A stretch of 61,406 nucleotides of DNA, the filler included, from Hausera hauseri (lineage: Eukaryota), in NCBI GenBank assembly GCA_046269625.1. It is 10 parts of 10 records of this genome, joined end to end, with 100 filler letters (N's around TTAATTAATTAA, not from the genome) between each part and the next. Parts side by side here need not be neighbours in the genome. Positions count along the whole stretch, not along the records: positions 40,879 to 47,805 come from JBJURY010051108.1; 9 more parts are not named here. One strand, given 5' to 3'. This document shows, one piece after another, positions 1 to 61,406 of this stretch. The position numbers and the translations under genes were made by a program. How positions within the stretch are numbered: position 1 is the stretch's first letter; each line of letters starts with the position of its first letter. The notes under the pieces are model-generated. The model saw nothing but the letters and a program-made list of their open reading frames with translations. It was not told the DNA's origin and ran no database searches.

Positions 1-290
1 CACCAACAACCTGATTTATATGTCGTATATTAGGTTCTCGTACCTTCCAATTCTCCTTAGCACGCAGAAGTATCTCTTCGGGCGAACAGTATCGAATGTC
101 ATGTAAAGGTCGATCAAGATTGTAAAGGTGACTCCGAAGACCGTCGAAGGAGTGATACAAACGAATAAGTTCTGATAAATGAGACATGTAATGCCATGCC
201 GTTAAGAAGTAAAAGTATTTATACTGAAATGTAACAACGACACGCGAAATAAATTATATGGATTCACGAAAACAAATGCAACATGTGTGA

Positions 291-668
291 TTAAATATGG
301 TCAATCAACTTTTTCATTACAATACAAAGCGAAGCAGAAAATACAAGTCCAATGAAGGAATTAATCCGCTGTCGTTGTAGTTTTTGTCTCATTTCATCCT
401 CCATACATTTTACGAAGAGAGATCTGACTATCAATTCAATATATTCTCGCCCGCTCATTATTCTCGTTTCTGTGAGTTCACATGAAAACCGTACATCAAA
501 CACATGTCCAGTCATTATGTCATCGGTCAATTTCTGAATTTCACTTTCAATGTACTGTTCCATTTGATCCGTATTAATATTATTGATAGTAGTAGCAGAG
601 CTGTGATGCTTATAGCTGCATGAATTAAACATGTTGTAGTTTATAAATGAAAGAAACAAGCTACACAT
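291..668 (-). CDS. Small Polinton accessory protein with C-terminal hydrophobic helix (true start probably MEQYIESE)
   Basis: ORF ends FIGLVFSASLCIVM. A decayed homolog (MKQYLESEIKKLTDDILTGHVFDV) lies at about 60449-60720 in the same position relative to PolB. Confidence 0.55.
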   Translation of the reverse strand: MCSLFLSFINYNMFNSCSYKHHSSATTINNINTDQMEQYIESEIQKLTDDIMTGHVFDVRFSCELTETRIMSGREYIELIVRSLFVKCMEDEMRQKLQRQRINSFIGLVFSASLCIVMKKLIDHI

Positions 669-760
669 TTATTTCAGTGTATTTATTTGAATTCATTTTA
701 TTTGTAAACTAAATTTAAGAGGTGTTAGTTTATTTCATTTAGAAATACAATGAATATCCC

Positions 761-3700
761 ATGTACTGCATCGATCGCATACATGAGGCGGATCAGGGCC
801 ATCGGCAGATGGCGAAATATTACAGCATTGGAGAAAAGGACATGTATTTATGTCCAACGTGTAATATTCCAACCCACTGTCCGTGCCCAGATTTTTATAA
901 AATACACAAGCATCATTTTGGCCCGTTTACACGGTCTAAGAAGATAATGATGAAGAATGTGCTTTCCCCGTATACGCATTGTATTGTAATAGTACAGCAG
1001 TGCATGACGTTAATGACAACCATAGTAGAGTGGAGCAGTACTATGGCGTCATAGCGGTGCACGGTAAACGGACTTATGTTTGTCCCCGTTGTTCTATAGT
1101 TGAAGCACAAGTCAACTATGAACAAATTTATAACAAGCACAAGAACCACTTGAACCAATTTCATGGATGGAAAAAGCAAATAGTAATGGACGCAACAAAC
1201 AGCAGTATCAGAAGAAGCAGCATTCCCGCAACAAGCAGGAAATGTCAAGCATCTACGAATCTTAACGAACACATACAAAACAGAAAACAGCAACATCAGC
1301 AGCAGAAGCATTAAAAACAAAATCAACAGCATCAGAAAGAAAACAACAACAACAACAACAACTGGAACCTGACCTTCACATTACTGTCGAGTACGATCTA
1401 AACAGATCGTACGAGGACATAAAAGTTGACATGACACCAGCAATGTTAGTACAATTAAAGCATGTACCGTCCGGTGCACGCAATGGGTGAGAATCCGAAG
1501 TGAAGAAATTCCAACGCAACCACCAACACCACCAACACCGCTGCAAAGTGCACAGCGGTAGAAATACGGGTAGACTAAGAGATTTACAAGAACGCATATG
1601 TTGACATAATTTATGGACGTCGGAACCCGAATGGACGCCCAATAAATTTGTTGCTATTAGAGCAAAACGAAAGGGAAAAATTCCGTTATGTGGCCGTGAC
1701 AAATTCGGACTAACTGTTGAATATTGAACATGTCCAGTTTATCAAAAAGTGTATACGGTGTAAATGGGGTCTCGTATGTTTGCACGGATTCAGGTCAGAA
1801 ACAACATGGGAGAAACATGTGACACTATGCAATCAAAGTTCCTCGGAAACAACAATGTACATCGTGCCCGTCAAAAAGGAGCTGAGATTCAGTGACTGGT
1901 CAAAATCTGACACTCCAGCATACGTGGTGTGTGCAGATATTGAAGTCATTCTACCACGGCACAATATATACAATCAAAAGCACGTTCCAGTCGTTGTCAG
2001 TATGTTGGTAGTCCCAATAAAAGCCACTGGTCAACCGCTTTATTACGTTTTCCACGGCTGGAACTGTATCCGTAATTTCCTGCATCAGTTGGAAACAATA
2101 TTAGTAACGGAACTCTCACCCTGGTACAGTAATAGTAGCAATAAACCCTTGATGTTGACAGATGAATATGAACCGTTGATGTTTGCAGCCACCGATGAAT
2201 ATTATCTATGACACAAAATATTACAGTTCGATGCAGAGGAACGGCTCATACCGAATTACGATCACTTTACCGGTCGGTATCTCAGAACCGCATGTAATTC
2301 ATGCAATTTGCCAAGGCGTGTGCGGCCATTCCTACCGGTGATCTTTCACAACTTCAGGGGTTATGATTATCACTATATTTTGAAATGGGCAATAAACGGA
2401 TTTCCGCACTGTAAACTATCCGTAATTCCGACTACAATGGAGAAATACTTGTCAATGTCTGCTCGTATAAACCGGTTCCAAGTACGCTTCCTCAATTCCT
2501 TGCAATTTCTCAATGAATTTCTGTCAAAGCTGGTAAATGCCTTGCCAGATGTGCCGCTAACAATAACTCATTTCTTTGTGCATATTGCGCGTAGCAAAGG
2601 TATTTCAGTATGACTTTGCAATATCGTACGAGCGACTCCAGACGACAGACGAATTACCACCACAGTGTCCCGGTACCACGGAAGAAGAATATCGCAAAGT
2701 ACAGTTGTTTTGGGTAGACCTCGGTTGTAGAAACCTGTTGGAGTACATGCTTCACTATCTGAAATTGAATGTGTACTTATTAGCCGATGTGTTTCAGACA
2801 TTTCGAGCTAAGACGTTGACAGAGGATAGGCTGGAGCCACTCAACTTTTACTCAATACCCGGAATGAGTTGGACATCAGCTCTGATGTCACTGGATAGGG
2901 ATATCAAGCTATTGTGGCATGCATTTGTCAACAATCATCATATTAGTGTGCTGCTGCTGCTGCGACCAGTGATGATACCATATCACTGTTGTATATCGAC
3001 ATTAATACCCTGTACGGCTGGGCGCTTTCATAACCCTTGCAGTACGGTTTATTCAAGTAGGTAGTAGAGAAGCAAGAGCTGAGAGCAATAATAGAAAATC
3101 TACCTAGAGCAGAAACAACAGAAAACAGCTCAATCGGATACCTGATAGAAGTCGATCTATAGTACCAGATGAGCTGCATAACTTTCTGAATGAACTGCCG
3201 GTCCCACTGATTAACCAATGTCCGCCGGGCTCGAAGGTGAAGAAGCTGCTTATGACAAATGAACCTAAACAAAATTACATAGTTCATTGGCATTTGTTGC
3301 AATTTTACATGCAGCTCGGTGTACGCGTCGCACAATTACATTGTGCAATCCGATTTTCACAGGCTCCTATATTCAAGGTGTATATCAGTCGGAATTCGGA
3401 AAACGAGCTTGAGCTTGTACGAAGTTTGAAAAAAACTATTACAAACTGAAAAACGATTCTCTCTATGGAAAAACAGTAGAGAATCTGAAAAAGAGGCTAA
3501 ATGTACGTCTGTGCAATAGCGAAATGCGGTTAGTCACGTACACCAGCAAGGTGCATTTCAGGCGATCAATGCACATTGCCGATGGATTGGTTGCCGTGCT
3601 TTTAAACATAAAACAAGTAGTAATGGACCGGTCAAGTTATATAGGATAAGTGGTATTGGATCTGAGCAAGTTGTGGATGTTTGAGCTGCAGTATCGCGAT

Positions 3701-4255
3701 TTGACACATTAACGGCAAATGCTCGGCGATTTCAGGATCAATATAATTGCCGGTGACACAGATTGTTTTTCCTTCGAACTGGAAAACGTCAATCGCGAAC
3801 AACTACTGCGGGAAATGATGGCAGACGGATTACTGGACAGATCTAATTACCTACAGAATTATCCATTGTGCAGCAGTGCCATCAAAAACAAAATCGGCTG
3901 CTTCAAGGATGAAAGCGAAGGTCGAGTTCAGTATCGGGAATGGGTATTTCTACGGCCAAAATGTTATAGTCTTTCAACTGACTGTGGGCTGAAAATGCGC
4001 GTTAAAGGAGTTCAGTTGGCCCAGACGGAAATAAACCACGGTGATTATCGCCGTATATATGAAGCAGGGGTAGAAAACGGCGAAGGAGGAGAAGAAGAAT
4101 CAAAGGTTGTTGTGTCCCAAACGACCATCCGATCGATTGAGCACCAGCTGTATACGGTGACCAATACAAAATATGCTTTATCATGTAATGATGATAAGCG
4201 AAAGTGGGTGGGGCGAAATAAGAATTTGGCGTACGGACACTGGCGTTTGGAATAA
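761..4255 (+). pseudogene. Protein-primed family B DNA polymerase (Polinton pPolB) with Cys-rich N-terminal region and endonuclease VII-like segment; many stops and frameshifts
   Basis: Motifs in order: CADIE (ExoI), DHFTGRYL..ACNSCN, IFHNFRGYD (ExoII), RFLNSLQF, KG.F.YD, YLKLNVYLLADVF (ExoIII), LLYIDINTLYGWA (motif A), KLKNDSLYGK (motif B), AGDTDCF (motif C), FLRPKCY, ALSCNDDKR, LAYGH. Confidence 0.92.
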
Positions 4256-4575
4256 AAACAAACATACAAACACACACACATACACACACGAATTTGGATC
4301 TAACAATGCAGACAGATCAAAGTCACCCATTTACTGCAACAATCCATTGTGATCTGTGTTTTGTATAAATAATGTATATTGTTCATTGTTTTTGCCTTTT
4401 GTTTTATTATCATCTAATTTACCTCTATACATTTATATACTTAACTAAGTTTTACGAGAAACAATATGAAAGACGATATCAACAAAATTTATTAATCATA
4501 AGCTAAAATCAAAAACAAAGTGATTTAACTCCGTGCAGATCCTTGTATCCTTTCAACGTCAATTTTTTATAGCCT

Positions 4576-4929
4576 TTAGCTCCTTCCGGTGGCAAGACTG
4601 CTGCTGCTGCTGACAATTTTTGTCACATTTCCTTTGAGAAAAATATACGATGTATCTCGGATATCGTTTTTCGACACCAAATCACTGTCAACTTTTCTAA
4701 TTGTGTCTTCCATTGTATCTACATCATCGTCGCTGACCTTTTTCACCAATAGACGATATTTCACCGGTTTGGTTTTGACCGTTTGCGTCAATGGAAATTG
4801 AATAGCGTTGAGCAGATAACGTAAGTTATATCCATTATACAACCGGGAATTTCTGAGCGAATATTCGATGTAGCTTGACTTTTTTGAGAAACTCGCAGAA
4901 ATGTCACCTGAATTGTTTTCAAAAGACAT
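4576..4929 (-). CDS. Hypothetical protein convergent with pPolB, probable Polinton gene
   Basis: ATG-initiated 117-aa open ORF with no recognisable motif. Confidence 0.4.
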   Translation of the reverse strand: MSFENNSGDISASFSKKSSYIEYSLRNSRLYNGYNLRYLLNAIQFPLTQTVKTKPVKYRLLVKKVSDDDVDTMEDTIRKVDSDLVSKNDIRDTSYIFLKGNVTKIVSSSSSLATGRS

Positions 4930-5066
4930 TGTTTAAAGACAAACGTGAAATGAAATTGCATCCATATTTGTATCAAATTTGTTCATACTGGTTTGTTTTT
5001 ATTTTAAACAATAGACATTTACTTTGTGAGTATTGTCTCATATCACAATAACACAAATTACCTCCA

Positions 5067-5166
5067 NNNNNNNNNNNNNNNNNNNNNNNNNNNNNNNNNN
5101 NNNNNNNNNNTTAATTAATTAANNNNNNNNNNNNNNNNNNNNNNNNNNNNNNNNNNNNNNNNNNNN
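5067..5166. other. Artificial contig-joining linker (first of nine identical linkers)
   Basis: 44 N + TTAATTAATTAA (stops in all six frames) + 44 N. Identical copies at 9792-9891, 16722-16821, 22554-22653, 33258-33357, 40779-40878, 47806-47905, 52005-52104, 57212-57311. Confidence 0.98.
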
Positions 5167-5516
5167 AGCGTATTTAGGGCTCTGTAATCTATACAGAACC
5201 GATGTTTTGTGGTACCTTTTTTCTTAACCATGAGTATTGGCGAGTACCAAGACCGGTAACTTGGTCGTATTATGTCTGCCTTCAGCATGCGTTCTACTTC
5301 TTTTGTTATTTCAGGCCTTAACAAATGCGGTGGTGGGTACCATTTAGACATCTTTTGCCCTTCAAAATAAATTTCGTCGTTTGAGCCAGGTTTCTTTTTT
5401 AATGGAATCGTTAATCTTAACGTTTTTGCTCTGCCTATATGTTCCTCATCTTGGGCAATAATCGATTTATATTTACATAATAATTCGTAAAATTGGCAAT
5501 ATGCTTTTGGTGACAA
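5167..5516 (-). pseudogene. Reverse transcriptase N-terminus (Gypsy), cut by contig end
   Basis: EVERMLKADIIRPSYRSWYSPILMVKKKGTTKHRFCIDYRALN. Confidence 0.93.
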
Positions 5517-5683
5517 TTATGTTTCAACATGGGGTGGAAATTCGGCATAGTTGTATGGTTTTTCTTCTATTGTTATTGCGGACACCTTATAAGTATGACC
5601 CAATGTAGTATTGGCATACAATTTTATGGAAGTTGGTGCATTATTCACTAATCTAATTGGTACTCTTCCTGTCGTTACTCTTG

Positions 5684-6176
5684 TCAAAATGTTACTAAGT
5701 ATAATATTTGGATTAACGTCTTCTTGTGGCGGATTTGAGCGTAAATTAGCATTTCGGTTCTAGGCGGAATATTTTCGTCGACGGGGATCCATACTTCTCC
5801 TTGTTTCCTCTCTTTCATTGTCTTAATACCTTTTACTGGTCCAAGTTCAATTAGTTTTCCAGTCTGAAAATTTATTGCGATATTAGGTAATTGTTTCAGT
5901 ATATCACATCCTAATACTACGTCATCGGTTAATTGGTCCATTACGAAGGATTTGGTCCATTAATTGAACTAAAGGACTCCATTTAAATTTCGGTTTGGAT
6001 TTTTGCCCGAAGGCTCCTATGCTGTCTGGGTCTGACGATGATGCTGGCTGTAATTGTTTTCGTAATGTCAGCGGTATTGATTCTAATTTGATAAACGATT
6101 TTTCCAACCCTGTGTCGATTAAGGCATAAACTTCCCAATCTTCAATGGTAACTTTTGTGAAGGGTCTTCCTTCCAT
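5684..6176 (-). pseudogene. Retropepsin-like aspartic protease, frameshifted
   Basis: VYALIDTGLEKSFI (catalytic DTG) and DVVLGCDIL (GxD-like C-terminal motif). Confidence 0.85.
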
Positions 6177-6811
6177 AACTGTTCCATACCAACTTGACGT
6201 CTTTTTGTCGTTTAATTGAAGAAATCTTATGTCCGTTTATCGTTATTTCTTGCGATGAAATCATATTTTCGGTTAGCTGCTTCAGTTCTTCAGATCGTTG
6301 ATGGCTATGCTATCTATATTGTTTCCAATTAGTGGTTCTTGTATTATTGTTTTCTGGAGAGATTTCATTCCTTGTGTTCCCCAGACTATTGATCTCGTCT
6401 CTATATTACGAGCTATTCTTGGTGAATATAATATTCTATGGTCGTCTTCCACTCGTTGCTGATTAACGAATTGAATTTTCTTTAATACTCCGTATTGTTT
6501 TGTTCCTTCATAAGGGTCCTCATAGTTAAAGGGTTTCCGACTAAATTGTGACTTGTATAACACCATAGATGTTCTATCGCAATCTTTATATATTGGAGCT
6601 GTTGGTGGAATGATGGGTACGGGTGCCTTGATTGCTGAATACATCTTGTGTCTATTCTGTCTGAAAATCGCTTCTCCTCCCTTAGGCTCGTCATCATCGG
6701 AGTTATTTCTTCCCGTCATTGGTTTCTTAACCTTGAGTTTCAATCGAAATATGAGCCTTGCTCCTCGTTTATAATTATAATAGCCGACATGGCGTTCAAC
6801 TCATTTTTCCA

Positions 6812-8690
6812 TCAATTCTGTTCGTAGGCTTTAAGCATTTTGCCAAACGGTGTGATAATTGCGGTTATAATCTTACAAGAAAATCCTGTTAGCGTGAATA
6901 TTTCATACCCATTTATAACCTCTTGGATTATCGCTTTTACTAGTTGTACTAAGAAATAGATTTCTAAAAATCCAGATGCGGCTTGTCCAAAAATTAAAAA
7001 TCTTCCCCATATTTTGTAGAGTATTTCTGAGGTTACCCGTTGGTAATGGTTTGCACCAAGTAAAGATTCCCATTTAGCCTGATAGCGGGTATCATCTACT
7101 ACTGATGCCATGGCTTGGTTTAATTCGTGTGTTCACTGTCGTGGAAAAGCAAGAAATTGTTGAAAAGCTTCAATCTCTTTAGGTCTGTAAATACCCTTTT
7201 GAGATGTATCCTGAAATTTGTTAGTTATTCCTTTTGCTAAATTAGTTCCAGTTAGTTTTTTAGGAATGATAGTGAGGCCTCCATTGGGTAAGCTAACCCA
7301 GTCCGTATCACTACGTCTAAACATTGGTTCATCCAAATTTGCCTTACAATCCTTTAAGATGGTTGGTTGTTGCATTATCAAACAACACTCTAGTGAGAAG
7401 CATGGCTAGACGTGAAGTATTCTGGTAAATTACAGGAAGCTCTTGTATGCATCGTTTTTCTTCGACATTGATTGGTACATCTCTTGTCGCATTCATATGT
7501 CAGTAGAACCTCGCCAGTAACTCGGTCAAAGATTCTTTCTCTCATGGGAATGATCGGTGAGGCTAACTCAGGATTCGCATATGGGCTAATTTTGTTCTCA
7601 TAATTTCCGTATCTAACTTGCAGTCACTACTTATCATTTTATGGTATAATTCGGCTATTCCGACGTGTCCTTTATAATAAAAATAATCGTCTCGGTTTTT
7701 CAGATAGTCTTCAATTCGAATGTCCTGCGTTTCTAAGTTGTATGTTTTTGCGTTTATCTCCGTTTCTGCGACGAATAACGCTTCGTAGTTAGTGATGAAC
7801 ATTACTACCTCGCAACGTGAAATCATTTCATTTTTTATGAATTTCAATCCATGCTGATCAGTGATTAATATCGTAGGTGTATGATGCTCTGATACATCTT
7901 CATGTGCTCTTGAACTGACGTCGGATTTGTCTACGTATCGTTTCCCGGTAGTTTCATTAAATTTCAGTTCTTTGATCTCAATAAAATTACAGGCTTTTCC
8001 AGTGGGCGGTTCCCATATGACAGCAGAACTTCGGAAGGCACAAATTCCGTCTTGCACGTGGCATTTCTGATTCTCAGTATATAGCTTAGTGACACTATGG
8101 AACATTACTTTTTGTACTCGCATCTCCGATTCGTAAAAGTCTACTACTACTACGTTTGCTTCCGATCCTTTTCCGGTATCGTATTCCGTTCCACTATAGT
8201 TCCCGTTATGCATATCTAGCCTTCCAGCTAGTATCTTATACGCTCTGATTATTTTTCCCAGTTGCATTTCTAATTCCATGCTATCCCATTTCAGTCTTCC
8301 GGTTTCTCTGGCTTGCTTGCAGTGTTGTCTTTCCAAATTCATTGGAATTGGAGGGGTTGTTGGTTTAATTATTGAGGAGTACCCGTGCATTAGTCCACAA
8401 TGAAAAATACTACGAGATCGTCTCAGCATACATTCCATGCCATCCAAAGATAACTCTTGTTGTTGGTATAGAAAATAGCTCTTCTCCTTTGTTTCCAATT
8501 TATGTGGTCTGGCATCTTCACATGCTTCTAAGTCCATTAATGAATATTTTTGACCAAGCTTAAATCTATCGCAATCGTAGACAGTGCCAGCACCCATATG
8601 TTTTATTAACATCATTATGGTGAGCAAACTGATTAACCAATTAGATTCATTCTTTCGGTTGTTGTTATCCGTTGTCGTCAAGTTGCACAT
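6812..8690 (-). pseudogene. Env-like viral fusion glycoprotein, chuvirus/Monjiviricetes-type, frameshifted
   Basis: Hydrophobic signal WLISLLTIMMLI followed by VYDC..YSL.D...C, FHCG, C...GIC..VIW, GEVLL.YEC..CIQELPV.YQN..TRVL, GIY and C-terminal membrane segments WGRFLIFGQAASGFLEIYFLVQLVKAIIQEVINGY..GFS. This pattern matches chuviral-type glycoproteins as I recall them. Confidence 0.82.
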
Positions 8691-9089
8691 TATTACTGCT
8701 CCTTTTGTCTTCTTCCTTGTTAAACAATTTCAGCCAATTTACTTCACATGACAACTTTCTAGATGCTCTTCGCGCCAAGTTTGTAGCTCTATTTGGTTCA
8801 TCTTCTCGATTTGGATTCGTTTTAATTGCCAAGTACAATAATGCTTTTCTTAGCTCTTCTATCGTATTCTCCACCATAATCTTCTCGACTATTGCGTCGT
8901 CAGTTAGGCTACATTTTGACAGTTTGAAACGCTAACTTTTCATTGTTCTAGCTGCGTTAAATATTGCCTTTTCTTTATCATTTAATGTATCTCCGCGTAG
9001 ACTTGAATAATTTACAATAAGTATTAAATTCTTCATTAACTCGCTTAACTCTTCGTTATCTGCATTAAAAGTGGGGATCGACATTTGTC

Positions 9090-9736
9090 TTAACTCTGTA
9101 ATGAGTTCTCCGTTATAGTCGATTTCTTCTCGGGGTTTCTAGGTCTTCCGATTGGGCGTTTTGGTATTGGAGCGTTAGTTGGCATTCCACTTAGTGGTAC
9201 TAGATTCTTGTCATATTGTTCTTTGTCTTCATCCGTCTGTAAATACTCGAAATACATTGCCGCATCTCGTACTCCCATTGTTCCATTTTAGCCTTTCGTG
9301 TGGCTTCTTTTGTTTGTTCATTGGCCATTGTTACTGTTATGCGATTCGTTTTGTCGGGGATAATTCCGACATCTATTAACTGTTCTAAATCATCGAGTAT
9401 TCTTCCTCTAAAGTAGAATCTGTAATTTATCTTGTTTGTTCCACCATTATTTAATAACCATTCTCTTGCGTCCTTCACATAGGAATAAGTAGTTAACTCA
9501 CATTCCTTCTCATCCATCCACTCGGATGATATCATTATTTTCATCACTACTTCAGGTTTAGTCCTCAGAATATCCGCATACTTCTTTATCAAAAGTTTCG
9601 GCACCGTGTTGTAAATTGTATTCTCGCTAGATAATTTAGTCAAAGTCGGAATAAGTTGTCTGAGCTTATTTTCATTCATATTCACATTAGTTGATTCCAC
9701 CAAGTCCGTCTCGGTTGACGCTGAGTCTAGGAGCAT
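9090..9736 (-). pseudogene. Accessory region containing a ubiquitin-like domain and an AT-hook
   Basis: MKIMIS...YVKDAREWL...YRFYFRGRILDDLEQLIDVGIIPDKTNRITV aligns by eye with ubiquitin [38 protein letters not shown] AT-hook at about 9136-9162. Confidence 0.7.
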
Positions 9737-9891
9737 CTCTACGTTGAATTTTCTGTTCTGTGAATACCTTTCTGTTCCTTCTAGGTGTACTNNNNNNNNN
9801 NNNNNNNNNNNNNNNNNNNNNNNNNNNNNNNNNNNTTAATTAATTAANNNNNNNNNNNNNNNNNNNNNNNNNNNNNNNNNNNNNNNNNNNN

Positions 9892-9992
9892 ATTGACTTT
9901 ATTATGTTATTGATCTGTATCTGTATATATTTTAATGTATTTCAAACTATAATTATTATGATGATACAGATCAATAACATAATAAAATCAAT
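9892..9992. repeat. Inverted repeat with 30-bp arms (foldback/MITE remnant)
   Basis: ATTGACTTTATTATGTTATTGATCTGTATC ... GATACAGATCAATAACATAATAAAATCAAT, one mismatch. Confidence 0.7.
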
Positions 9993-10250
9993 TATTTGAT
10001 GAATACGATTATGTAACAAATTACATTCTCATTTACAGTTACTGCATTTTGGGGCATACGATGTTATTTAAATTTCTGATTTTGTTGCGGACGTTACTTA
10101 CCGTACACTCAATTAATAAATGTCCGACCAACAAATGTTCAAATTTTGCTCGTATTTTCTATGGTCCGGTAAGGGTTAACAATATCCTTCACTGAATAAT
10201 AGTTCCTAAAATATTTCCTACAAACTATTCATCTTTAATCATTTATTTAG

Positions 10251-12266
10251 AATTAGATAGACTAAGGCGATTCGACTGGTCAAATATTGCATTGCAACAA
10301 CTTGATGAAAATTTCATCAATTGCATTTTGATAGTTTCCGATAAGGGATATATCATAGAAAGTAGTACGGATTCATGTGCCAGCGTCGGTAGTTGGAATA
10401 ATTCCAATGAAACGATGACCAGTGTTAAACACAATGTTGAAGTAAATAATTGATATGTGGGTATTTGTGGTTTATCGAGAAGTTTAGAGTTTATTGAGCA
10501 GACAAATCTATTTGAATAACAGGCTGATTGCAGATAATACCGTACCAAAGTTATTTGGTGTTTTTGTATCCAAAGGGGGTGTCTTTCCAACGTCATCACT
10601 TGGAACGACCTATGGTAAGTATAGTCTAACATTTTAGAAACAGAGATTTAAAATATTGCGTCATTTTGCACTTCATTAATCCCCTCTAAATCAATATTGA
10701 TAAGTTCATAGGTATTGAATTTATTAATCTTATAACCTCAAACTTATTCTCCTTGTTCCGTCAGGAGGTACACTGACGTTACTCCCCAATTATTTATCAG
10801 ATGTTAAACAACCGTCCCGAGGGGATGGTATACCAGACAGGGCCCTTGACTTGTAAATTATTTTAATAATACACAATCTAGTTACTTATTATCACTACTC
10901 TATGAACAACTAACCGAACAATAAGACTGATTCTTTAATAAGTAATGAAGACAACATAAAACCAAATTACAATAAATAAAAGAAGAATATTCAAAAATTA
11001 CTTACAACTATCAATAGCTGATGAAATGGTAGCATTAATCATACGTCGTTACAAATTCTCTGTTCGTTTACAATCATGCTGGTGTGTGTGTGTGTATAGT
11101 ATTTTACAATTATCATCTCCAATCAAAATAAATGAAAATACATTCAACAAGAAGACGAAGAAAACGAAATCTAATTTATGCGTACGTTAAAAAATATAAA
11201 GTTCGTATCAGCAACGACTGAAAAGCGTTAGTTAATAAAAATAATTAATCAGTGTTTATTTGACATTTCTGTTTGGAATAATAAATCTTTGCTGGACTGA
11301 ACAATATTTTAAGTTCAATTTCCAATTTGTCATCCATGTTATGTCAAACTGCAGTACGTATCAGTTACTTAGATAATATTTTTTCCATTTGGTATGAATA
11401 CTGAAATATTTCCAGATGAATATTTTGTTATCCTTGCATACAAGGGAAATGAATGAGTACAAAATGATGTATAACTAATTTTCATAAAATGTACAATCAG
11501 TAAAATTGGCATAATTTCAAATTCCTTGTTCTCCTTATTTATACACGAAGAATATGTCGCATTATTGAGAATGATTCAAAAATATTATACTCTCATTTAA
11601 TAATTCAGCATTGGGAATATTGATCAAAAATTCAAATTCATTCGCCGTAAATTGGTCAATATCCGATGTATCACCAACTGTAGGTGATCAGCCATCACCG
11701 CAAAACGATAAAAGGAAAAGAGATTTCTCTCTTCTGTTGACCAAAGGAACGTTAGCATGGTCGGAATCGATAGTTGTACCAGTGAAATATACTCCTAGAA
11801 CTAACGAATGCTGTGACTACAAGTGTTGCGTAACTGTTTCCACTGAATCAGAAAATGGCACTTATGTACAAGACGTCCTGTTCGTTACGACAGAATACCG
11901 AGTAAATTTGTGGTATTTCTGTAAATCCGAATTAGTATTTTATAGGAGAAAGAAAAGTTACGCGGGTATCCTTGTATTCCGGGAATGTCGATTAAAAATC
12001 GTAAATTGATATTGACCCCATCCAATCCATCAGGCAGTGTCATATTCATTAAGAACAACATACACAGCAAAACGCTGTATTTCAGTTCTGTACGCAGTGA
12101 ATTCAAATCTCTGAAGCCGCAATACTTCTTGTTCGGAAAGCAGTATGAAATCGTGATCGAATTACGTGATGTTACCTCGAAACACTATTTCACTGACCAT
12201 CTCATCATTTCGGACTCTGATGGAAATTGCACGACTGTCACTATCCAAGTTGACTTTACTGTGTAA
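10251..12266 (+). CDS. Last four exons of a host gene ending in two ASH/PapD-like domains, CEP192/SPD-2-like (exons 10251-10441, 10488-10614, 11609-11901, 11946-12266)
   Basis: GT-AG introns of 46, 994 and 44 nt splice into one open frame. FPTSSLGTTYALGILIKNSNSFAVNWSIS...GTL...VPVKYTPR and IKNNIHSKTLYFSSVRSEF...FTDHLIISDSDGN resemble the two terminal ASH domains of CEP192. Confidence 0.7.
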
Positions 12267-14373
12267 ATATCCCGTACAAAGATTTATATTATGGCGCAGA
12301 TGTTTATGAGATTCAATATATTGTTTACACTGTTGATGAATGATTCTTTAGTGTTCAGGAAATGTTGAATTGGCCCTCTGGTGTATGGTTGTAACTTTGC
12401 AATTTCATGAAAAGTTAAATACAAAATACACTTTGATACAGGTCGAATTTCTGAATCTGATGCTTGTGTAATCCATTATTCCAAAGATATTACGTTTAAG
12501 GTCACGCTTTGAATTTCCATTGGATTTAGAAACCATTAAATCCCATCTACATTTGCAGTACCGTCAAGTTCCGATGGCTTACGTGAAAATTTTGTTAGAT
12601 TTACTGAAATAATACGAATTTTATTGATTAAATTTTGATGTGAGAATAAAATTTCAAATTATGCGAATTACGATTTGTTTGGCTGTGAAAATGAATGGTG
12701 CATGTAATTTTTGTATTTTGAATCAATTTTATTAAAATCCTGACTTGTACATTTATTGATTATCGCGGTAGCAGAATTTCGTAATCGAGGCTTGTTCGAT
12801 CGTTGTAGGTTTTGACAAGTTTCCGTAAAACCAAAAATGGTAGTTGCTATAAATTATCGAATGACGTTCATTTTCCCAAATATGGCGAATTCAATTTGAT
12901 GTCATCGGGAATGTCGTAAAATACGTCCAGCACGCCCAACCGGCCCAAACACTCAAGATTGTATTGATCGTACGCAATATTTGCGATGATTTTATCGCAT
13001 TTGTCGTAAGATTAATTAGACTGTTGTGTTGGTGTATACTGTGTGATCGTATGAGGTACTTATACCAACATATAAAATCATAATAATGACTGTTCATTTT
13101 TGAGGTTGTCTGTGGGAATAGAATCATTGGTTATGCACGTATCTGAAGGTGGAGTTCAGGAGGTTAGGTGAGCCTGCGCCCTTGCACTCAATTCGAAGAG
13201 ATTGATAATTCTTATATTATAATTATATTTTAATTTCTCGTTAAGCTGATGGTTGTGGCTTACCGTACTTCATTCATATGTATATTTATGGGAATACTAA
13301 TGCTTTTACATTTTTATCAGAGTTAGAGAGCCCAAAGTCAAGGTTCTAAGTCACTCGAGGATTTGTCTCCTGTTAGATTTATCATACCTTGAGATCTTTA
13401 CATTACTTATAATGATCCATTCCTTCTTCAGTAATTATGAGTGGATTATGCTATTCCAACAATCGAATCAATTATTAATCGCATTCATAAGTCAATAATT
13501 TATTTCCATATGTACATCAGAAGGAATATTGCACGACCGATAAAATCATTCAGTTTAGATTTTGCGGCCGGTAAAACAACATTGCTGTTGTAAGGCTGTT
13601 TCGTTTAACTTTAAGTCCATGTTTAATTGACTTAAAGCATCACCAAGTTTCGCATCATTTTCACTCGATAGCTGCTTTACACGCTAACTATACTTGGGTG
13701 TGGTCAGAAACGCTGTATTATTCAACGAAATCTGTACGGGCGTTTGAAGATAATGCACTTCATACTTTCGGAAATGTCGCATCGGTAAAAATGTCGGTGT
13801 TTGATGTGTGGGCTTTACTTTTTGCTTCTGTATTCCATTAGTCATTCGCGCATGTCGTTTTATTTTAGGATTTTCTAATTTGGTCAGTGTATATTAGTTT
13901 GATTCAGTAAAACACTTATGTGGTGTTTACATTGATTAATAGTCGTCTCATAGTTGATTGACTGAATCCCCAATATGACAATTTTTCCACTTCTGAACAC
14001 AAACGGTGCAGAATAGTGTTAGTCGCAGTGCAGGAAACAGTTCGGGCTTGTGAGAAGATTGCATTTTATTTTCCTTCATTGTATTAAGATCTACTCCAAT
14101 CACGTTCTAATGTCGACTGGTCCAATAATATACAAAAAATTTTTTTGTTTGTCTTTTGATATTGCAGAGCCACAGCAAGTTTGCGTTTGGATATTCGACG
14201 AGTACTACAACAATTCAAAATAGTCAAAGTAAAGTTAATATGGAGTCTGAATGTATTTTAGTTCCAATCACAGAATAAGTAAATCCGGATTAATTCATAA
14301 AAAGCTTTAAAAGTTCACCAATTTTAAACAAAAAAACTAATTTTACGTTAAAAATTGCACAAACACACAATTG

Positions 14374-14713
14374 TTATTTTGGTGGGCCAATGTGGGCACC
14401 ACAGGGCTCATAAATACATTCGGTAGCCATTGGTAATTTGTGCAGATTATTTGATGGTGGTGGTGGTGATGAGCAATCTAACTGAGGCGTTACCGTTATT
14501 GATTGAATTTGGTGAATGACAATTCCGAATTTTAGATGTCTATCATTTGTGATTGGTTTGCGACAACCCATAAAACGACACTTTCCCGATGGAAATATGA
14601 TGCATGTAATATCCGGTAGACATTTCTGGACATACTGCCTCGTCTTCCATTGATTAAACGGCAGTGCCTGAATACACTGAGTAACGTCTGCGGTAGTTGA
14701 TATTGGCTATCAT
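14374..14713 (-). pseudogene. TATA-binding-protein-like gene in a Polinton fragment (frameshifted, 3' truncated)
   Basis: MIANINYR/ADV...IIFPSGKCRFMGCRK (compare TBP LIFSSGKMVCTGAK), followed by a second repeat IQSITVT...LHKL...YEP. Confidence 0.65.
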
Positions 14714-14769
14714 GATTGATTGAAAGTGTTTATGGTGCACGTATTTATGTATGTGTGATTATAAACAAA

Positions 14770-15350
14770 ATGTGTGAGAAATGCATCACCAACGACATGA
14801 AGCTGCAGAATAGTGCCATTTTCCAGATTGAAGGCCCCAGTGGAAGTGGTAAAACGCACTTTGTTTGCAAATTGCTGCAGAACTACGGTGAAATATTCCA
14901 ATCGCCGCTGTTCAGTCACGTTTAATGGCATCAGGGCAGTGGTGATAATGGAGTGTCCGGTTTGACACATTAGGAATTTTGTAAATTGAAATAGATAACG
15001 GTAATTGATGGGTTTGATGAGACCTGGTCTGAGAGATTACGCAACGGTAACATTATTGTCATTGACGATTTATTTCAATAGGTAACGAAACAAACCGACT
15101 TCAACAACATGCTCATAAAGATTGCACGACACCGTGGTGTTACGGTTATTTGCATTGCACAAAACATGTTCCACCAGGGCTGACAATATCGGACAAGAAA
15201 TCTAAACGTACAATATTTGGTGTTGTTCAAAAATCGAGCCTACTTGATAGATGCATATCATGATGCTACGACCGTGCCACACGGATACTTGTTCATTGAA
15301 TTTACGCAACAGTGTCTCGATGACATGCTTGTACAAACAGACATTTTCAA
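14770..15350 (+). pseudogene. Polinton FtsK/A32-like genome packaging ATPase
   Basis: Walker A GPSGSGKT, Walker B IIVIDDL, arginine-finger ARHRGVTVICIAQN and QYLVLFKN; several stops. Confidence 0.88.
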
Positions 15351-16144
15351 TTAGAATGGCGTATTTATCTATAAACAAATTCAAAAATAGACGACAAAAC
15401 TGTGATAAAATGAAGAATTTCTGAAAAACAATTGTTAAACGTAAACATAACAAGCGGGTGTCCGGCAAGAAACGTGTATCAAAACGAACCGCTACAGTCA
15501 AGCGATTAATCAATTCTATTCTTTGTATAACAACAGCAACTGGACGCTTATTACGGTCACATTGGCAACGGTTATTGGAAAATTTATATAGCGTACACGT
15601 GATATAGTTACTAACACTAATTCTATCCATACAATTCTTAATATTAACCGACAACTTTTTGTTATTTTTATAAAATGCAAGTGTCCTGACCTGGATTATA
15701 ATCCCTCTGATGTCTAATTTTGTCTTCCTTATTCTTTTCTTCAACACAAATCTCGTGACTTCTGACTTGTAATTTCTTCCACCCTTAACCATTCTCCTCT
15801 CAAGTATATAATTATATGAAAATACATTTAGTTTAAATTTACAGTTATATTTAGCCATTGTTAACGCGATGCTCCTCCGCGAGGTAATTTTTCCACCTTT
15901 AGTTTCGTGTCACAATGCAACCATTCTGATTTTTCCAAGCATACACACATCCATACAGCCCGAATCAACAACCACGGAACCAAGAAAACGAACGTAACAA
16001 CTAACGATATACTTTGATATACCTTTCAACAGTTCTAACCACAACTCTATCACACACCAATTGGAGTCTGTGTTACTTTTGCTTGTATCGATTAGAGAAA
16101 CCGAATTAATGTTGACTTTCTCATTATTCGACTGACTGTCACAT

Positions 16145-16711
16145 TCAAATGGTTGTCTTGAGTTTTAATTTGTCGTGATTTCTCATCTTCTCAACGTCAT
16201 TTTCTTCCCTTTCATAGGTTAGACATTTGTCCGTTTTTTCATCCCCAATTCCACACTTGTGGAAAAATAGAATTAAATTTACAGAAAAATATAGGTTATG
16301 ATTTATGAAATCACTAAGAACTTTTACTTCCATAATTTCATCCCTGAAAACAAATGTAGGCTTTAGATTTTGAACGTATAAATTTTCTATAATATGACGA
16401 AATATCAATTCTCTTTGTACACTGTTCTTATTCTCCGAGAACCTTTTCTTCTCTTCTTTATCTAGTAACTTTTCTTCTTCATGACTTAATTTTTCGTCAA
16501 TTATAAACGTATGATAAATTTCATGCAATTTATAATTACATAATTGTATACTTGATTCAATCGTTTGGGACGAAGACAATATCACAATGTTACTTCGCAC
16601 CTTCTTGCCTGAATTATTTACATCGCTCGGAGAGAATCCATACGTATGGCCTCCAAGCTTCCCTGCATCTACTGACGTATAGATATCCTCAAAATGCTTA
16701 TTGTTTTCCAT
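16145..16711 (-). CDS. Hypothetical protein fragment, probably from a decayed mobile-element ORF
   Basis: 188-aa open frame at a contig end with broken coding-like sequence downstream; no motif recognised. Confidence 0.3.
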   Translation of the reverse strand: MENNKHFEDIYTSVDAGKLGGHTYGFSPSDVNNSGKKVRSNIVILSSSQTIESSIQLCNYKLHEIYHTFIIDEKLSHEEEKLLDKEEKKRFSENKNSVQRELIFRHIIENLYVQNLKPTFVFRDEIMEVKVLSDFINHNLYFSVNLILFFHKCGIGDEKTDKCLTYEREENDVEKMRNHDKLKLKTTI

Positions 16712-16871
16712 GAAATTTAATNNNNNNNNNNNNNNNNNNNNNNNNNNNNNNNNNNNNNNNNNNNNTTAATTAATTAANNNNNNNNNNNNNNNNNNNNNNN
16801 NNNNNNNNNNNNNNNNNNNNNGATAATGATGTGTTTACTTAAAATGAAGATCAGCTATTCATTGTTTCATA

Positions 16872-17721
16872 TGTTATTACAGTGGACGTTTAATCGTACG
16901 ACGTACACACCGACGTCGTGCTGAACTAACTGTTTAGCGTAGTCTAAAAAAACTATATACCGACTTGCACACAACCCCGTGAGCACGCGCGTGAGCATAC
17001 ATGTCACTCATTACTGCTCACATGTCGCACATGTGTGCTCACATGTCATACATGGGTGCTCACATGTCGTACATGTGTGCTCACATGTGCATTTACATGC
17101 TGACCCTGTTCTAGACACTGCGTAATACACTACTAATATAATACTAAGGATAAAATTATATTTGCGGAAAATAGGTGAATATCAAAAACAATTCATAAAA
17201 AATAAGAAATGAATTAATTGTATAAAGCTCACAAGTATAAATACAGTGAAGAGAATGAAGCAAGTGAGAAGAAAGTTTTGCCGTTACTGATCGTGACTTA
17301 ACAAATCGGGAGAGAAAGCTTCGAGTTAAATCTATTCTGTTGAAACTTATTGAATTCGCGAGAAGAAACATTGCACTGATCTCGTATTACTGAACTTGAA
17401 TTCTACTGATCCTACGAACGATATTTATTGGTAACTGTTATTTAATAAAGTTGTATTTTTAATCTGTTCATAGTTTGCTTCGCTCCTTAAAAGCGATTTT
17501 ACTACCTTAAGGTTAAAATCTTTACTGTGACTTCACATAGTTAAGAGAAGAATTTTATTAAACATTTTATTTGCACAGGACTACTGATTAAACTAATTGT
17601 TATAGGGTACAAACTGTCTATCCGATAACGGTAGACCTTACCTGTATTTAGATATTGTAATCTCAAGTGTAATTACTGTTATATAGTGGGAGTTGTATAA
17701 GAACCACCCCAATATATAACA
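16872..17721 (+). repeat. 5' LTR (about 850 bp) of Gypsy family A
   Basis: TGTTAT...ATAACA terminal inverted repeat, TATA-like boxes near 17221 and 17237, AATAAA near 17444, PBS 2 nt downstream. Confidence 0.8.
17015..17089. repeat. 21-bp tandem repeat (x3.5) in LTR U3, rich in CACATG/CATGTG E-boxes
   Basis: TGCTCACATGTCGCACATGTG unit repeated with minor variants. Confidence 0.85.
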
Positions 17722-17723
17722 TT

Positions 17724-17741
17724 TGGCGACCCTAGCAGGAC
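17724..17741 (+). promoter_or_regulatory. Primer-binding site, probably tRNA-Arg
   Basis: TGGCGACCCTAGCAGGAC directly after the LTR ...CA; complementary to a tRNA 3' end ...GGGTCGCCA of the Arg type. Confidence 0.8.
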
Positions 17742-18038
17742 AGTTTGTGTCTCGCTAGACTTTACTTTCGAGTGTTAAATAATTACATACCGGCAAGTAG
17801 TGCCAATCACACCAAATAATTCGATATAATCGAGAACGGAGAGATAAACTGGGTACATAAGTTATCAAACGGGGAATAAATAAAACTATCAAATTCGAGA
17901 ACAAATATTGGTAAATCAGAAGTAAACCTTGTATTAAAGGATAATTCACCCATACGCCAAACGCGTAGAAATATATACAGAGATATTAAAAAATTAGATA
18001 AACATTCAAACTGAGAGAATAGAATTAAATTAGACGCC

Positions 18039-19200
18039 ATGGAGCAAAATAAGCAATTTAAAATCCCACTTGAGAAGCACAAAATCACTAAGGCAAATTT
18101 TGAGATAAACTACGTAACTAATATGGCAGCATGTAACCCACCAATAGCGCAGAAACTGGACATCTTTAACTTTGATTCTCTTAATCTGCCGCCATATGAT
18201 GATGAGCAGGACGGGCTTAATGGATTCTTGAGTACTTATAAATTGCGCCCAGAAGGTGCTAATCTTACTCCTGAAGTGATGATTAAACGCTTGTCATTAT
18301 ATTTGAAAAATTTAGCCGCTGACACTTATAGTGAGCTCAATAACGATGAGAAGAAATTTTGGTCCTCCCTAGTAGGAGCATTAAACCGTAAATTATTGCC
18401 GACAGTAACGCCGAAACAGAAACTTATGGAATTTCAAAATACAGTGCAACAGAAGGGCCAATCGGTAACCCAGTTTGCATTTGCATTGAAGAAACTCGCT
18501 AATAGTTATTTAAGTAGACTGAGAATAACTAATGTAGCAAAGGCTAAAACAGACGCAGAACGTGATGCGGCGGAAAGGCAACCCCGCCAGACTTAGACGT
18601 CCTGATAACAACTCAATTAATTAATGGTATTTGGTCCCGAGATTTAGTGAAGCAGTTGATTTTGGCCAGACCTTAGAATTTCGAAAAAAACTCTACAATT
18701 GGCTCAAGATTTAGAAATGGCACTTGATATATATGCCAGGTACAACGGTAGGAACGACGGAAATAATGATCGAAACGACCGTAACGATAGAAATCGAAAT
18801 GACAATCATGGAAGAGATGATAGACGATTTAATGGAAATGGAAATTATGAAAATAGAAATAGTAATAATGAATACAGGAATAGTCGAAACAATAGTTATG
18901 TTAATGGCCGAAATATGAACAAGTCAAATTTTAATTCGAATAGAATCCGAGAAAACTAAAAAGGTAGTCGAAGAAATGTTGATAGTACACAAAGTTTGCC
19001 GAATCAGTACAATAGAAGTACAAATAGGCCTAAGTCACCTGTGAACGAAGACGGTCGACAAAGAGTCGGTAGAAACGGAAATTTAGTTTGTTTCACTTGT
19101 GGAAAAGAAGGACATATTTTAAGGTCATGTCCAAACCCACGTAGCGTTTCATATACTGAGCCTAATAAGACTAGTATGATTAGAGTTAATGAAAATTTAG
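18039..19200 (+). pseudogene. Gag (capsid region, N/R-rich linker, CCHC zinc knuckle)
   Basis: LYLKNLAADTY...W..L..AL...QQKGQSVTQFAFALKKLA capsid motif; CFTCGKEGHILRSC; internal stops and frameshifts. Confidence 0.9.
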
Positions 19201-19302
19201 AGGATAAAGTATGGTGTTCGTGGAGATACATACACTATCATCGATATACAAGATATACGAAGATTTCTAGATGCTCAGCCTGCGACTATTAAGCCACAAA
19301 TT

Positions 19303-22300
19303 GTGATGGCTAGAAAAGAATACGGAGATAAGCTAAGACTATTAGAAGTATATCATGGTTTAGTAGAGTCAGAAACTGAATATGAGCATGCGATAGCACT
19401 CAAGCGAATTGATATGACGCGAAAAAAGAGTGTTCCGACGAGCAATAAAATATCTGATAAACCAGGAACTTCGACAGAAGTCGACTTAGATGCAGAACCT
19501 GAGTTAACGGTTGAAAAGCCAAATAAGGCTACCGAAGATGAAACAGCTGTAAAGGAATTAATGGAGCCATTAATACTTAAAATTACGAAAAATAGAGGCC
19601 GTAGCCCTGCATTAAAACGAAACGTAGAAGTCGTTTACACTCGCAAGTAACTCGAGAGAAATTAGAAGCGAAAAATATAAAAACCATAACAGAGAGCGAT
19701 GTAGAGCATAACTTAAATACGCTAGAAATCGGTCTATTAACGCCTACCGAGGTAAAAGAATCTACAGGATCAATTAATGAGATTAATGAGATTTGCCCAC
19801 TTCCCACCAGCGAGGAAGAAACGGAAAATATTGGTGATTTTGATCTAATAAAGTGCAAGGTTCGACGTTCGTAGAAAAACGCTGATGAGTTCAAGAAAAT
19901 GAGAATTAGATGCCACGATCCGGAAATAATACAACGTAACTTGGAAAGACTCAAGCAAATCAGCGAACAAGTAGATATATCCGGAAAAGAGCAACAGTTT
20001 GCCGAGAGGTTATACAAAAGTTTGAAATTATGCAGTGAAGGAAAACTCGATGAAGCGATCGACTTTGGACAACCTAAAGAGGTATCACCTGAAACGCTGT
20101 CAAAACAGAAGCACGAATTAGATTCATGGATTAAAAGTGGAGTCGAATTTTTAGAAGAATGGAGCAAAAACGAAAATAGTGTCGACGTAAAAGTCGCCAA
20201 AGCTCGGAAGTTATTGCCTACTTTAGAAATAAACCCAAAACTGAATAGAGTAGTCCGTAATTTAGAGTGTATGATGGACGAAATTCGCCACGCAATGATT
20301 AACCGGCTTAGAGAAAGACCAGTCAGCAATCGAAGTAATACCGATTTAGAAATATTGGGTGTAGACCCCGTATATATTCCTTTCTTAATGGAGATGATAA
20401 AAATCTCTTTCGCTGTACCCAAACGAATCTAGAGAATCGAATCAAAATGGAAAATGAAAGGCTAGCGCAGATTTATAGCTTGAGAAACCGAATTATATCT
20501 CTAAACCGCGAAGAAACCCAAAACGTAGTAAAAGCTTGTATCATAGAACTTGACGAATACAAGGACGAGTTTGATTATGTTAGCCGGAATATGAATTTAA
20601 TTAAAGGTCCCTATGATGAATTAAAGGATGCATATAAGATGCTAGATAAGGCTATAATGGCAAAGCCAACAATCGCCAATCAATTGTCGGAATGGTCCGA
20701 ATTAGTAACGCGACTAAGTAAATTAGTGGAAAACCGTAGGAAAGAATTTTCATAGAGCGAGCCTTCTATAAAGAAACTGTTAGAATTGAGTGCACGTAAT
20801 TTAGATAAAATAAAAGCGGAAATATATATCAGAACTCAATTCGAAGCACTACGACAGCTAAACTTTATGAAGAAGAAGAAGAAGCAAGAAGTAATGATAT
20901 TGGAAGAGATCTATAAAATGGTCGAAGATACGAACTTTACAGAAAAGCGAAATATAACTTGCAATTTTTATCCAAGATTAAGAAATATCCGACTAGAAGG
21001 AGTCCAACATTTAACAGATAAACCTATCAACTAGATCTCTATCCGAGATATTGAAACCCTAGACATTTTTCCGGAACATCAATCCGCTTTAACGGAAGCA
21101 ATAAAATTTTTGCATAAACCAAAAGAATGGATGGCCGGATCAGATCAGAATTCCCACACCGAGTTGACGAGGATAAGAGACGACCAACATCTTAGTTTTC
21201 AGGAATCTAAGTTCGTAAAGAAATTGCTAGATGTAATAGATCCCCACCCAAAAATCATAAATTAGATGTACGAACTAGCCTTGCTATTAGTAGAAATGGC
21301 AGAAATTAACGACGAAATGATGGGGCAATTGGTGCCTAAAATCAGACACGTTGAAGAAACCTGCATTAAAACCAAATAAAGCGCAACAAGGTTAGATGAA
21401 TTAGTAAAAGACCTCGAAATCTACCGAAATAAATATGCTTTTACCGAATCAGAGATCAAAAATAAGCGAGAATTTATACAAAAATGGCAAAGAAACGTAA
21501 TTATTGAACTAACAGATTATCACCAAAAAGGATTCATCAACTCTAACGAATTAGGCGAATTATTGAAAATGATTCAGTATGCCTGCGGAAATGGCATAGG
21601 TTTTCAAACTACGCAGATGAAAGAAATACAAAAAGAATTAAAGGAAATTCGAGAAAATGCGCAGAGAACGAATACAGATTTTATAGACTATGTACTCTCA
21701 GATTTTGAAAATGAACCGGAATGGGACGCATATTTAGAGGCGATAACGGTCAAAAATCCTATGACCCCAGTACAGCTAAGAGAAATAGAAACGTGCCCGC
21801 AGAACAAGAGGTATAATGTGGAAATGCTCCTGGATTCAGCGCAAACTGAAAAGGATTTAATTGAGCTAATTAACTTAAACATTACTGAAAGTAAGTTAAG
21901 ACAACTTGTTCCGACCTTAACTAAATTATCTAGTGAAAATACGATTTATAGTACGGTGCCGAAACTTTTAATAAAGAAATACGCTAAAATCTTGAGGGCT
22001 AAACCTGACGTAACAATGAAAATAATGGTATCGCCTGAGTGGATGGACGAAAAAGAATGTGAGCTAATTACATATTCCTATGTAATAGACATAAGGGAAT
22101 AGTTATTAAGTAATGGCAGGACGACCGAGCGAAACTATAGGTTTTACTTTAGAGGGAGAATACTCGACGATTTAGAACAATTAAAAGATGTTTGGATTAT
22201 CCCAGATGAAACGAATAGAATAGTAGTGATAATAGCCAATGAACAGATAAAAGAAAAAGCCATGCGTAAGGCCAAGACAGAACAATGCGTAGGACAAAGT

Positions 22301-22474
22301 GTGGGAGTCCGAGACGCTACAGTGTATTTCGAATATTTACAAACGGATGAGGATAAAGAACAATACGATAAGAATTTGGTACCACTGAGTGAAGTGATAG
22401 CCAATGCCCAAGACAGAAACGACCAGTCGGTAGGCCTAAGAAAATACGAGAAGTTGATTATAATGAAGAATTGA
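19303..22474 (+). pseudogene. About 1000-codon accessory region after Gag: charged alpha-helical segment, ubiquitin-like domain (about 22013-22232) and AT-hook (22417-22443)
   Basis: Chain of same-strand E/K/L-rich ORF fragments. The 3' part is homologous to 9090-9791. KRPVGRPKK reads in an alternate frame at 22417-22443. Confidence 0.7.
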
Positions 22475-22734
22475 TTTGTTATATCTTTCAATAACATTTT
22501 TACGGAAGTTGCGCTTGTGCAACTTTGTCGGGTTCGAAATGGTGGTATGGTTANNNNNNNNNNNNNNNNNNNNNNNNNNNNNNNNNNNNNNNNNNNNTTA
22601 ATTAATTAANNNNNNNNNNNNNNNNNNNNNNNNNNNNNNNNNNNNNNNNNNNNCCGACATCATCGGGCCGAAAACTCCGCACCCGCTTGTACCCGACCAC
22701 GATGGGCCACGGGACAACACAGCACTGTGGGCAT

Positions 22735-24940
22735 CACAATGATCAGAGGATATTATATTCCCTAAGAATACCAAGAGTTGTTAAAGTCAGATAAACATTT
22801 ACAAAATATCAAAAAATGCAAACTTTCAGAAGTCAAGAAACAGAAGCGGTTAGTTTCGTGAATAATGAGTTGTATCCGACTGGAGAATTTCGTGAATAGT
22901 GAGATGTATCCGATTAGAGAATTGAGGCAACTAAATGATCAACCAGTTACAGATGCAGAAATCAGAATTAATGAATATAAAGTATCAATGATTAAGCACC
23001 CTGAAGTTGACCAAATTGTTATTGCACAATAATAAAAGAAGGACCCTTCGCTAAAATTCATATCGAAAACTGGAAAGCCCACGCACTAATTGAAAAGGGT
23101 CTGAAATATCGTTAATCAAATATGACTCGATACCATAAGTTTTGCGAAAATAATTATATTTACCTCCAGCGACAGACTCCAGGACTATAGGATGTAATCA
23201 TGAAATTCATATGAAGAGACAATCATTTCATCACGAATATTCAATAATGGAGCAGTTAACTGATGATGTAGTATTAGGATGCGATTTACTGAGACAGTTA
23301 TCAAATGTGGCAATAGGTTTTCACATTGGTAAACGAATAGAACTTGGACCAATAAAAGGAATAAAAACTACTAAAGATAGAAAATATGGAGAAGTACGGA
23401 TTCCGGTAGCAGAGAATATTCCGCCCAAAACAGAGATGCTGATTTACGCACAAATTCGCCAAGACGATGATCAACCAGTATATTTGGAACCGAAAAACAT
23501 TAAACCTGAGCATCGTGCTCAGTAATGTGATAACAAGAGTATTGGCGGATCGTGTACCTATCAGAACATCTAACAATGCTCCAACTCCAATAAAGCTGTG
23601 CTAAAGCTACTTTGAGTCACACTTATAAAGTGTCATCGAGAACCATCTAGGAAAAAGTTTATAAATGCGTCGAATTTTGACCTCACGTTGAAACTAAATA
23701 CTCACCAGAATCGTATTCTCGCTTTTATGATCTTCTGTGGCGTTATAAATCAATTATCGTTAAAGATGAAGATATTGGTAAAGCTTTGAGATTAAGGATT
23801 CCACTAATAAAACGCCTGGTTCAAATGACGAAATCGATCCTGAAGATCAAAAGATATCGAAATGGCATCCTTCACCACATTCATTAAGACATGAAATAAC
23901 AAAGGAAGTCGAAAGAATGCTTAACTACGATATAATTAGACCGAGCCATAGACCTTGGTATTCACCTATACTTATGGTTAAAAAGAAAGGTTCCACAAAA
24001 CATCGATTTTGTATCGACTATAGAACACTGAACATTCATGAAGAAAGACTCTTTCATTACCCTCTGTGAAAGAAGCTTTAGATAGACTCTCCGAAGCAGC
24101 ATGGTTTACCACACGACTTGCAATCCGGATACTGGCAAGTAGAAGTGGAAGATGAAGACCGTTACAAGATAGCATTTAAAACTCACGATGGTGTATACGA
24201 GTTTAATGCAATGCCATTTAGTATTATAACCCGGATGATGAACAAAATGCTGATGGAACTCGAATATGCATTTGCATATTTGGACGACGTAATGATCGTG
24301 TCAAGAACGGAAGAACACTTAAAAGATATTGAAGATACACTGATGAGATTGGAACAAGCAGGATTGAAGCTGAATCCTAAGTGTAAATGGACCCAAAATG
24401 CATTATCCTACCTTGCACATATAGTTGAAGCAGGATCAAAATCCGACAAGTCATTATTAAACAAAATATCGGACTGTATGGAACCACAGAATCAAAGAGC
24501 TGAGACATTGGGTTAGGCTTGTGTGGATACTACGCCACAAACGTACCCATAACTCTCAAATAAATGCACCGTTGTATCGCCTGCTTAAAAAGGAATTAAA
24601 TGGAAATGGACAGCTGTGGAACAAAAATCTTTTGATGAGACGAAGACAATTCTAACAAGCTAATCTGTTTTAAGATATCCTGATTTTAGTTTGTTATTTA
24701 TAATCAAAACTGACGTCAGCGAAGTAGGTATTTAATACGAGTTAGCCCAGAAACGTGGCGATGAGGAATTAGAACACCCGATCCCCTATGGAAGACGATC
24801 ATTGAAGAAAGCCGAGAAAAATTACTCATGGAGTTATAAACATTACTGTAAAAGAAGCCCTACGACATTTTAACGTTTACGTCTACGGACAGAAAATTAA
24901 AATTTTTACGTATCATAAGGCCGTTACGACTTTGAAGGGA
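22735..24940 (+). pseudogene. Gypsy family A pol: linker, decayed protease, RT, RNase H (truncated)
   Basis: Homologous to 5167-6450. LQSGYWQVEV..KIAFKT..FNAMPF..AYLDDVMIVS; IKTDVSEVG...YGRRSLKKAEKNYS. Confidence 0.9.
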
Positions 24941-24944
24941 AGTG

Positions 24945-25303
24945 CAAATAATTAAAAATCCTCTAAAATTGTTCGGCCCCTTCTCTGACGTCTGTATATA
25001 TATACTTCCATTTCTTATAGTCTATCTGGTTGATCCTGTTTATTATTTTTTTATTTGCTTTTTACCACCATTTTTAGGATATCCACCAACAATTTGCAAT
25101 TTTTATTTCTCTACTTCAACCAACACCATTTATTTAATATACGTTTAATTTTTTCTGTACACATTTAATTATATTTATATACACAATTAATTGCTCCAAT
25201 ATGTTTATTTTCACTCCAGTGGTTGCATTAGGTTCTCTTTAAAGAACGATTATTTTCAACACAGCTGTTACATTAGACCTTTCTCACAACATTTCTCCTC
25301 CCT
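24945..25303 (-). repeat. PPT (25292-25303) and start of a truncated 3' LTR (from 25291 leftwards) of LTR family B
   Basis: Minus strand reads AGGGAGGAGAAA|TGTTG, the same junction as AAAAGGGGGAGAAA|TGTTG at 42417-42435. The left boundary is approximate. Confidence 0.65.
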
Positions 25304-25499
25304 GAGCGGCATTCTCGGATGTGCTTATTGCGTCAGGAGAGGTGACGCCTGTAGGTAGCGGTCTGAGAAGCTGCAGCCTAAGCCGAAGATCTCTTCTACT
25401 TTCCTCATCGTCTAAAGTTTCGCTCTTTATGGCATAGCTAGTAGTGGGCTGTATTGAAATTGTACGATTGAGTACCGTCCGAATAATATCGAAGTCCGG

Positions 25500-26148
25500 T
25501 GGCCTCTGCTCCACACACTGGGCATGTCGTTTTCCCATTCTCCTACGTCCATGCTTCTAAACATCCACGACACTATTTGTGTCTACATGCTTTATTGTCT
25601 AACTTCACAAATCCTTGTTTAATACTATCTCCACAGACTGGCCATATGTCCTCCTCTTCGTCGATTCCTTCTCTATCTAAATCTACCCTTGGAAAAATTT
25701 CTATAAGCTCGTAAATAAGTCCATCTTGATCTTGATACAAATATCCATGTATTATCTTTTGTTTTGGATTCACTGAGCTCTTCCAAGGGTCATACTTCAC
25801 AGGCACTAAGGTCCAATCCTTGATAATTTCTTGATCCAAATCAGGAATTTTACCCTCTGCCTGGTACTTCTGGTGCTGTCTCTTAAGCATTGTTTTAACT
25901 TGGGCGTCTACGGGTAGTGATAATTTCCCGGTCCTCTTGGATTTGAAAATGGGAGCTAAAATCGTTTGATTTCCGGATTCTCCCAATTCTTCTAGGATTT
26001 TTCGGGCCTTTACGGTCTTTATATAAAACACGACCTCTTTAATTCTGTGATGGCTACAATATTCTGCCGTGATTAGCAATTTTGCACATTCGTCGGTCGG
26101 GATATATTGAATATTTTCATTTGAACTCCTGTTATGCAGGAAATTCAC
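25500..26148 (-). pseudogene. Accessory ORF with decayed C-terminal RING-HC finger just upstream of the PPT
   Basis: Reading through stops gives (W)PVC-x-CRHK*CRGCLEAWT*ENGKTTCPVC. Confidence 0.7.
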
Positions 26149-27360
26149 TTCCGTGATACGTTGGTTTGGCTGAAACCTTCCTTTTTCCGGTGTTCTCTTT
26201 CGTGAATCGTCGATAGATCCTCTGGATGTACTGAGTTCTGTTTTTGTTCGATTTTAGTGAGTTTTGTGTTTTCCTTGGGGCGTTTGGTTTCCTCGGCTCG
26301 GTTCTACTGGGGTTCTCTATTCTTTCTCCGGACTTCCCTCGTTTGTCTTTCCTTTTGAATAAATATTCGTAGAATGAAGTCGATTTCTTTAGAGGGAATG
26401 CTTCGACTTTTTGCCTTTTAGGGTTATTCTTTGTTTTAGCATTTTGTGCGGGCTATTCTGGGGCTATGTGTATCTTAAATTCTACCGAAGAATTGGTAGC
26501 AATAGTTTGAATAGTTTCTTTGTTAAACTCCAGTCCATGCCTTGGAGTGTCCTTATTAGCGTATGTTCCCTTTATGGTTATCTGATAGCTACTTTGGTTG
26601 GAGGGTTCTACCAACCTACGCGGCGAATACGGTCGAAAATGCTTTCTGTGACGTTCACTTAGTCCTTCTGGTTTAATAGGACTAAGCAGATTCTGTGTCG
26701 GGTTTTCTGTGGTCCACTCATGATCCCATTTCAAGGTGATATCTCCCTTAGATATTGCTTTTTTGGCTAGCAGTCAGCAGGCGGCTTATCTTTATGTGCT
26801 TGCTTTTCATAGCTTCTAACATTAACCTGAAACGTCCTTCCACTGTCATCGGCAAGCAGCTCCTTTTTTCGTCAAGAAGTCTTTCCAGTTGTTGCGTAAC
26901 TACAGGGTGGATTTCCATCTCTCGGATTCCTGCTATATAGCTAATTGGTATTTCTAATTTTCCCATAATTCCTTCGACTTTGTGTTATGCGAGAATGCAT
27001 CCGTAGAGGCCATGTGTGAGCTCCATTCTAAGTAAGTTAATGTCTGTGCCTCGAATTAACTGTTCTTTTTTATTTCGGTTACTTCAGCATAGGTTTCCCT
27101 GGCTCTTTTCCGAGGACTAATTAATTTAGAGTATACTTTTACCCAATTTGTCTCTCGGACGGAGACTTCTATGGACATATATCCACCACCATTTTTCTCT
27201 CAGTAATTTACTGCAATAACCCGCACATTTCTTTCATCTTGAACAAGTCGATAGGAGCTTAAATCATCATCCTGATCACTTTCGGACGGCTGGCTTTCGA
27301 ACTTCAACGAGGGTAATTGGATAAAAGACGCATATTCGTATGTGATTTCTATCATCATTT

Positions 27361-27825
27361 TCACGGTAATGCTACGATTCGGAATTCTAGTTCACAGTTA
27401 TAGCGATAGAAATCTCCATTACATATTTTGAATGTACTGAATTTGTATTGTCTTCCTTTACTTGCATCCCATGGTTGATTCTTTAACCGGTAGTACAGCT
27501 CACCGTCTGAAAGGTGAATATATATTTTTTGATGATATGCAGGTTCGATTTTGGCTAATTGGTTCAGCGAATATGATCTGACATCTCTATCGTCCCTCAT
27601 GGCGTAGAGATATATGATTCGGTCTTCTTCCGTTGTCCCTTTCAGATTATTATGGATCTCACTTGTCCGATTATATTCCACGTGGTTTTTTTCGTATAAC
27701 TCGCTATTAATTTGGCGGTAGATGGATTTCGATTTGGGAATGAGCACAGTGATACATCTCTGGAAAAAATCGTTGAGACTATATCGCTCGTTGTCATTAC
27801 TGGTTGTCATCGTAGTACGTACCAA
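27361..27825 (-). CDS. Hypothetical accessory protein of LTR family B 3' region
   Basis: 154-aa open frame within the co-oriented cassette ending at the PPT; no motif recognised. Confidence 0.4.
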   Translation of the reverse strand: MVRTTMTTSNDNERYSLNDFFQRCITVLIPKSKSIYRQINSELYEKNHVEYNRTSEIHNNLKGTTEEDRIIYLYAMRDDRDVRSYSLNQLAKIEPAYHQKIYIHLSDGELYYRLKNQPWDASKGRQYKFSTFKICNGDFYRYNCELEFRIVALP

Positions 27826-27964
27826 TGTGAAAACAAAAAGTAAGGGCTAATCGTAAAACAAATTGTGGTTTTAAATCAAAACCAGTTCTTTGTTTGATGA
27901 CAAAATAACCCGATCTGTAATTGTCAGGTTTTTTTTTTTTTTTTATTTTGTAGTTTTATGGCGC

Positions 27965-28501
27965 TTAGAATGACAATTTTTTGGTAATTAACCGAAACAT
28001 CGCAATTGGTATGATGAGAACAAACATTGATAATACGACAGTTAATACGATCCATGAAGTGGTTAACATCATTGGTGCTTGTGTGGTAGCTGGAGTTGTG
28101 ATTTTATTATCTATGTTTTCGTATATGTGCGTTTCTGCACGGATTTCGTCTAGAGTACACAATGTTTTTGTCTGGTTTTGTTTATCCTCTGCATATACTT
28201 GTATTATGTAATCAGATTGCGGTTTTAACAAATTGCATTTTGTCTGGTAAGTATTTTTAGGTAATGTTACAATTTGATTATTATACGTTATTCGACAGCC
28301 TATATTTATATCGTAATTTAGTTTTTCTTCTATAAAGAACACAATTTTAAATTGATATGCCGAATATTTAACAGGTATACTTTCTATTTCTATTTTAGGC
28401 ACACTGCCCCATGCACCGGTTTTTGTAGCGACACTAACTTGAGTGGTCGGCTTTTCGGTTGTCGTCTTNNNNNNNNNNTCGTCTTTATTGGAATCTTTCA
28501 T
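27965..28501 (-). CDS. Type I membrane protein C-terminal part: Thr-rich stalk, fibronectin type III-like domain, TM helix, short basic tail
   Basis: LKPQSDYIIQVYAE (FN3 L.P...Y...V.A signature), TTTEKPTT and TTPATTQ, WIVLTVVLSMFVLIIPIAMF then RLITKK. Probably continues upstream into 28485-29000 via a frameshift or the 10-N gap. Confidence 0.6.
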   Translation of the reverse strand: MKDSNKDXXXXKTTTEKPTTQVSVATKTGAWGSVPKIEIESIPVKYSAYQFKIVFFIEEKLNYDINIGCRITYNNQIVTLPKNTYQTKCNLLKPQSDYIIQVYAEDKQNQTKTLCTLDEIRAETHIYENIDNKITTPATTQAPMMLTTSWIVLTVVLSMFVLIIPIAMFRLITKKLSF

Positions 28502-28999
28502 ATTCTATTCTCTGGGTAATAAGTTCGCAACTTTTTGCTCGTTTTATACGGTAGTACTTGATATAAGAGTCAAATCCTATTTTGAATTCTTGGCTTACTG
28601 GTAGCTTACAACAAGGCTGTTGCACACAGGCATGAATAGAGTACTCTCTTTTCGGGGTTTTTCCGTTTAGTGCTTCGAAAACAATTCTAATTTCTTGACT
28701 AAGAGTTAATCCTGTTCGAACCTCTACTTGAACGCATTGTTTTTCCTGGTTTACTGAGAACTCTTTGATATTTTCATCTAATAACCTTATATTTAGGTCG
28801 ATGAATTGTAACATTTCGTCGAGTTCCATTTCGAGTAGTTTGGCCCAAGTGGGAATAAATAAGTGAAGTTGTGGGTTTACTTCAATATAAACTTCTGATG
28901 AGTTTGGTAAGTATAGTCCATAAGTAAGGATGTAGATGTGTCCATAATCTGTCGCAGCTCTGTGTATAATCTCCAAGTTCAAGATCAATTTTTCAATGA

Positions 29000-31900
29000 C
29001 GATGTATTTACGGGTCAACATCAGTGTATTTATAGTGTATTTATGGCCCTTGTTGGGCACAACATCACCCCTCCCCTTAGCAAAGCAAAACTAGAGAGGT
29101 AAGAAAGTAGAAAATGTGTAGAAACGGCGTAGGCTGTCTAAGTGATCTTTGCGTGAATAAGACGTTGTACCCCTGCAGTGTTAATCTCCTTGCTGTAGAT
29201 ACTAAATGTGACTGATTTGTGAATCGTCAATGTCTTCGAACCTGCTTGCTGAGGTGATTGAGGTACACAATGTCGGATTTGGTCGTGTAAGGTGTTGTCT
29301 TATACAGGGACGGAGAAGGAGATGGAGGAGAAGATGTAGGAGAAGAGGAAGTAAAGGTTGTGGCGGTAGTAAAAGTGGAGTTTGGAGTATATTCTGATAA
29401 AGGAGTAGAAATAAGGGTCGGCATGGGAAAGAATGCAGGAGTTGTAGCAACTCAAGTGGGAATAGGCGGACGTGTCAGAAAAGGGTAGTAGATTCAATGT
29501 GGGGGTATCGTCTACAAAAAAGGCAGTCTTGACGTTGTTGATATGCACCGCTAGTTCCTTACTGACTTTAGAAATTATGGCATTGTTAGAGTGCAATTGA
29601 ATGAGTTTGTAGGGCCCCAAATACCGTGGTTGGAAATCTCACGGTGTTTGGTTTTTCAGCCAGACAAACTTTGCAGAATATAAATCGTCGGGTAGGTACC
29701 TTTTATTGTTGTGTATGATTCTGCAGAATGAATCTTTGCTGACTGAGACAAATTGATTTTGTGCCGTACGGATAACTTTCTCTGTACGTGTATCTTCCAA
29801 GGCGGTTAACTCAAATAATGAACGTACAAGTGTTCCGAAGAGGACTTCCGTAGGTGAACAACTTGTAGAAGTAGAAGGAGTGTTTCGCCAACCCAGTAGA
29901 ACCAACGGAAGAAGAGTAGCCCAACTGCTATTGGATTCAGCGAGGATTCGCAGTGACGTTTTTAGTGTTCGGTGGAATCTCTTTAGACGACCATTCAGTT
30001 GGGGGTGATACGGTATTGTGTGTATATGGCTGATTCCTAATCGGTTAGCGAGTGATTTAAACAAGTTGGACTCAAACTAAGTGCCTTGGTCCGTAATAAT
30101 GAACCTAGGGGATCCAAACCTGCTGATCCAAGTGCGTTTGAAAACGTCGGCTATTGTGTCCGTGTTTCTGCACCGTAGCGAGACAGCTTCTGGCCAATGT
30201 GAGGAACGATCCATCATGGTCAAAATAAACTGATGACCGTTGTCAGGAGGGAGAGGACCAACAATATCTATATGTGCTGATTCGAAACAGGATGTGCAAG
30301 GGAAATGATATAGTGGTGGCTTCAAATGCTTGATGGTTTTAAATTTTTGGCAGGCCGCACATGCACGAACCCACATTTGCGTCTGTAGTGAGGATCAGCT
30401 GTGCACCATTCTTGGGGAAGCTAATATTTCGTCAGTTTTTAGACCTTCTCTTAGTTTTTCGAATTTGTTTACTAGTTCAGGAGTCCATTGTATTGGCTGG
30501 TGTTTTTTTCCACCACTGAGATGAGCAAAAGGTGCGGTAAGTTTAGAGCAGTACGGCACATGCTTATGAACGAAATGCAAAGTGCCTAAAAATCTCCTCA
30601 TTTCTGCTGTTATTCGAGGTAGTTGCACGTTTTTTAGGGCTTCAACTCAATCGGGCTGAGGCGAGTGGCCTTCGGAAGAAATAATGTGACCTAGAAAATT
30701 TATACGCTTCTGGAAAAGTGACATTTGGCGAAATTAATCTGCAGGATATGCTGGTGTAAATGTTGAAAAATTGATCTGAGGTGTTCTTCGTGTTGTTGGG
30801 TTGAAGAAGAAACAATTAATATGTCATTGATATAGGAATAAACATATGAAAAATCAGAAAGGATAGCATCGATTTGGCGTTGAAAAGTCTGCGCAACATT
30901 CCGTAGGCCAAAAAACATGTACAGATATTTGTAAATGCTAAAAGGAGTAGTGACGGCTGTTTTTTTTATATCCTCAGATGCCACAGTAATTTGGTGATAG
31001 GCTTTGGATAAATCAATTGTAGAATAAATTGTAATGGAATTGAGGCGGTGTAATATATCCTTAATAAGTGGCAGCGGGTATTCATCCATTATGGTCAAAG
31101 TGTTCGACTGGCGATAATCACCACATGGTCTAAAAGTTTCATCCTTCTTTTGCACGACATGCAATGGCAACGACCATGGGGATTTGGAGCGACGTACAAT
31201 ACCGGAGAGTTCGAGGTTTAGAAACTCGGCTTCAACATCTTGTCTTTTTGAATAATTCTAGAACAAAATACGTTGATGAATTGCTGCAGGTAATTGTAAA
31301 ATTTTTGGTGGGAGCGAGGAGGTTTTATCAGTAACTGCGGTTGTATCAATAACAGTATGAAATTGGGCGTTATTTGATGATCGAAAATGAAGTGGTATTC
31401 GATGCAGAATGGTAGTATTGAAGATGGTATACAGAAAGTAATGTTACCTAGTGACGGGATCACGTTCATCACAGTGCAATCCCCAATCGTCATTAATATC
31501 ATTTTTAATAGTTCATAAAACTAATTGCCATGATTGTAAAAAAATGGTTTGTGCAACGTTTTCTTTAATATGGGTTTTCGACTTGCATCCACCCGCACGA
31601 CAGAAGAAATGGTATCGATGTGATCCAATCGGTCCTTATTGCAACCATTTGTTAAGCAACGTTGCTTGCAATCGACAAGGAGATTATAGTGCGAAAGAAA
31701 GTCGGATCCTAAAATGGCTGTCTGGACGTTTGCAACGGTAAACGTTCATTGGAACGTTTATGTAAATTTTGGAAGGGTAAAAGAAAGCCTACATGTATCG
31801 GAAACATGTAGCGGTTGTCCGGAAGCTGTAAAAAGGGTTATTGTTGAATGAGGTGTGTTTGGTTGGAAAGGTGAGTGGCGGTAAAGAAATCGCTGCATCG

Positions 31901-33257
31901 GAATCAATGAGGAAATCTATGTGGCGAGTTGTTGTTAACGTAGTTACTGCTTTTACGGTAAATACGGCGAAAAAAGTTTTTGGCTGGTAGAAACTGGAGA
32001 ATGGCCTTCGCCAAGGCTCGCCGTAAGCTCTGGTGGCGGCATTAGCTTTTTGGCAGTGGTGAATATGGACGGCTGTTAGAAGGTAAGATAGTACGTCCGA
32101 CATTCGTATGTTGTGTGCTGCTTCTAAAGGTACAACCAGGGATACACTTATGTGAATCATTCTTAAACTTTGCGTGGTAAATGCAAATAGGGTTGTCAAT
32201 GTGATTATTTTGAGTGTAAAAGCGGCACACAAGATGACATTTTTGCGCTTTACGAGCAAACATGTTATGGTAAAAACAGATCAATGATCGCGCAGGTGAC
32301 CGACGTCTGAGTACAGAGCGTGTATGTATGTATTATGAAGAGCTTCGTTTTTGGCCCGCAACTGTTGTATCTGATATTCTAATGTGCTGTCGTTTGCTGT
32401 AAGCGCTGCAGAAATGACAGGTTGCATGTTTATCTGCAAAATCTCGTACGTTTTGTCTGCAAGTTCGGCTATCTTATCTAGTGCCGTCGATTCCTTGACG
32501 ACGATAAGCAAGGCCCTTATCTGAATCGGTAATGCGTTTGGAAAGTAACGCCGCAACATATAGAAATTATTTTGTTTTGTAACACCAAGTTTTTGCAGTT
32601 GAGCGAGAGGTTCTTAGAAAATCGGATGGTTTTTGTGTACCCATAGCATTATCATTGAAGAATCTATGGATAATGGAATCCATAGACGGTTACGGAAGTT
32701 TTAAAACTGCATTATAGAGATGGGTGTACGGGTCGGATTGTTGAAAGATGTCTAAAATATCGTAAAGAGAAGTCTTTACTGTGTTTGGTAAGAGGCAAAG
32801 TAAGTTTTGAGCTTTGGCTGAGGGATCAGTAATACTATTAGACTGCAGCCAAAGTTTGTGAAAGTTCAGTCATGTCTTGCTGGAATTTTCATAATCGATA
32901 AAATATTCTGTGCACTGAAAAGAAGCGTGTTAGACTGGAGGTAGGGTAAGGGTATAAGTGTCGAAAGTAGGTGGTATGGTGACGGTTGTTGATTTTTGGA
33001 AAAGATTAAAGGTGTTGGTCTAGAGTTAGTTTTATCATTAGTGTCAATGGCGGGTAAAGAATCCATGCCATAAAGGATACGAATATATATGTGAATAATG
33101 ATATATTGTGTTAAAGGAACTGAAAGGTTACGAAAATTGACATTAATTACAGGTAGGTTGTTGTACGTGAGATAAAAGTCACAGATGTTAGCGAAGTGTA
33201 GTACATAATTTTGCAAGTAGAATGCGTCTATAAAATGTGTTGTTCTGTGTGCGAGTA
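29000..33257 (-). mobile_element. Conventional Ty3/Gypsy element (gag-PR-RT-[RNase H deleted]-IN, PPT, start of 3' LTR), decayed
   Basis: Gag LDKIAELADK; PR FLIDSDAAIS; RT FRPCGDYR..IDLSKAYHQI..YINDILI; IN CAACQ..HIDIVGPLP..ITDQG..YHPQLNG..RFHRTLK; GPY motif. PPT AAGGGGAGGGGTGA at 29065-29078 followed by TGTTG at 29064. Confidence 0.92.
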
Positions 33258-33357
33258 NNNNNNNNNNNNNNNNNNNNNNNNNNNNNNNNNNNNNNNNNNN
33301 NTTAATTAATTAANNNNNNNNNNNNNNNNNNNNNNNNNNNNNNNNNNNNNNNNNNNN

Positions 33358-34589
33358 TTTTTACATTCTCTGATGAGTGCCATATGGATTGCTGATTGAG
33401 TAGGAGCAGGTAAATCAACACCAGTCATTTGAAGTCGTTGACACGCTATTGCAGCTTTTCGTCTACTCAGTTTTGCTCGAGTAACCAACTGAACAGCTTC
33501 ATTTGTGCTCTGTTTCCTTTTTCTATTAACGATAAGTGTTGAAGAGCTATAATCAGTGTCATTGTCACTTACTACCTCACTACTACTTTCTTGTACCATT
33601 ATATATTCAGCAAATTTGAAGACGATGGAACTGATGGCGCCTTTACACTTGCAATTTTCTTTGAAGGGTGTACTTTTTAGGATCATCAAGCTTCATTCTA
33701 GTACATCCCACTCGATCACATGTGTATAATTGCTTGAAATAGTGATTTTTATCTTGAGAAGTCAACCAAGGCCCGTTCTTTATCGTTATGTCAAATAAAC
33801 CATTGAAGCTACGTATCACTCGAGTCTTGATTTATCTTTGTCGCTTTTCAATCACTTTTCACATTATCCTTGGTACGGATCTTTTGCCAGTAGTTGGAAA
33901 ATTCAATTTAGTCCATAATTCTAAGCATTCTTGTGATATTATTTTAATTCGTTCTTTCACATGTTTATAGCCTGACGCCAGGCTGGTATCTGTTTATTAT
34001 CTGCCATTTTGTAGGCATTTTACATAAGCTAGCTAATGATTCTTGAGTTGTGTTTTTCCTTGATCGTTTACTCTTCTCGAAATGAGCCAGATTCTTTTTC
34101 CATGATTTTTTGGCCTCGTTCCTTGCAGTAGAATTTTTGTTTGGCATCTGAAAACCGTAAACAAATGCAACAATTAGGAGTATGATTTTAAAATCTTCAA
34201 ATTAAGTATCGAGTGAAAACTAATGATTTACAAAAGATAATCTGAGAAAATAAATTTAACTTTTAAACAAATGTCACTCAATGTTAATTATCTGAAATTC
34301 ATATGCCTGCATTACGTTATTATTTTGCTAATAAATTTGACTGCCATCTGCACGATTACATTGCATGGGAACATCAAAATACACAATAATTATCATACGG
34401 TGTTCAACTACGAATCTTCAATTGTTTTTTTTTTGCAATTGAGGTTTGTCAATTACACTATTATTGTTGGGTAAGGCGTGAGTTTTTTCTTAGATACAGT
34501 ATAATCCCACTCAATCACTTTATTTCTATATGAAAGCTCATTAGAATAAGCCATGCTCATTTGCGGCTGTTCAAATTTTATACCCCTAA
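33358..34589 (-). mobile_element. hATm-like DNA transposon, 5' end with TIR (about 34465-34589) and decayed transposase start
   Basis: The terminus reads TTAGGGGTATAA on the minus strand and is an imperfect inverted copy of 39182-39306. 33950-34272 is repeated at 40455-40778. Confidence 0.65.
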
Positions 34590-34910
34590 TGTATATACAA
34601 GGTCTCTATTTTATTTTATCTTGTACTATTCGTATGCAGCTGAAAGAAAACTTCCGTATTTTAAAATATATATATATATTATAATTAACTATATTATATA
34701 GTTTGATTATTTAAACACATAAAAATTGTAATCGTAATTTTTATTATGCTTCATAAACATTTATGAATCAAGTAAATTAAATTAACGTTTAATTATAATT
34801 TTCAAATTCCAACAAAACCTAAAAATTTTGTTCATGTATTTTATCAACCATTAAATTTTAAAATTAATAAAGAATAAATAATAACAAATCAAATTTTATT
34901 TGCAAAACTT

Positions 34911-36068
34911 TCAACTACACAATTTCTTAAATTGGGAATAGTAACTTGGATGTTGAGATGCTGTTGAGAGAAATTCTGTGACTTTCTGATAACGATTATA
35001 AGTGTCAGTAGTAATAGATGTTAAATAAGAAAATAAATCATTTCGGCGATTTTCATCGTACTCTTCATTTATCGAGTTTATTATGTGACGTGTCCAGTTA
35101 TCGAAATACAAATTATAACAGTCATATCGATCTGTACTGAATAAATTGATATCTCCAACCAAATATGTCAATACGTTTCCTATATTCTCACTTTTTGAAC
35201 TTTTAAATGAGTCAAAAAGGATTTCATTTAGACATTTAATAAAATAGCAAATATCCACTTCTGTGTCACGAATTTTATTTTTCATTCCATTGATTTCGAA
35301 CTTGATATATTTCCTGAAAGATTGTCCTTTATAATTCTTAGACATTTCAAATGAAAATGTCCTAATCTTAATATAATCGGTAAAATATTTTTCTGCAGGA
35401 TTAGAACAGTTCATTGAAAAATATACCAAAATGGTTTTCATGACGGCCAACGCCTTACTGTTGACCTCAATTTCACGAGACAAAGAATCAATTAATTTAT
35501 CACACAAATAAGGATAATTAAGAATAAAATTTGTCAATGCAATATTTTTACGGAAGATAATAAGAAGTTGCATTGCGTAACTTAAAATCACCAATTTTGA
35601 ATAGCAGTTGTCATTTAAAGTTTCATTAGCATAGGAGGATAATTTTGAAAAAAATATGAAAATTTCTCCACCATTTATATTTTCCATAAATTTGTTGATT
35701 TTATTTTTATTTTCATTCCATTGAATTTCATTTCTGTGAGTATTAAATTCCTTTATCAAACTATGGGTATTTTTTGATATACTCAGCAAATCTTCAAATT
35801 CATTGATAAATCCATTTACAATATTTGCGTAGCTTTGGATTTTCGCATTATGACATAATTCTTTGAAATTCTTCAAGTCAATGAAATTGTTAAATTTATC
35901 TTCAACATTTTCGATTTTCCTTCGATCAAATGGACAACTGTTGTTTCTTTGATATATTTCAATGAAACAATTTTTACAAAGCGGGTGTTGACATGGTTTC
36001 AGTATGTAATAATCTACATTTTTATATGACTCATAACATATTGAACATTCATCAAATTTCGAATTCAT
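34911..36068 (-). CDS. Intact intronless RING-finger protein (N-terminal C3HC3D RING plus about 320 aa helical domain), putative E3 ligase
   Basis: CSIC-x-PCQHPLCKNC-x-CPFDR in an uninterrupted 385-aa ORF within very AT-rich DNA. Confidence 0.85.
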   Translation of the reverse strand: MNSKFDECSICYESYKNVDYYILKPCQHPLCKNCFIEIYQRNNSCPFDRRKIENVEDKFNNFIDLKNFKELCHNAKIQSYANIVNGFINEFEDLLSISKNTHSLIKEFNTHRNEIQWNENKNKINKFMENINGGEIFIFFSKLSSYANETLNDNCYSKLVILSYAMQLLIIFRKNIALTNFILNYPYLCDKLIDSLSREIEVNSKALAVMKTILVYFSMNCSNPAEKYFTDYIKIRTFSFEMSKNYKGQSFRKYIKFEINGMKNKIRDTEVDICYFIKCLNEILFDSFKSSKSENIGNVLTYLVGDINLFSTDRYDCYNLYFDNWTRHIINSINEEYDENRRNDLFSYLTSITTDTYNRYQKVTEFLSTASQHPSYYSQFKKLCS

Positions 36069-39000
36069 ACTAAACTAATAGTAATTATATGAAGTTAAAA
36101 GGAAATGAAATTGAAAGAAATTTAAAATAAAATTTATTTTTCTTTTATTGGATTAATTAATTTATTTGTTTTATTTTTTTAATTTCAATTTAATTTAATT
36201 TATTTTTAATTTAAAAAGTCAAATTTAACTATTTATATTTTTATTTAATTTTAGGCGTTTCTTTATAAGCATTAAATAAAAAAAATTTTAACTGAATTGT
36301 AGTATGTTTTATTCATTTGTATTTGAAAATAAATATAATGTCTGTTACTCAAAAATAGGCCGCCAAAATTCGCTCATTTCAAGAAGATTTGTTTCAGATT
36401 TCTAAAAGGAATTTTTATCCGAAATTATGTTCATTAAGTTTTTTTCATTTTTCCATATTGAAAAGATGAAAAATCCAAATCAGTGACAAATTTTGTAATG
36501 AGTAGTGACCAAAATTTAAGATTTCTTGTGATTATTAGAGATAATTGTGAATAGAAACTATGTAGAATAGCTTGTTGAAAAATTGTCATATAATACAATT
36601 TCAGCAATAGTTACAAGTAACAAAATCTCAAGACAAATATAATAAAATGTGCAAAATATTGATTGAACATTTTCTAATTTGAATTAAATAAGACAAGGCT
36701 GATGCATGCAAAACAAAAATAAGTTATACATTTACATTCATTATTTAAATTTTCACAAATAAATTGAAATTATCAAAACCGAAATTTTAATAAATTAATA
36801 AAAATTGATTTCAATTACTTTAAAATATAACCAGAATTTAATGCAACATTAAAAATTTGACACATCTACTGAACTTTTATATTTCTTTTTGTTTTAGTTC
36901 ATAGAACTATTTTTATAAAATAATTTCATTTAATGCATAATTTAGAAATTCAATAATTTTGTATTCTTCAAAATTTATGATTTCAAAAGTAAATAATAAT
37001 CCAGTAATAATTTGTTTTAAATAATTCAATTATTATGAAAAATAAAGGATGAAACAAAAATTATTAATATATATTTTTGACTTTTATTAATTTAAAATTA
37101 TTTTAATAAAATTAATTTAATATAAAAAATGCAGTCACTAATGAAATTATTTATAAATACGACTTAATGATATATTTGCACAAATTTTTATCCTAAAAAT
37201 AATTTCTCGATTTGAAAAACATTAGCAAATACAAAGATTTTTACCAATTAAAATATGAAATATGTTTGGTAATTCTAAAATTGGAAAGATATTTTTCTTT
37301 ACACCATTATTTTAGTCCGTTAACTTTCGCTATAAAATTATTAACAAAATGTTATTTTCTGATAAATTAAAAATTGTTGATTTAAATGCTCACAAAATTA
37401 ATTAAAGAAATGATTAATTAAATTTCACTTTTTAAATTATAAAATAAATTAAATTAAATTAAAATTAAAAATTCAATTCAATTTACTAATTAATTCTACA
37501 AGAGAGAAAACATTTAATTTTTAAATTTGTATCAATATCATTTTATTTTAATTTCATACAATTATTATCGGTTTTAGTATGAATTCTAAACGAGATGAAT
37601 GAATAATACATGGAGATTAGCAAAAAATCCAATATACGTTTGTTTAAATTAAATATCGTTACACTGTTTCCATGGATCGCAACTATATTGTTTTATCATA
37701 TCATAATTATTATGATAAAACAATATAATTCAAATCCATGGCAACAAGGGCATAAAATTTACCCGAATTTTTTCTGCTTACTCTTTACGCTATGAGTCAT
37801 ATGAAAATGTGAATGATTTATCATGTGTAAATTATTCTGTGTTATTTAGAATGTAAGTATTTACTAATTCATTAAAATGATATAAAAATTAACGGTTAAT
37901 TTATTTGTCAATCAATTTAAATACCATATATAATTTGTCCACAAAAATATTGAAATATTTAATATTGGTAAAATATATTAACGCTTGCAGTAACACCCGT
38001 AGCAAAATGATAAATTTCAATTTCATCATATGTATATAAACTAAAACTATATACATCCAAAATTAAGCAAAATTTATGGTACTTTTAGGTTGTCTGACAC
38101 GAATCCTGGCTTTACTATTGATTTAGCACATTTTCTGAAATCAGATACGTAATCCTGATGGGATTATCTACGTACGTGATTATTTTCACGGTTTGGAGTT
38201 GTTTGCTACAAATATAGTTCCCTTTGTAAGTATACTGCAGATGCCTTGTTGAGACACAGCCATTGAAAGAAAAGTTCAAAATTTTGTATGTTATGATAAT
38301 TAATGCATAAACCACTATGCATAAAACTACTAGAATACCTTGTATTGATGACACATGTGCCTGTTACGCACCTTTGGAATATTCAGAAAAGAAAATTAGT
38401 TTACAAATACAACACCTTCACTTAAGCAATATATTATCAACAAACCTAGCAAATATGGTATTAAAATCTTCCGAATTAATGATTTTGTTCAAATTATGCT
38501 TTGAAAGGAAGTATTTTCTGTAACAAAGGTATATTTCAAAATGAAACAAAACTATGCTTTGTGAATACTGTTACTTTTGATTTATGTAAATCATTCTTTA
38601 AATAAAAGCGGAATGTTCCATACGACAACTGGTTTACATCAATACTAATATCCAATACTCTATTTGAGTGCAGTACCACTATTCTGGTAAATACAGAGGC
38701 TTTTATTGAAGGTATTTCAAAGAAAGTTGTGAAACCGAATACAAGTAGAAAAAGAGTTGTTTACAAGGGTAACATTTTACCTGATTGTTATTGGGATAAT
38801 GGTTTCAAATCTATTTAACTCCTATCTTTATTGCACAGCGATCTTAGGAAATGTAGTGAATTAAACCTTCTCAAAATTGTATGAGATTATAGCAACAAAA
38901 TTTAGAACAAAATTCATGGATAATATAAATAATAATAATAAATATTTATTAACGGAAGTGACAACATTCATGTGAGATGAATGTCTATACTGTACAGACA

Positions 39001-39181
39001 AGATGAATAATAACATTGCTTAAGTTCTACAGTCTCTAGTACTCAACAACATTCACAGTACCATAATGATAGAGAGTTGCGCATTGATCAAGAATAAACT
39101 TATATTTATAATTATATTATATATTTATATTTATATTATATAAGACAAAAGGAAATTGGAACCTTTTCTGCATTATATATA

Positions 39182-40778
39182 TTAGGGGTATAATATGTGT
39201 ACAGCCACAAATGATCATGGCATATTCAAATGAGTTTTTATATATAAATAAGAGAAGTGAATGTGATTATGTTGTATCTGAGAAAAAACTCTCGCATTGA
39301 CCAACAAGAAATAATGAAATTGGTGCTGATCAAACTAAAGCTATACAATGTTTACAAATGTTATAATGATAAAAAGGCAAAATATGGAAAAGCCATATGC
39401 AGGAAAACTAAGAAAAAGTTAAATTTAGTTCTTTAGTCGTGATTTGTTAATAAAAGCTTTAAATTGACAATTTCCTCAGATATGCAAACAATCTTTTATA
39501 TCCTGTAACACTTTTACTGCTCTTTCAGCGCAAATGTAAGATCTTTGTGTATTTTATAGCGGAAGGAATATCACTCCAAAACTTTTGGATTATACTGATA
39601 GTTGTTGGATAATTACTAATGACTTTCTGCAATTCTTTACCATATTCTGGATGATATATCTAATCGGAAAAACACAGTTCTGCCCACTTTGCAGCAACAA
39701 GCTTTACTGCCACGCCATGTCCTGGTATGTATTCAGGAATCAGTATGTAAGCAAGGAGTAAAAAATTGTTCTCGGGTTCCATCTTGCTTGGCTAATGCTT
39801 CTCAAACTTTTGAAATTTACCATGGGGAATTTATTTTCATTCAAATAGTATTTCACTGCATAAACAATATGAATCAAAAACTGCATGTCATCTCTCCATT
39901 TCAAATCATGCTCCACTGCTGTCAAAATTTGATCTTAGGTTGTCATAATTATTACGGATTATTTGAACAAATTCACAGGAGAGATCAGGTGAGTTTGTGT
40001 GACCTCCAAATGAATCATCCATGTACAACCTTAAAACTCGATCTTACATATGGTGTTGACAGCCAACATAGAAAGGTTTCCCAGGCCAAAATTATCGAAA
40101 TGTGTCATTAACCTTTTTATCACGCCACTTTTCGCATCTGTTTTAACACATTTTTTATCTGTCACAATCATTGTTAGTAGATCGCGTCTCTACCGTCAAT
40201 TTAGCCCACAATTCTAAGCATTCTTATGATATTATTTTAGTTGGGTATTTATATATACCTATAGTGCAACATATTGTGTGTGCGAGATTCAAAAAAATGA
40301 GTAGACATTATTTAGTTCGTGTATAAATATCTGTCCGACCGACGTTATCTGTCGAACATCTTAATAATATCGAAATATTACAACGTTACATAAAAAACGT
40401 TAAATAAATTCTGCAACATTATTTTCCTCAAAAAGACATGTATATAAAATTTAGATATTATTTTAATTAATTCTTTAACGTGTTTATAGTCTGACGCCAG
40501 GCTGGTACATCTGTTTATTATTTGCCATTTTATAGGCATTTCACATAAGCTAGCTAATGATTCTTGAGTTGTATTTTTCCTTGATCGTTTATTCTTCTCG
40601 AAATGAACCAAATTATTTTCCGTGATTCTTTGGCCTCACTCCTTGCAATAGAATTTTTGTTTGGCATCTGGAAACCGTAAACAAATGCAGCAATTAAAAT
40701 ATTCAAATTAAGTATCGAGTGAAAACTAATGATTTACAAAAGATAATCTGAGAAAATAAATTTAACTTTTAAACAAAT
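39182..40778 (-). mobile_element. Second hATm-like copy (3' TIR at 39182-39306, internally deleted transposase)
   Basis: TIR starts TTAGGGGTATAA. Transposase remnants WRDDMQFL, ISQARWN and CAERAVK. Confidence 0.7.
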
Positions 40779-41174
40779 NNNNNNNNNNNNNNNNNNNNNN
40801 NNNNNNNNNNNNNNNNNNNNNNTTAATTAATTAANNNNNNNNNNNNNNNNNNNNNNNNNNNNNNNNNNNNNNNNNNNNTATTGTGTTCGTTGAAACTGCC
40901 TACTGCCCTTACTAATGGTTTCTTCAATCTCAATCACCACCCTATCGCTATTAATCTTTCAACAGACCCAATGCTAATAATTCGCCTAAGTGAACAGTTA
41001 TTACATACCACTACTATCCCCACATATACTTCACCACTAGTACAAGCCCATCTACTTAGACAGTTGTATAATCTATTAACCAGTTCATTGTATATCGAAG
41101 ACACCAACAATATGAATCATAATATCATTGAGTTAAATCTCAATTAATTTCATTTATATTCAGATCTACCGGAA

Positions 41175-42449
41175 TGCATGTTCTGCAGAGCTATTATCCC
41201 TGAAGTGTACAGATTAACACCCTGCCTACATATGGTTTGTTTATTTTGTGTGGAACAAGTCCGAGTACGAGCCCATCCTACACCATACTGCCCTGTTTGT
41301 ACATATGAAATCAAATATTGTATTCATCATAATGCATACCCATCCGACGCCGATCAATCATTACTAGATGCCCAGACCCTTGACGTCATTGAGCCTACGG
41401 ATCATACTACCTATTACTACACCTGGAACATATCCACCCCTTTTTCTATCCCAAATTTTCAACTACACATGTGTTGTCTATGTCAAAAACCTAATAGAAT
41501 AGCCTATCAATTTAGTTGTTGTAATGCTGAGTACTGTGCTCACTGCTATCAGCTAGAATCCCATCATCGATATTTAATCTGCAGTATATGTAACTTTTGC
41601 CCCCAATTTATTTACGCATATTTCCACCATCCAAGAAGAGCCCTCCTTACCATCACTAACACACCAATTCCACAAATACTCCCGACAAGATACTTCCGAC
41701 TAGAACAACAAGCATCAGTTAGAATAGAATTCCCAATTCATAAATTTGACCCCTCTATAATAACCAGACTACCACCGATTGTTCTTCAAACACCTTTACC
41801 TCACATTAATGTTATGACTCTTTTACGACAACCATCTTCAATACCACACCCACGCTATCATCCAGAACAAATTACTAGACCATTACCTGAATTGCCAGTA
41901 CCAGTACCTACAATAATACCCACACCAGCTATTTCTTATAGCCCACCATTACCAATATCTTTACAAGAAGATTGGTTTCCTGTCTTCAGCAAATGTCCAA
42001 TTGATCTTATTTCTGACCTAGCCCCTCCTGACTTATGGGCAACATTACAATCTCACTACTACGACCAACTTCCTACATACGAATGTACTATATGCCTCAC
42101 TGAAAGAGTAACAGTAGTTCAATTTCAATGTAATCACAAACTATGTGCAACCTGTTTCAACAAACTTCGATCCCAATCTCTCAAATCGATCGACCCAGAA
42201 GACGCCCTCCAGATGACTTTTCAGAACGGAATCTCGTGCCCATATTGCAGACAGCCATCAGTCTATTATCATTTCTCCTATACCTACGACAACCGAACCC
42301 AAAGATTATGCCATTGGATGAACCCAGTGAACGACGCGACTTTGACAATCAGACCCCGAAACCTCAGTTTCATCGATGCCAGTACTCAGTGTGATCCGGA
42401 GGACCGAATCCTCTTCAAAAGGGGGAGAAATGTTGAGATACTTTATTGA
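41175..42449 (+). CDS. Triple RING-finger, Pro-rich protein running through the PPT into the LTR
   Basis: CMFC..PCLHMVCLFC..CPVC; CCLC..CCNAEYCAHC..CSIC; CTIC..QCNHKLCATC..CPYC. It is in frame with upstream ORF 40881-41147 across a single TAA. Confidence 0.85.
   Translation, partial: CMFCRAIIPEVYRLTPCLHMVCLFCVEQVRVRAHPTPYCPVCTYEIKYCIHHNAYPSDADQSLLDAQTLDVIEPTDHTTYYYTWNISTPFSIPNFQLHMCCLCQKPNRIAYQFSCCNAEYCAHCYQLESHHRYLICSICNFCPQFIYAYFHHPRRALLTITNTPIPQILPTRYFRLEQQASVRIEFPIHKFDPSIITRLPPIVLQTPLPHINVMTLLRQPSSIPHPRYHPEQITRPLPELPVPVPTIIPTPAISYSPPLPISLQEDWFPVFSKCPIDLISDLAPPDLWATLQSHYYDQLPTYECTICLTERVTVVQFQCNHKLCATCFNKLRSQSLKSIDPEDALQMTFQNGISCPYCRQPSVYYHFSYTYDNRTQRLCHWMNPVNDATLTIRPRNLSFIDASTQCDPEDRILFKRGRNVEILY
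42417..42430 (+). promoter_or_regulatory. Polypurine tract
   Basis: AAAAGGGGGAGAAA immediately followed by TGTTG. Confidence 0.75.
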
Positions 42450-45400
42450 GATACTTTAACAAACTTTAACAAACAGAGATACTTTAACAAACTTTAACAA
42501 ACATCTTTACTTTGAACATTTGATGTCATCTCGACACTTTAACAAACATCTTTCGCTGTGAATATTTGGTGTCATCTTTGAATATTTGTATATACAATTT
42601 TATTTAACTTTCCTATTGCCTCGTTGTTGAGCTTTTTTGATGAGCATGTCTTCCCACTGTCGTTTATAAGTGAATTGTTACCCAAAGAGTTTTGGTGGCT
42701 GGCTGGACAAGAGTGCAAATTGTAAATTGTAAAAGGTAAAAATTTTAATTAGAATGATGCACATAACGGAAACTTCAATCAGGTACACAACGGAAACTTC
42801 AATCAAAATAATGTAAACATAACCTAAACGTTAATGAAAAATGTTGTAAATATATTAATGTAAATATACGCCTTCTGCTGAGAGCCGATAGTGTAATAGT
42901 GTAAACAAAATGAAACAGACGTAAATCTAATAAAGCAAATGGAACATAATGACAATACAAATAATGCGAACGGAAATTAATTTAATCATTGAATTTGAAT
43001 ACAGATGAAACGGTTAAATGAAGCAAACGGAAATCAATTTAAATAATGAATTCGAAAAACTAGACAATGACACACCTTTGGAAAAACCAAAATTTAAAAG
43101 TAAAATTATTACACACCTTTGGAAAAACCGAAATTTTAAAATAGTAATGACGCATTTTAGTATTACACACCTTTGGAAAAACCGAAAATTTAAAATAGGA
43201 ATGACGTATTTTAGAAAACCGGATAATGATTCATAGCGTTACGAGAATAGGTATATAAGCAGACAGTAATTTACAATTCCAACCATTATTAACTGTCAGC
43301 AATCATTGATAAACTTTGAGGTCATTGCGAACCGATTTGACAACTTCAATTCAGATATTTGAAGAAGATCGAAACAAGTTATTCCACAACTACGAGTAAA
43401 TTGTGGTCACTTGAAACAAATACTGAAATTATTCATTTAGTACAATAAGAAATCCTATTGAGTTTCCGAACGAAGATAATTATACATTGACGTCAACTAT
43501 CACCGGACAAGAATCTTATTACAGGATATTGAAGAACCGTTACTACGACAAACCGTTGCTTTATTAAATCAGAAATATAAACATATTATGGCACAACATT
43601 CACTTAATGACCGAGAATCAAATGATGAGATTCCAACCGGTATACCATTTTATATTTTAATAGAAATTTTCATTTTTGCTCACGCCACCTCGAAATTCTT
43701 ACATATGTATACTTGATATTAGTAATGATTTTATAATAATAAATGTTATATACATATTAATTGAAATATATTGCGACGTTGGTGATAATCCACCGTAAAG
43801 ATAGCACTGACGGCGACGAAGTAATTGCCCGATCGAAATTGTGGTGCGTTGAACAGTCGTGGAGTCTCATTATGCCCTCGCTATGAATGACTGCATTATC
43901 GATTTTACCGTGGAAGGACAGCAGGATTAAGTACGGATGGTTCACAATATTCTTGGTCCATGTCAATGATTGAAAAGATTCCCACTGTTTGTATTCAGTG
44001 CAGGGTATCAATCCTAAAACGATTAAACCTACTCGTGGAGTGTATGGAAATGTCTCTAGGACGGTCAGTGATATCATGAGGAAGCCAATGATGGAGCAAA
44101 AAATCCAAGTTATTAACGGATGCCATACTAACGTCAGAAGTTATTTTGAGTGTTTTAGACTGTGGTGATTATATATTTGTTTTACCCATACATGGAGAGT
44201 GACTTATGTTTATATATTTTAGTAGATGAATTAATTGTTAGATTTAACGAATATATGACTCAATAATGAGGTATGCGTTTAGGGATGTCTGATCATTTGA
44301 GAAAGGTTGGTAATTTAAAAATAACTTATCGTTAATTGAGAATGTGTAAATTAATATACTAAAGTGGTAAATGGAGGTAGTACGACTTAAATTACAAGTA
44401 TCCTTCATAGAGAACCAGAATGATAGTCACGGGTAGTAATAAATTATCAAATGGAGAAATTATTTTATAGTTTAAAGAGTTGTTATTATTAACGATGAAT
44501 TACAGTGATGGGTTTTTCCCCTCTTTATTGAGCTGGTGTAACAGGTTTAATGAGTCAATGAATTCACCTTCTAAATGATTTGCTTAGACCAGTACAGTGA
44601 TCATACTTGTTGGGGACATATTCCTTGGATGATTTTATAGTTGATGGTGTTTTGAGGTATGTGTCTCCAAGGCTAGTGTGTTCCGTTGGTAATGAAAAAG
44701 ACTTATTGTAATTCTAAAGGATATTTATTTATACCAATAAACAAAATGTTGCACTGGCTTAATAATAGTATTATGTAAATATTAACGTTCCTTATTTAAT
44801 AGTGTAATGAGTATAAATACTACTACAAAGATTTATGGTTACCTTGTAGATAAACTGCCTTGTAGATAAGTAGAATTCTGGCTGAACTGCATATTACCAG
44901 GATAGAAACTTATAGTCATTGGAACTTTACAGATGACCTCTCGATCACATTTACATTTATTAAGGTACTTGAACAGAACGGAATTAACGAAATTGGGAGG
45001 TTGCTGTGGTAGATTACAGACTGGAAATTACCGATGTTCACCAAAAGGATCAATAAGAAAAACATCCCCTATAAGATGACATTTAATAAGAAACGTGCAG
45101 ATAACTGTTGTATTTTATAGAACATATACTCATAATGGAATTCACGCGTACGCATGTTCGCCTGTATTTGAATAATTCGACTGAGTTTGAGCGTAGCATT
45201 GGATTCATGATAACGATCTGAACTTGTTGTTGAGTCGGCATTTATTTGATGATTGATACGAATACAAACAGATAGATATAGCCTGGGACATGCAAACAAA
45301 TTTAAGTTGTTGGACGTCGATAAACCAGAACGTTTATAGGTTATAATTTAAGAAACTGTAAAGAAACTTTATTAAAATTGATGATTGAAAGACGGATTTG

Positions 45401-45582
45401 CTCTAATATCAAAGGATTGCCTCAGGAAGAAAAATGAATTTTTATATGAAAAGAATAAACTCATATCTGATGATTGACGATTAGCTTATAGGAAAATAAC
45501 GTGACTACACCTTCAGGAAGACATGAAACTTTATATGTGGGTACTTAATTAAGGTTAACAACATTAACCTCTGTACCTAACA
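42431..45582 (+). repeat. Putative long (about 3.15 kb) LTR of family B; alternatively a nested LTR starting at 42842
   Basis: TGTT...AACA termini between a PPT and a PBS. U3-like direct repeats (ACACACCTTTGGAAAAACC x3 at about 43069-43185) precede TATATAAG at about 43253. Confidence 0.6.
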
Positions 45583-45589
45583 TATAAAC

Positions 45590-45607
45590 TGGTGCCCCGA
45601 GTGAGGA
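45590..45607 (+). promoter_or_regulatory. Primer-binding site for elongator tRNA-Met
   Basis: TGGTGCCCCGAGTGAGGA; 17/18 complementary to the animal elongator tRNA-Met 3' end as I recall it (TGGTGCCCCGTGTGAGGA). Confidence 0.8.
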
Positions 45608-45715
45608 ATTTACTCTAGCAAAACCCACTAGTAAAACCACTTTAGCAAAATTATCCTAACATAAATATAAGAAGTATGACAATGACACTGTATAAATGAT
45701 ATTTAATTGTTATAG

Positions 45716-45996
45716 GTAAACTTCAGGTGGAATGCCCGATATGTTTTGAAGAATTGGGCTTGAAATACGCTTTGTTCCGGTGTACACACTACATGTGTAC
45801 ACGGTGTGCGGATACATGGTTGGCAAAACGACAGAACTGTCCCTTCTGTCGCCGTAAGGTAACCAGTTATCGATACTGGAATGCCATAGTCGTCGTATTG
45901 CCCGACGAGGATGAAGAAGAGCCAAGGGTGATCAATGAAGATCCGAACGATTTATATGTAGTGGGTCCCAATGGACTCGTGTATATGGCAATTTAA
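45716..45996 (+). CDS. RING-HC finger module (no ATG; probable spliced exon)
   Basis: CPIC..RCTHYMCTRCADTW..CPFCR; candidate acceptor TTATAG ending 45715; AATAAA at 46000. Confidence 0.8.
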
Positions 45997-46174
45997 TTTA
46001 ATAAAATATTCATTTTTGGCCTTGATGAAGAACAATAGTAGATTATGGGCGGCCCAACGGAATTGGTAATAGGCGATAGGGAGACAATAATTTGATTATG
46101 GTAGTAATAGTAGTATGAAGTCTATCTTAGAAAAAGAATAAATTAAAGAATTAAATGAATTACATTGATTTCAG

Positions 46175-46398
46175 GTTGTATTATCTGCAAGAGATTTCCA
46201 GAAACTTGGGATGAAGAGGAGATTCTCTGCCCTCTATGTTGTTTAGTGGAGAAATTGAATCAACCAGAGGATTTATTTGAATGCGGTCGTTGCAGGGAGG
46301 AAACTAACCTGGGCTTAATGACCATGGATGAAGATTGTTGTTTACTATGTCCTATCTGCGCCCTATCGTATATGACTTGGAAGAAATTGATAAATTGA
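46175..46398 (+). CDS. Cys-rich tandem zinc-finger module (probable spliced exon)
   Basis: CIIC..CPLC..CGRC..CPIC; candidate acceptor TTTCAG ending 46174. Confidence 0.55.
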
Positions 46399-46613
46399 TT
46401 AATTTATGAAATATGTAATGAAAGTAAATTGATTATTGTACCTCGCGAAATTTGGTTTTGTGTCTCATATGTGCCCTAACAGGTGGAATCGTGGATCTGT
46501 GAATGATTATAATATGATACATTTTAACATATAGAAGTCGTTTTATTAGAAGGACTTATTATTGTTAGTAAATGAATATAGAAAATACTTGGAATAAACT
46601 ATTACCATTTAAG

Positions 46614-47074
46614 GAAACGGAAACAGAAATGGAAGTGGAAATGAAGACAGAGTGGAACCAGAAAAATGCCCCATCTGCCTTGAAGAACTGATGGAGGAAA
46701 GGACCACATTGCCCTGCAAGCATAGCTACTGCAGTTCCTGTATCAACATCTGGTTGGGGGAACACAACAATTGCCCTTGCTGTAGAAGAACTTGCACATT
46801 TTGTTGGGTGTGCTCCAAATTAGTAGCAGACGATTTGGCCACTCTATCGTGCAGGTATATATTTTGCCGGTCATGCATTCTCGAATATCTGGCGTGTTGT
46901 CGAATGTGCCCCTACTGCCTGGAAACGGTAGACTTTTACGTCATGGAAGGAATTATTACATACTTGAATGTCGACAACCGCCCATCCATAGTGCTAGTGA
47001 TTGATGAGGACGACGGCAGTTGGCCAGAGGCGTGGAGAAACCCGCAGCCCTATACAATATTAGACATAGTTTAG
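46614..47074 (+). CDS. Double RING-finger module (probable spliced exon)
   Basis: CPIC..LPCKHSYCSSCINIW..CPCCR then CWVC..SCRYIFCRSC..CPYC; candidate acceptor TTTAAG ending 46613; AATAAA at 47090. Confidence 0.82.
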
Positions 47075-47148
47075 AATTAAATTATTATTAATAAAAATTA
47101 ATTGTAGTAAATCGTTTATTTTTATTATTTTAAAGTTATTTTCCCGAT

Positions 47149-47430
47149 TTGAACTCTATACCCGTATTATCACACGGATTTCAACGAAAAACAATTTATC
47201 ATTACTCAGTTTATAACCCAAATGGAACTTTTACCACAATAGGAAAGGAGTGCGCTATTTGTCTTAGCGATTATTCGACCAAGCCGGTGGAACTAGTTTC
47301 CTGCAGGCATCAGTTTTGTCGCTGTTGCATAAGGGAGTGGTTCCTCAAAAATAACACATGCCCGACGTGCCGTACAACTAATAAATTGTTCTTGTACGAA
47401 TATAAATATTATACAATAAAAAACTTATAA
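47149..47430 (+). CDS. RING-HC finger module (no ATG)
   Basis: CAICL..SCRHQFCRCCIREW..TCPTCR; AATAAA at 47430. Confidence 0.82.
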   Translation: MNSIPVLSHGFQRKTIYHYSVYNPNGTFTTIGKECAICLSDYSTKPVELVSCRHQFCRCCIREWFLKNNTCPTCRTTNKLFLYEYKYYTIKNL

Positions 47431-47473
47431 ATAAAAATTTTGTTTTCGATTTTTGAAGTATAATGCATTATAG

Positions 47474-47805
47474 ATGGAATACAGAAAATAAAAAAATTTG
47501 AACTTCAAACCCCCAGACATTGCAAATATACCAGACCAGCACAACCTAATACACTACAGTATCTGATATATTATCAGAATAGACAACTCGGACCAACAGC
47601 ATTCATTAAAAGACGGACAAGTTACTCCAGAATGACAGTATTGGACAACTCCATGAGAGATACACAGAACAGGAAAATATCATTCCTTGAATATCCAAAT
47701 TCACCTGTTCCAGGGGATTTAGCACAAGTATATGCCAATGCCGGACTATTCCGAACTCCAACGGGACAAATAAAATGCCTATATTGTCAGGGAGAATTCC
47801 AATAT
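47474..47805 (+). CDS. BIR-domain (IAP-like) protein, cut by contig end
   Basis: RKISFLEYP..LAQVYANAGLF..IKCLYCQGEFQY matches the BIR pattern R..TF..WP..LA.AGFY..V.CF.C. The frame is open back to a candidate acceptor TTATAG ending 47473. Confidence 0.72.
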
Positions 47806-48180
47806 NNNNNNNNNNNNNNNNNNNNNNNNNNNNNNNNNNNNNNNNNNNNTTAATTAATTAANNNNNNNNNNNNNNNNNNNNNNNNNNNNNNNNNNNNNNN
47901 NNNNNCACCAATATGGAAGCTGGGAAAGTTTACGCTGATTTGACTTACTTTGTTTTTGATTTTAGCTTATGATGATTAATAAATTTTATTGATTTTTTAT
48001 ATATTGTTTCTCGTCACATTAATTTAAATAGATAAATGTATACGGATAAATTAAATGATAATAAAACAAGGCACAACAACGAACAATATACATAATTTAT
48101 ACAAAACAAACAGATCACAATGAATTGTAGCAGTAATTTTATCTGTCTGTCTGCACCGAATTCTGCATGCGTGTGCGTGT

Positions 48181-50200
48181 TTATTCCAAACGCCAATATC
48201 CGTACGTCCAACTCTTATTTCGCCCTACGCACTTACGATTATCTTCATTGCATGATAAAGTCACTTTTGTATTGTTCGCCGTATACAACTGGTGCTCAAT
48301 CGATCGGATAATCGTTTGTGACACAACAGTCTTTGTCCTTCACAGATACGGCGAAAATAACCGTGGTCGATTTCCGCATTTTCGGTCCACAGTCCGTCTG
48401 AAGACTGCAGCACTTTGCACGTAGGAATATCCATTCCCAATACTGCACACGACCCTCACTTGCATCCTTGAAGCAGCCGATTTTGTTGGTGATCGCGCTG
48501 CTATACAACGGATGATCCGGTGGATAGTTTATACATCCATAACTTGCTTAGGTTTAAAACCACTTGTCCGATGTAACTTGGCCGGTCCAGAACGACTTCT
48601 TCCCGGTTTAGCAGCACCGTAACCAATCAATCGGCAATGCGCACTGAACGCCTGAACTTTGCCTTGTTCGTGTACGTGACCAACCGCTTTTCGCTATTGC
48701 ATAGGCGTACATTGAGCTGCTTTTTCAGATTCTTCACTGTTTTTCCGTACAGTGAATTGTTTTTCCGCCTTTTCGAACTTTGTACAGGCTGCGGCTCGTT
48801 TCTCCTAATTTCTATCTATGTACACCTTGAATATGTGAGCCTGAGCAAATCGGACTGCACGATGCAGCTGTGACGCGTACACGCAGATACATGTTGAACT
48901 GTAGCAGACACCAATGGACCACGTAATTCAGCTTCGGTTCATGTGTCATGAGCAGTTTCTTCACTTTTGAGCCTGACGGACATTAGTTAAATGGTGCTAC
49001 CGGTAAATCGTCCAAAACGTCATGCAGCTCATCTGGTACCACGAGATCGACCTCCATCAGATATCCGACTGAGCCTGCCATGTCTGCTCGTGGTAGGTTG
49101 ACCACTATATTATCCAGATCTTGTCTGTCGACAACCCATTCGGATGAACCGTACGGCAAGGGTTGCGAAAGCGCCCAGCCATACAGGTTATTAATATCAA
49201 TGTACAGCAGTGATGTGATATCGGTAGCACGGACCTGATGCTTGTTGACAAATATCACGCCGTCGCTAATACCAACATCAAACAGCCGGTACATTTTCGG
49301 GTCTTTCAGCAGCTCAATGTCTCGATCTAGTGACATTAGAGCTGACGCCCATCTCATTCCCGGTATGGAATAAAAGTTTAGTGGCTTCAGCCTATCTTCA
49401 GCCAACGCTTTCGCTCGAAACGCCTGGAACACATCGGCTAACAGGTACACGTCCAGGTTAAGATACTGGAGCATGTAATCCAACATGTTTCTACAGCCGA
49501 GTTTTGTCCAAGATTCTTGTGCTGTCTGATATTCAAGTTGTGTTGCCTGTCCATCGCGGCGGTAATTCCTCTGCTGTCCGGAGTCGCTCATATGATGTTA
49601 CAATGTCATATGGAAATATGCCTTTGGTGCGTGCAATGTGTGGGGAACTGCGTTGAGGTTATCGGCACGTCCGGCAAGGCATTTACTAGCTTCGTCAGTG
49701 ATTCATTGGGAAATTGCAATGAATCAAGGAAGCGTACCTGGAACCGGTTCATGCCTGCTGATGGGGACAGATACTTCTGCATTGTTGGGATAATGGACAT
49801 TTCCCAGTGCGGAAATCCGTTGATAGCCCATTTCTGTATATGGTGACAATCATAACCTCGGAAATTATGAAAGATCACCGGTAGGAATGGCTGCAAACGT
49901 CTTGCTAAATTGAATGCGTTGCATGCTGCTCCCAAGTATCGACCGGTAAAAAGGTCGTGATCCGGTACGAGCCGTTCCATTGCGTCAAGCGGTAATATTT
50001 TATGGCACAGATAACATTCCTCTGTCTCTGCAAACGTCAGGTGTTCATCTTCATCTGTTCAAATCAGGGATTTTGAGCTGTTATTCCAATACCACGGTGA
50101 GATTTCCGATTCAACTATTGTTTCCAAATGATGCAGGAATTTATGCACACAGTTCCAGCCGTGAAACATGTAATACTGCGATTGACCTTCAGCTTTTATT
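48181..50200 (-). pseudogene. Polinton pPolB, second copy (internally deleted)
   Basis: IFHNFRGYD, FLDSLQF, LDVYLLADVF, LLYIDINNLYGWA, NNSLYGKT, IGCFKD, YGYWRLE*; homologous to contig 1. Confidence 0.92.
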
Positions 50201-52974
50201 TGTACTGTGAGTAGATCGCGTCTCTACCATTTCGACCTCAACATCACTTGATGATTGTAAGATTGATTTACCCATAAGATATTTAGTATGAAAGTTTATA
50301 ACATTTATCTCCTTCATTCGGGAGATGAACCTTATTTTCCTTCTTTTTTGAATTTCCTAGCTTTCTGTTGGCTGTTTACTGAATTACCTTTGAATTAAAT
50401 TTAAACCTTAATATCCGTTTCAATTCCTCCTCACATTCACGTTAGTCAACCGATCGTTCAAAATATTTTTGAAATCAAAGTATCATGTTACAATCAGTTC
50501 ACACAAAAGTATATAGCAGGATAAATTAGTAACTTTTATTCATCTAATATGGAAACGAATTTTACTGTAAATCTGGATTATTTATGACGAATATTCAGAA
50601 GATGTGCAGAATATAATTCTGATTAACAATATGAAAAAATGCAATGATGCTCCGATAACGCATTTGGAGCCCTAAAATGTAACAGCATTTCGCACTTGTT
50701 AAAATCTCCCGCACTATGTTTACATATTTTGAACTTCGTTCCTTTTTTCGTGCTAATGTTTCTTTATTAATCGATTTACAATGTTTTCTTGATGTTCTAT
50801 CAATCTAACATGTATTGGTGCAATTTAAAATAGATAAAATTGATAAAATCAGTTTTGCACGTGCCAATCGATAGTGCACATGAAGCACTACCGATCGGTA
50901 ATGTGTTAGGCGACGGTGCCATTAGTAACCGTTGATAAGCACATTTTTGCAAATTTCACAAATCGATAGCTGCACAGTGCAGTATTAATCGAATCGATCG
51001 GGATAAAGTGCTAATCGATAGTGTACATCAGGGCGCATCGATTGGTGCACAGTTCTGGTGCACTGCACATGTGCAAGTGAGTAGATAGAAGTGATTGTTT
51101 TGCAGCACTTCTCTGATTGGTCCGCCGACCAGTTTTCCCCACTTGATTGGCTAATCTGAACATTTCACTAAAATTTTCTCACGACCGTCCCCTGGCCGAA
51201 AAGGATATCGAGCAATGGACTTTGTACCAAGTAATATCGATAGCCCGTGACGAGGTGAGCAAAAGTTAATGTAGGTACGGTATGCGAAAAATGTAATGAA
51301 AAGGCGCTAGAAGAGGAAGAAGCAAAACAGGAAATTCTCCACGTGCAACGCGAAACATGTTTCTAGCACTGAGAAAAAGTGTACAAGGGGTAGATCGACA
51401 TTGGTGATTGCAATGGACACTGTTGTATCTCGGTCAGACCATGGGAACATGAGGAAAAATCGATGGGAAAAATTTAAATGGGGAAAAATTCCCCTTACAC
51501 AAGTCAAACGGCGATGGAAATGGGTTGAGCTCATAGCCCATCAGTAGTTGAGCCTTTTATATTATAGCCGCCTCACGATAAGACGAAAGGATCCAGGTGA
51601 AAATGGCAACCGAACAAACAACCGAACCGAAAAAACGCATTGTTAAAAGTCTAAGTCAAAAAGGTAGAAGTGAGCTTTCAACCCCATTTCCCAAAAGTGC
51701 TCAGATCGACCTCGGACCACGTTTTCCCCACCTATCTCGCAATTATGAGCATTTCATGTTTTTTGGTACGAGACTTCCCCAGCCGGAAGCACACGTCACA
51801 TGTCACACATGTCACCGATGGAAATCGGTAGAGCTTGATGAGTGGAACAAAATTTTCTATTGCGGTGAGAGTCCAAAATTTTACTGGGCGGCGCTAGAAG
51901 CAAAAGAAGCAAAAGAGAAAATGTTTTGTGAGAAACGAGACACGAGTTACGAATTGTGCAATGTTCGGTGCAGATGTCAAACTGATGTAGGGGAATCGAA
52001 TGCGNNNNNNNNNNNNNNNNNNNNNNNNNNNNNNNNNNNNNNNNNNNNTTAATTAATTAANNNNNNNNNNNNNNNNNNNNNNNNNNNNNNNNNNNNNNNN
52101 NNNNACATTCTTTCTATAAATTCCATTCATTTCATACAAATTTCATGTGTCAAATCAATTTTTTCACAACAGGATATCAACATCATACCAACACATCCTG
52201 GTCATTAAGAAATTAATTAAGGAAGTCAAATAAGGATATGCCCCATGAAAGTCAAAAATATATACCACAAGACACATACAGTCTACAAAATCGAATGCAC
52301 AAAGCGCAAAGCATTCTATTTTCCATATTCGAATTTTCAAACGTTTCAATAAAAGAGATTGTTAAAACACAGAAAATATAATTAGTACTTTATGAACTGA
52401 CCGTGATCGTGTTGACTAACGAATACTAGAAACCCTTTACATAAAACAAAGCCAAAAATAAATAAAAAAGAGGAAGCAAACGAATTGACGGGCATAACCA
52501 TCGAAATGCGGAAACAAATAAAGTGGTTACTTATTTTACATAATGCCCAAATGATATATTTATTGAATTCGAAAAATCAATACTCCGAAGATCTTGAAGA
52601 AGGCAGTATCTGCCGATACGTCGATCAAATATTAAATTTTTGCAGTATCGGCCTTGTTTGAAAATAAGTATCAGAAAGTGGTTAATTTGTGCCATTTTAA
52701 CATTTTCTCTATACAATTGACAGTTGAAAACTAAGAATATTAAGAATAATAAACAGCATTTGTACAAAAGTCAGATAAATGTTCATGTTCAATCGAGCGC
52801 AATGTAATTGTCAGACGAACAACTTAAAGCCAATAATGAATCACCATTAGTGATCACCGGTGAGTGGTCGTTGGTCAGTTTACGTCAAAAATTAGTCACT
52901 CAATATACAAAACATTATTGTTGAGGCCTATGTTGGAATATTACAGTTTCTAGATTTGCTTACGCTTTCACAGA

Positions 52975-55310
52975 TTGGCATCTGCTCACGGTCCTGCTCA
53001 ACAACCTGAAGAACATTCTAGCAATGTTCTTCGCCCTTAGCTGTACCTAAGAAATCAGAACTCAGTTTTATGCCTCGCTCGGCACAGTCATTGATGATGT
53101 TAACTGCCTGCTCGTTTACAGCTGAAGCTTGATAAGCAGCAAGTTGTGGCCAACTTGCAACATCAGCTGTCAAAAACTCTGGATTCAGTTGCAAGATGTT
53201 AAAGGTTAATCAAGAGTCTGGTCCAACCAGATCAGCAAGTGTTGTCGATAGCGTAACCTATGCTGGAAATACTAGCTTGCCGAAACCTGTCCCAAAGCGA
53301 TTTAATGGTGCTGTTTGCTCAGCTATTGGCATGATTTCCAAGATCTTATTAGCCAAAGTTTGTAGTTTTCCTATTGGTACCTTGTTGCTGAACAGTGCAG
53401 TACTAGTGGCACAATTTCTTAAGTTAGATACCACAAGTGGATCTTGAATGCTCGGATTTTAGTCTTTGAGACTACCGGATTCACGACCTCATAGCTCAAT
53501 AGATTCTGATAGTTGTAGATCATTCCATAAGGTATCAGCTGCAGAATTGCAAATTACCCACAAACGGCTGTAGATGAAGATCGAAAACGTGACGAGGTCC
53601 TTAATTTTTGATGCTTGCTATGGCGTAATGACAGTTCCGCGAGGTACCACCTCAAGCTGCTTCTCAAACAGGCAGAGTTCAATGAATACAGCAGCTTAAA
53701 TATTCACCTGGCCTTGTGAAGAGCACATGGTTTCTTGAAAGTTACTGGTTTGTCAGACATTTCATCATCAAGGAACACTACACAGTTCTACAAATTCTCG
53801 GTAGTCATTTGTGCACAATGACCGTTCCAAGTTAGCAAGCTTAAGAAATTGATTCTCCAGTCTTCAAGGAAACATTGTGCTGTTTCGCTGTACACAGTTG
53901 AATTAAAGAGGGACAATGGTTCGTCGTGCAGTTGATCAAAGTGTTACTTCTAACGACTTTGAAACTTCAATTTTGAAATCGATGAAGACATGGGAAAGAA
54001 CAACCTCGCCAACTTGATGTCGACAGGCCGACCACAGAAGAGCCCGATCGTCACACATACTACACTGATGCTGTTGTGTCGAATGTCAAATTTGTGATTG
54101 AATTGACACACTTCCATGATTTGAGCAGTTCAGTGGTCAAGTTTCTATTTGTTCCCGGTTGGTATGACGGCACACCTAGAAGTTTCAGTTTATATACATT
54201 TTCTACGACGGCAGTAAGACGCTCTTCAGTAATATTCTGATTGCAGATAGAAGGTACGAGCTTCGAATCCCAATGAGGAGTGGCTAGTTTCGGAGCAATT
54301 CATTGTTCTTTACAGGCGCTTGGTATCTTGCAACCAACCTGGCATCGAGACTTATCTGCTCTCAAGTTTGACGAATAGACTTTAGGTGGATCGCCCCCAG
54401 CTTCTGAAATTAGCGCTTCAGTGTACACAGCTTGTTGAGCTGAAGTCATTTTTAGCCTTGTCGCTACTGCTACAAGTTTTGGTCATCGCAAAATGTCTGG
54501 TGGAATTGAAACGGACAGGTTGATGAGAAACCTTTGAACTGTTGGCCGACGGTCTTTCTCCAGTTGACAGAGGGCAATTACGATCGTTATCAGACTCGTT
54601 CATGGCAGCTTCATCACTACTACTGGAAATTTTGGTTGCAGTAATGTTTTCAGCAGACATTTGAGTAAATTTCAGTTGCCTGGCAGCCTCCGATTTCTCA
54701 CGTTCATGCCGACGTTGAATTTTTGCTTCTAGCACCATATCACAAGATCCAAAAGTTGCAGACCGATTGCCCTTCATTGAAAGCAGGAACTTGAGATCCT
54801 CCTGATTCTTGATGAGTTGCTTGGTATTGGTAGGACACATCGGACATGTCTTCTCCAGTGTTTCTTTCATCTGCTTTGCCTTCTCAATCCAAGATTCAGT
54901 TGATTGGCGATTGCAGGGTATGACTGAGTTTGACATTATCTTCCGAAAGTTGGATCGTCCTCTCACATGCTTTACACTCTGATATCATAGGATATTTGCT
55001 TTCTTATAGAAAGGTATTACCTTTGACAAGTTTAGCTCACTGCCATTTCGATCGATTTTCCGATGCATCGTCCGGTACACTAAACATCAAGCAGCTCAAC
55101 ACTTGCCAATTCGTTGGAAGACGCGCACCTGTTGCAGTTGCTGCTGCTGTTGGTGTAGTCGGCACAGATTAGATGACAGGACTAATAGCTGAGGTTGCTC
55201 TTGATCGATGGTTAGTTGATGGAGTACCTGGGGTGGTTCTTTGTTGTGGATCACAGCTGTCTTCAACTTCATAAAGACCAGATTCAACAAGGGTACTCTT
55301 CTCTAGCATC
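52975..55310 (-). pseudogene. hATm-like DDE transposase, decayed
   Basis: RLPTNWQVL, PHWDSKL, EERLTAVV, LLGV, TFDTTAS, LLWSACRHQVGEVVL, NDYREFVE and IINDCAERGIKL motifs in order. Confidence 0.8.
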
Positions 55311-55437
55311 ATATTTGAAACTCAATCCATGAAATATAGGGATTTTAACAAATAAAATCAGAATATTTGAAAATTGTGTTGAAAAGCAGATTTAATTATT
55401 AACAAGAATAACGTTTAAAGAATCAAAACTCAAATTA

Positions 55438-56670
55438 CACTGCCTGGTCATAAGTAAATGGACACTACAAAAAGTCGATAGTAGAGTTTTGTGTTAACAA
55501 ACACAAATTATACAGTGACAGTTTATTTCACATGACACACTATTGTATGTATTATATGTTGTAGGTGTTAATTGATTTTTACAAAGGCAAGTTTTGATTG
55601 GTTTTGTCATTATCATTATCCTTCATCCATTTAAATCCTTTCTTTTTTCTGTCACTTCTATTTGCATTAAGTCGCGCATACCTTGTGCTAATAAAATATC
55701 GGATTTTATGAAAGGTCGCATTGTTGGATAGTTGGGGACAAGAAGATCTCAACGCAATATTGCCGCTTCTTTGAATCTTCCTCTTTCCATAGTTAACAAT
55801 GTCGTGTGCCAATTTCATTGTCATGAGAAGTGCAGTGTAATACCCCAGACGTGGAGAACCAAAACCAACTCAACTATTTCTTCGAAATATCAGACGAAGT
55901 GTTGCATATAAGCATCGTTAACCGGCTACGGAAATTGCACAAGAAGCTTCAGTGTCTGTAAAAACAGTTCGACGTTAATTAAAAAAAAATTTGGCTACCG
56001 CGGGAGAGTAGCAAAACGAAAGCTTTTAATGTGTGCAACGAATATTGCAAAACGCTTAGTCTGGACGAGGGAGATGAGTCACAAACCTAACAATTTCTGG
56101 CAAAGCGTCATCTTTAGTGATGAAAGTTCCTTTCAGCAATTCCCTTCTGGTGGCCCTACCTGGGTGTGGTGTCGTTCCCACCAAAAATTTCAAAACAAGC
56201 GTCTCCAGCCAACTGTGAAACACAGTTTAGTGTCTTGGTGTAGTGAGCTATTTGTTGGAGTGTGAGATCAGATCTGGTACGTTGCCAAAGTTCAATAAAT
56301 TCAACAGCCTCATGTCAACTACTTCAAGAAGGCCTTCTGCCAGCCTACCAAGTTCGAAGTACTTCCCGAATAAATTCTCCCTTCATGCAAGACAATGTAC
56401 CTTCCTACGCCGCTCGAGCAACTAAAGCATGGCTGGAACACAAAGGAATTTTATGATTAAATTGGACTGCTCAATCACCGGATATAAATCCGATTGAGTC
56501 GGTGTAGTTTAATTTCGATCAAGCATATCGAAAACGAAAAGACAAGCCGAAATCTGTTGATATTCTGTTTTATGCTCTCAAAGAGGAATGGGCAGCGATC
56601 CCACAGGCAAAAAATATTAAGCTTATCCAGCCTATGCCAGAATGTGTATCTGAACTTTTAAATGCCAAAA
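55438..56670 (+). mobile_element. Tc1/mariner transposon, 3' truncated and decayed
   Basis: TA followed by the TIR-like CACTGCCTGGTCATAAGTAAATGGACAC; VIFSDESSF, FMQDN and W.AQSPDINPIE motifs. Confidence 0.88.
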
Positions 56671-56689
56671 GAACACATCGAAAACCGAC

Positions 56690-57211
56690 CGACACAGAAT
56701 TATATCCAACTTTGTCAAGTTTCTCTCATAGAAAGTATAATAGAACAGAACATACAAACTGTGTTCGGATATTCAAAGTATAAACATGGCATTTGAAAAT
56801 TTAAATAACATTTTAAACAATAATGGCTATCCGGATTATTTAATATACAATGCCATTAGAAAAGTGTTGGACAAATTCTATTCACCGAAAACAATATTTT
56901 GACGAACTCTAATCAAACCACAAATGTTTTTCACAGCTTCGATCCAGGTGGTTTAACAGAAAACATTCCAGAAACCTTAGACATAGAAAACGATAAAGAC
57001 AATAAACGCATAAATTTAAAATATCGATTAATTTTAAAATTGCCGTTTTCAGAAGGTTCTAAGGAATTAAAATTAAAAATTTTAACATTATTGCCTAAAG
57101 AAGCCAATTTAAATGTTATATTTACTATTAAGCAAATCATTGATCTATTTAGTAATAAATCTGCCACACCACTCGATGTTCAGTCTAACCTTGTATATAA
57201 ATTTGATTGTC
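56690..57211 (+). pseudogene. Penelope-like element fragment (RT thumb, linker, start of GIY-YIG endonuclease)
   Basis: NNGYP..LI..AI, LKLPF..GS and QSNLVYKFDC at the contig end. Confidence 0.75.
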
Positions 57212-57311
57212 NNNNNNNNNNNNNNNNNNNNNNNNNNNNNNNNNNNNNNNNNNNNTTAATTAATTAANNNNNNNNNNNNNNNNNNNNNNNNNNNNNNNNN
57301 NNNNNNNNNNN

Positions 57312-60288
57312 AATGTAGCCGTTTGATGCATACACCTAACTGCATGTAAAATTGAAACAGACGCCAATAAACTGTGTAATTTTGCTTGGGTTCGTGCATC
57401 ATAAGCAGCTTCTTCACCTTCGAGCTCGACGGACATTGGTTAATTGTTGCGACCGGCAGTTCATCCAGAAAGTCATGCAGCTCATCTGGCACCACAAGAT
57501 CGACTTCCATCAGTTATCCGATTGAGCTGTTTTCTGTTGTGTCTGCTCTAGGTAATTTTCAATTATGTCGTCCAGGTCCTGTTTGTCGACTATCCATTCA
57601 AATGAACCATACGGCAAGGGTTGTGAAAGCGCCCAGCCCTACAGGTTATTAATATCAATATACAGCAATGATGTTGTATCGGTATCACAGATCTGATGCT
57701 TGTTGACACATTTCATAATGCCGCAAATACCAACATCAAACAGCCGATACATTCCCGGGTCTTGCATCAGCTCAATGTCTTGATCCAGTGACATTAGAGC
57801 TGATACTCAACTCATTCCCGGTATGGAATAAAAGTTGAGTGACGCCAGCCTATCTTCAGCCAACGCTTTCGCCCGAAACGCCTGGAACACATCGGCCAAT
57901 AAGTACACGTCCAGTTTAAGATACTGAAGCATGTAATCCAACATGTTTCTACAACCGAGTTATGTCCAACACCTCTGTGCATTCCGGTATTCATCCTCTG
58001 CGAAACCTTCCACCACAACGGTAATTCCTCTGCTGTCTGGAGTCGCTCATATGATGTTGCAAAGTCATATGGAAATATTCCTTTGCTGCATGCAATATGT
58101 ATAGGGAAATGCGTTAAGGTTATCGGCACATCTGGCAAGGCATTGACCAGTTTCGCCAGCGATTCATTGAGAAATTGCAATGAATCAAGGAAACGTACCT
58201 GAAACCCCTTTAGGCGTGCTGGCAGGGACAGGTCCTTCTCCATTGTTGTTGGTATTATGCACAGTTCTCGGTCCAAAAATCCGTTGATCGCCCATTTCGG
58301 TATATGGTGACAATCATAACCTCGGAAATTATGAAAAATCACCGGTAGAAATAGTGGCACACGCCTCGGTAAATGGCATGAATTACATGCTGTTCCCAAG
58401 TATCAACCTGTAAAATGGTCGTGATCCGGTACGAATCATTCTTGTGCATCAAACGGTAATATTTTGTGGTACCGATAACATTCCTCTGTGACTGCAAGCG
58501 TCAGGCGTTCATCTTCATGTGTGCAAATCGGAGGTTCTGTGCTGTTATTGAGATACAACGGTGCGATTTCCGACTCAACTATTGTTGCCAAATGATGCAT
58601 TACATCAATCACGCAGTACCAGCCGTAAAACATGTAATGCTGCGGTTGACCTGCAGCTTTTATTGGGACAACCAATATACCGACGGCAATTGGAAGGTAT
58701 TTTTCATCGTATACGTCGTGTCATTGTAGGATTGCTTCGGTATCAGCATATATCACATATACTGGACTATACGTCTTAGACCAGTCACTAAATCGCAGCT
58801 CCTTTTTGGCTGGCATGACGTACATTGTTGTTCCTGATGCATTCTGTGTGCACAGCGTCACATGTTTTCCCACGTGGTTTCTGATCTGAAGCCATGCAGA
58901 CATGTAGGACACCAGTTTCAACGTATTTGTTTTTGGACAAACTGATGGTGATCCATGTTCAACAATCGGTCCAAATTTGTTACGGCCACGTAATGAAATT
59001 TTTCTGCCTGCTCCAACAATAACAAATTTACTCTGCGTCCATTCAGGTTCCAACTTCGATAGATTATATCCACATGTGGATTCTTGTCGATTTATTCGTC
59101 TGCCGGTATTTCAACTATTGTATTGTACCGGAACACGTTGATTGACAGCATCGGATTACGCCGTTCAAATGTTAAAATGGTTTTTAGTTTCATCGGCATC
59201 CAGTTTTTGTCAAATTGCAATTCGGAAAAATACTGCCGATACTGACTTGGACGATATGCACTATATCTGTGCACTTTGTCATATTTTAGTACAGCCAGAA
59301 TACTGTAAATAAAACAGTAATCATCGTCCGTGTTTTTTACATTTACTACCGTATAAGTGTGCTTTAGATCTTCAGGTGTCGGTATAAATGAACGTCCGGA
59401 CAGGTAAATTTTCAATCGAATTTGTTATAATAAAACCGAAAGTGACGATTTTTACTACTTGCCAACCACTGCCCTTTTTGGTGTAGTTGGCGATTTTTTC
59501 GTCCAGCTTTTCTCCTATGTTGGCAGTGAAATCTTTGGAATATGGAGCTGTTCGATGTCACAGGTACCATTGTTTCCTGCCACTCTGCAAATTCTCAAAT
59601 TCTGCAAGTGCATTATATTGCACTTTGCAGTTGTGGTGTTTGAATTTCTCCACTTCGGTTTCTAACCGGTTGCGCACATGAGCGGGTACATGCCTCAGTA
59701 GAATTGCTGATTTCGCCGACATGTTTAATTTTATTTCCATGTACGATCTGTTTGGGTCCTACTTGACAGTAATTGGCGGTTCCTGCTGCTGCTGCTGCTG
59801 ATGCTCTGTATTGCTGCATTGCAGGTATTCGTCAAGACTTTTTGACGCTTGACGCTTTTTGCTTCCAACAATATTTCCTTTTTAGACCTCTGAAACTGGT
59901 TCAAGTGGTCTTTGTGCTCATTATAAAATTGTTCATAGTTGATTTCATCAACTACAGAACAACAACCGGGACAAACGTAGGCCCGTTTACCGTACACCGT
60001 TGTGGCCGCATAGTACTGCTCCATTTTACTATGGCAACCATCAACGTTGTGCACTTCACTAGTACAATACCTTGGGTAGAAGGAGCAATGCACACGCATC
60101 ATCTTCTTAGACCGAGTAAACGGTCCGAAATGATGCTTCTGCACCTTATGAAAGTTGGCCTATGGACAAGGGGCCGAAATACTACCTCACGTTGGGCACA
60201 AATATGAGTCCGTATCAACGAAGTAATATTTAGCCAATTGTTGATGGTACTGCTCCTGCTCCATATGTATGCGCGAGATGCAATACAT
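57312..60288 (-). pseudogene. Polinton pPolB, third copy, retaining the longer N-terminal region
   Basis: YADTE, DHFTG, IFHNFRGYD, KGIFPYD and LLYID motifs. N-terminal IPTP..VVNVKNTDDDYCFIYSIL..FERRNP..SINVF segment at 59092-59415. Confidence 0.92.
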
Positions 60289-60448
60289 GGGATAATTAGT
60301 ACACATCTAAATAAAAAACAAAATAAAATGTTTTATATTAAGTTATAAATACTGTAAATTTGAATATGAAAACTTATTTGTCGGTCTCCTTACTGCCTTA
60401 TAAACAATTATTCTAAACGCCACAACAATAACAAAAACTAAATATCAC

Positions 60449-60792
60449 ATGAAACAGTACCTAGAAAGCGAGATTAAGAAACTGACCGATGATATTTTGA
60501 CTGGACATGTGTTTGATGTTCAGTATTTGTGCGAGCTCGCAGAAACCAGAATAATTAGTTGACAGGAATAGATTGAATTACTTGTCAGATCTCAATTCAT
60601 ACAACGTACCAAAGATGAAATAATACGAAAACGGCAACAACAACAACGACGGATTAACTTCCTCATTGGACTTATTTTTCTGCTTCGCTTTGTATTGTAA
60701 TGGAAAAGTTGATTGACCGTTTTTAATCATACATTTGCACATATGTTGTTGCGTTTGTTTTCGTAAATCAATATAATTTATTTCTCGTGTCT

Positions 60793-60824
<32 letters not shown>

Positions 60825-61267
60825 ACATTTCAGTATAAATACTTGTGCTGCGTTACTGCATGATATAACGGCATGTCCAATTTATAAGAATTCATTCATT
60901 TATATCACTCCTTCGACGGTCTCCGGAGTCACCTTTACAATCTTTATCGACCTTTACATGATGCAGGATACTTTTCCCCCAAACGATACTCCTACGTGCC
61001 GAGGAGAATTAGAAAGTACGCGAACCCCACATACAGCTCATGAAGCAGGTTGTTTGTGACATGGATATATTAATCGGCCAGATTTTTCGCACTTAGCAGA
61101 AATTGGTGAATACCTATGCACTGTGTGCCAACAGTCCACGTCAAATGCAGTTTGTGGATGATTTTGTCCAAAGCGACCAGATGGATTATGTTCCAATGTG
61201 GCAATTGGCGGATTCGATTTTCTTTAGGTAACATTTCAATGTAACCAATTTCGAGGATCTCGTTCAT
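60449..61267. pseudogene. Decayed Polinton accessory genes homologous to 1-668
   Basis: Shared translated segments LTDDI.TGHVFDV (+) and RSIKIVKVTP.TVEGVI (-). Confidence 0.55.
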
Positions 61268-61330
61268 TCTCCTACGAAATTTGTTAACCCATGTTGTTTG
61301 TGTTCTCCTAACTCATTAAAAACGATTTAA

Positions 61331-61406
61331 TTGTTGTTTTTGTTGTTGATGTTGTTGTTGGTGGTGGTGTTGTTGTTGTTGTTATTGTTGTTGTTATTGT
61401 TGTTGT
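61331..61406. repeat. (TTG)n microsatellite
   Basis: Imperfect TTG/GTG trinucleotide run; a shorter run lies at about 60793-60824. Confidence 0.9.

What the first reader, a model, noticed from the sequence alone, without database searches (positions are those of the whole stretch)
5167..9791. Gypsy element with a chuvirus-type fusion glycoprotein placed between gag and pol
Seen: within one contig the minus strand reads UBL/AT-hook region, glycoprotein (signal, Cys-rich ectodomain, TM), linker, DTG protease, RT. Homologous overlaps tie its 5' side to the LTR-PBS-Gag contig (16872-22474) and its 3' side to the PR-RT-RNase H contig (22735-24940). Established: errantiviruses and retroviruses carry env downstream of pol, and chuviral glycoprotein capture is known from BEL/Pao elements. 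Inference: this is an independent env capture with an unusual gag-X-env-pol order. The fragments abut almost without spacers, so env may sit inside one giant polyprotein and be released by signal peptidase and the protease, making a potentially infectious element. The three contigs are different copies, so the full order is a reconstruction.
Basis: partly seen in the sequence, partly recalled or inferred. Interest (0 to 1): 0.85.

Follow-up and report, generated by a model that had tools for sequence, protein, structure and literature searches.

The report
Decayed Burro-like retroelement with internal envelope
This is a broken copy of an abundant animal retrotransposon whose virus-type membrane-fusion gene sits directly in front of its enzyme genes and likely behind its capsid gene, a layout already published for giant flatworm elements, so it is a further example and not a new kind.

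Summary
One contig (5167-9791, minus strand) reads ubiquitin-like domain, helical domain, chuvirus/gB-type class III glycoprotein (Pfam E 1e-25 and 4e-21; fold matches chuvirus G and herpes gB), linker, DTG protease, start of RT. The copy is dead: 7 frame changes and 6 stops in nine homology-supported segments. The env is not a nested insertion. One run's 16,203 related contigs cover env as deeply as pol, and uninterrupted public relatives carry gag-env, env-pol or gag-env-pol in one ORF. The novelty claim fails. In-frame env between gag and pol, with mononegavirus-like env and a ubiquitin-like domain, was described for planarian Burro (PMC6431247). GAG-ENV-POL gB-type elements were catalogued in flatworms, nematodes and bryozoans (PMC13524379). 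The env falls in one clade with all protease-linked envs sampled, against an independent capture. Strict Burro membership is unproven (Bcl-2 and dUTPase tests inconclusive; host unnamed). One lead was not found in print: three relatives add a second, fibronectin-III-like membrane protein after integrase, with a weak match elsewhere in this window. The scan noted a related env-gypsy on other DNA.

The parts
9302..9559 (-). Ubiquitin-like domain (end of the region between gag and env)
   Evidence: Profile hits shown are all ubiquitin/UBL, best single-domain E 0.0014; Atlas leads include Rad60-SLD PF11976 at 0.87, below 0.9; no Pfam hit alone
9138..9149 (-). AT-hook-like GRPR core
   Evidence: Sequence; a GRP[RK] core lies upstream of env in 5 of 14 relatives checked
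8731..9129 (-). Probably helical domain at the place of Burro's Bcl-2-like domain; one stop
   Evidence: Bcl-2-like identity inconclusive: 4.0 bits against a profile of 4 relatives, 51 of 993 shuffles as high; GGW motif absent
8592..8639 (-). Internal signal-peptide-like segment before the ectodomain
   Evidence: Hydropathy 1.69; relatives have a hydrophobic segment at the same place inside long ORFs
6812..8591 (-). Class III (chuvirus G / herpes gB type) fusion glycoprotein with TM near 6970-6926; 4 stops and one frame change inside
   Evidence: PF24664; AlphaFold model of the N-terminal half, pLDDT 87.9; Foldseek BFVD top hit chuvirus-like G E 2.6e-18, PDB top hit HSV gB E 5.1e-8
6240..6811 (-). 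Variable linker between env tail and protease
   Evidence: No Pfam hit; holds the lowest-depth bin in the run; relatives have a linker here
5890..6190 (-). Aspartyl protease, LIDTG at 6122-6108
   Evidence: RVP E 9e-4; tblastx to 23020-23192
5520..5810 (-). Conserved spacer between protease and RT (place of Burro's dUTPase-like domain)
   Evidence: Aligns with relatives; no dUTPase match found
5167..5400 (-). Start of reverse transcriptase, cut by the contig end
   Evidence: tblastn of RT-bearing relatives; 83% identity to 23860-24033
16872..17721 (+). Likely 5' LTR of another copy (TGTTAT...ATAACA termini); no second LTR in the window
   Evidence: Sequence; terminal inverted match and U5 hairpin 17677-17721
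17724..17741 (+). Primer-binding site two bases after the LTR end; tRNA-Arg type by recall, not tested
   Evidence: Sequence
18015..19292 (+). Gag with one CCHC knuckle (other copy, broken)
   Evidence: Retrotrans_gag E 0.003, zf-CCHC E 7.6e-6; matches the Gag of env-bearing P0003 at E 1e-13
19293..22476 (+). Long unassigned region, then UBL/AT-hook part homologous to 9100-9791
   Evidence: blastn 74%; tblastx 73-78%; no assignable Pfam family
22735..24940 (+). Linker end, protease, spacer, RT and RNase H of a third copy; no integrase follows
   Evidence: tblastx from 23020, 22735-23020 by eye only; RVT_1 E 1.7e-13, RT_RNaseH_2 E 3.7e-18; integrase queries hit only 29837-30385

Best explanation
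This is a mutationally dead copy of a high-copy Ty3/Gypsy retroelement that carries a class III fusion glycoprotein gene directly upstream of pol, and whose intact form likely made Gag, accessory domains, Env and Pol as one Burro-type polyprotein. Predicted working: Gag, the ubiquitin-like domain and the helical domain stay in the cytosol. The internal signal sends the glycoprotein into the ER, where signal peptidase would free its start. The TM segment stops transfer, so linker, protease, RT, RNase H and integrase are cytosolic again and would be cut apart by the element's own protease. Gag, Env and Pol would then be made one to one, already tethered to a membrane, giving enveloped particles that likely move between cells of the host. 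Shown: domain order in this contig, fold class, overlaps, abundance, and single-ORF relatives. Inferred: a single ORF in this family, topology, cleavage, particles, infectivity, and a flatworm host.
For: Env and pol lie in one contig with no termini between them: the longest direct repeat is 27 nt at 74%, there is 1 chance-level inverted pair, and GC is 0.37-0.38 throughout. One public run gave 16,203 related contigs, 30 of 30 bins covered, summed depth 2,583-42,464 in env bins and 7,840-21,884 in pol bins against 11.1 for the one exact piece listed; a divergent contig spans the env-linker boundary. Of 20 long hits scanned (of 95 found), 20 carry PF24664, 11 have a protease after it in the same ORF, 5 go on to RT-RNase H, and 4 have Gag or CCHC before it. 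P0018 has CCHC-env-PR-RT-RH-IN in 2,146 aa; P0096 is a 4,844-aa env-PR-RT-RH-IN ORF. All 11 polyproteins scanned have a hydrophobic segment at the env end and most have one at its start. Literature.
Against: No copy in the window is intact, and no single contig holds gag and env together. The run is one sample, possibly the source, and its depth is not a copy number. Closest env relatives are only 22-34% identical. The RT placement is weak: SH 0.54 for a clade with all 7 env-bearing RTs and unresolved in IQ-TREE, where the split from the other RTs has support 53. Bcl-2 and dUTPase features of Burro were not confirmed. Gag has one knuckle, against 2-3 in Burro.
Confidence: 0.85

Rival explanations
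1. Same order of genes, but gag, env and pol are separate ORFs joined by programmed frameshifts or splicing, as in most env-bearing gypsy elements.
For: This copy changes frame just before the signal segment and just after the env end. The eLife paper speaks of three ORFs, and its main text has 0 occurrences of 'polyprotein' or 'in-frame'.
Against: Five more frame changes fall inside domains or between accessory parts, so frame changes here are explained by decay. Relatives read through both junctions. Burro is in-frame.
Confidence: 0.12
2. An independent, lineage-specific capture of a chuvirus glycoprotein by this element.
For: Top structural hits are chuvirus-like G proteins. The window's env sits on a long basal branch of its clade. 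Published GAG-ENV-POL elements are not monophyletic in POL trees.
Against: In a 75-sequence tree the env groups (SH 0.96) with all 12 protease-linked envs, apart from the stand-alone 600-860-aa G-like proteins. The 11 best sequence hits include 8 polyproteins over 1,100 aa. Caveat: the set was gathered by similarity to this env, and the outside proteins are unnamed.
Confidence: 0.1
3. A chuviral gene inserted into, or misassembled with, an ordinary env-less gypsy copy.
For: The contigs are short; no listed contig of the run spans the whole stretch.
Against: No termini or compositional break; env covered as deeply as pol by thousands of divergent contigs; same order in unrelated public ORFs.
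Confidence: 0.02

Closest known systems
Burro / GYPSM1 giant Gypsy elements of dugesiid planarians (Arkhipova and Yushenova 2019, PMC6431247; section 7 read whole)
   Same: Gag with CCHC, ubiquitin/SUMO-like domain, then env with hits to mononegavirus fusion glycoproteins, between gag and PR-RT; very high copy number; decayed fragments are reported in Dugesia japonica.
   Different: One knuckle, not 2-3; no MATH, BIR or ankyrin match found in the gag contig; Bcl-2 and dUTPase-like domains not confirmed; gag starts about 300 bases after the PBS, so no upstream accessory ORF in that copy; total size unknown.
GAG-ENV-POL errantiviruses with HSV/gB-type ENV (Chary and Hayashi 2026, PMC13524379; passages, section 5 part 1, section 6 part 2, section 14 and supplement rows read)
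   Same: gB-type class III env upstream of pol in a Ty3/gypsy element; 9 flatworm elements listed, 6 from Schmidtea mediterranea with 1-215 copies. Their env segments show the same cysteine pattern by eye.
   Different: Those are intact; this copy is broken. Placement in their POL clades was not computed. The paper does not discuss a single polyprotein.
Anakin, BEL/Pao elements with chuviral glycoprotein (Dezordi 2020, PMC7642597; search listing and abstract start only; named in passages)
   Same: Same glycoprotein family on an LTR retroelement.
   Different: BEL/Pao, not Ty3/Gypsy; here the RT relatives are gypsy-type.
Unnamed public polyproteins P0001, P0003, P0006, P0008, P0018, P0096
   Same: Closest sequences found (25-34% env identity); env in frame with gag and/or pol.
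   Different: Several carry extra protease-like repeats and a second membrane protein after integrase; hosts unknown (one is filed under a bacterial MAG, likely contamination).

Membership tests
Ty3/Gypsy (Metaviridae) | Protease then RT then RNase H in pol | tested here: met
   PR before RT in 5167-9791; RT-RH in 23860-24840
Ty3/Gypsy (Metaviridae) | Integrase after RNase H | tested here: inconclusive
   Not present in these contigs; present in that order in relatives
Ty3/Gypsy (Metaviridae) | LTR with TG...CA ends, PBS, Gag | tested here: met
   One LTR-like stretch, PBS and Gag-CCHC in the 16822-22553 contig, a different copy
GAG-ENV-POL errantivirus, HSV/gB-type | Class III gB-like env | tested here: met
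GAG-ENV-POL errantivirus, HSV/gB-type | env upstream of pol and downstream of gag | tested here: met
   env-pol in one contig; gag-env by a 74% overlap and by relatives
GAG-ENV-POL errantivirus, HSV/gB-type | Intact ORFs (the paper's inclusion rule) | tested here: not met
   This copy has 6 stops and 7 frame changes; whether intact copies exist in the genome is unknown
GAG-ENV-POL errantivirus, HSV/gB-type | POL tree placement with the published flatworm clades | not testable with these tools
   Published POL sequences were not among the tools' sequences; my own RT trees are unresolved
Burro | env in frame inside one giant ORF | tested here: inconclusive
   Broken here; in frame in relatives
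Burro | Ubi2/SUMO-like domain upstream of env | tested here: met
   Weak but consistent
Burro | Bcl-2-like domain directly before env | tested here: inconclusive
   51 of 993 shuffles as high; present in 4 of 14 relatives by the GGW motif, with Pfam E 1e-3 for P0002
Burro | dUTPase-like domain between PR and RT | tested here: inconclusive
   Conserved spacer present; no dUTPase hit by HMMER in PDB or Pfam; the published call used HHpred
Burro | MATH, BIR, ankyrin, RING accessory domains; 2-3 knuckles | tested here: inconclusive
   None in the gag contig by Pfam; a RING lies antisense after RNase H at 25402-25662; 3' part of the element not held
Burro | Length of 25-30 kb, planarian host, RT clade | not testable with these tools
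   No genome held; host coded; no named Burro protein among hits
Anakin (BEL/Pao) | BEL/Pao-type pol | tested here: not met
   RT relatives have gypsy domain sets, two are named Gypsy or Ty3, and none of the 120 listed is named BEL/Pao

The most novel reading that the evidence does not exclude
These elements are two-glycoprotein viruses made from a single ORF: a gB-type fusogen between gag and pol, plus a fibronectin-III-like attachment protein on a threonine-rich stalk after integrase, each released by its own internal signal. This would be a herpes-like division of binding and fusion in a retroelement, spread over a clade much wider than Burro.
Probability: 0.15. Interest if true: 0.65.

Novelty: new member of a known kind. 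Interest (0 to 1): 0.27.

Why it matters
As a locus, little: it is a dead copy of an architecture in print since 2019. It does add a divergent lineage (about 30% env identity to the nearest sequences) of a group whose biology is untested in the papers read: how a membrane protein is cut out of the middle of Gag-Pol, and whether such particles pass between cells. The unnamed single-ORF relatives suggest the in-frame layout extends beyond the published planarian cases, though their hosts are unknown. The second membrane protein after integrase is the part worth a follow-up.

Tried and rejected
No own genome is held. Word-index protein searches with env and with the UBL region found nothing; they missed relatives that the HMMER search later found, so they are weak. 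Locus searches: env query, 0 of 108 candidate stretches in metagenomes; RT-start alignment, 2 loci in metagenomes, both distant gypsy without env, and 0 of 225 in viral contigs. A single-sequence fold of the UBL region failed (pLDDT 42.5) and was not used; single-sequence PDB search gave 0 hits. The polyubiquitin E-values are inflated by repeats and were disregarded. No RNA holder was listed. The original Burro paper (Grohme 2018) is not held; it is cited only through PMC6431247 and one passage of PMC11410931. Cer1 was checked and is not a parallel: its extra ORF follows pol (PMC10309623, passages). Troyka (PMC12440569, first fifth read) is unrelated. For trees, 96 of 128 RT sequences were kept after removing near-duplicates, 33 of those went to IQ-TREE, and 74 of 101 env hits were kept by coverage, plus the window's own. 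Figures of the eLife paper (cysteine-bridge classes, POL trees) could not be seen. Earlier-findings look-ups by sequence and by genome were empty.
Full report
Setting. The window is ten short contigs joined by spacers. No genome is held and the host is coded. It is an animal repeat-rich assembly by content; a flatworm is my inference from the architecture below, not a result.

Observation. The glycoprotein matches PF24664 Monjiviricetes_fusion over profile positions 6-423 (E 1e-25) and 441-599 (E 4.2e-21). An AlphaFold model of its unbroken N-terminal 365 residues, built on a 58-sequence alignment, has pLDDT 87.9. Foldseek puts chuvirus-like G first among viral models (E 2.6e-18, TM 0.51) and herpes gB first among solved structures (E 5.1e-8, TM 0.35; 103 matches at E<=0.001, with GP64 and Dhori virus glycoprotein lower down). 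It is a class III fusogen. Upstream lie a ubiquitin-like domain (weak, lead only) and a GRPR motif. Downstream lie a linker, a DTG protease and the start of RT. Nine homology-supported segments contain 6 stops and change frame 7 times: this copy cannot be translated. The overlaps with the gag contig (74%) and the RT contig (70%) are confirmed. The gag contig has an LTR-like stretch with TG...CA ends, a PBS two bases later and Gag with one CCHC knuckle.

Is env part of the element? Yes. There are no termini or GC step around it. Laying the one public run that holds the stretch gave 16,203 contigs, 926 of them at 99% or more and 6,583 under 90%, with all 30 bins covered. Env bins are as deep as pol bins and far above the 11.1 of the one exact piece listed, and a divergent contig crosses from the env end into the linker. 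That run may be the source sample and the depth is not a copy number, but a one-off insertion would not look like this.

One polyprotein? The window cannot show it; relatives can. A full HMMER search found 95 proteins at E<=0.001, and 8 of the best 11 are over 1,100 aa. I scanned 20 of the 95, chosen mostly for length: all carry PF24664, 11 continue into a protease, 5 into RT-RNase H, and 4 have Gag or CCHC in front. P0018 has the whole CCHC-env-PR-RT-RH-IN order in one ORF; P0096 is 4,844 aa. Hydrophobic segments flank env in these proteins, which gives the topology proposed in the best explanation. Cleavage by signal peptidase and by the element's protease is inference from general knowledge of type I membrane proteins and retroviral proteases.

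What is known. Arkhipova and Yushenova 2019 (PMC6431247, section 7 read) describe planarian Burro: a 4,873-5,140-aa ORF with Gag, a Ubi2/SUMO-like domain, BCL2, then env with hits to arthropod and fish mononegavirus fusion glycoproteins, then PR, dUTPase-like and RT. [quoted passage not shown] Chary and Hayashi 2026 (PMC13524379) report GAG-ENV-POL elements with HSV/gB-type env in Nematoda, Bryozoa and Platyhelminthes, and list nine flatworm elements, six from S. mediterranea with 1-215 copies. Their env segments share this env's cysteine pattern by eye. So both the order and the env type are in print.

Independent capture? In a FastTree of 75 env halves the window's sequence lies in a clade (0.96) with all 12 protease-linked envs, apart from stand-alone G-like proteins, on a long basal branch. 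The set was gathered by similarity to this env and lacks named references, so this weighs against the idea without closing it. RT trees are weak: a nine-tip group with all 7 env-bearing RTs at 0.54, and no resolved placement in IQ-TREE.

Is it Burro? It works like Burro. Membership is open: UBL met weakly, Bcl-2 inconclusive (51 of 993 shuffles as high), dUTPase not detected, one knuckle, and size, host and RT clade untestable. I file it as a divergent Burro-like member of the GAG-ENV-POL gB-type group.

What may be new. Three relatives end in a second membrane protein after integrase, with an FN3-like domain. An ORF at 27965-28468 matches it, but lies antisense to the RT on its contig and is not tied to the env family here. 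One paper search and a term search in the eLife text found no mention; most subscription papers are not covered. A binding partner for the fusogen is the boldest reading, at about 0.15.

Verdict. Observation confirmed; interpretation partly supported; new member of a known kind; interest 0.27.

Noticed in passing
window 27965-28468 (minus); proteins P0001, P0008, P0096: Three of five RT-bearing relatives examined carry, in frame after integrase, a signal segment, an FN3-like domain and a TM segment, two with a threonine-rich stalk. The window ORF matches their profile (12.5 bits, 0 of 984 shuffles) and shares 7 invariant columns including two cysteines; all 16 PDB hits are FN3-bearing proteins by their names (recalled), best E 0.0019. 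I chose the motif by eye, FN3 is common, and here the ORF is antisense to the RT on its contig, so the link is a lead. Not found in print (0 papers).
   Followed up: partly
window 25402-25662, 25573-26253, 27361-27846, 28485-29090 (minus): Block of antisense ORFs after RNase H: a broken RING finger (E 1.7e-6) and three ORFs with no Pfam hit; possible accessory region of this or another copy.
   Followed up: partly
window 29300-32613 (minus): A second, different decayed gypsy element (RT E 3.4e-24, integrase); CsRN1-like by recall only.
   Followed up: no
window 34911-36074, 41148-42449, 46613-47074, 47464-47805: RING-finger ORFs on three other contigs and a cut BIR-like motif seen by eye with no Pfam hit; such domains are accessory parts of Burro and of large DNA elements.
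   Followed up: no
window 1-5066, 47906-52004, 57312-61406: Three contigs hold 71-82% identical decayed copies of an element with protein-primed DNA polymerase B pieces; Polinton/adintovirus-like by recall.
   Followed up: no
proteins P0001, P0006, P0025, P0096: Several relatives have 2-6 DTG protease-like motifs in one polyprotein, on both sides of RT-IN in two cases; P0096 also has ankyrin and C2H2 domains.
   Followed up: no
window 16991-17099 and 17677-17721: 21-nt tandem repeat rich in CACATGT within the LTR, and a 14-bp hairpin at the LTR end.
   Followed up: no
window 33903-34597 and 39174-40778: Direct repeat of about 340 bases at 89% and inverted repeats at 80% within one AT-rich contig.
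   Followed up: no

Follow-up and report, generated by a model that had tools for sequence, protein, structure and literature searches.

What might a retrotransposon gain from carrying a ubiquitin-like domain within its own coding sequence? This question is raised by two stretches of DNA from Hausera hauseri (assembly GCA_046269625.1). The window, i.e. the whole stretch of DNA that was analysed (61,406 nt, filler included), consists of ten short contigs with nine N-padded TTAATTAATTAA spacers between them. Since separate short contigs were joined in this way, those facing each other across a spacer are treated as unlinked neighbours. An earlier note on this DNA had proposed a ubiquitin-like domain (UBL) and an AT-hook inside a retrotransposon ORF. 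In our preferred reading, to which we assign a probability of roughly 0.6, the locus holds the decayed, likely ubiquitin-fold domain of a probably Burro-like GAG-ENV-POL Ty3/gypsy element, and this domain likely served as a non-conjugatable dock for host proteins of the ubiquitin/SUMO system.

Constraint and decay of the ubiquitin-like domain

Nucleotide comparison revealed a match of 712 nt (74% identical) between two separate short contigs, and the two homologous stretches described previously were recovered within it. Copy A, on the plus strand of contig 16822-22553 (JBJURY010197970.1), carries the UBL at 22016-22237(+). Its partner, copy B, lies on the minus strand of contig 5167-9791 and carries the UBL at 9323-9544(-) in an open frame. 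The frame of copy A contains a stop at 22100-22102. The shared motif quoted in the earlier note is indeed homologous between the copies, but a dot in it masked this stop, and 'VGIIPD', given as common to both, is present in copy B only; A differs.

Identical residues were found at 56 of the 72 compared codons (73 codons, one stop codon skipped). The differences at codon positions 1/2/3 numbered 11/9/26, and dS was 1.10 and dN 0.127, resulting in a dN/dS of 0.115 (bootstrap 0.043-0.259; 971 of 1,000 replicates usable). Read in either shifted frame, the same region gave about equal values of pS and pN. That is, the protein was kept while third codon positions varied, as had been claimed, and the domain of both copies was under purifying selection in the past. 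Such selection extended beyond the UBL, as the 82 codons preceding it, which belong to a helical region, gave a dN/dS of 0.15 (0.058-0.298). Since this flank is as constrained as the UBL and 28 of 34 residues are the same in the acidic linker that follows (with 12 silent-only codons), selection acted on the whole polyprotein. The longest run that is invariant between A and B comprises 17 residues with seven silent codons; it lies inside the UBL and is within chance (permutation p 0.16). Because dS is near 1, the copies represent separate sub-lineages that split while the element was active.

From the last UBL strand onward, neither copy contains a Gly-Gly within 40 residues, which bears out the earlier observation on its absence. 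A conjugatable ubiquitin-like modifier was therefore rejected, and we regard the domain as a likely docking module instead. The data support the core of the earlier proposal: a retrotransposon ORF with an integral, non-conjugatable UBL on which purifying selection acted in the past.

Both copies are dead, a state that had been overlooked. In addition to the stop in the UBL of copy A, the frame between UBL and basic motif is broken in both copies, at different places (near 22400-22410 in A, near 9278 in B). We compared these sites with 15.5 million contigs of one public run, which possibly stems from the source sample and is to that extent not independent. Of these contigs, 4,964 matched on the stretch of copy A and 2,439 on that of copy B. 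At the stop in A, 24 contigs (323/374 depth) read otherwise, 51 diverge from B at 9278, and at each of four places in 22400-22407 one to six contigs differ in length from A. Since many contigs match and most of them lack the breaks, the family is abundant and the breaks are copy-specific.

Gene order and kinship of the element

In copy A, a 21-nt tandem repeat (4.3 copies, 16999-17088) lies in the leader upstream of gag. The Gag capsid region follows at 18123-18593(+) (Retrotrans_gag PF03732, E 0.002, below cut-off), and then a CCHC zinc knuckle at 19089-19130(+) (PF00098, E 7.6e-6, above cut-off), the only one in the three plus frames of 18015-22476. Between knuckle and UBL extends a long, probably helical accessory region of ~1,000 codons in several broken frames (19201-22015(+)). 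It yielded no convincing Pfam family and one relative, P0004 (38% over 115 aa). MATH, BIR, ankyrin and Smc-like domains gave no Pfam match in three read-through frames of 19110-21400 and in the open frames of this decayed copy. The corresponding helical region of copy B, 9545-9790(-), ends at the contig edge.

On the other side of the UBL, copy B encodes a stretch of ~150 aa with one stop (8671-9129(-)), at the place of the BCL2-like domain of Burro; one PDB sequence search with it returned no match. Env, encoded in broken frames at 6812-8729(-), is predicted to be a class III (mononegavirus/gB-type) fusion glycoprotein (PF24664, E 2e-22 and 7e-16) and displays signal-like and membrane-anchor-like hydrophobic stretches. 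It is located upstream of a retroviral-type aspartic protease (5922-6236(-), PF00077, E 9e-4) on the same contig and strand. Past the membrane anchor of env, in an open frame that precedes the protease, we noticed a PTAP late-domain-like motif (6594-6605(-)). It is expected 0.005 times per three frames in base shuffles, but was found after the fact, in one copy and in a Pro-rich stretch. The spacer between protease (PR) and reverse transcriptase (RT) gave no dUTPase match in two frames. The RT start of copy B (5169-5516(-)) is cut by the contig end and matches 23245-24032 at 70% nucleotide identity. The latter belongs to a third related copy on another contig, a piece of pol containing RT and a gypsy-type RNase H (23245-25100(+)), which resembles copy B over 802 nt of pol at 70% and whose frame runs on into RVT_1 and RT_RNaseH_2 (E 4e-18). 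The contigs stop short of any integrase behind the RNase H, and of LTRs and a primer site.

Joining the Pfam-located parts of A and B via the 712-nt overlap gives the order gag-knuckle, helical region, UBL, hook, helical domain, mononegavirus-type env, protease and RT, with ~2,400 codons from the gag start to the protease. Judged by these predicted parts, the element is of the GAG-ENV-POL Ty3/gypsy type, and its env-carrying nature had been missed in the earlier note. So had the fact that such a gene order is already in print for Burro, where a Ubi2/SUMO-like domain precedes env (PMC6431247). Burro/GYPSM1 are very large LTR elements of gypsy-like type from planarians (Jurka 2007 and Grohme 2018, cited after PMC6431247). 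According to Arkhipova and Yushenova 2019 (PMC6431247), the Burro gag carries CCHC knuckles, MATH and BCL-2 flank a Ubi2/SUMO-like motif (PF11976), a mononegavirus-like env is placed after BCL2 and before PR, and PR and RT are separated by a dUTPase-like region; the accessory MATH, BIR, ankyrin and Smc-like domains vary among elements. The same text gives a single ORF near 5,000 aa in an element of >30 kb, reports decaying fragments in Dugesia japonica and already proposes that Burro interferes with apoptosis and ubiquitination in its host. Transcription of Burro elements is seen upon loss of PIWI (PMC8532177).

Compared with this published description, the element of H. hauseri is Burro-like in its CCHC gag at the start, its long accessory region, a likely UBL at the fitting position upstream of env, a mononegavirus-like env between gag and protease, a PR-RT spacer, and decayed copies with stops and frameshifts. 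A Burro figure legend marks tandem repeats (PMC6431247), and copy A has its 21-nt repeat upstream of gag. However, Burro has two or three CCHC knuckles instead of one, and its MATH, BIR, ankyrin and BCL2 domains were not matched here. While Burro ORF1 comprises 4,873-5,140 aa, the ~2,400 codons from gag start to protease suggest a shorter element. We set aside Burro proper because of the single knuckle and use the label Burro-like; kinship with the planarian elements is probable. No Burro sequence came up in the database searches. Since the combination of UBL and env has largely been described for Burro, we probably have here one more instance of that layout, and nothing new in kind. The Burro-like group thereby gains a member that is decayed and shorter, and the dN/dS of about 0.12 provides selection evidence that the published Ubi2/SUMO-like domain was retained by the active element.

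GAG-ENV-POL errantiviruses with an HSV/gB-type env have also been described in Platyhelminthes, Nematoda and Bryozoa (Chary and Hayashi 2026, PMC13524379, available part), with the same gene order and env class as found here. That paper covers intact elements, whereas our copies are decayed. Compared by eye, our env is closest to the six Schmidtea C1a rows (PMC13524379 supplement 2) among those compared: both have certain short motifs and, ahead of the last Cys, a long insert. These features are absent from the 18 nematode (part 7) and 10 bryozoan rows compared; this visual comparison spans a small part of a 114-part supplement file. Ubiquitin is not mentioned in the main text and seven supplements of PMC13524379 as available, nor is an AT-hook in its main text or in the available text of PMC6431247. 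An AT-hook-like motif in such elements was not found in print, with Grohme 2018 and Jurka 2007 possibly holding more annotation. The AT-hook-like motif and the PTAP after env are two small motifs that we bring up for these elements.

Fold of the domain

Among 24,736 Pfam families, PF00240 was the only match of the domain in both copies (E 0.08-0.09, below cut-off; 0.08 in copy B). PF11976 (Ubi2/SUMO-like) did not match the domain directly and is present in clusters of its ESM neighbours: among the matches listed by the ESM Atlas for copy B, five of seven were ubiquitin/SUMO clusters (0.89-0.91). A PDB profile search gave three matches, one of them the ISG15 C-terminal domain (65 positions ungapped, E 1.1). 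The earlier note had suggested AlphaFold and Foldseek as a check for a beta-grasp fold. The AlphaFold models, at pLDDT 55 and 41, were too poor to decide the fold. A single-sequence model showed another topology; the second model, built from both sequences, displays the order strand-strand-helix-strand-strand-short helix, which fits the ubiquitin superfamily at low pLDDT. In Foldseek, 30 of 49 rows were ubiquitin, SUMO or UBL chains as judged by title and length, with no significant structural match. Taking the profile and neighbour matches into account, we consider a ubiquitin (beta-grasp) fold highly likely.

Integral (type II) ubiquitin-like domains are known from Rad23 and ubiquilin, and SUMO-like domains from Rad60 (PF00240, PF11976). 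The UBL described here resembles them in its likely beta-grasp, its missing terminal Gly-Gly and its probable character as a docking module. It differs in that it sits in a retroelement polyprotein and falls below the Pfam cut-off.

Possible roles of the domain and of the basic motif

The UBL is followed by the acidic linker, which lies directly before the frame break in copy A (22304-22405(+)) and after the break near 9278 in copy B (9174-9275(-)). Beyond it we found the basic motif, KRPVGRPKK in A (22417-22443(+)) and KRPIGRPRN in B (9135-9161(-)). As previously noted, KRP(V/I)GRP is present in both copies; the window, read in all six frames, has it at exactly two places (22417+, 9161-), none of 20 shuffles has it, and its seven codons differ between A and B by three silent changes and one conservative one. 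It had been placed 55-60 aa after the UBL in one ORF, but it is out of the UBL frame in both copies, and we infer the single ORF for the active element, which very probably encoded one long polyprotein.

Is the motif an AT-hook? Both copies have a GRP core with flanking basic residues and Pro, and of the 11 HMGA consensus positions quoted in the available text of PMC11354804, A matches eight and B seven. In this respect the motif is like the AT-hooks of HMGA and EBNA1, whose core is flanked by Lys, Arg and Pro (PMC11354804). They have a PRGRP core, however, while the single motif found here carries Val/Ile in place of the core Arg, and PF02178 scored 13 bits in A (cut-off 17.4) with no Pfam match in B. 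A canonical AT-hook was therefore rejected; of the earlier assignment, the core, basic flanks and Pro stand, and we call the motif AT-hook-like only. Some AT-hooks are reported to bind RNA (PMC4615771, available part). The odds are slightly in favour of the motif binding nucleic acid or serving as a nuclear import signal of the UBL-linker-hook segment. Nuclear import is an equally plausible role, and tethering to AT-rich chromatin would be just one option. The motif is single, lacks the core Arg and is separated from pol, which lies downstream, by ~3 kb that include one membrane protein, so it is not part of the integrase. An influence on integration would require that the fragment carrying it accompanies the integration complex.

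For the UBL, we propose that signal peptidase, acting at the env signal stretch, and the element protease would split the polyprotein, so that UBL, linker and hook would remain on the Gag side, in the cytosol. In this location, the UBL might dock ubiquitin- or SUMO-handling host proteins. Jointly with host-control domains next to it, it might thus regulate the turnover of element proteins, host responses or the survival of the cell while the element replicates. This sequence of cleavage, binding and host management is tentative, with odds somewhat below even. Should the AT-hook-like motif and the PTAP function as suggested, a retroelement of an invertebrate would be interfering with its host much as complex viruses do.

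The main rival to docking, in our ranking, is a beta-grasp that serves as a structural, oligomerisation, solubility or RNA-binding module with no link to host ubiquitin. The UBL is not under tighter constraint than the helical flank (0.115 versus 0.15, with overlapping intervals), which would suit such a module, as would the conserved hairpin with three Arg per seven residues. The last UBL strand differs between A and B, and in ubiquitin this strand carries part of the receptor-binding patch. Nevertheless, in published Burro elements this domain is surrounded by several others that are linked to ubiquitination and apoptosis (PMC6431247); we therefore favour a host-directed role and hold the structural or RNA-binding alternative to be rather unlikely.

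An extended version of docking seems improbable to us. Here a virus-like cassette for host control on the Gag side, made up of a UBL decoy, the acidic linker, a non-canonical AT-hook and a BCL2-like domain, would be cut free, enter the nucleus, tether the integration complex to AT-rich chromatin in the manner of MLV p12 or EBNA1, and decoy the ubiquitin/SUMO defence, with the PTAP behind Env driving budding.

Quite improbable, too, is the mechanism of the earlier note, by which the UBL would recruit ESCRT or the proteasome for budding and the AT-hook would tether complexes to AT-rich chromatin. Budding is plausible for an element with env, the window has an AT content of 64%, and the hook fits much of the HMGA consensus cited above. 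But the classical PTAP behind the env anchor of copy B would do the ESCRT job by itself, which weakens an ESCRT role of the UBL; on sequence grounds this PTAP appears to be the better budding candidate. The missing core Arg, the single occurrence and the position of the hook far upstream of pol argue against the tethering part.

Finally, that the domain is not ubiquitin-like at all, but a constrained alpha/beta segment of an orphan polyprotein with a chance resemblance to ubiquitin, would agree with every match lying below threshold and with the topology of the single-sequence model, yet it is very improbable given that Pfam, ESM features, PDB profile and second model, although not fully independent, converge on one pre-stated family and that a Ubi2/SUMO-like domain is published at the same place in similar elements (PMC6431247, available part).

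Further features were noticed elsewhere in the window. Another gypsy-type pol (RVT_1, rve) at 29639-31257(-) has no nucleotide match to the family studied here. Three related decayed fragments, 71-82% alike, at 1-4521(+), 47947-50206(-) and 57312-61058(-) match the protein-primed DNA polymerase B family PF03175; we take them to be probably of Polinton/Maverick type. A weak match to a Tc3-type transposase HTH lies at 55912-56265(+). Broken frames at 25573-28468(-) look like those of a membrane protein that crosses the membrane once; a weak match to fibronectin III is followed there by a long charged region. RING fingers are encoded in three open frames on separate contigs, at 34911-36074(-), 41148-42449(+) and 46613-47074(+), two of which are long and uninterrupted (387 and 433 aa).

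Follow-up and report, generated by a model that had tools for sequence, protein, structure and literature searches.

A candidate RING-type last gene at the polypurine tract of a highly repeated, likely gypsy-type LTR retroelement in Hausera hauseri

Cysteine-rich reading frames and LTR features of contig 7

The window analysed in this study is a stretch of 61,406 nt in which ten contigs of the Hausera hauseri assembly GCA_046269625.1 are joined by N-linkers. Its DNA is eukaryotic repeat sequence with gag and reverse-transcriptase relics as well as two fusion-protein genes. The RING open reading frame (ORF) lies on contig 7 (40879-47805, JBJURY010051108.1) and a counterpart was located on contig 5 (22654-33257).

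Contig 7 begins only about 270 nt 5' of the RING ORF, which extends over 433 codons from stop to stop (41148-42449, plus strand) and was assigned, based on its open frame and its relatives, as the last ORF of an element termed A. From 5' to 3', it comprises a RING (finger 1, 41175-41300), a RING-like cysteine cluster (41472-41600), a proline-rich linker of 135 residues with 20% proline, a further RING (finger 3, 42084-42248) and a short tail that runs through a polypurine tract. Fingers 1 and 3 exhibit all eight zinc ligands in full C3HC4 spacing. Finger 3 has a long second loop, and its C-x-I-C start and CP-x-C-R end are kept in 4/4 sequences that hold this finger. The cysteines of the middle cluster are invariant in all four sequences; the cluster lacks the histidine of a C3HC4 set, none of the four family members gave a Pfam RING match for it, and its resemblance to the other RINGs of the window is weak (HHalign probability 8.5%, P 0.004). 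The protein had been described as a triple RING, a term that suits fingers 1 and 3 but not the middle cluster, and 'two RINGs plus a RING-like cluster' is a fair description of the ORF. Finger 3 scored barely above the Pfam cut-offs (28 vs 27 bits and 22.5 vs 21 bits), finger 1 of the window copy remained below them, and a comparison with solved RINGs yielded weak matches with a best E of 0.038. Structure models were of low confidence (pLDDT 29 for the protein of the contig-7 ORF, 36 for a second model), and the Atlas matches were all below 0.9. An isoleucine together with an arginine after the last cysteine is a mark of RINGs that bind E2 enzymes. Both residues are kept in finger 3, and together with the ligand pattern they fit a predicted active ligase.

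Ahead of the RING ORF, an 88-codon open frame (40881-41147, plus strand) is in phase with it and separated by one stop. Since both variant sites listed for this frame are third codon positions, it may be the tail of a preceding gene.

The first cysteine of the RING ORF is encoded at 41175 and the first ATG follows at 41178, with no ATG ahead of the cysteine. Translation from this ATG, which lies inside finger 1, would thus yield a broken finger. A candidate splice acceptor is present at 41150-41163 (plus strand), a pyrimidine-rich stretch with a phase-1 AG ending at 41163. None of the five cysteine-rich ORFs tested on contig 7 has an ATG ahead of its first cysteine, and each has a pyrimidine-preceded AG in phase 1, a pattern to be read against a background of 0.22 phase-1 AGs per position and against acceptor criteria that were chosen after the sites had been seen. 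The agreement among the five ORFs fits splicing from a shared leader, and the message of the RING ORF is likely a spliced one.

The polypurine tract of element A (42417-42430, plus strand) stands directly before a TGT at 42431. In line with the original prediction, the ORF passes through the tract and its stop ends 19 nt after the T of this TGT. The 12-nt junction was also correctly reported to be identical on contigs 5 and 7: GGAGAAATGTTG occurs exactly twice in the window, at 42424 on the plus strand and at 25298 on the minus strand, compared with an expectation of 0.01 in 300 block shuffles of the window. Polypurine tracts directly before TG were found at three sites of the window, one of them within a simple purine-rich stretch, against 0.37 expected. 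The RING lies 168 nt ahead of the tract on contig 7 and 209 nt ahead of it on contig 5. The flanks of the two sites, taken as 300 nt to each side of the shared junction, resembled each other no better than shuffled sequence (P 0.86 and 0.11). A search of viral contigs for the junction motif returned five loci, which are chance-like matches in phage or virus DNA, none with a RING.

Downstream of the tract, an LTR-shaped slot of 3,152 bp (42431-45582, plus strand) extends from TGTT to CCTAACA, the latter at 45576-45582. The slot is of low depth and contains tandem repeats as well as TATA-like and AATAAA sites. Seven nucleotides after its end starts an 18-nt primer-binding site of the tRNA-Met type (45590-45607, plus strand), which agrees in 16/18 bases with a site given in the accessible text of PMC1084362. 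The LTR had initially been postulated and not seen; the CCTAACA end and the tRNA-Met primer site 3,152 bp on now support it, as do the shape and the plausible size of the slot. Together with the tract-TGT junction and the read-through of the RING ORF, they support the prediction that element A is an LTR retroelement whose 3' end lies here. Two shorter alternatives for the LTR, ending at 106 nt and 1,168 nt, were discarded for lack of a primer site behind them. A second LTR copy was not found in the window. Six-frame Pfam scans of the slot gave no match, hence no host-gene cargo is shown in it. The head of the slot, TGTTG, is not the exact inverse of its tail, CCTAACA. At the start of the slot, a 28-nt sequence is exactly duplicated in tandem (42448-42503, plus strand); an X1 contig covering this stretch aligned with 29 gap letters relative to the window, and the duplication may be copy-specific or an assembly product. 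The primer site itself includes a GTGAG word that resembles a splice donor. In viral contigs, the primer-site motif was found at 13 loci, none with a tRNA call and none with an LTR tail.

Behind the primer site, where gag would be expected, follows a plus-strand region termed B. It comprises a single-RING ORF without an ATG before its first cysteine (45700-45996), a cysteine-rich ORF without Pfam match (46159-46398), a double-RING ORF (46613-47074) and another single-RING ORF (47134-47430), as well as an ORF with a weak BIR match that is cut by the contig end (47464-47805; E 0.058, below the cut-off). In total, region B thus holds four RINGs, one cysteine-rich ORF and one sub-threshold BIR match. 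It may be the 5' end of the same element, in a collapsed or tandem arrangement, or that of a neighbour.

Copy depth, variation and relatives of the RING ORF

Contigs of four public runs were aligned on contig 7 and their depths were summed, a measure that does not equal copy number. For X1, the summed depth reached 12,477-35,046 in the seven bins up to 42495 and 29-65 in the 13 bins from 42496 to 45498. For X2, it was 320-688 before the junction versus 0-4.5 after it. The summed contig depth hence drops several hundredfold at the junction. At 42434, 37 X1 contigs and seven X2 contigs diverge from the window, and their ends are mixed (agreement 0.56 and 0.74, respectively); one 301-nt X1 contig spans the tract-LTR junction unbroken (42387-42698). 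Near-exact X1 contigs had a depth of 25-34 in the slot and of about 6 on contig 5. The low depth of the slot suggests that most copies of the family carry other LTR bodies. An LTR repeated as often as the internal region was not observed (29-65 in the slot vs 12,000-35,000 on the ORF). The expectation that the tract borders repeated LTR sequence was therefore confirmed in so far as an LTR-shaped slot adjoins it, but the highly repeated part precedes the tract. In region B, the X1 depth ranged from 138 to 9,100 and was lower and more uneven than on the RING ORF.

Sequence variation was assessed at the best-supported 40 of 735 variant rows, 15 of which fall within the ORF. Fourteen of these 15 sites are synonymous, compared with a fraction of 0.33 expected for random transitions (P 2e-6). 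A word-index search identified two related proteins among 853 candidates, and cluster look-ups gave further near copies. A full HMMER scan of 1.84 billion representatives returned five matches, three true relatives and two borderline proteins that share the RING only, and no cellular parent of the ORF. The true relatives all derive from ENA assemblies, as proteins without a name. P0001, P0002 and P0004 share 60-67% identity with the contig-7 ORF, keep all zinc ligands and end in RILFQRGEKC, so that they stop right after the cysteine codon made by TGT, while P0006 reads past the TGT in the frame of the window and ends a few codons further. As all four proteins end at the tract-TGT, an ending at the junction is a family trait, and the exact 19 nt are specific to the window copy. 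A longer fused form was not detected in 1,144 candidates among proteins of 759-2165 residues, which is weak evidence. Related loci were absent from the viral contigs searched, and 165 pattern matches in metagenome contigs and 55 in prokaryote genomes yielded no confirmed case. These comparisons support the conclusion that the RING ORF is conserved in its relatives and appears to be under purifying selection.

A counterpart on contig 5 and comparators from metagenomes

On the minus strand of contig 5, a decayed ORF with two stops ends in a C3HC4 RING (25513-26253) whose first ligand position reads tryptophan. Read with X at the two stops, this RING scored 24.6 bits on zf-C3HC4 (cut-off 21). A decayed RING had been placed about 200 nt upstream of the junction, and it does end there, at 25513, 209 nt before the tract start at 25303. 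In another frame, 88 open codons (25284-25556, minus strand) extend across the purine tract, with a stop 8 nt past the TGT; they are likely the tail of the same broken RING ORF. The purine tract and TGTTG junction (25287-25303, minus strand) belong to an A-rich element. The A-rich block starts at 27965-29050 (minus strand) with ORFs whose last part has a weak match to fibronectin III and a transmembrane segment at the C-terminus, and its order is membrane-protein ORF, broken ORFs, RING and the last 88 codons through the tract. By eye, the stretch 26750-27260 (minus strand) resembled a DEDDh nuclease, a likeness that found no support in tests with Pfam, NCBIfam, PDB and pairwise comparison. The depth on contig 5 amounted to 17,090 in the 200 nt before the tract, 430-630 in the RING region, 28-66 in the middle of the block and 939 in the 200 nt after the junction.

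Contig 5 also contains a C-rich gag-pol relic, which spans from 33257 to about 29300 and which we take by its motifs to be CsRN1-like. It is closed by a separate purine tract with TGTTG (29051-29078, minus strand; tract at 29065-29078, TGTTG at 29064), and the sense strand shifts from C-rich to A-rich at 29064. Because the relic is closed by its own tract, the reverse transcriptase of contig 5 is probably not the carrier of the RING. Right after the gag-pol tract, where the base composition shifts, a 14-bp TGTTG...CAACA (29051-29064, minus strand) is possibly a very short LTR. The RING proteins of contigs 5 and 7 have nothing in common beyond the RING fold, and the sense strand of the contig-7 RING ORF is C-rich whereas that of the contig-5 RING block is A-rich. 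No relatives of the contig-5 RING protein were found among 233 candidates.

A metagenome scan for 16 bases of the primer site behind AACA retrieved 54 loci, most of them from one data set. Fifty of these loci continue with the same two further bases, which lay outside the query, and the three long ORFs tested behind such primer sites all proved to be gag with CCHC knuckles. In locus L038, the same CCTAACA tail is preceded by the inverse head at a distance of 2,478 nt. Several pairs of loci that are 75-94% alike behind the primer site have only about 12 nt of LTR tail in common. L015, on the other hand, shares long upstream LTR stretches with L019 and L065, which indicates that an exchange of LTR bodies is not universal. 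A mixing of LTR parts in strand transfer is known from the accessible text of PMC6894440. The loci L014-L067 represent many LTR elements with the same tRNA-Met site in one metagenome, and their LTR tails differ between close relatives; many of them have AT-rich stretches without a long ORF behind the primer site.

L046 is the only one of the 54 loci that holds such a 3' junction. One of its ORFs encodes RNase H, integrase and a membrane tail, and behind this ORF come the last ORF, the LTR, the primer site and gag. The last ORF (about 708-709 codons) runs through GGAGAAA/TGT and stops 5 nt in, ahead of an LTR of 1.8 kb. Neither L046 nor any other of the 54 loci, most of which are short 5' ends, contains a RING. 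The layout of L046 is like that of the A-rich block of contig 5, with no detectable homology. Its last ORF also appeared DEDDh-nuclease-like by eye, and six tests (Pfam, NCBIfam, PDB and pairwise) gave no support. The presence of junction and read-through without a RING in L046 suggests that both are wider traits and the RING is optional. The overlap with the LTR is 19 nt for the window ORF, 8 nt for contig 5 and 5 nt for L046; P0001, P0002 and P0004 imply 6 nt.

Further repeats and ORFs were recorded in the window. On contig 2 (5172-9736, minus strand), a Monjiviricetes-type fusion glycoprotein (7563-8690, E 2e-22) is encoded upstream of a region about 70% like a protease-reverse transcriptase stretch on the plus strand of contig 5, a gene order that is env-before-pol and Burro-like. 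Contig 4 (17724-22102, plus strand) has a different primer-like site at 17724 behind TAACA, behind which lie gag (18039), a weak match to baculovirus F (20447) and an ORF that is also present on contig 2. An intact ORF of 385 amino acids with an N-terminal RING and its own ATG (34911-36068, minus strand) is surrounded by very AT-rich DNA and has an inverted repeat nearby (36046-36252 with 37394-37601); no purine tract-TGT was found behind the ORF. Three contigs (1-4521, 47947-50206 and 57312-61058) have common stretches that are 71-82% identical, and their ORFs presumably resemble decayed protein-primed DNA polymerases of the Polinton type. On contig 6, repeated stretches (33903-34597 and 39174-40778) surround a decayed transposase-like sequence, piggyBac-like by eye.

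A probable RING gene in the last position of an LTR retroelement

We consider it probable that a highly repeated LTR retroelement, likely of the gypsy type, has the contig-7 ORF as its last gene, and that this gene encodes the element's own predicted RING ubiquitin ligase from a likely spliced message. New here are the LTR-shaped slot with its tRNA-Met primer site, the further RINGs behind it, the depth step and the synonymous bias. Contig 7 contains neither gag nor PR-RT-RH-IN; loci with the same primer site carry gag-CCHC, and L046 the RH-IN order. Neither RING of the window is tied to a reverse transcriptase, and the label gypsy type is a likely one for the contig-7 family.

To be expressed, the gene would receive its start codon from a 5' leader exon joined by splicing to the acceptor at 41163, in the manner of env or of CERV in Cer1. 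Finger 3, perhaps also finger 1, may recruit a host E2 and mark host proteins in favour of replication, with silencing, stress or cell-death factors as candidate targets of the putative ligase. LTR bodies would be exchanged between copies, so that the last gene ends within a short fixed LTR head and nothing further inside could be kept as coding sequence. In the group as a whole, the slot before the purine tract may carry a long last ORF, and some families would have gained RINGs in it, probably in repeated events. We regard the RING as a probable optional passenger rather than a trait fixed in one lineage.

The relation between elements A and B allows for a second layout, which we regard as quite conceivable while leaning somewhat against it. 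Contig 7 would then be either a head-to-tail array or the collapsed and circularly permuted assembly of one element, with A and B as the two ends of this element and the slot as its ordinary low-copy LTR. The order of 3' end, LTR, primer site and 5' region, which recurs in L046, agrees with this layout, and the depth of the near-exact X1 contigs in the slot, compared with that on contig 5, fits several LTR copies. The CCTAACA tail is the inverse of the L038 head and fits the protein ends of P0001 and P0006, and a circularly permuted LTR scaffold is described for rotifers in the accessible text of PMC5408684. The layout is difficult to reconcile, however, with the 301-nt X1 contig that crosses the tract-LTR junction, with a head that is not the exact inverse of the tail and with the lower and more uneven X1 depth of region B; moreover, the difference in contig depth could reflect allele frequency in a pooled sample.

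A more far-reaching version, which appears doubtful to us, would have contig 7 represent both ends of one tRNA-Met-primed gypsy-type family with a whole set of ubiquitin ligases. The gene of two to three fingers at the purine tract, together with the four RINGs and the BIR-like gene that follow the primer site, would be alternatively spliced from one leader exon, present in at least a thousand copies under selection, and their LTR bodies would be swapped behind a fixed head that supplies the stop. If true, this would be a retrotransposon with a DNA-virus-like ubiquitin arsenal directed against host silencing or cell death.

Among known systems, Burro/GYPSM1 elements of planarians are giant, gypsy-like and present in thousands of copies, and their accessory domains (BIR, MATH, Ub/SUMO-like, BCL2-like and AIR1) are tied to ubiquitin and apoptosis, as stated in the accessible text of PMC6431247. 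Contigs 2 and 4 of the window resemble them in an env-before-pol or gag-env layout. Burro differs in that its domains reside in the polyprotein or in an upstream ORF, and a stand-alone RING ORF at the purine tract is not described in that text. The only Burro-type feature detected here with respect to such domains is the sub-threshold BIR match of region B.

It is unlikely that the fingers are zinc-binding scaffolds instead of ligases, in a protein that binds element RNA or the nuclear export or assembly machinery. This reading would suit the middle cluster, which is non-canonical as a RING, the proline-rich linker and an Atlas lead below 0.9, to be taken as a lead only, to an arenavirus Z finger, but it is at odds with the full C3HC4 spacing of fingers 1 and 3 and with the Ile/Arg pair of finger 3, a pattern of E2-binding RINGs. 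In addition, the neighbouring ORFs of element B are strong RINGs with a BIR-like piece and point to ubiquitin and cell-death control, as in Burro (PMC6431247, accessible text). The model for a scaffold is CERV of the Ty3/gypsy element Cer1 of C. elegans, a spliced, cysteine-rich protein encoded in the same position, which has one possible C4 finger and exports genomic RNA according to the accessible text of PMC10309623. The contig-7 protein is set apart from CERV by two C3HC4 RINGs and a third cysteine cluster.

The original prediction of a single clade that always ends in a nef-like RING E3 gene overlapping the 3' LTR, with the elements of contigs 5 and 7 as sisters, seems to us rather improbable. 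In its favour are the same 12-nt junction found twice against 0.01 expected, the RINGs 168 nt and 209 nt before the tracts and the stop of both last ORFs within 20 nt of the TGT. Yet L046 combines junction and read-through with the lack of a RING, a single counter-example that is also the sole comparator 3' end among the 54 loci. Outside of the junction and the RING fold the two window elements are unlike, one sense strand is C-rich and the other A-rich, and neither is connected to a reverse transcriptase. A clade-wide rule that the last gene encodes an E3 ligase is thus not upheld; a RING within 1 kb of the junction was seen in 2/2 cases in the window and 0/1 elsewhere (L046), which is a small sample. 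The lentiviral nef is the last gene, is spliced and has the polypurine tract within its coding sequence. It extends some hundreds of bases into U3 and encodes an adaptor without a RING. The claimed nef-like position does not apply, since the ORFs described here take only 5-19 nt of the LTR and do not lie in large part in U3.

The capture of a host RING gene by template switching, as passive cargo of a non-autonomous element, is very improbable: although LTR-mediated capture of host mRNA is general in animals (accessible text of PMC5131818) and no gag-pol is linked to the RING ORF, the copies show a strong synonymous bias, all zinc ligands are kept at 60-67% identity, the close relatives all end at the purine tract, and the HMMER scan found three real relatives and no cellular parent.

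Last genes of variable content are known from Juno and Vesta of bdelloid rotifers, where a variable third ORF in env position is family-specific, was gained more than once and is said to be expressed from spliced messages (PMC5408684, accessible text). There, the cargo differs and consists of a DEDDy exonuclease, a GDSL esterase and coiled-coil or membrane proteins, and the term 'RING finger' does not occur in the accessible text. As in the GAG-ENV-POL errantiviruses of Platyhelminthes (PMC13524379, accessible text), env precedes pol in one element of the window, which encodes a Monjiviricetes-type fusion protein; unlike these viruses, the contig-7 element has no linked env. The accessible main text of PMC13524379 gave no whole-word matches for RING, BIR or ubiquitin, and RING as a whole word was likewise absent from the accessible text of PMC6338049 and PMC7264820. 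A stand-alone 3' RING gene was not described in the accessible literature on RING genes in LTR elements, mostly outside subscription papers, Repbase reports and supplements.

Few LTR retrotransposons have accessory genes of known function. If the contig-7 ORF is, as we favour, the last gene of such an element and encodes a RING ligase, its conservation and the great abundance of the family would make the protein a candidate means by which the element itself counters host control. A simple rule may also follow from the layout: exchange of LTR bodies would leave the fixed LTR head as the only place for a last gene to stop.

Follow-up and report, generated by a model that had tools for sequence, protein, structure and literature searches.

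In the genome of Hausera hauseri, an LTR-like end and a primer binding site (PBS) of the tRNA-Met type are followed on the same strand by a row of RING, zinc and BIR reading frames, which raises the question of what kind of element carries these frames and how they could be expressed. The window analyzed here, a stretch of 61,406 nucleotides, is composed of short contigs and N-linkers. The contig under study occupies positions 40879–47805 (6,927 bp); the BIR ORF is cut by its end and nothing beyond 47805 is physically linked to it. The contig carries, in this order, a multi-RING frame (ORF0), a polypurine tract, an LTR, a PBS, the modules R1, Z2, R3 and R4, and a partial BIR ORF (B5). This layout is permuted and leads from a 3' internal end over the LTR (3,152 bp) to a 5' internal start; the single LTR could be either the collapse of two LTRs or one LTR common to tandem copies. 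Overall, the contig is read here, with a probability of about 0.58, as the 3' end, the LTR and the 5' end of a repeated, very likely giant Gypsy-type element whose RING, zinc and BIR modules would be alternative last exons, each spliced singly onto a shared coding leader in the LTR.

Contigs of four sequencing runs (X1–X4) were aligned to the contig at 85% likeness. Summed depth does not represent copy number and only the contrast between parts of the contig was used. One X2 contig is identical to the window over 286 nt at low depth and the depth profiles of X2–X4 follow that of X1 at roughly 1/20 to 1/2000, which suggests that their signal is carry-over from X1; the three runs were not counted as independent organisms.

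The LTR junction and its relatives

The features from the contig start to the PBS are as follows.

40879..41147 (+): tail of an upstream internal ORF, cut at the contig start; open frame without a Pfam match, X1 summed depth 12,000, both listed variants silent
42417..42430 (+): polypurine tract, directly 5' of TGTT; a near-identical tract precedes the LTR of the integrase-bearing locus L050
42431..45582 (+): LTR, 3,152 bp, TGTT...AACA, a low-depth variant; its two borders coincide with loose contig ends
43107..43258 (+): two 54-bp tandem repeats, then a TATA-like box (candidate promoter, from sequence features)
43588..43639 (+): candidate coding leader (weak), the first ATG after the TATA-like box, 17 codons and one base, then GT
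45590..45606 (+): PBS of the elongator tRNA-Met type, 16 of 17 letters as in the published human tRNA-Met PBS

The original prediction of an LTR-like end followed by a tRNA-Met PBS was confirmed: the AACA end at 45582 is paired with TGTT at 42431, so that the stretch 42431–45582 has the TG...CA ends of an LTR, and the PBS agrees in 16 of 17 letters with the human sequence printed in PMC1084362. The match is the only one in the window and none was found in 100 shuffles. ARAGORN detected no tRNA, either in the window or at the PBS match of the seven loci tried, and the primer identity therefore rests on likeness to the published PBS. A scan of viral contigs did not find the PBS 17-mer, and the predicted folding of the PBS-leader RNA is no better than that of shuffled sequences (z = -0.62). 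The gap between the LTR end and the PBS is an atypical 7 nt (45583–45589), compared with 1–3 nt in 48 related loci. A motif resembling an LTR end recurs about 65 nt past the PBS (45655–45668).

Both LTR borders are visible in the aligned contigs. At the 5' border, 37 X1 contigs and 7 X2 contigs go loose just behind 42434 with poorly agreeing sequence, indicating that many different LTRs follow the same purine tract, and an X1 contig with a depth of 31.7 bridges the tract-LTR junction. At the 3' border, the match of one X2 contig (92% alike) breaks off exactly at 45582, and 72 unlike letters follow.

A scan of metagenome contigs for the exact PBS 17-mer returned 92 loci (45 of the 80 listed come from one assembly). 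An AACA within 4 nt before the 17-mer is present in 48 out of 55 AT-rich loci versus none of 37 GC-rich loci; 50 loci with this or a similar end were kept and 42 were dropped. Locus L050 encodes RNase H and integrase (E values 1e-15 to 5e-22) and a 709-aa 3' ORF, followed by a near-identical purine tract, a 1.8-kb LTR and the PBS, in a layout permuted as in the window contig. Its post-PBS ORF is gag-like and weakly matches the gag found in the window, and in locus L075 the same PBS is followed by Gag (E 7e-5, slightly below the cut-off) and by CCHC knuckles (E 2e-13). Given that the PBS, the purine tract and the permuted layout are shared with L050 and its integrase and gag-like ORF, the contig very likely contains a real Gypsy-type LTR junction.

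The tract together with TGT was found in four of the 50 loci, three of them at a plausible place, and most loci are too short upstream. Large 3' accessory ORFs of 505–709 aa without a Pfam family reach to or through the purine tract in L050 (2316–4442), L002 (1714–3732) and L013 (2010–3524), all listed as (-); those of L050 and L002 cross the tract and stop in the LTR. A tblastn search with the six window ORFs gave no match in the 50 loci, which leaves the two priming sites and the layout as the tie to the contig. The PBS-sharing Gypsy loci of one metagenome assembly (L050, L075, L002, L013 and others) resemble the contig in the 17-nt PBS, the purine tract, the AACA end, a 3' ORF ending within the LTR and accessory ORFs preceded by acceptor-like sites, but differ from it in their LTRs (1.5–1.8 kb where measurable), their PBS gap (1–3 nt) and their accessory ORFs, which are coiled-coil-like and have their own ATG.

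The RING, zinc and BIR modules

The predicted same-strand order of RING, Cys8 module, double RING, RING and BIR was found as described: all modules lie on the + strand, Pfam supports the RINGs, and the BIR is represented by its N-terminal half only. Two aspects had been overlooked, namely ORF0 at the 3' end of the element and the architecture of splice acceptors and poly(A) signals.

41164..42449 (+): ORF0, 428 codons; two RING-like domains (Pfam RING matches), a Pro-rich linker and, in the centre, a Cys-rich zinc region
45716..45996 (+): R1, RING-HC module (Pfam RING) with an acidic tail; phase-1 AG before it, AATAAA at 46000; rare or divergent among copies
46175..46398 (+): Z2, zinc module by its Cys pattern (four CxxC pairs); phase-1 AG before it, no AATAAA after it
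46614..47074 (+): R3, canonical RING and degenerate second RING (Pfam E 6e-14, two stretches); phase-1 AG before it, AATAAA at 47090
47243..47430 (+): R4, RING module (Pfam) without any Met; phase-1 YAG at 47242 (alternative 47209), AATAAA both upstream of the stop and at the stop itself
47474..47805 (+): B5, N-terminal half of a BIR (Pfam, Atlas), cut by the contig end; phase-1 AG before it, own Met ahead of the BIR

The RINGs of R1 (45733–45849, Pfam E 2.8e-10), R3 and R4 (47251–47370, Pfam E 6e-12) score above the Pfam curated cut-offs. In a search of solved sequences, R3 matched 81 entries, with RNF126 as the best (E 5e-10) and the herpesvirus RING 1chc among the matches. All eight zinc ligands are present in RING spacing in R1, the first RING of R3, R4 and the two ORF0 domains; the second RING of R3 lacks the His ligand. 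Furthermore, R1, the first RING of R3 and R4 all keep a hydrophobic residue after Cys1, the helix Trp and a Pro-x-Cys-Arg end, which together form the motif of active E3 ligases, and BIR proteins are known to bind caspases. From this family knowledge, the RINGs of R1, R3 and R4 are predicted to be ubiquitin ligases and the BIR is predicted to inhibit cell death. Aligned to R1, the two halves of R3, R4 and the first domain of ORF0 show 22–41% identity, and the RING modules may have arisen by duplication inside the element.

Z2 belongs to no Pfam family and gave only unnamed or zinc-ribbon leads in the Atlas. The Pfam BIR match of B5 (E 0.058) is below the curated cut-off, with only profile positions 3–46 of 70 on the contig; in the Atlas, 30 out of 30 matches carry a BIR at 0.90–0.92, at a recognition value rated weak. 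IAP proteins have a complete BIR with a C2HC zinc site, often together with a RING at the C-terminus. In B5, a Met precedes the BIR match by 15 residues. No relatives were obtained in homologue searches with B5, and no viral homologue was found.

ORF0 opens at a phase-1 AG, crosses the purine tract and stops within the first bases of the LTR, and its first Met lies one residue past the first Cys. Two homologous proteins, P0001 (65% identity) and P0002 (59% identity), both run to or through the same purine tract and differ from ORF0 at the 3' end only in the last few codons; P0001 likewise begins at a Met inside RING1. Judging from the sequence variants, ORF0 is under purifying selection, with 14 out of 15 listed variants being silent where 30% are expected (P = 5e-7; 40 variants listed of 867 variant rows). 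Of the variants listed in the 5' modules, 5 out of 12 are silent, which is no significant excess (P = 0.28, same 40 of 867 rows). A profile search with ORF0 returned four proteins, three of them clearly related, and no relatives were found as DNA in metagenome or viral contigs. The AlphaFold model of ORF0, built from three sequences, has a pLDDT of 27.5.

The modules had also been described as free of internal stops, unlike most mobile ORFs of the window. This contrast was seen, with 1,486 and 1,286 coding nt nearly unbroken on the contig and a 4,460-nt gag-polyprotein stretch of the window in 12 pieces over three frames, but it is weak evidence for modules of 61–152 codons.

Candidate splice acceptors, poly(A) signals and a proposed shared leader

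The modules do not have the structure of separate, free-standing genes that was assumed at first, since the four complete 5' modules have no Met before the first Cys and R4 has no Met at all. Overall, five of the six ORFs lack an ATG ahead of the domain: the first Met follows the first zinc ligand in R1, Z2, R3 and ORF0, R4 has none, and B5 is the exception. A phase-1 AG is located just before the domain in all six. In five of the six ORFs, the first AG is in phase 1 and no more than 20 nt from the upstream stop, compared with 43 out of 133 other ORFs of the window (P = 0.015; P = 0.075 if the distance is disregarded), R4 being the ORF that deviates. If a T at -5 and an AT-rich tract are added, criteria that were picked after the sites were seen, the counts are 5 out of 6 and 1 out of 133. 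An AATAAA is found at the stop of R1, R3 and R4 (three of the four complete 5' modules, compared with 7 out of 133 other ORFs), each time followed by T-rich sequence, in AT-rich spacers that raise the chance of this signal.

Start-less phase-1 modules with poly(A) signals have the anatomy of alternative last exons, which would require a common upstream exon that supplies an ATG, whole codons and one additional base. The odds somewhat favor the view that these separately polyadenylated modules are spliced onto such a shared leader. Splicing itself is a prediction from the sequence. Within the LTR stretch, 19 out of 60 ATGs have a suitable donor (about one in three would by chance) and the leader can therefore not be singled out; the ATG at 43588 with a donor at 43640 fits. 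According to the proposed mechanism, transcription would start in the LTR, and any single acceptor would receive a leader that ends in phase 1. The 5' modules would each be cleaved at their own poly(A) signal, ORF0 would end in the 3' LTR, and gag-pol would lie further downstream and be read from a longer RNA. The products would be small proteins, with ubiquitin tagging of host proteins and restraint of cell death as their predicted roles.

The depth of X1 differs strongly along the contig. Summed depth is 12,000–35,000 over 40879–42495 (including ORF0), 29–65 in the bins of the LTR interior and 4,259 in the PBS bin; it is 138 over R1, about 500–1,650 over Z2, R3 and R4, and 1,900–9,100 over the BIR. 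No other coding part is as deep as the BIR and ORF0. The expectation that the cassette is repeated in the genome thus holds for the internal parts, which are highly repeated, but not in the sense of a uniformly shared cassette, as the depth of the modules varies more than 60-fold. Near the end of Z2, a one-base indel sets most of the X1 depth apart from the window. Copies that are 10–15% diverged cross Z2 and R3 without gaps (for R3, seen in X2 and X3), and 9 of 12 listed indel rows (of 44) fall into spacers of the cassette region and one into a module. The modules look like duplicates within the element that are gained, lost or diverging between subfamilies in the style of a viral accessory region.

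Acceptor-like sites also occur in the PBS-sharing loci. A diverse family of coiled-coil-like ORFs (160–215 aa) is located 850–1300 nt before the PBS in L004, L009, L041, L044, L063 and about 24 more loci. These ORFs have no firm Pfam family, each ATG is preceded by an acceptor-like site, and they probably sit inside the LTR. An in-frame ATG within 10 nt of the acceptor-like site is present in 21 out of 29 LTR-embedded ORFs, which are homologous and not independent, versus 92 out of 354 such sites overall. This proximity suggests that spliced accessory genes are a habit of the PBS-sharing clade.

A wider reading is put forward tentatively, at slightly less than even odds. The element would be a plug-in effector system in which one LTR leader is joined to any of at least six interchangeable last exons at both element ends, each with its own poly(A) site. 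The exon set and the LTR type would vary between subfamilies in a virus-like arms race with host apoptosis and ubiquitin defences.

Known systems and rival explanations

The closest precedent is Burro (GYPSM1), a group of giant planarian Gypsy elements that exceed 30 kb and encode a giant Gag-Env-Pol polyprotein. PMC6431247 describes BIR, MATH, BCL2, ubiquitin-like and env domains in these elements, together with an accessory ORF that in the D. tigrina element lies upstream of the polyprotein. The RING and BIR region of Burro1 (B-IAP) is reported to shield stem cells from caspase-mediated apoptosis (PMC13465017, citing Lee et al. 2026). Both sources bear out the statement in the original prediction that BIR domains occur in planarian giant Gypsy elements, and the Burro precedent lowers the novelty of a RING/BIR cargo. 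Cargo of the Burro kind (BIR and RING) is present on the contig as separate modules with an incomplete BIR. The element under study shares with Burro a long LTR and a BIR, RING and ubiquitin/apoptosis cargo, and would share with the D. tigrina Burro-like element an accessory ORF upstream of the polyprotein. The Burro cargo is described as mostly organized as domains of a 5,000-aa polyprotein, whereas the contig carries at least six separate stop-terminated modules at both element ends, most of them without a start codon, and no MATH, BCL2 or ankyrin domain was seen on its 6.9 kb. A Gypsy-group accessory protein made from a spliced mRNA is known from Cer1 of C. elegans (CERV; PMC10309623), but it is a single RNA-export regulator with neither an array of alternative last exons nor RING or BIR domains. 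PMC8532177, PMC11410931 and PMC13238120 provided background only.

Large DNA viruses carry RING E3 ligases and IAPs, and the late genes of adenoviruses form transcription units with a shared leader. The similarity lies in a variable block of small host-modifying proteins and in a choice of acceptor and poly(A) site (predicted for the element), and the differences are that the block resides in an LTR retroelement and that the shared leader would have to supply the start codon. The literature searched, which did not include the two primary Burro papers (Grohme et al. 2018, Lee et al. 2026), contains no description of a spliced multi-RING array in an LTR element. The RING/BIR cargo is thus known from Burro, and the array of start-less, phase-1, separately polyadenylated modules is apparently the distinctive and undescribed feature. 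Given the Burro1 report, retrotransposon-borne apoptosis control is a live topic. If the main reading is true, such control would extend from one captured gene to an expandable gene family with its own splice-based expression, in a retroelement with the transcription map of a complex virus; if the modules are silent, a new Burro-like family with RING and BIR cargo remains.

No gag or pol was found on the contig (40879–47805), which ends at 47805, 2.2 kb past the PBS, and the contig does not establish the claim that the modules stand in place of gag. Of the giant LTR element with a 5' RING/BIR block that had been predicted, the LTR element, the 5' block and its repetition are supported, and the replacement of gag is a prediction, as are the giant size and the ligase and anti-apoptotic activities. 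The accessory genes would replace gag-pol if the contig belonged to a non-autonomous LTR derivative that a Gypsy helper sharing its priming sites mobilizes in trans. The distance to gag would fit this explanation, as gag begins within about 500 nt of the PBS in six loci (L038, L041, L046, L050, L054 and L075) and at about 300 nt in the window's other family. However, other PBS-sharing loci also lack a long ORF for 1.2–3 kb past the PBS, the published description of a Burro-like element places an accessory ORF before the polyprotein, and ORF0 is strongly constrained, so that a non-autonomous derivative is doubtful. In L063, an ORF at +3045 is gag-like by eye only and has no Pfam match. The gag contig of the window (16822–22553) was considered as a continuation and ruled out, since it has an LTR end of its own and, at 17717, a different PBS. 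Another explanation keeps the LTR element and regards the 5' modules as captured or duplicated exon fragments with acceptors and poly(A) signals, mostly untranslated passengers, with only ORF0 and perhaps the BIR gene at work. The near-neutral share of silent variants in the cassette (5 out of 12), the uneven module depth (138 to 1,650 versus 4,259 at the PBS), the degenerate second RING of R3 and the Z2 indel in most of the X1 depth would agree with passengers. The zinc ligands of R1, R3 and R4 are nevertheless intact, 10–15% diverged copies are free of gaps across Z2 and R3 with the listed indels clustering in spacers, and the clearly constrained ORF0 has the same acceptor pattern, which makes passengers unlikely, if less so than a non-autonomous derivative.

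The modules might also all belong, as exons, to one or two longer mRNAs made by splicing or trans-splicing; the BIR exon could, for instance, be joined to the far downstream ORF0 to encode a BIR-RING IAP. Such a product would recall the B-IAP of Burro1, described as RING plus BIR, and would suit the high depth of the BIR and ORF0 and the Met that B5 has of its own. R1, Z2, R3 and R4 each end in a stop, three of them with an AATAAA, and therefore cannot be internal exons. A flatworm spliced leader ends in AUG and would need an acceptor in phase 0, but Z2, R3 and ORF0 have no phase-0 AG before the domain, and longer mRNAs are accordingly considered improbable. A host RING gene cluster, a DNA-virus insert or an assembly chimera beside an LTR is more improbable still. 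The assembly consists of short contigs, none of the listed contigs spans the stretch, and polymerase-B-like fragments were noticed by eye on other contigs of the window. Nonetheless, the depth over Z2, R3, R4 and B5 is far above that of the LTR interior, ORF0 crosses the purine tract in the window as well as in P0001 and P0002, and the bridging X1 contig connects the tract with the LTR.

Further mobile elements were noticed elsewhere in the window. Pieces of decayed Burro-like polyproteins are located at 5167–9791 (-), 16822–22553 (+) and 22654–25000 (+) and encode, in Burro order, gag, CCHC, a coiled-coil region, a stretch judged ubiquitin-like by eye, a Monjiviricetes-type fusion protein, protease and RT. 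These neighbours would hint, tentatively, at a triclad host. Antisense ORFs lie behind an RT region at 25573–28468 (-), and one of them ends in a Thr-rich stalk and a membrane segment; it resembles by eye an ORF at the start of L002 and has no Pfam match. An ORF of 387 aa at 34911–36074 (-) is intronless, has its own Met and carries a RING at its N-terminus (Pfam E 2.5e-9); it lies on an AT-rich contig with two inverted repeats (34461–34597/39174–39310 and 36072–36252/37394–37574). Three related decayed copies (75–86% alike) at 1–5066, 47906–52004 and 57312–61406 contain polymerase-B-like and endonuclease-VII-like fragments and are, by eye, presumably Polinton or adintovirus-like. An ordinary decayed Gypsy element with RT and integrase occupies 28479–33257 (-), and fragments of a Tc1-like transposase (by eye) are present at 55900–56500 (+).

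Follow-up and report, generated by a model that had tools for sequence, protein, structure and literature searches.

A candidate array of spliced RING-finger exons around the LTR of a multicopy retroelement of Hausera hauseri

Results

Organisation of the contig

The window, that is the whole stretch of 61,406 nucleotides of Hausera hauseri DNA analysed here (assembly GCA_046269625.1), is made of ten contigs joined by N linkers, and the feature under study lies within the contig at positions 40879-47805. Over 6.9 kb this contig displays, in order, a RING ORF that extends to a polypurine tract (PPT), an LTR, a primer-binding site (PBS), four zinc-finger frames and a BIR-like frame. The features are as follows.

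40881..41147, + strand: open frame running off the contig start, tail of an upstream ORF of the element; no meaningful Pfam match; multicopy in 4/4 runs
41164..42449, + strand: 3' accessory ORF, ATG-less, 427 codons, with two RINGs and a middle Cys cluster; candidate phase-1 acceptor 41163
42417..42430, + strand: polypurine tract, the longest purine run in the contig, with TG directly after it
42431..45582, + strand: putative single LTR of 3,152 bp, with TG...CA ends and an imperfect terminal inverted repeat
43066..43259, + strand: a 54-nt unit present three times in tandem, with the TATA box 43252 behind it; likely U3 promoter
43588..43645, + strand: candidate coding leader, starting at the ATG that comes first behind the TATA box; 17 codons and one further base, weak phase-1 GT at 43640
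43738..43743, + strand: AATAAA, candidate LTR poly(A) signal by presumed role, some 100 nt behind the candidate donor
45590..45607, + strand: tRNA-Met primer-binding site, 7 nt beyond the LTR end and unique in the window
45716..46005, + strand: R1, RING-HC plus SIM-like acidic tail; candidate phase-1 acceptor 45715, stop 45996, AATAAA 46000
46175..46398, + strand: Zn2, Cys-pair zinc module of no Pfam family; candidate phase-1 acceptor 46174
46614..47095, + strand: R3, two RINGs plus SIM-like acidic tail; candidate phase-1 acceptor 46613 (alternative 46661), stop 47074, AATAAA 47090
47243..47435, + strand: R4, RING-HC; candidate phase-1 acceptor 47242 (or 47209), stop 47430, AATAAA 47430
47474..47805, + strand: BIR-like frame, cut by the contig end; phase-1 AG 47473, own ATGs at 47632 and 47653

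No gag, pol or env and no retroviral RT was found in contig 40879-47805, and the core genes lie outside it. The contig consists of the 3' internal end, one 3,152-bp LTR and the 5' internal start of the element, and it represents either a tandem with one common LTR or an assembly that ran across a collapsed LTR. Elsewhere in the window, contigs contain pieces of Gypsy-type RT, integrase and gag, of protein-primed polymerase and of a Tc1-type element, together with a mononegavirus-type fusion gene, which suggests that the source is animal repeat DNA, probably of an invertebrate. Assignment of the cassette to the window's Burro-like element (contig 16822-22553) was rejected on account of a different PBS and no DNA likeness; that contig has a PBS-like word at 17724, gag about 300 nt later and no RING cassette. 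By blastn, contig 40879-47805 had no match in the rest of the window, and related loci with flanks were not found in viral, metagenome or genome contig collections.

The element is a multicopy LTR retroelement

Copies were compared by using assembled contigs of six of the seven public runs found, X1-X4 for the whole contig and X1, X2, X5 and X6 for positions 45400-46230. None of the seven is listed as an RNA run, which says nothing about expression. The run contigs are of unrecorded kind, and those of X1 and X2 are taken to be genomic DNA, since they extend over the non-coding LTR. Placed in X1 were 9,804 contigs, mostly 80-95% alike. An X1 contig spans the PPT and the LTR start, and in four of the four runs contigs stop matching ("go loose") behind 42434. 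At the opposite side, the CA end at 45576-45582 is an imperfect inverted repeat of the LTR start, and one X2 contig follows the LTR as far as 45582 exactly, beyond which it continues with 72 unlike letters. We infer that both ends are part of one LTR, within which the tandem repeats and the TATA box at 43252 are likely to be the U3 promoter. The PBS word equals the A-ending tRNA-Met PBS printed in PMC1084362 at 17 of 18 letters, and depth spikes at 45568-45623, with the LTR-end/PBS junction at 20,595 and 14,100 in X1 and its flanks at 33-134; these are summed contig depths, which differ from copy number and separate repeat from low-copy sequence only. Behind the PBS the spacer differs among copies: 18 contigs stop matching behind 45615, and depth there is 33-35. 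By its PPT, LTR ends, PBS and diverged copies, the element is a multicopy LTR retroelement. Frames of decayed appearance are also present within the LTR and the spacers.

The low depth just behind the PBS (33-35), the different GC skew of the two internal parts and the lack, among the contigs listed, of one covering the whole stretch would suit a nest or a mis-join, with a cassette foreign to the owner of the PPT, LTR and PBS. However, the PPT-TG and CA-PBS junctions are exact and share one orientation, and X1 contigs bridge both the PPT/LTR start and the PBS side/R1 acceptor side, so that we regard such an origin as very improbable. In the X1 contig of the latter bridge, the spacer 45621-45686 is replaced by 25 other letters with the surroundings kept, and at least 42 letters on each side of the joint (45620-45687) link the PBS side to the R1 acceptor side.

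The zinc modules lack start codons and are preceded by phase-1 AGs

Pfam RINGs above the cut-off were found in R1 (E 2.8e-10), R3, R4 and the 3' ORF, the second RING of R3 scoring below the cut-off. The first-pass annotation had described the modules as RINGs with poly(A) signals of their own, which holds for R1, R3 and R4 and fails for Zn2; the latter is not a RING, gives weak zinc-ribbon-like Atlas matches with no Atlas family, and has no AATAAA near its stop, the next one being at 46593. The 3' ORF had been called a triple-RING frame; two of its RINGs are Pfam matches and the supposed third is the middle Cys cluster, for which there is no Pfam match. This ORF reads over the PPT into the LTR start. 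Recognition of the BIR frame is weak (Pfam BIR E 0.054, partial; Atlas BIR clusters 0.92), and no longer form of this frame, which ends at the contig edge, was found among 25 candidates. A search for R3 homologs found none.

When the frames are read from the upstream stop, none of the five zinc frames (41148, 45700, 46159, 46613 and 47134) has an in-frame ATG before its first Cys, which bears out the observation first made for the four cassette modules and extends it to the 41148 ORF. The idea of an ATG-less array stands for these five and has to be given up for the BIR frame, which has its own ATGs (47632 and 47653) ahead of the domain and need not be spliced.

A phase-1 AG lies ahead of all six frames, ending at 41163, 45715, 46174, 46613, 47242 (also 47209) and 47473. 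Five of these had been proposed from the start (45715, 46174, 46613, 47473 and 41163), and every coordinate and phase proved correct; the accompanying doubt that the 47149 module fits phase 1 is removed by the AGs at 47242, three codons before the first Cys, and at 47209. We ranked the sites by an acceptor score that is hand-made, crude and written after the sites were seen. The best-scoring AG before the first Cys is in phase 1 in 4/6 frames (41163, 45715, 46174 and 46613, at the 99.5th, 97.9th, 97.3rd and 87th percentile among 5,939 AGs, respectively), and in phase 2 for R4 (the 47134 frame) and the BIR frame (47135 and 47516, respectively), with 47135 only slightly above the phase-1 AG. All three of the frames with their first Cys within the first 12 codons have a top-decile phase-1 best AG, the corresponding figure being 20/255 for control frames in their first 12 codons. 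The acceptor sites are not independent, since the common phase could come from one duplicated ancestral exon.

As had been noted, an AATAAA lies within 20 nt of three stops: it starts +4, +16 and 0 nt from the stop ends (46000, 47090 and 47430) in three of the four complete cassette modules. An equally near AATAAA was counted in 13/270 window frames of at least 60 aa, these three included.

The modules could also be expressed singly, each from a local promoter and with a near-cognate start or a private ATG micro-exon, and without a shared leader. In-frame GTG or TTG codons before the first Cys in 4/5 zinc frames (R1, Zn2, R3 and R4), possible ATG..GT micro-exons in the case of Zn2, R3 and the 3' ORF, TATA-like words at 45691, 47401 and 47426, and the ATGs of the BIR frame would all serve such expression; in contrast, no near-cognate start precedes the first Cys of the 3' ORF, the spacers of R1 and R4 (and that of the BIR frame) hold no micro-exon option, the available donors are poor, and the spacers are AT-rich and span 40-215 nt. 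We consider single expression unlikely.

Conservation of acceptor regions and reading frames among copies

Conservation of the acceptors across copies had been put forward as a check, and we followed it at two sites. At 46174 the base before the AG is only C or T among the rows listed (404 of 854 depth in X1), so that the acceptor is kept as YAG among these, and the sequence upstream of 46164 diverges in contigs of X1, X2 and X5 (three of four runs); likeness therefore begins 11 nt before the Zn2 exon. Ahead of 45715, depth climbs from 33 to roughly 100 at about 30 nt from the AG, where likeness to other copies resumes. Besides, one X1 contig (depth 12.4) joins 46458 to 46660 via 10 letters, 6 of which are T, and at this joint a T-rich tract stands directly before the phase-1 AG 46660-46661. 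No GT..AG ends were seen among the joints listed in the run contigs, which show presence and not absence.

Among the best-supported differences listed, 14/18 are silent in R1 (binomial p 1e-4) and 14/19 in the 3' ORF (binomial p 3e-4), as compared to 0.30 expected, both p values being tested against 0.33; the silent differences listed for Zn2, R3, R4 and the BIR frame are 1/4, 1/2, 1/1 and 0/1, respectively. These counts cover the best-supported rows, with 963 and 43 further rows outside the counts and rows outside frames excluded. R1 and the 3' ORF are under purifying selection.

Homologs of the 3' ORF are only unnamed ENA proteins, P0001 (65%), P0002 (59%) and P0005, which form three clusters and whose called starts all lie inside the first RING. 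P0001 and P0002 end over the purine tract, like the 3' ORF of the window, and homologs at 59-65% identity keep an open frame of 383-425 aa. P0006 matches the last 54 positions only, and P0007 was dropped as a generic RING match (E 7e-4). Gene callers may pick internal starts such as those of the homologs for other reasons.

An acceptor followed by a RING, a stop and an AATAAA has the look of a host terminal exon, and LTR elements capture extra ORFs (PMC6431247, PMC5408684). The modules might, in this light, be captured last exons of host RING/IAP genes, carried as unexpressed passengers with their old acceptors and poly(A) signals; the decayed-looking frames in the LTR and spacers would fit among such passengers. 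Against this origin stand the purifying selection that R1 and the 3' ORF show among copies and the 383-425 aa frame that homologs keep at 59-65% identity. Moreover, modules that are only about 25% alike still keep the acceptor beside the first Cys. Passenger status is thus quite improbable.

A candidate coding leader in the LTR

The LTR is the more promising place for a shared donor, because 18 contigs stop matching behind 45615, past the PBS. The first ATG behind the TATA box lies at 43588 with A in position -3 and G in position +4, and the 305 nt from 43283 are ATG-free, which is equalled in 20/2,285 windows. The first GT after this ATG, at 43640, is followed by T-rich sequence (T 0.43 vs 0.23); its donor score is 3.5, and a scan at cut 4 gave weak candidates only. 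A phase-1 first GT is common (19/44 ATGs), and the frame of ATG 43588 is open for 36 codons further upstream. With a leader ending in G, seven of the seven tested acceptor junctions are open, and with one ending in T there are stops at R3 and R4. GT 43640 may be the actual donor, to which we give a real chance that is well short of even.

On balance, we think it fairly probable that the ATG-less zinc-finger frames are alternative last exons joined by splicing to a single short coding leader, a reading drawn from the DNA sequence. Acceptor conservation, purifying selection, homolog starts inside the RING and the LTR/PBS context all speak for the terminal-exon part of this reading, which was already proposed at first pass. 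The further proposal of one upstream leader for all modules now has a candidate within the LTR and needs amending for the 41164 ORF, which is upstream of the LTR shown; this ORF is therefore placed at the element's 3' end and would be reached from the element's own 5' LTR.

The acceptors might instead take a trans-spliced leader, from a host SL RNA or another element transcript, with no cis leader in the LTR. The candidate cis donor is weak, and operon spacers are short and AT-rich with a poly(A) signal and then an acceptor, which is what the spacers of the cassette resemble. The spliced leader that ends in AUG is the flatworm type. However, an AUG-ending leader needs phase 0, and in 3/5 zinc frames the first Cys is preceded by no AG in phase 0; an AUG-less leader would leave the RING untranslated. 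Trans-splicing appears most improbable to us.

If the zinc frames are alternative last exons behind a leader in the LTR, transcription would start from the TATA box at 43252, and the leader donor (candidate 43588 to 43640) would be joined to one acceptor per transcript. Each transcript would end at the next poly(A) signal and thereby carry the leader and one module. As the member at the 3' end, the 3' ORF would occupy a pX-type position, be reached by a long splice and end in the 3' LTR. Genomic RNA would have to pass the nearby poly(A) signals, possibly in foamy-virus style with U1 at a donor in R suppressing them; in foamy virus, U1 at the donor in R suppresses the 5' poly(A) (PMC3694450).

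SIM-like tails in R1 and R3

In R1 and R3, two of the six frames, the RING is N-terminal, and the tail consists of a hydrophobic core of four residues with an acidic run behind it. The SIM consensus, which is degenerate, consists of a hydrophobic core plus an acidic run (PMC8616421). Our SIM-like pattern, written after the tails were seen, matched 0/265 control frames and 5 and 14 of 5,000 shuffles. R1 and R3 may be SUMO-targeted ubiquitin ligases, and they resemble RNF4 and ICP0 in combining a RING with a SIM-like motif. The HSV-1 protein ICP0 counters intrinsic silencing and has a RING plus SIM layout (PMC3174244). Unlike ICP0 and RNF4, R1 and R3 are of about 90-150 aa and have a single SIM-like motif each. 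PDB matches to RNF4 and to a herpesvirus RING are at generic RING level (24-37 bits per domain). Kinship of R1 to RNF4 by way of the top PDB match was rejected, since in that match a two-RING chain had been scored twice. Silencing of transposons in animals uses SUMO, and the products of the array would be small RING E3 ligases, among which R1 and R3 may act in a SUMO-targeted manner against host silencing or defence.

Discussion

As far as the DNA can tell, the array is a real feature, and what is new in it is the array form of putatively spliced retroelement accessory genes. The likeness to accessory genes of complex retroviruses, suggested at the outset, is apt in that both involve pX-type frames without a start of their own. 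The mRNAs of pX end in the 3' LTR. In BLV, upstream exons supply the start codon of Tax, R3 and G4, that of G4 coming from R of the 5' LTR (PMC1839114), and in HTLV-1 p30 and Tax/Rex have exons 1 and 2 in common (PMC6731619). The array would share with deltaretrovirus pX the accessory frames without own start, the alternative acceptors and, for the 41164 ORF, the position just before an LTR. It differs from pX in that most modules are 5', behind the PBS, and are non-overlapping paralogous RING exons, three of which have their own AATAAA.

In Drosophila, lola and mod(mdg4) splice a common coding 5' part to many alternative zinc-finger last exons; those are host genes with a large BTB part, whereas here a mobile element would splice a predicted short leader to RING exons. 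The env of Drosophila gypsy is made from a spliced mRNA. Spliced single accessory products are also known from Cer1 of C. elegans (CERV, PMC10309623) and from LTR elements of bdelloids (ORF3s, PMC5408684). Each of these elements has one non-RING extra, in contrast to the five or six alternative last exons proposed here.

Burro, the planarian giant Gypsy-like element, carries ubiquitin- and apoptosis-related extras, BIR among them, and in one species an upstream accessory ORF; most of its extras are domains within a single 4,873-aa polyprotein (PMC6431247). In contrast to the RING exon array described here, no such array is named for Burro in the available text of PMC6431247; PMC8532177 was consulted on expression, and the available text of PMC6338049 does not mention a RING. 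No LTR element with a RING exon array was found in the open literature consulted, and supplements and repeat databases may contain the family.

A wider reading would liken the element to a lola-like switchboard, in which one LTR leader serves five or six last exons that flank the core genes on either side. It would yield a variable miniature E3 arsenal, partly SUMO-targeted, that dismantles SUMO-dependent transposon silencing, with modules gained, lost or replaced between subfamilies. We hold this wider reading to be speculative and somewhat unlikely.

Diagrams of invertebrate LTR retrotransposons usually show gag and pol and no more than a single additional ORF. An array of spliced E3 ligase exons, if true, would place the gene regulation of such an element on a par with that of complex retroviruses, and it would be missed by ORF-based annotation, as gene callers begin the homologs within the RING. 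The layout also raises an RNA-processing question, namely how genomic RNA deals with several internal poly(A) signals that lie less than 2 kb from the PBS. Finally, the products combining a RING with a SIM-like tail, if SUMO-targeted, would be small and testable candidates for transposon-encoded counter-silencing in animals.

Extent of the 3′ ORF and composition of the cassette contig

The 3′ ORF of the cassette contig has no stop ahead of the putative LTR, as its frame crosses the polypurine tract and runs into the first LTR bases (42417–42449). The same read-through into the LTR start is found in the homologous ENA proteins P0001 and P0002 and in P0006, which aligns over the last 54 positions only. 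On the same strand, the 3′ internal part (41164–42449) is rich in C (0.27) and poor in G (0.13); the 5′ cassette (45583–47805) is G-skewed (C 0.17, G 0.20). Within the LTR, one contig (depth 8) from the public sequencing run X1 aligns as far as 43293 and resumes at 43613, so a diverged LTR retains the segments that surround the predicted start site (near 43280) and the candidate donor (43640).

Other mobile-element pieces and a separate RING frame

The window also carries the following features.

Features on the other contigs of the window
34911–36074 (−), contig 33358–40778: ATG-started RING frame, 387 codons, RING N-terminal (Pfam E 2.5e-9)
16822–22553 (+), 5167–9791 (−), 22654–25000 (+): Burro-like giant Gypsy element, in broken pieces
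7563–8729: mononegavirus-type fusion gene, part of the Burro-like pieces (Pfam E 2e-22)
29639–32613 (−): second, ordinary Gypsy element, broken, with gag, RT and integrase
55912–56783 (+): Tc1-type transposase, broken
1–5066, 47906–52004, 57312–61406: Polinton-type region, three copies, with protein-primed DNA polymerase B

The 387-codon frame lies in very AT-rich DNA, enclosed by inverted repeats (36072–36252/37394–37574 and 34461–34597/39174–39310) and by a direct repeat some 370 nt long (33903–34272/40196–40778 region); it shares only the RING with the cassette, to which it is otherwise unrelated. The Burro-like pieces comprise an LTR end with a PBS-like word at 17724, gag and a long polyprotein, the fusion gene being placed between the gag side and the protease/RT. 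The three Polinton-type copies are diverged and broken, with a mutual likeness of 75–86%.

Possible further modules and uneven depth across the cassette

Four more acceptor-like AGs on the cassette contig are each followed by a phase-1 frame, and these frames may be extra or decayed modules.

Phase-1 frames after further acceptor-like AGs
46483–46499 (AG at 46482): mini-exon, 5 codons
46042–46079 (AG at 46041): short frame
43999–44168 (AG at 43998): 55-codon frame inside the LTR
40966–41147 (AG at 40965): 59-codon frame

Summed X1 contig depth over 45716–47805 differs strongly between modules, from about 170 (R1) to 500–700 (Zn2), 1,600–1,950 (R3), 930 (R4) and as much as 9,700 (BIR end), figures which are distinct from copy number and exclude diverged module copies. 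Because depth is uneven from module to module, these data hint that the make-up of the cassette differs among subfamilies.
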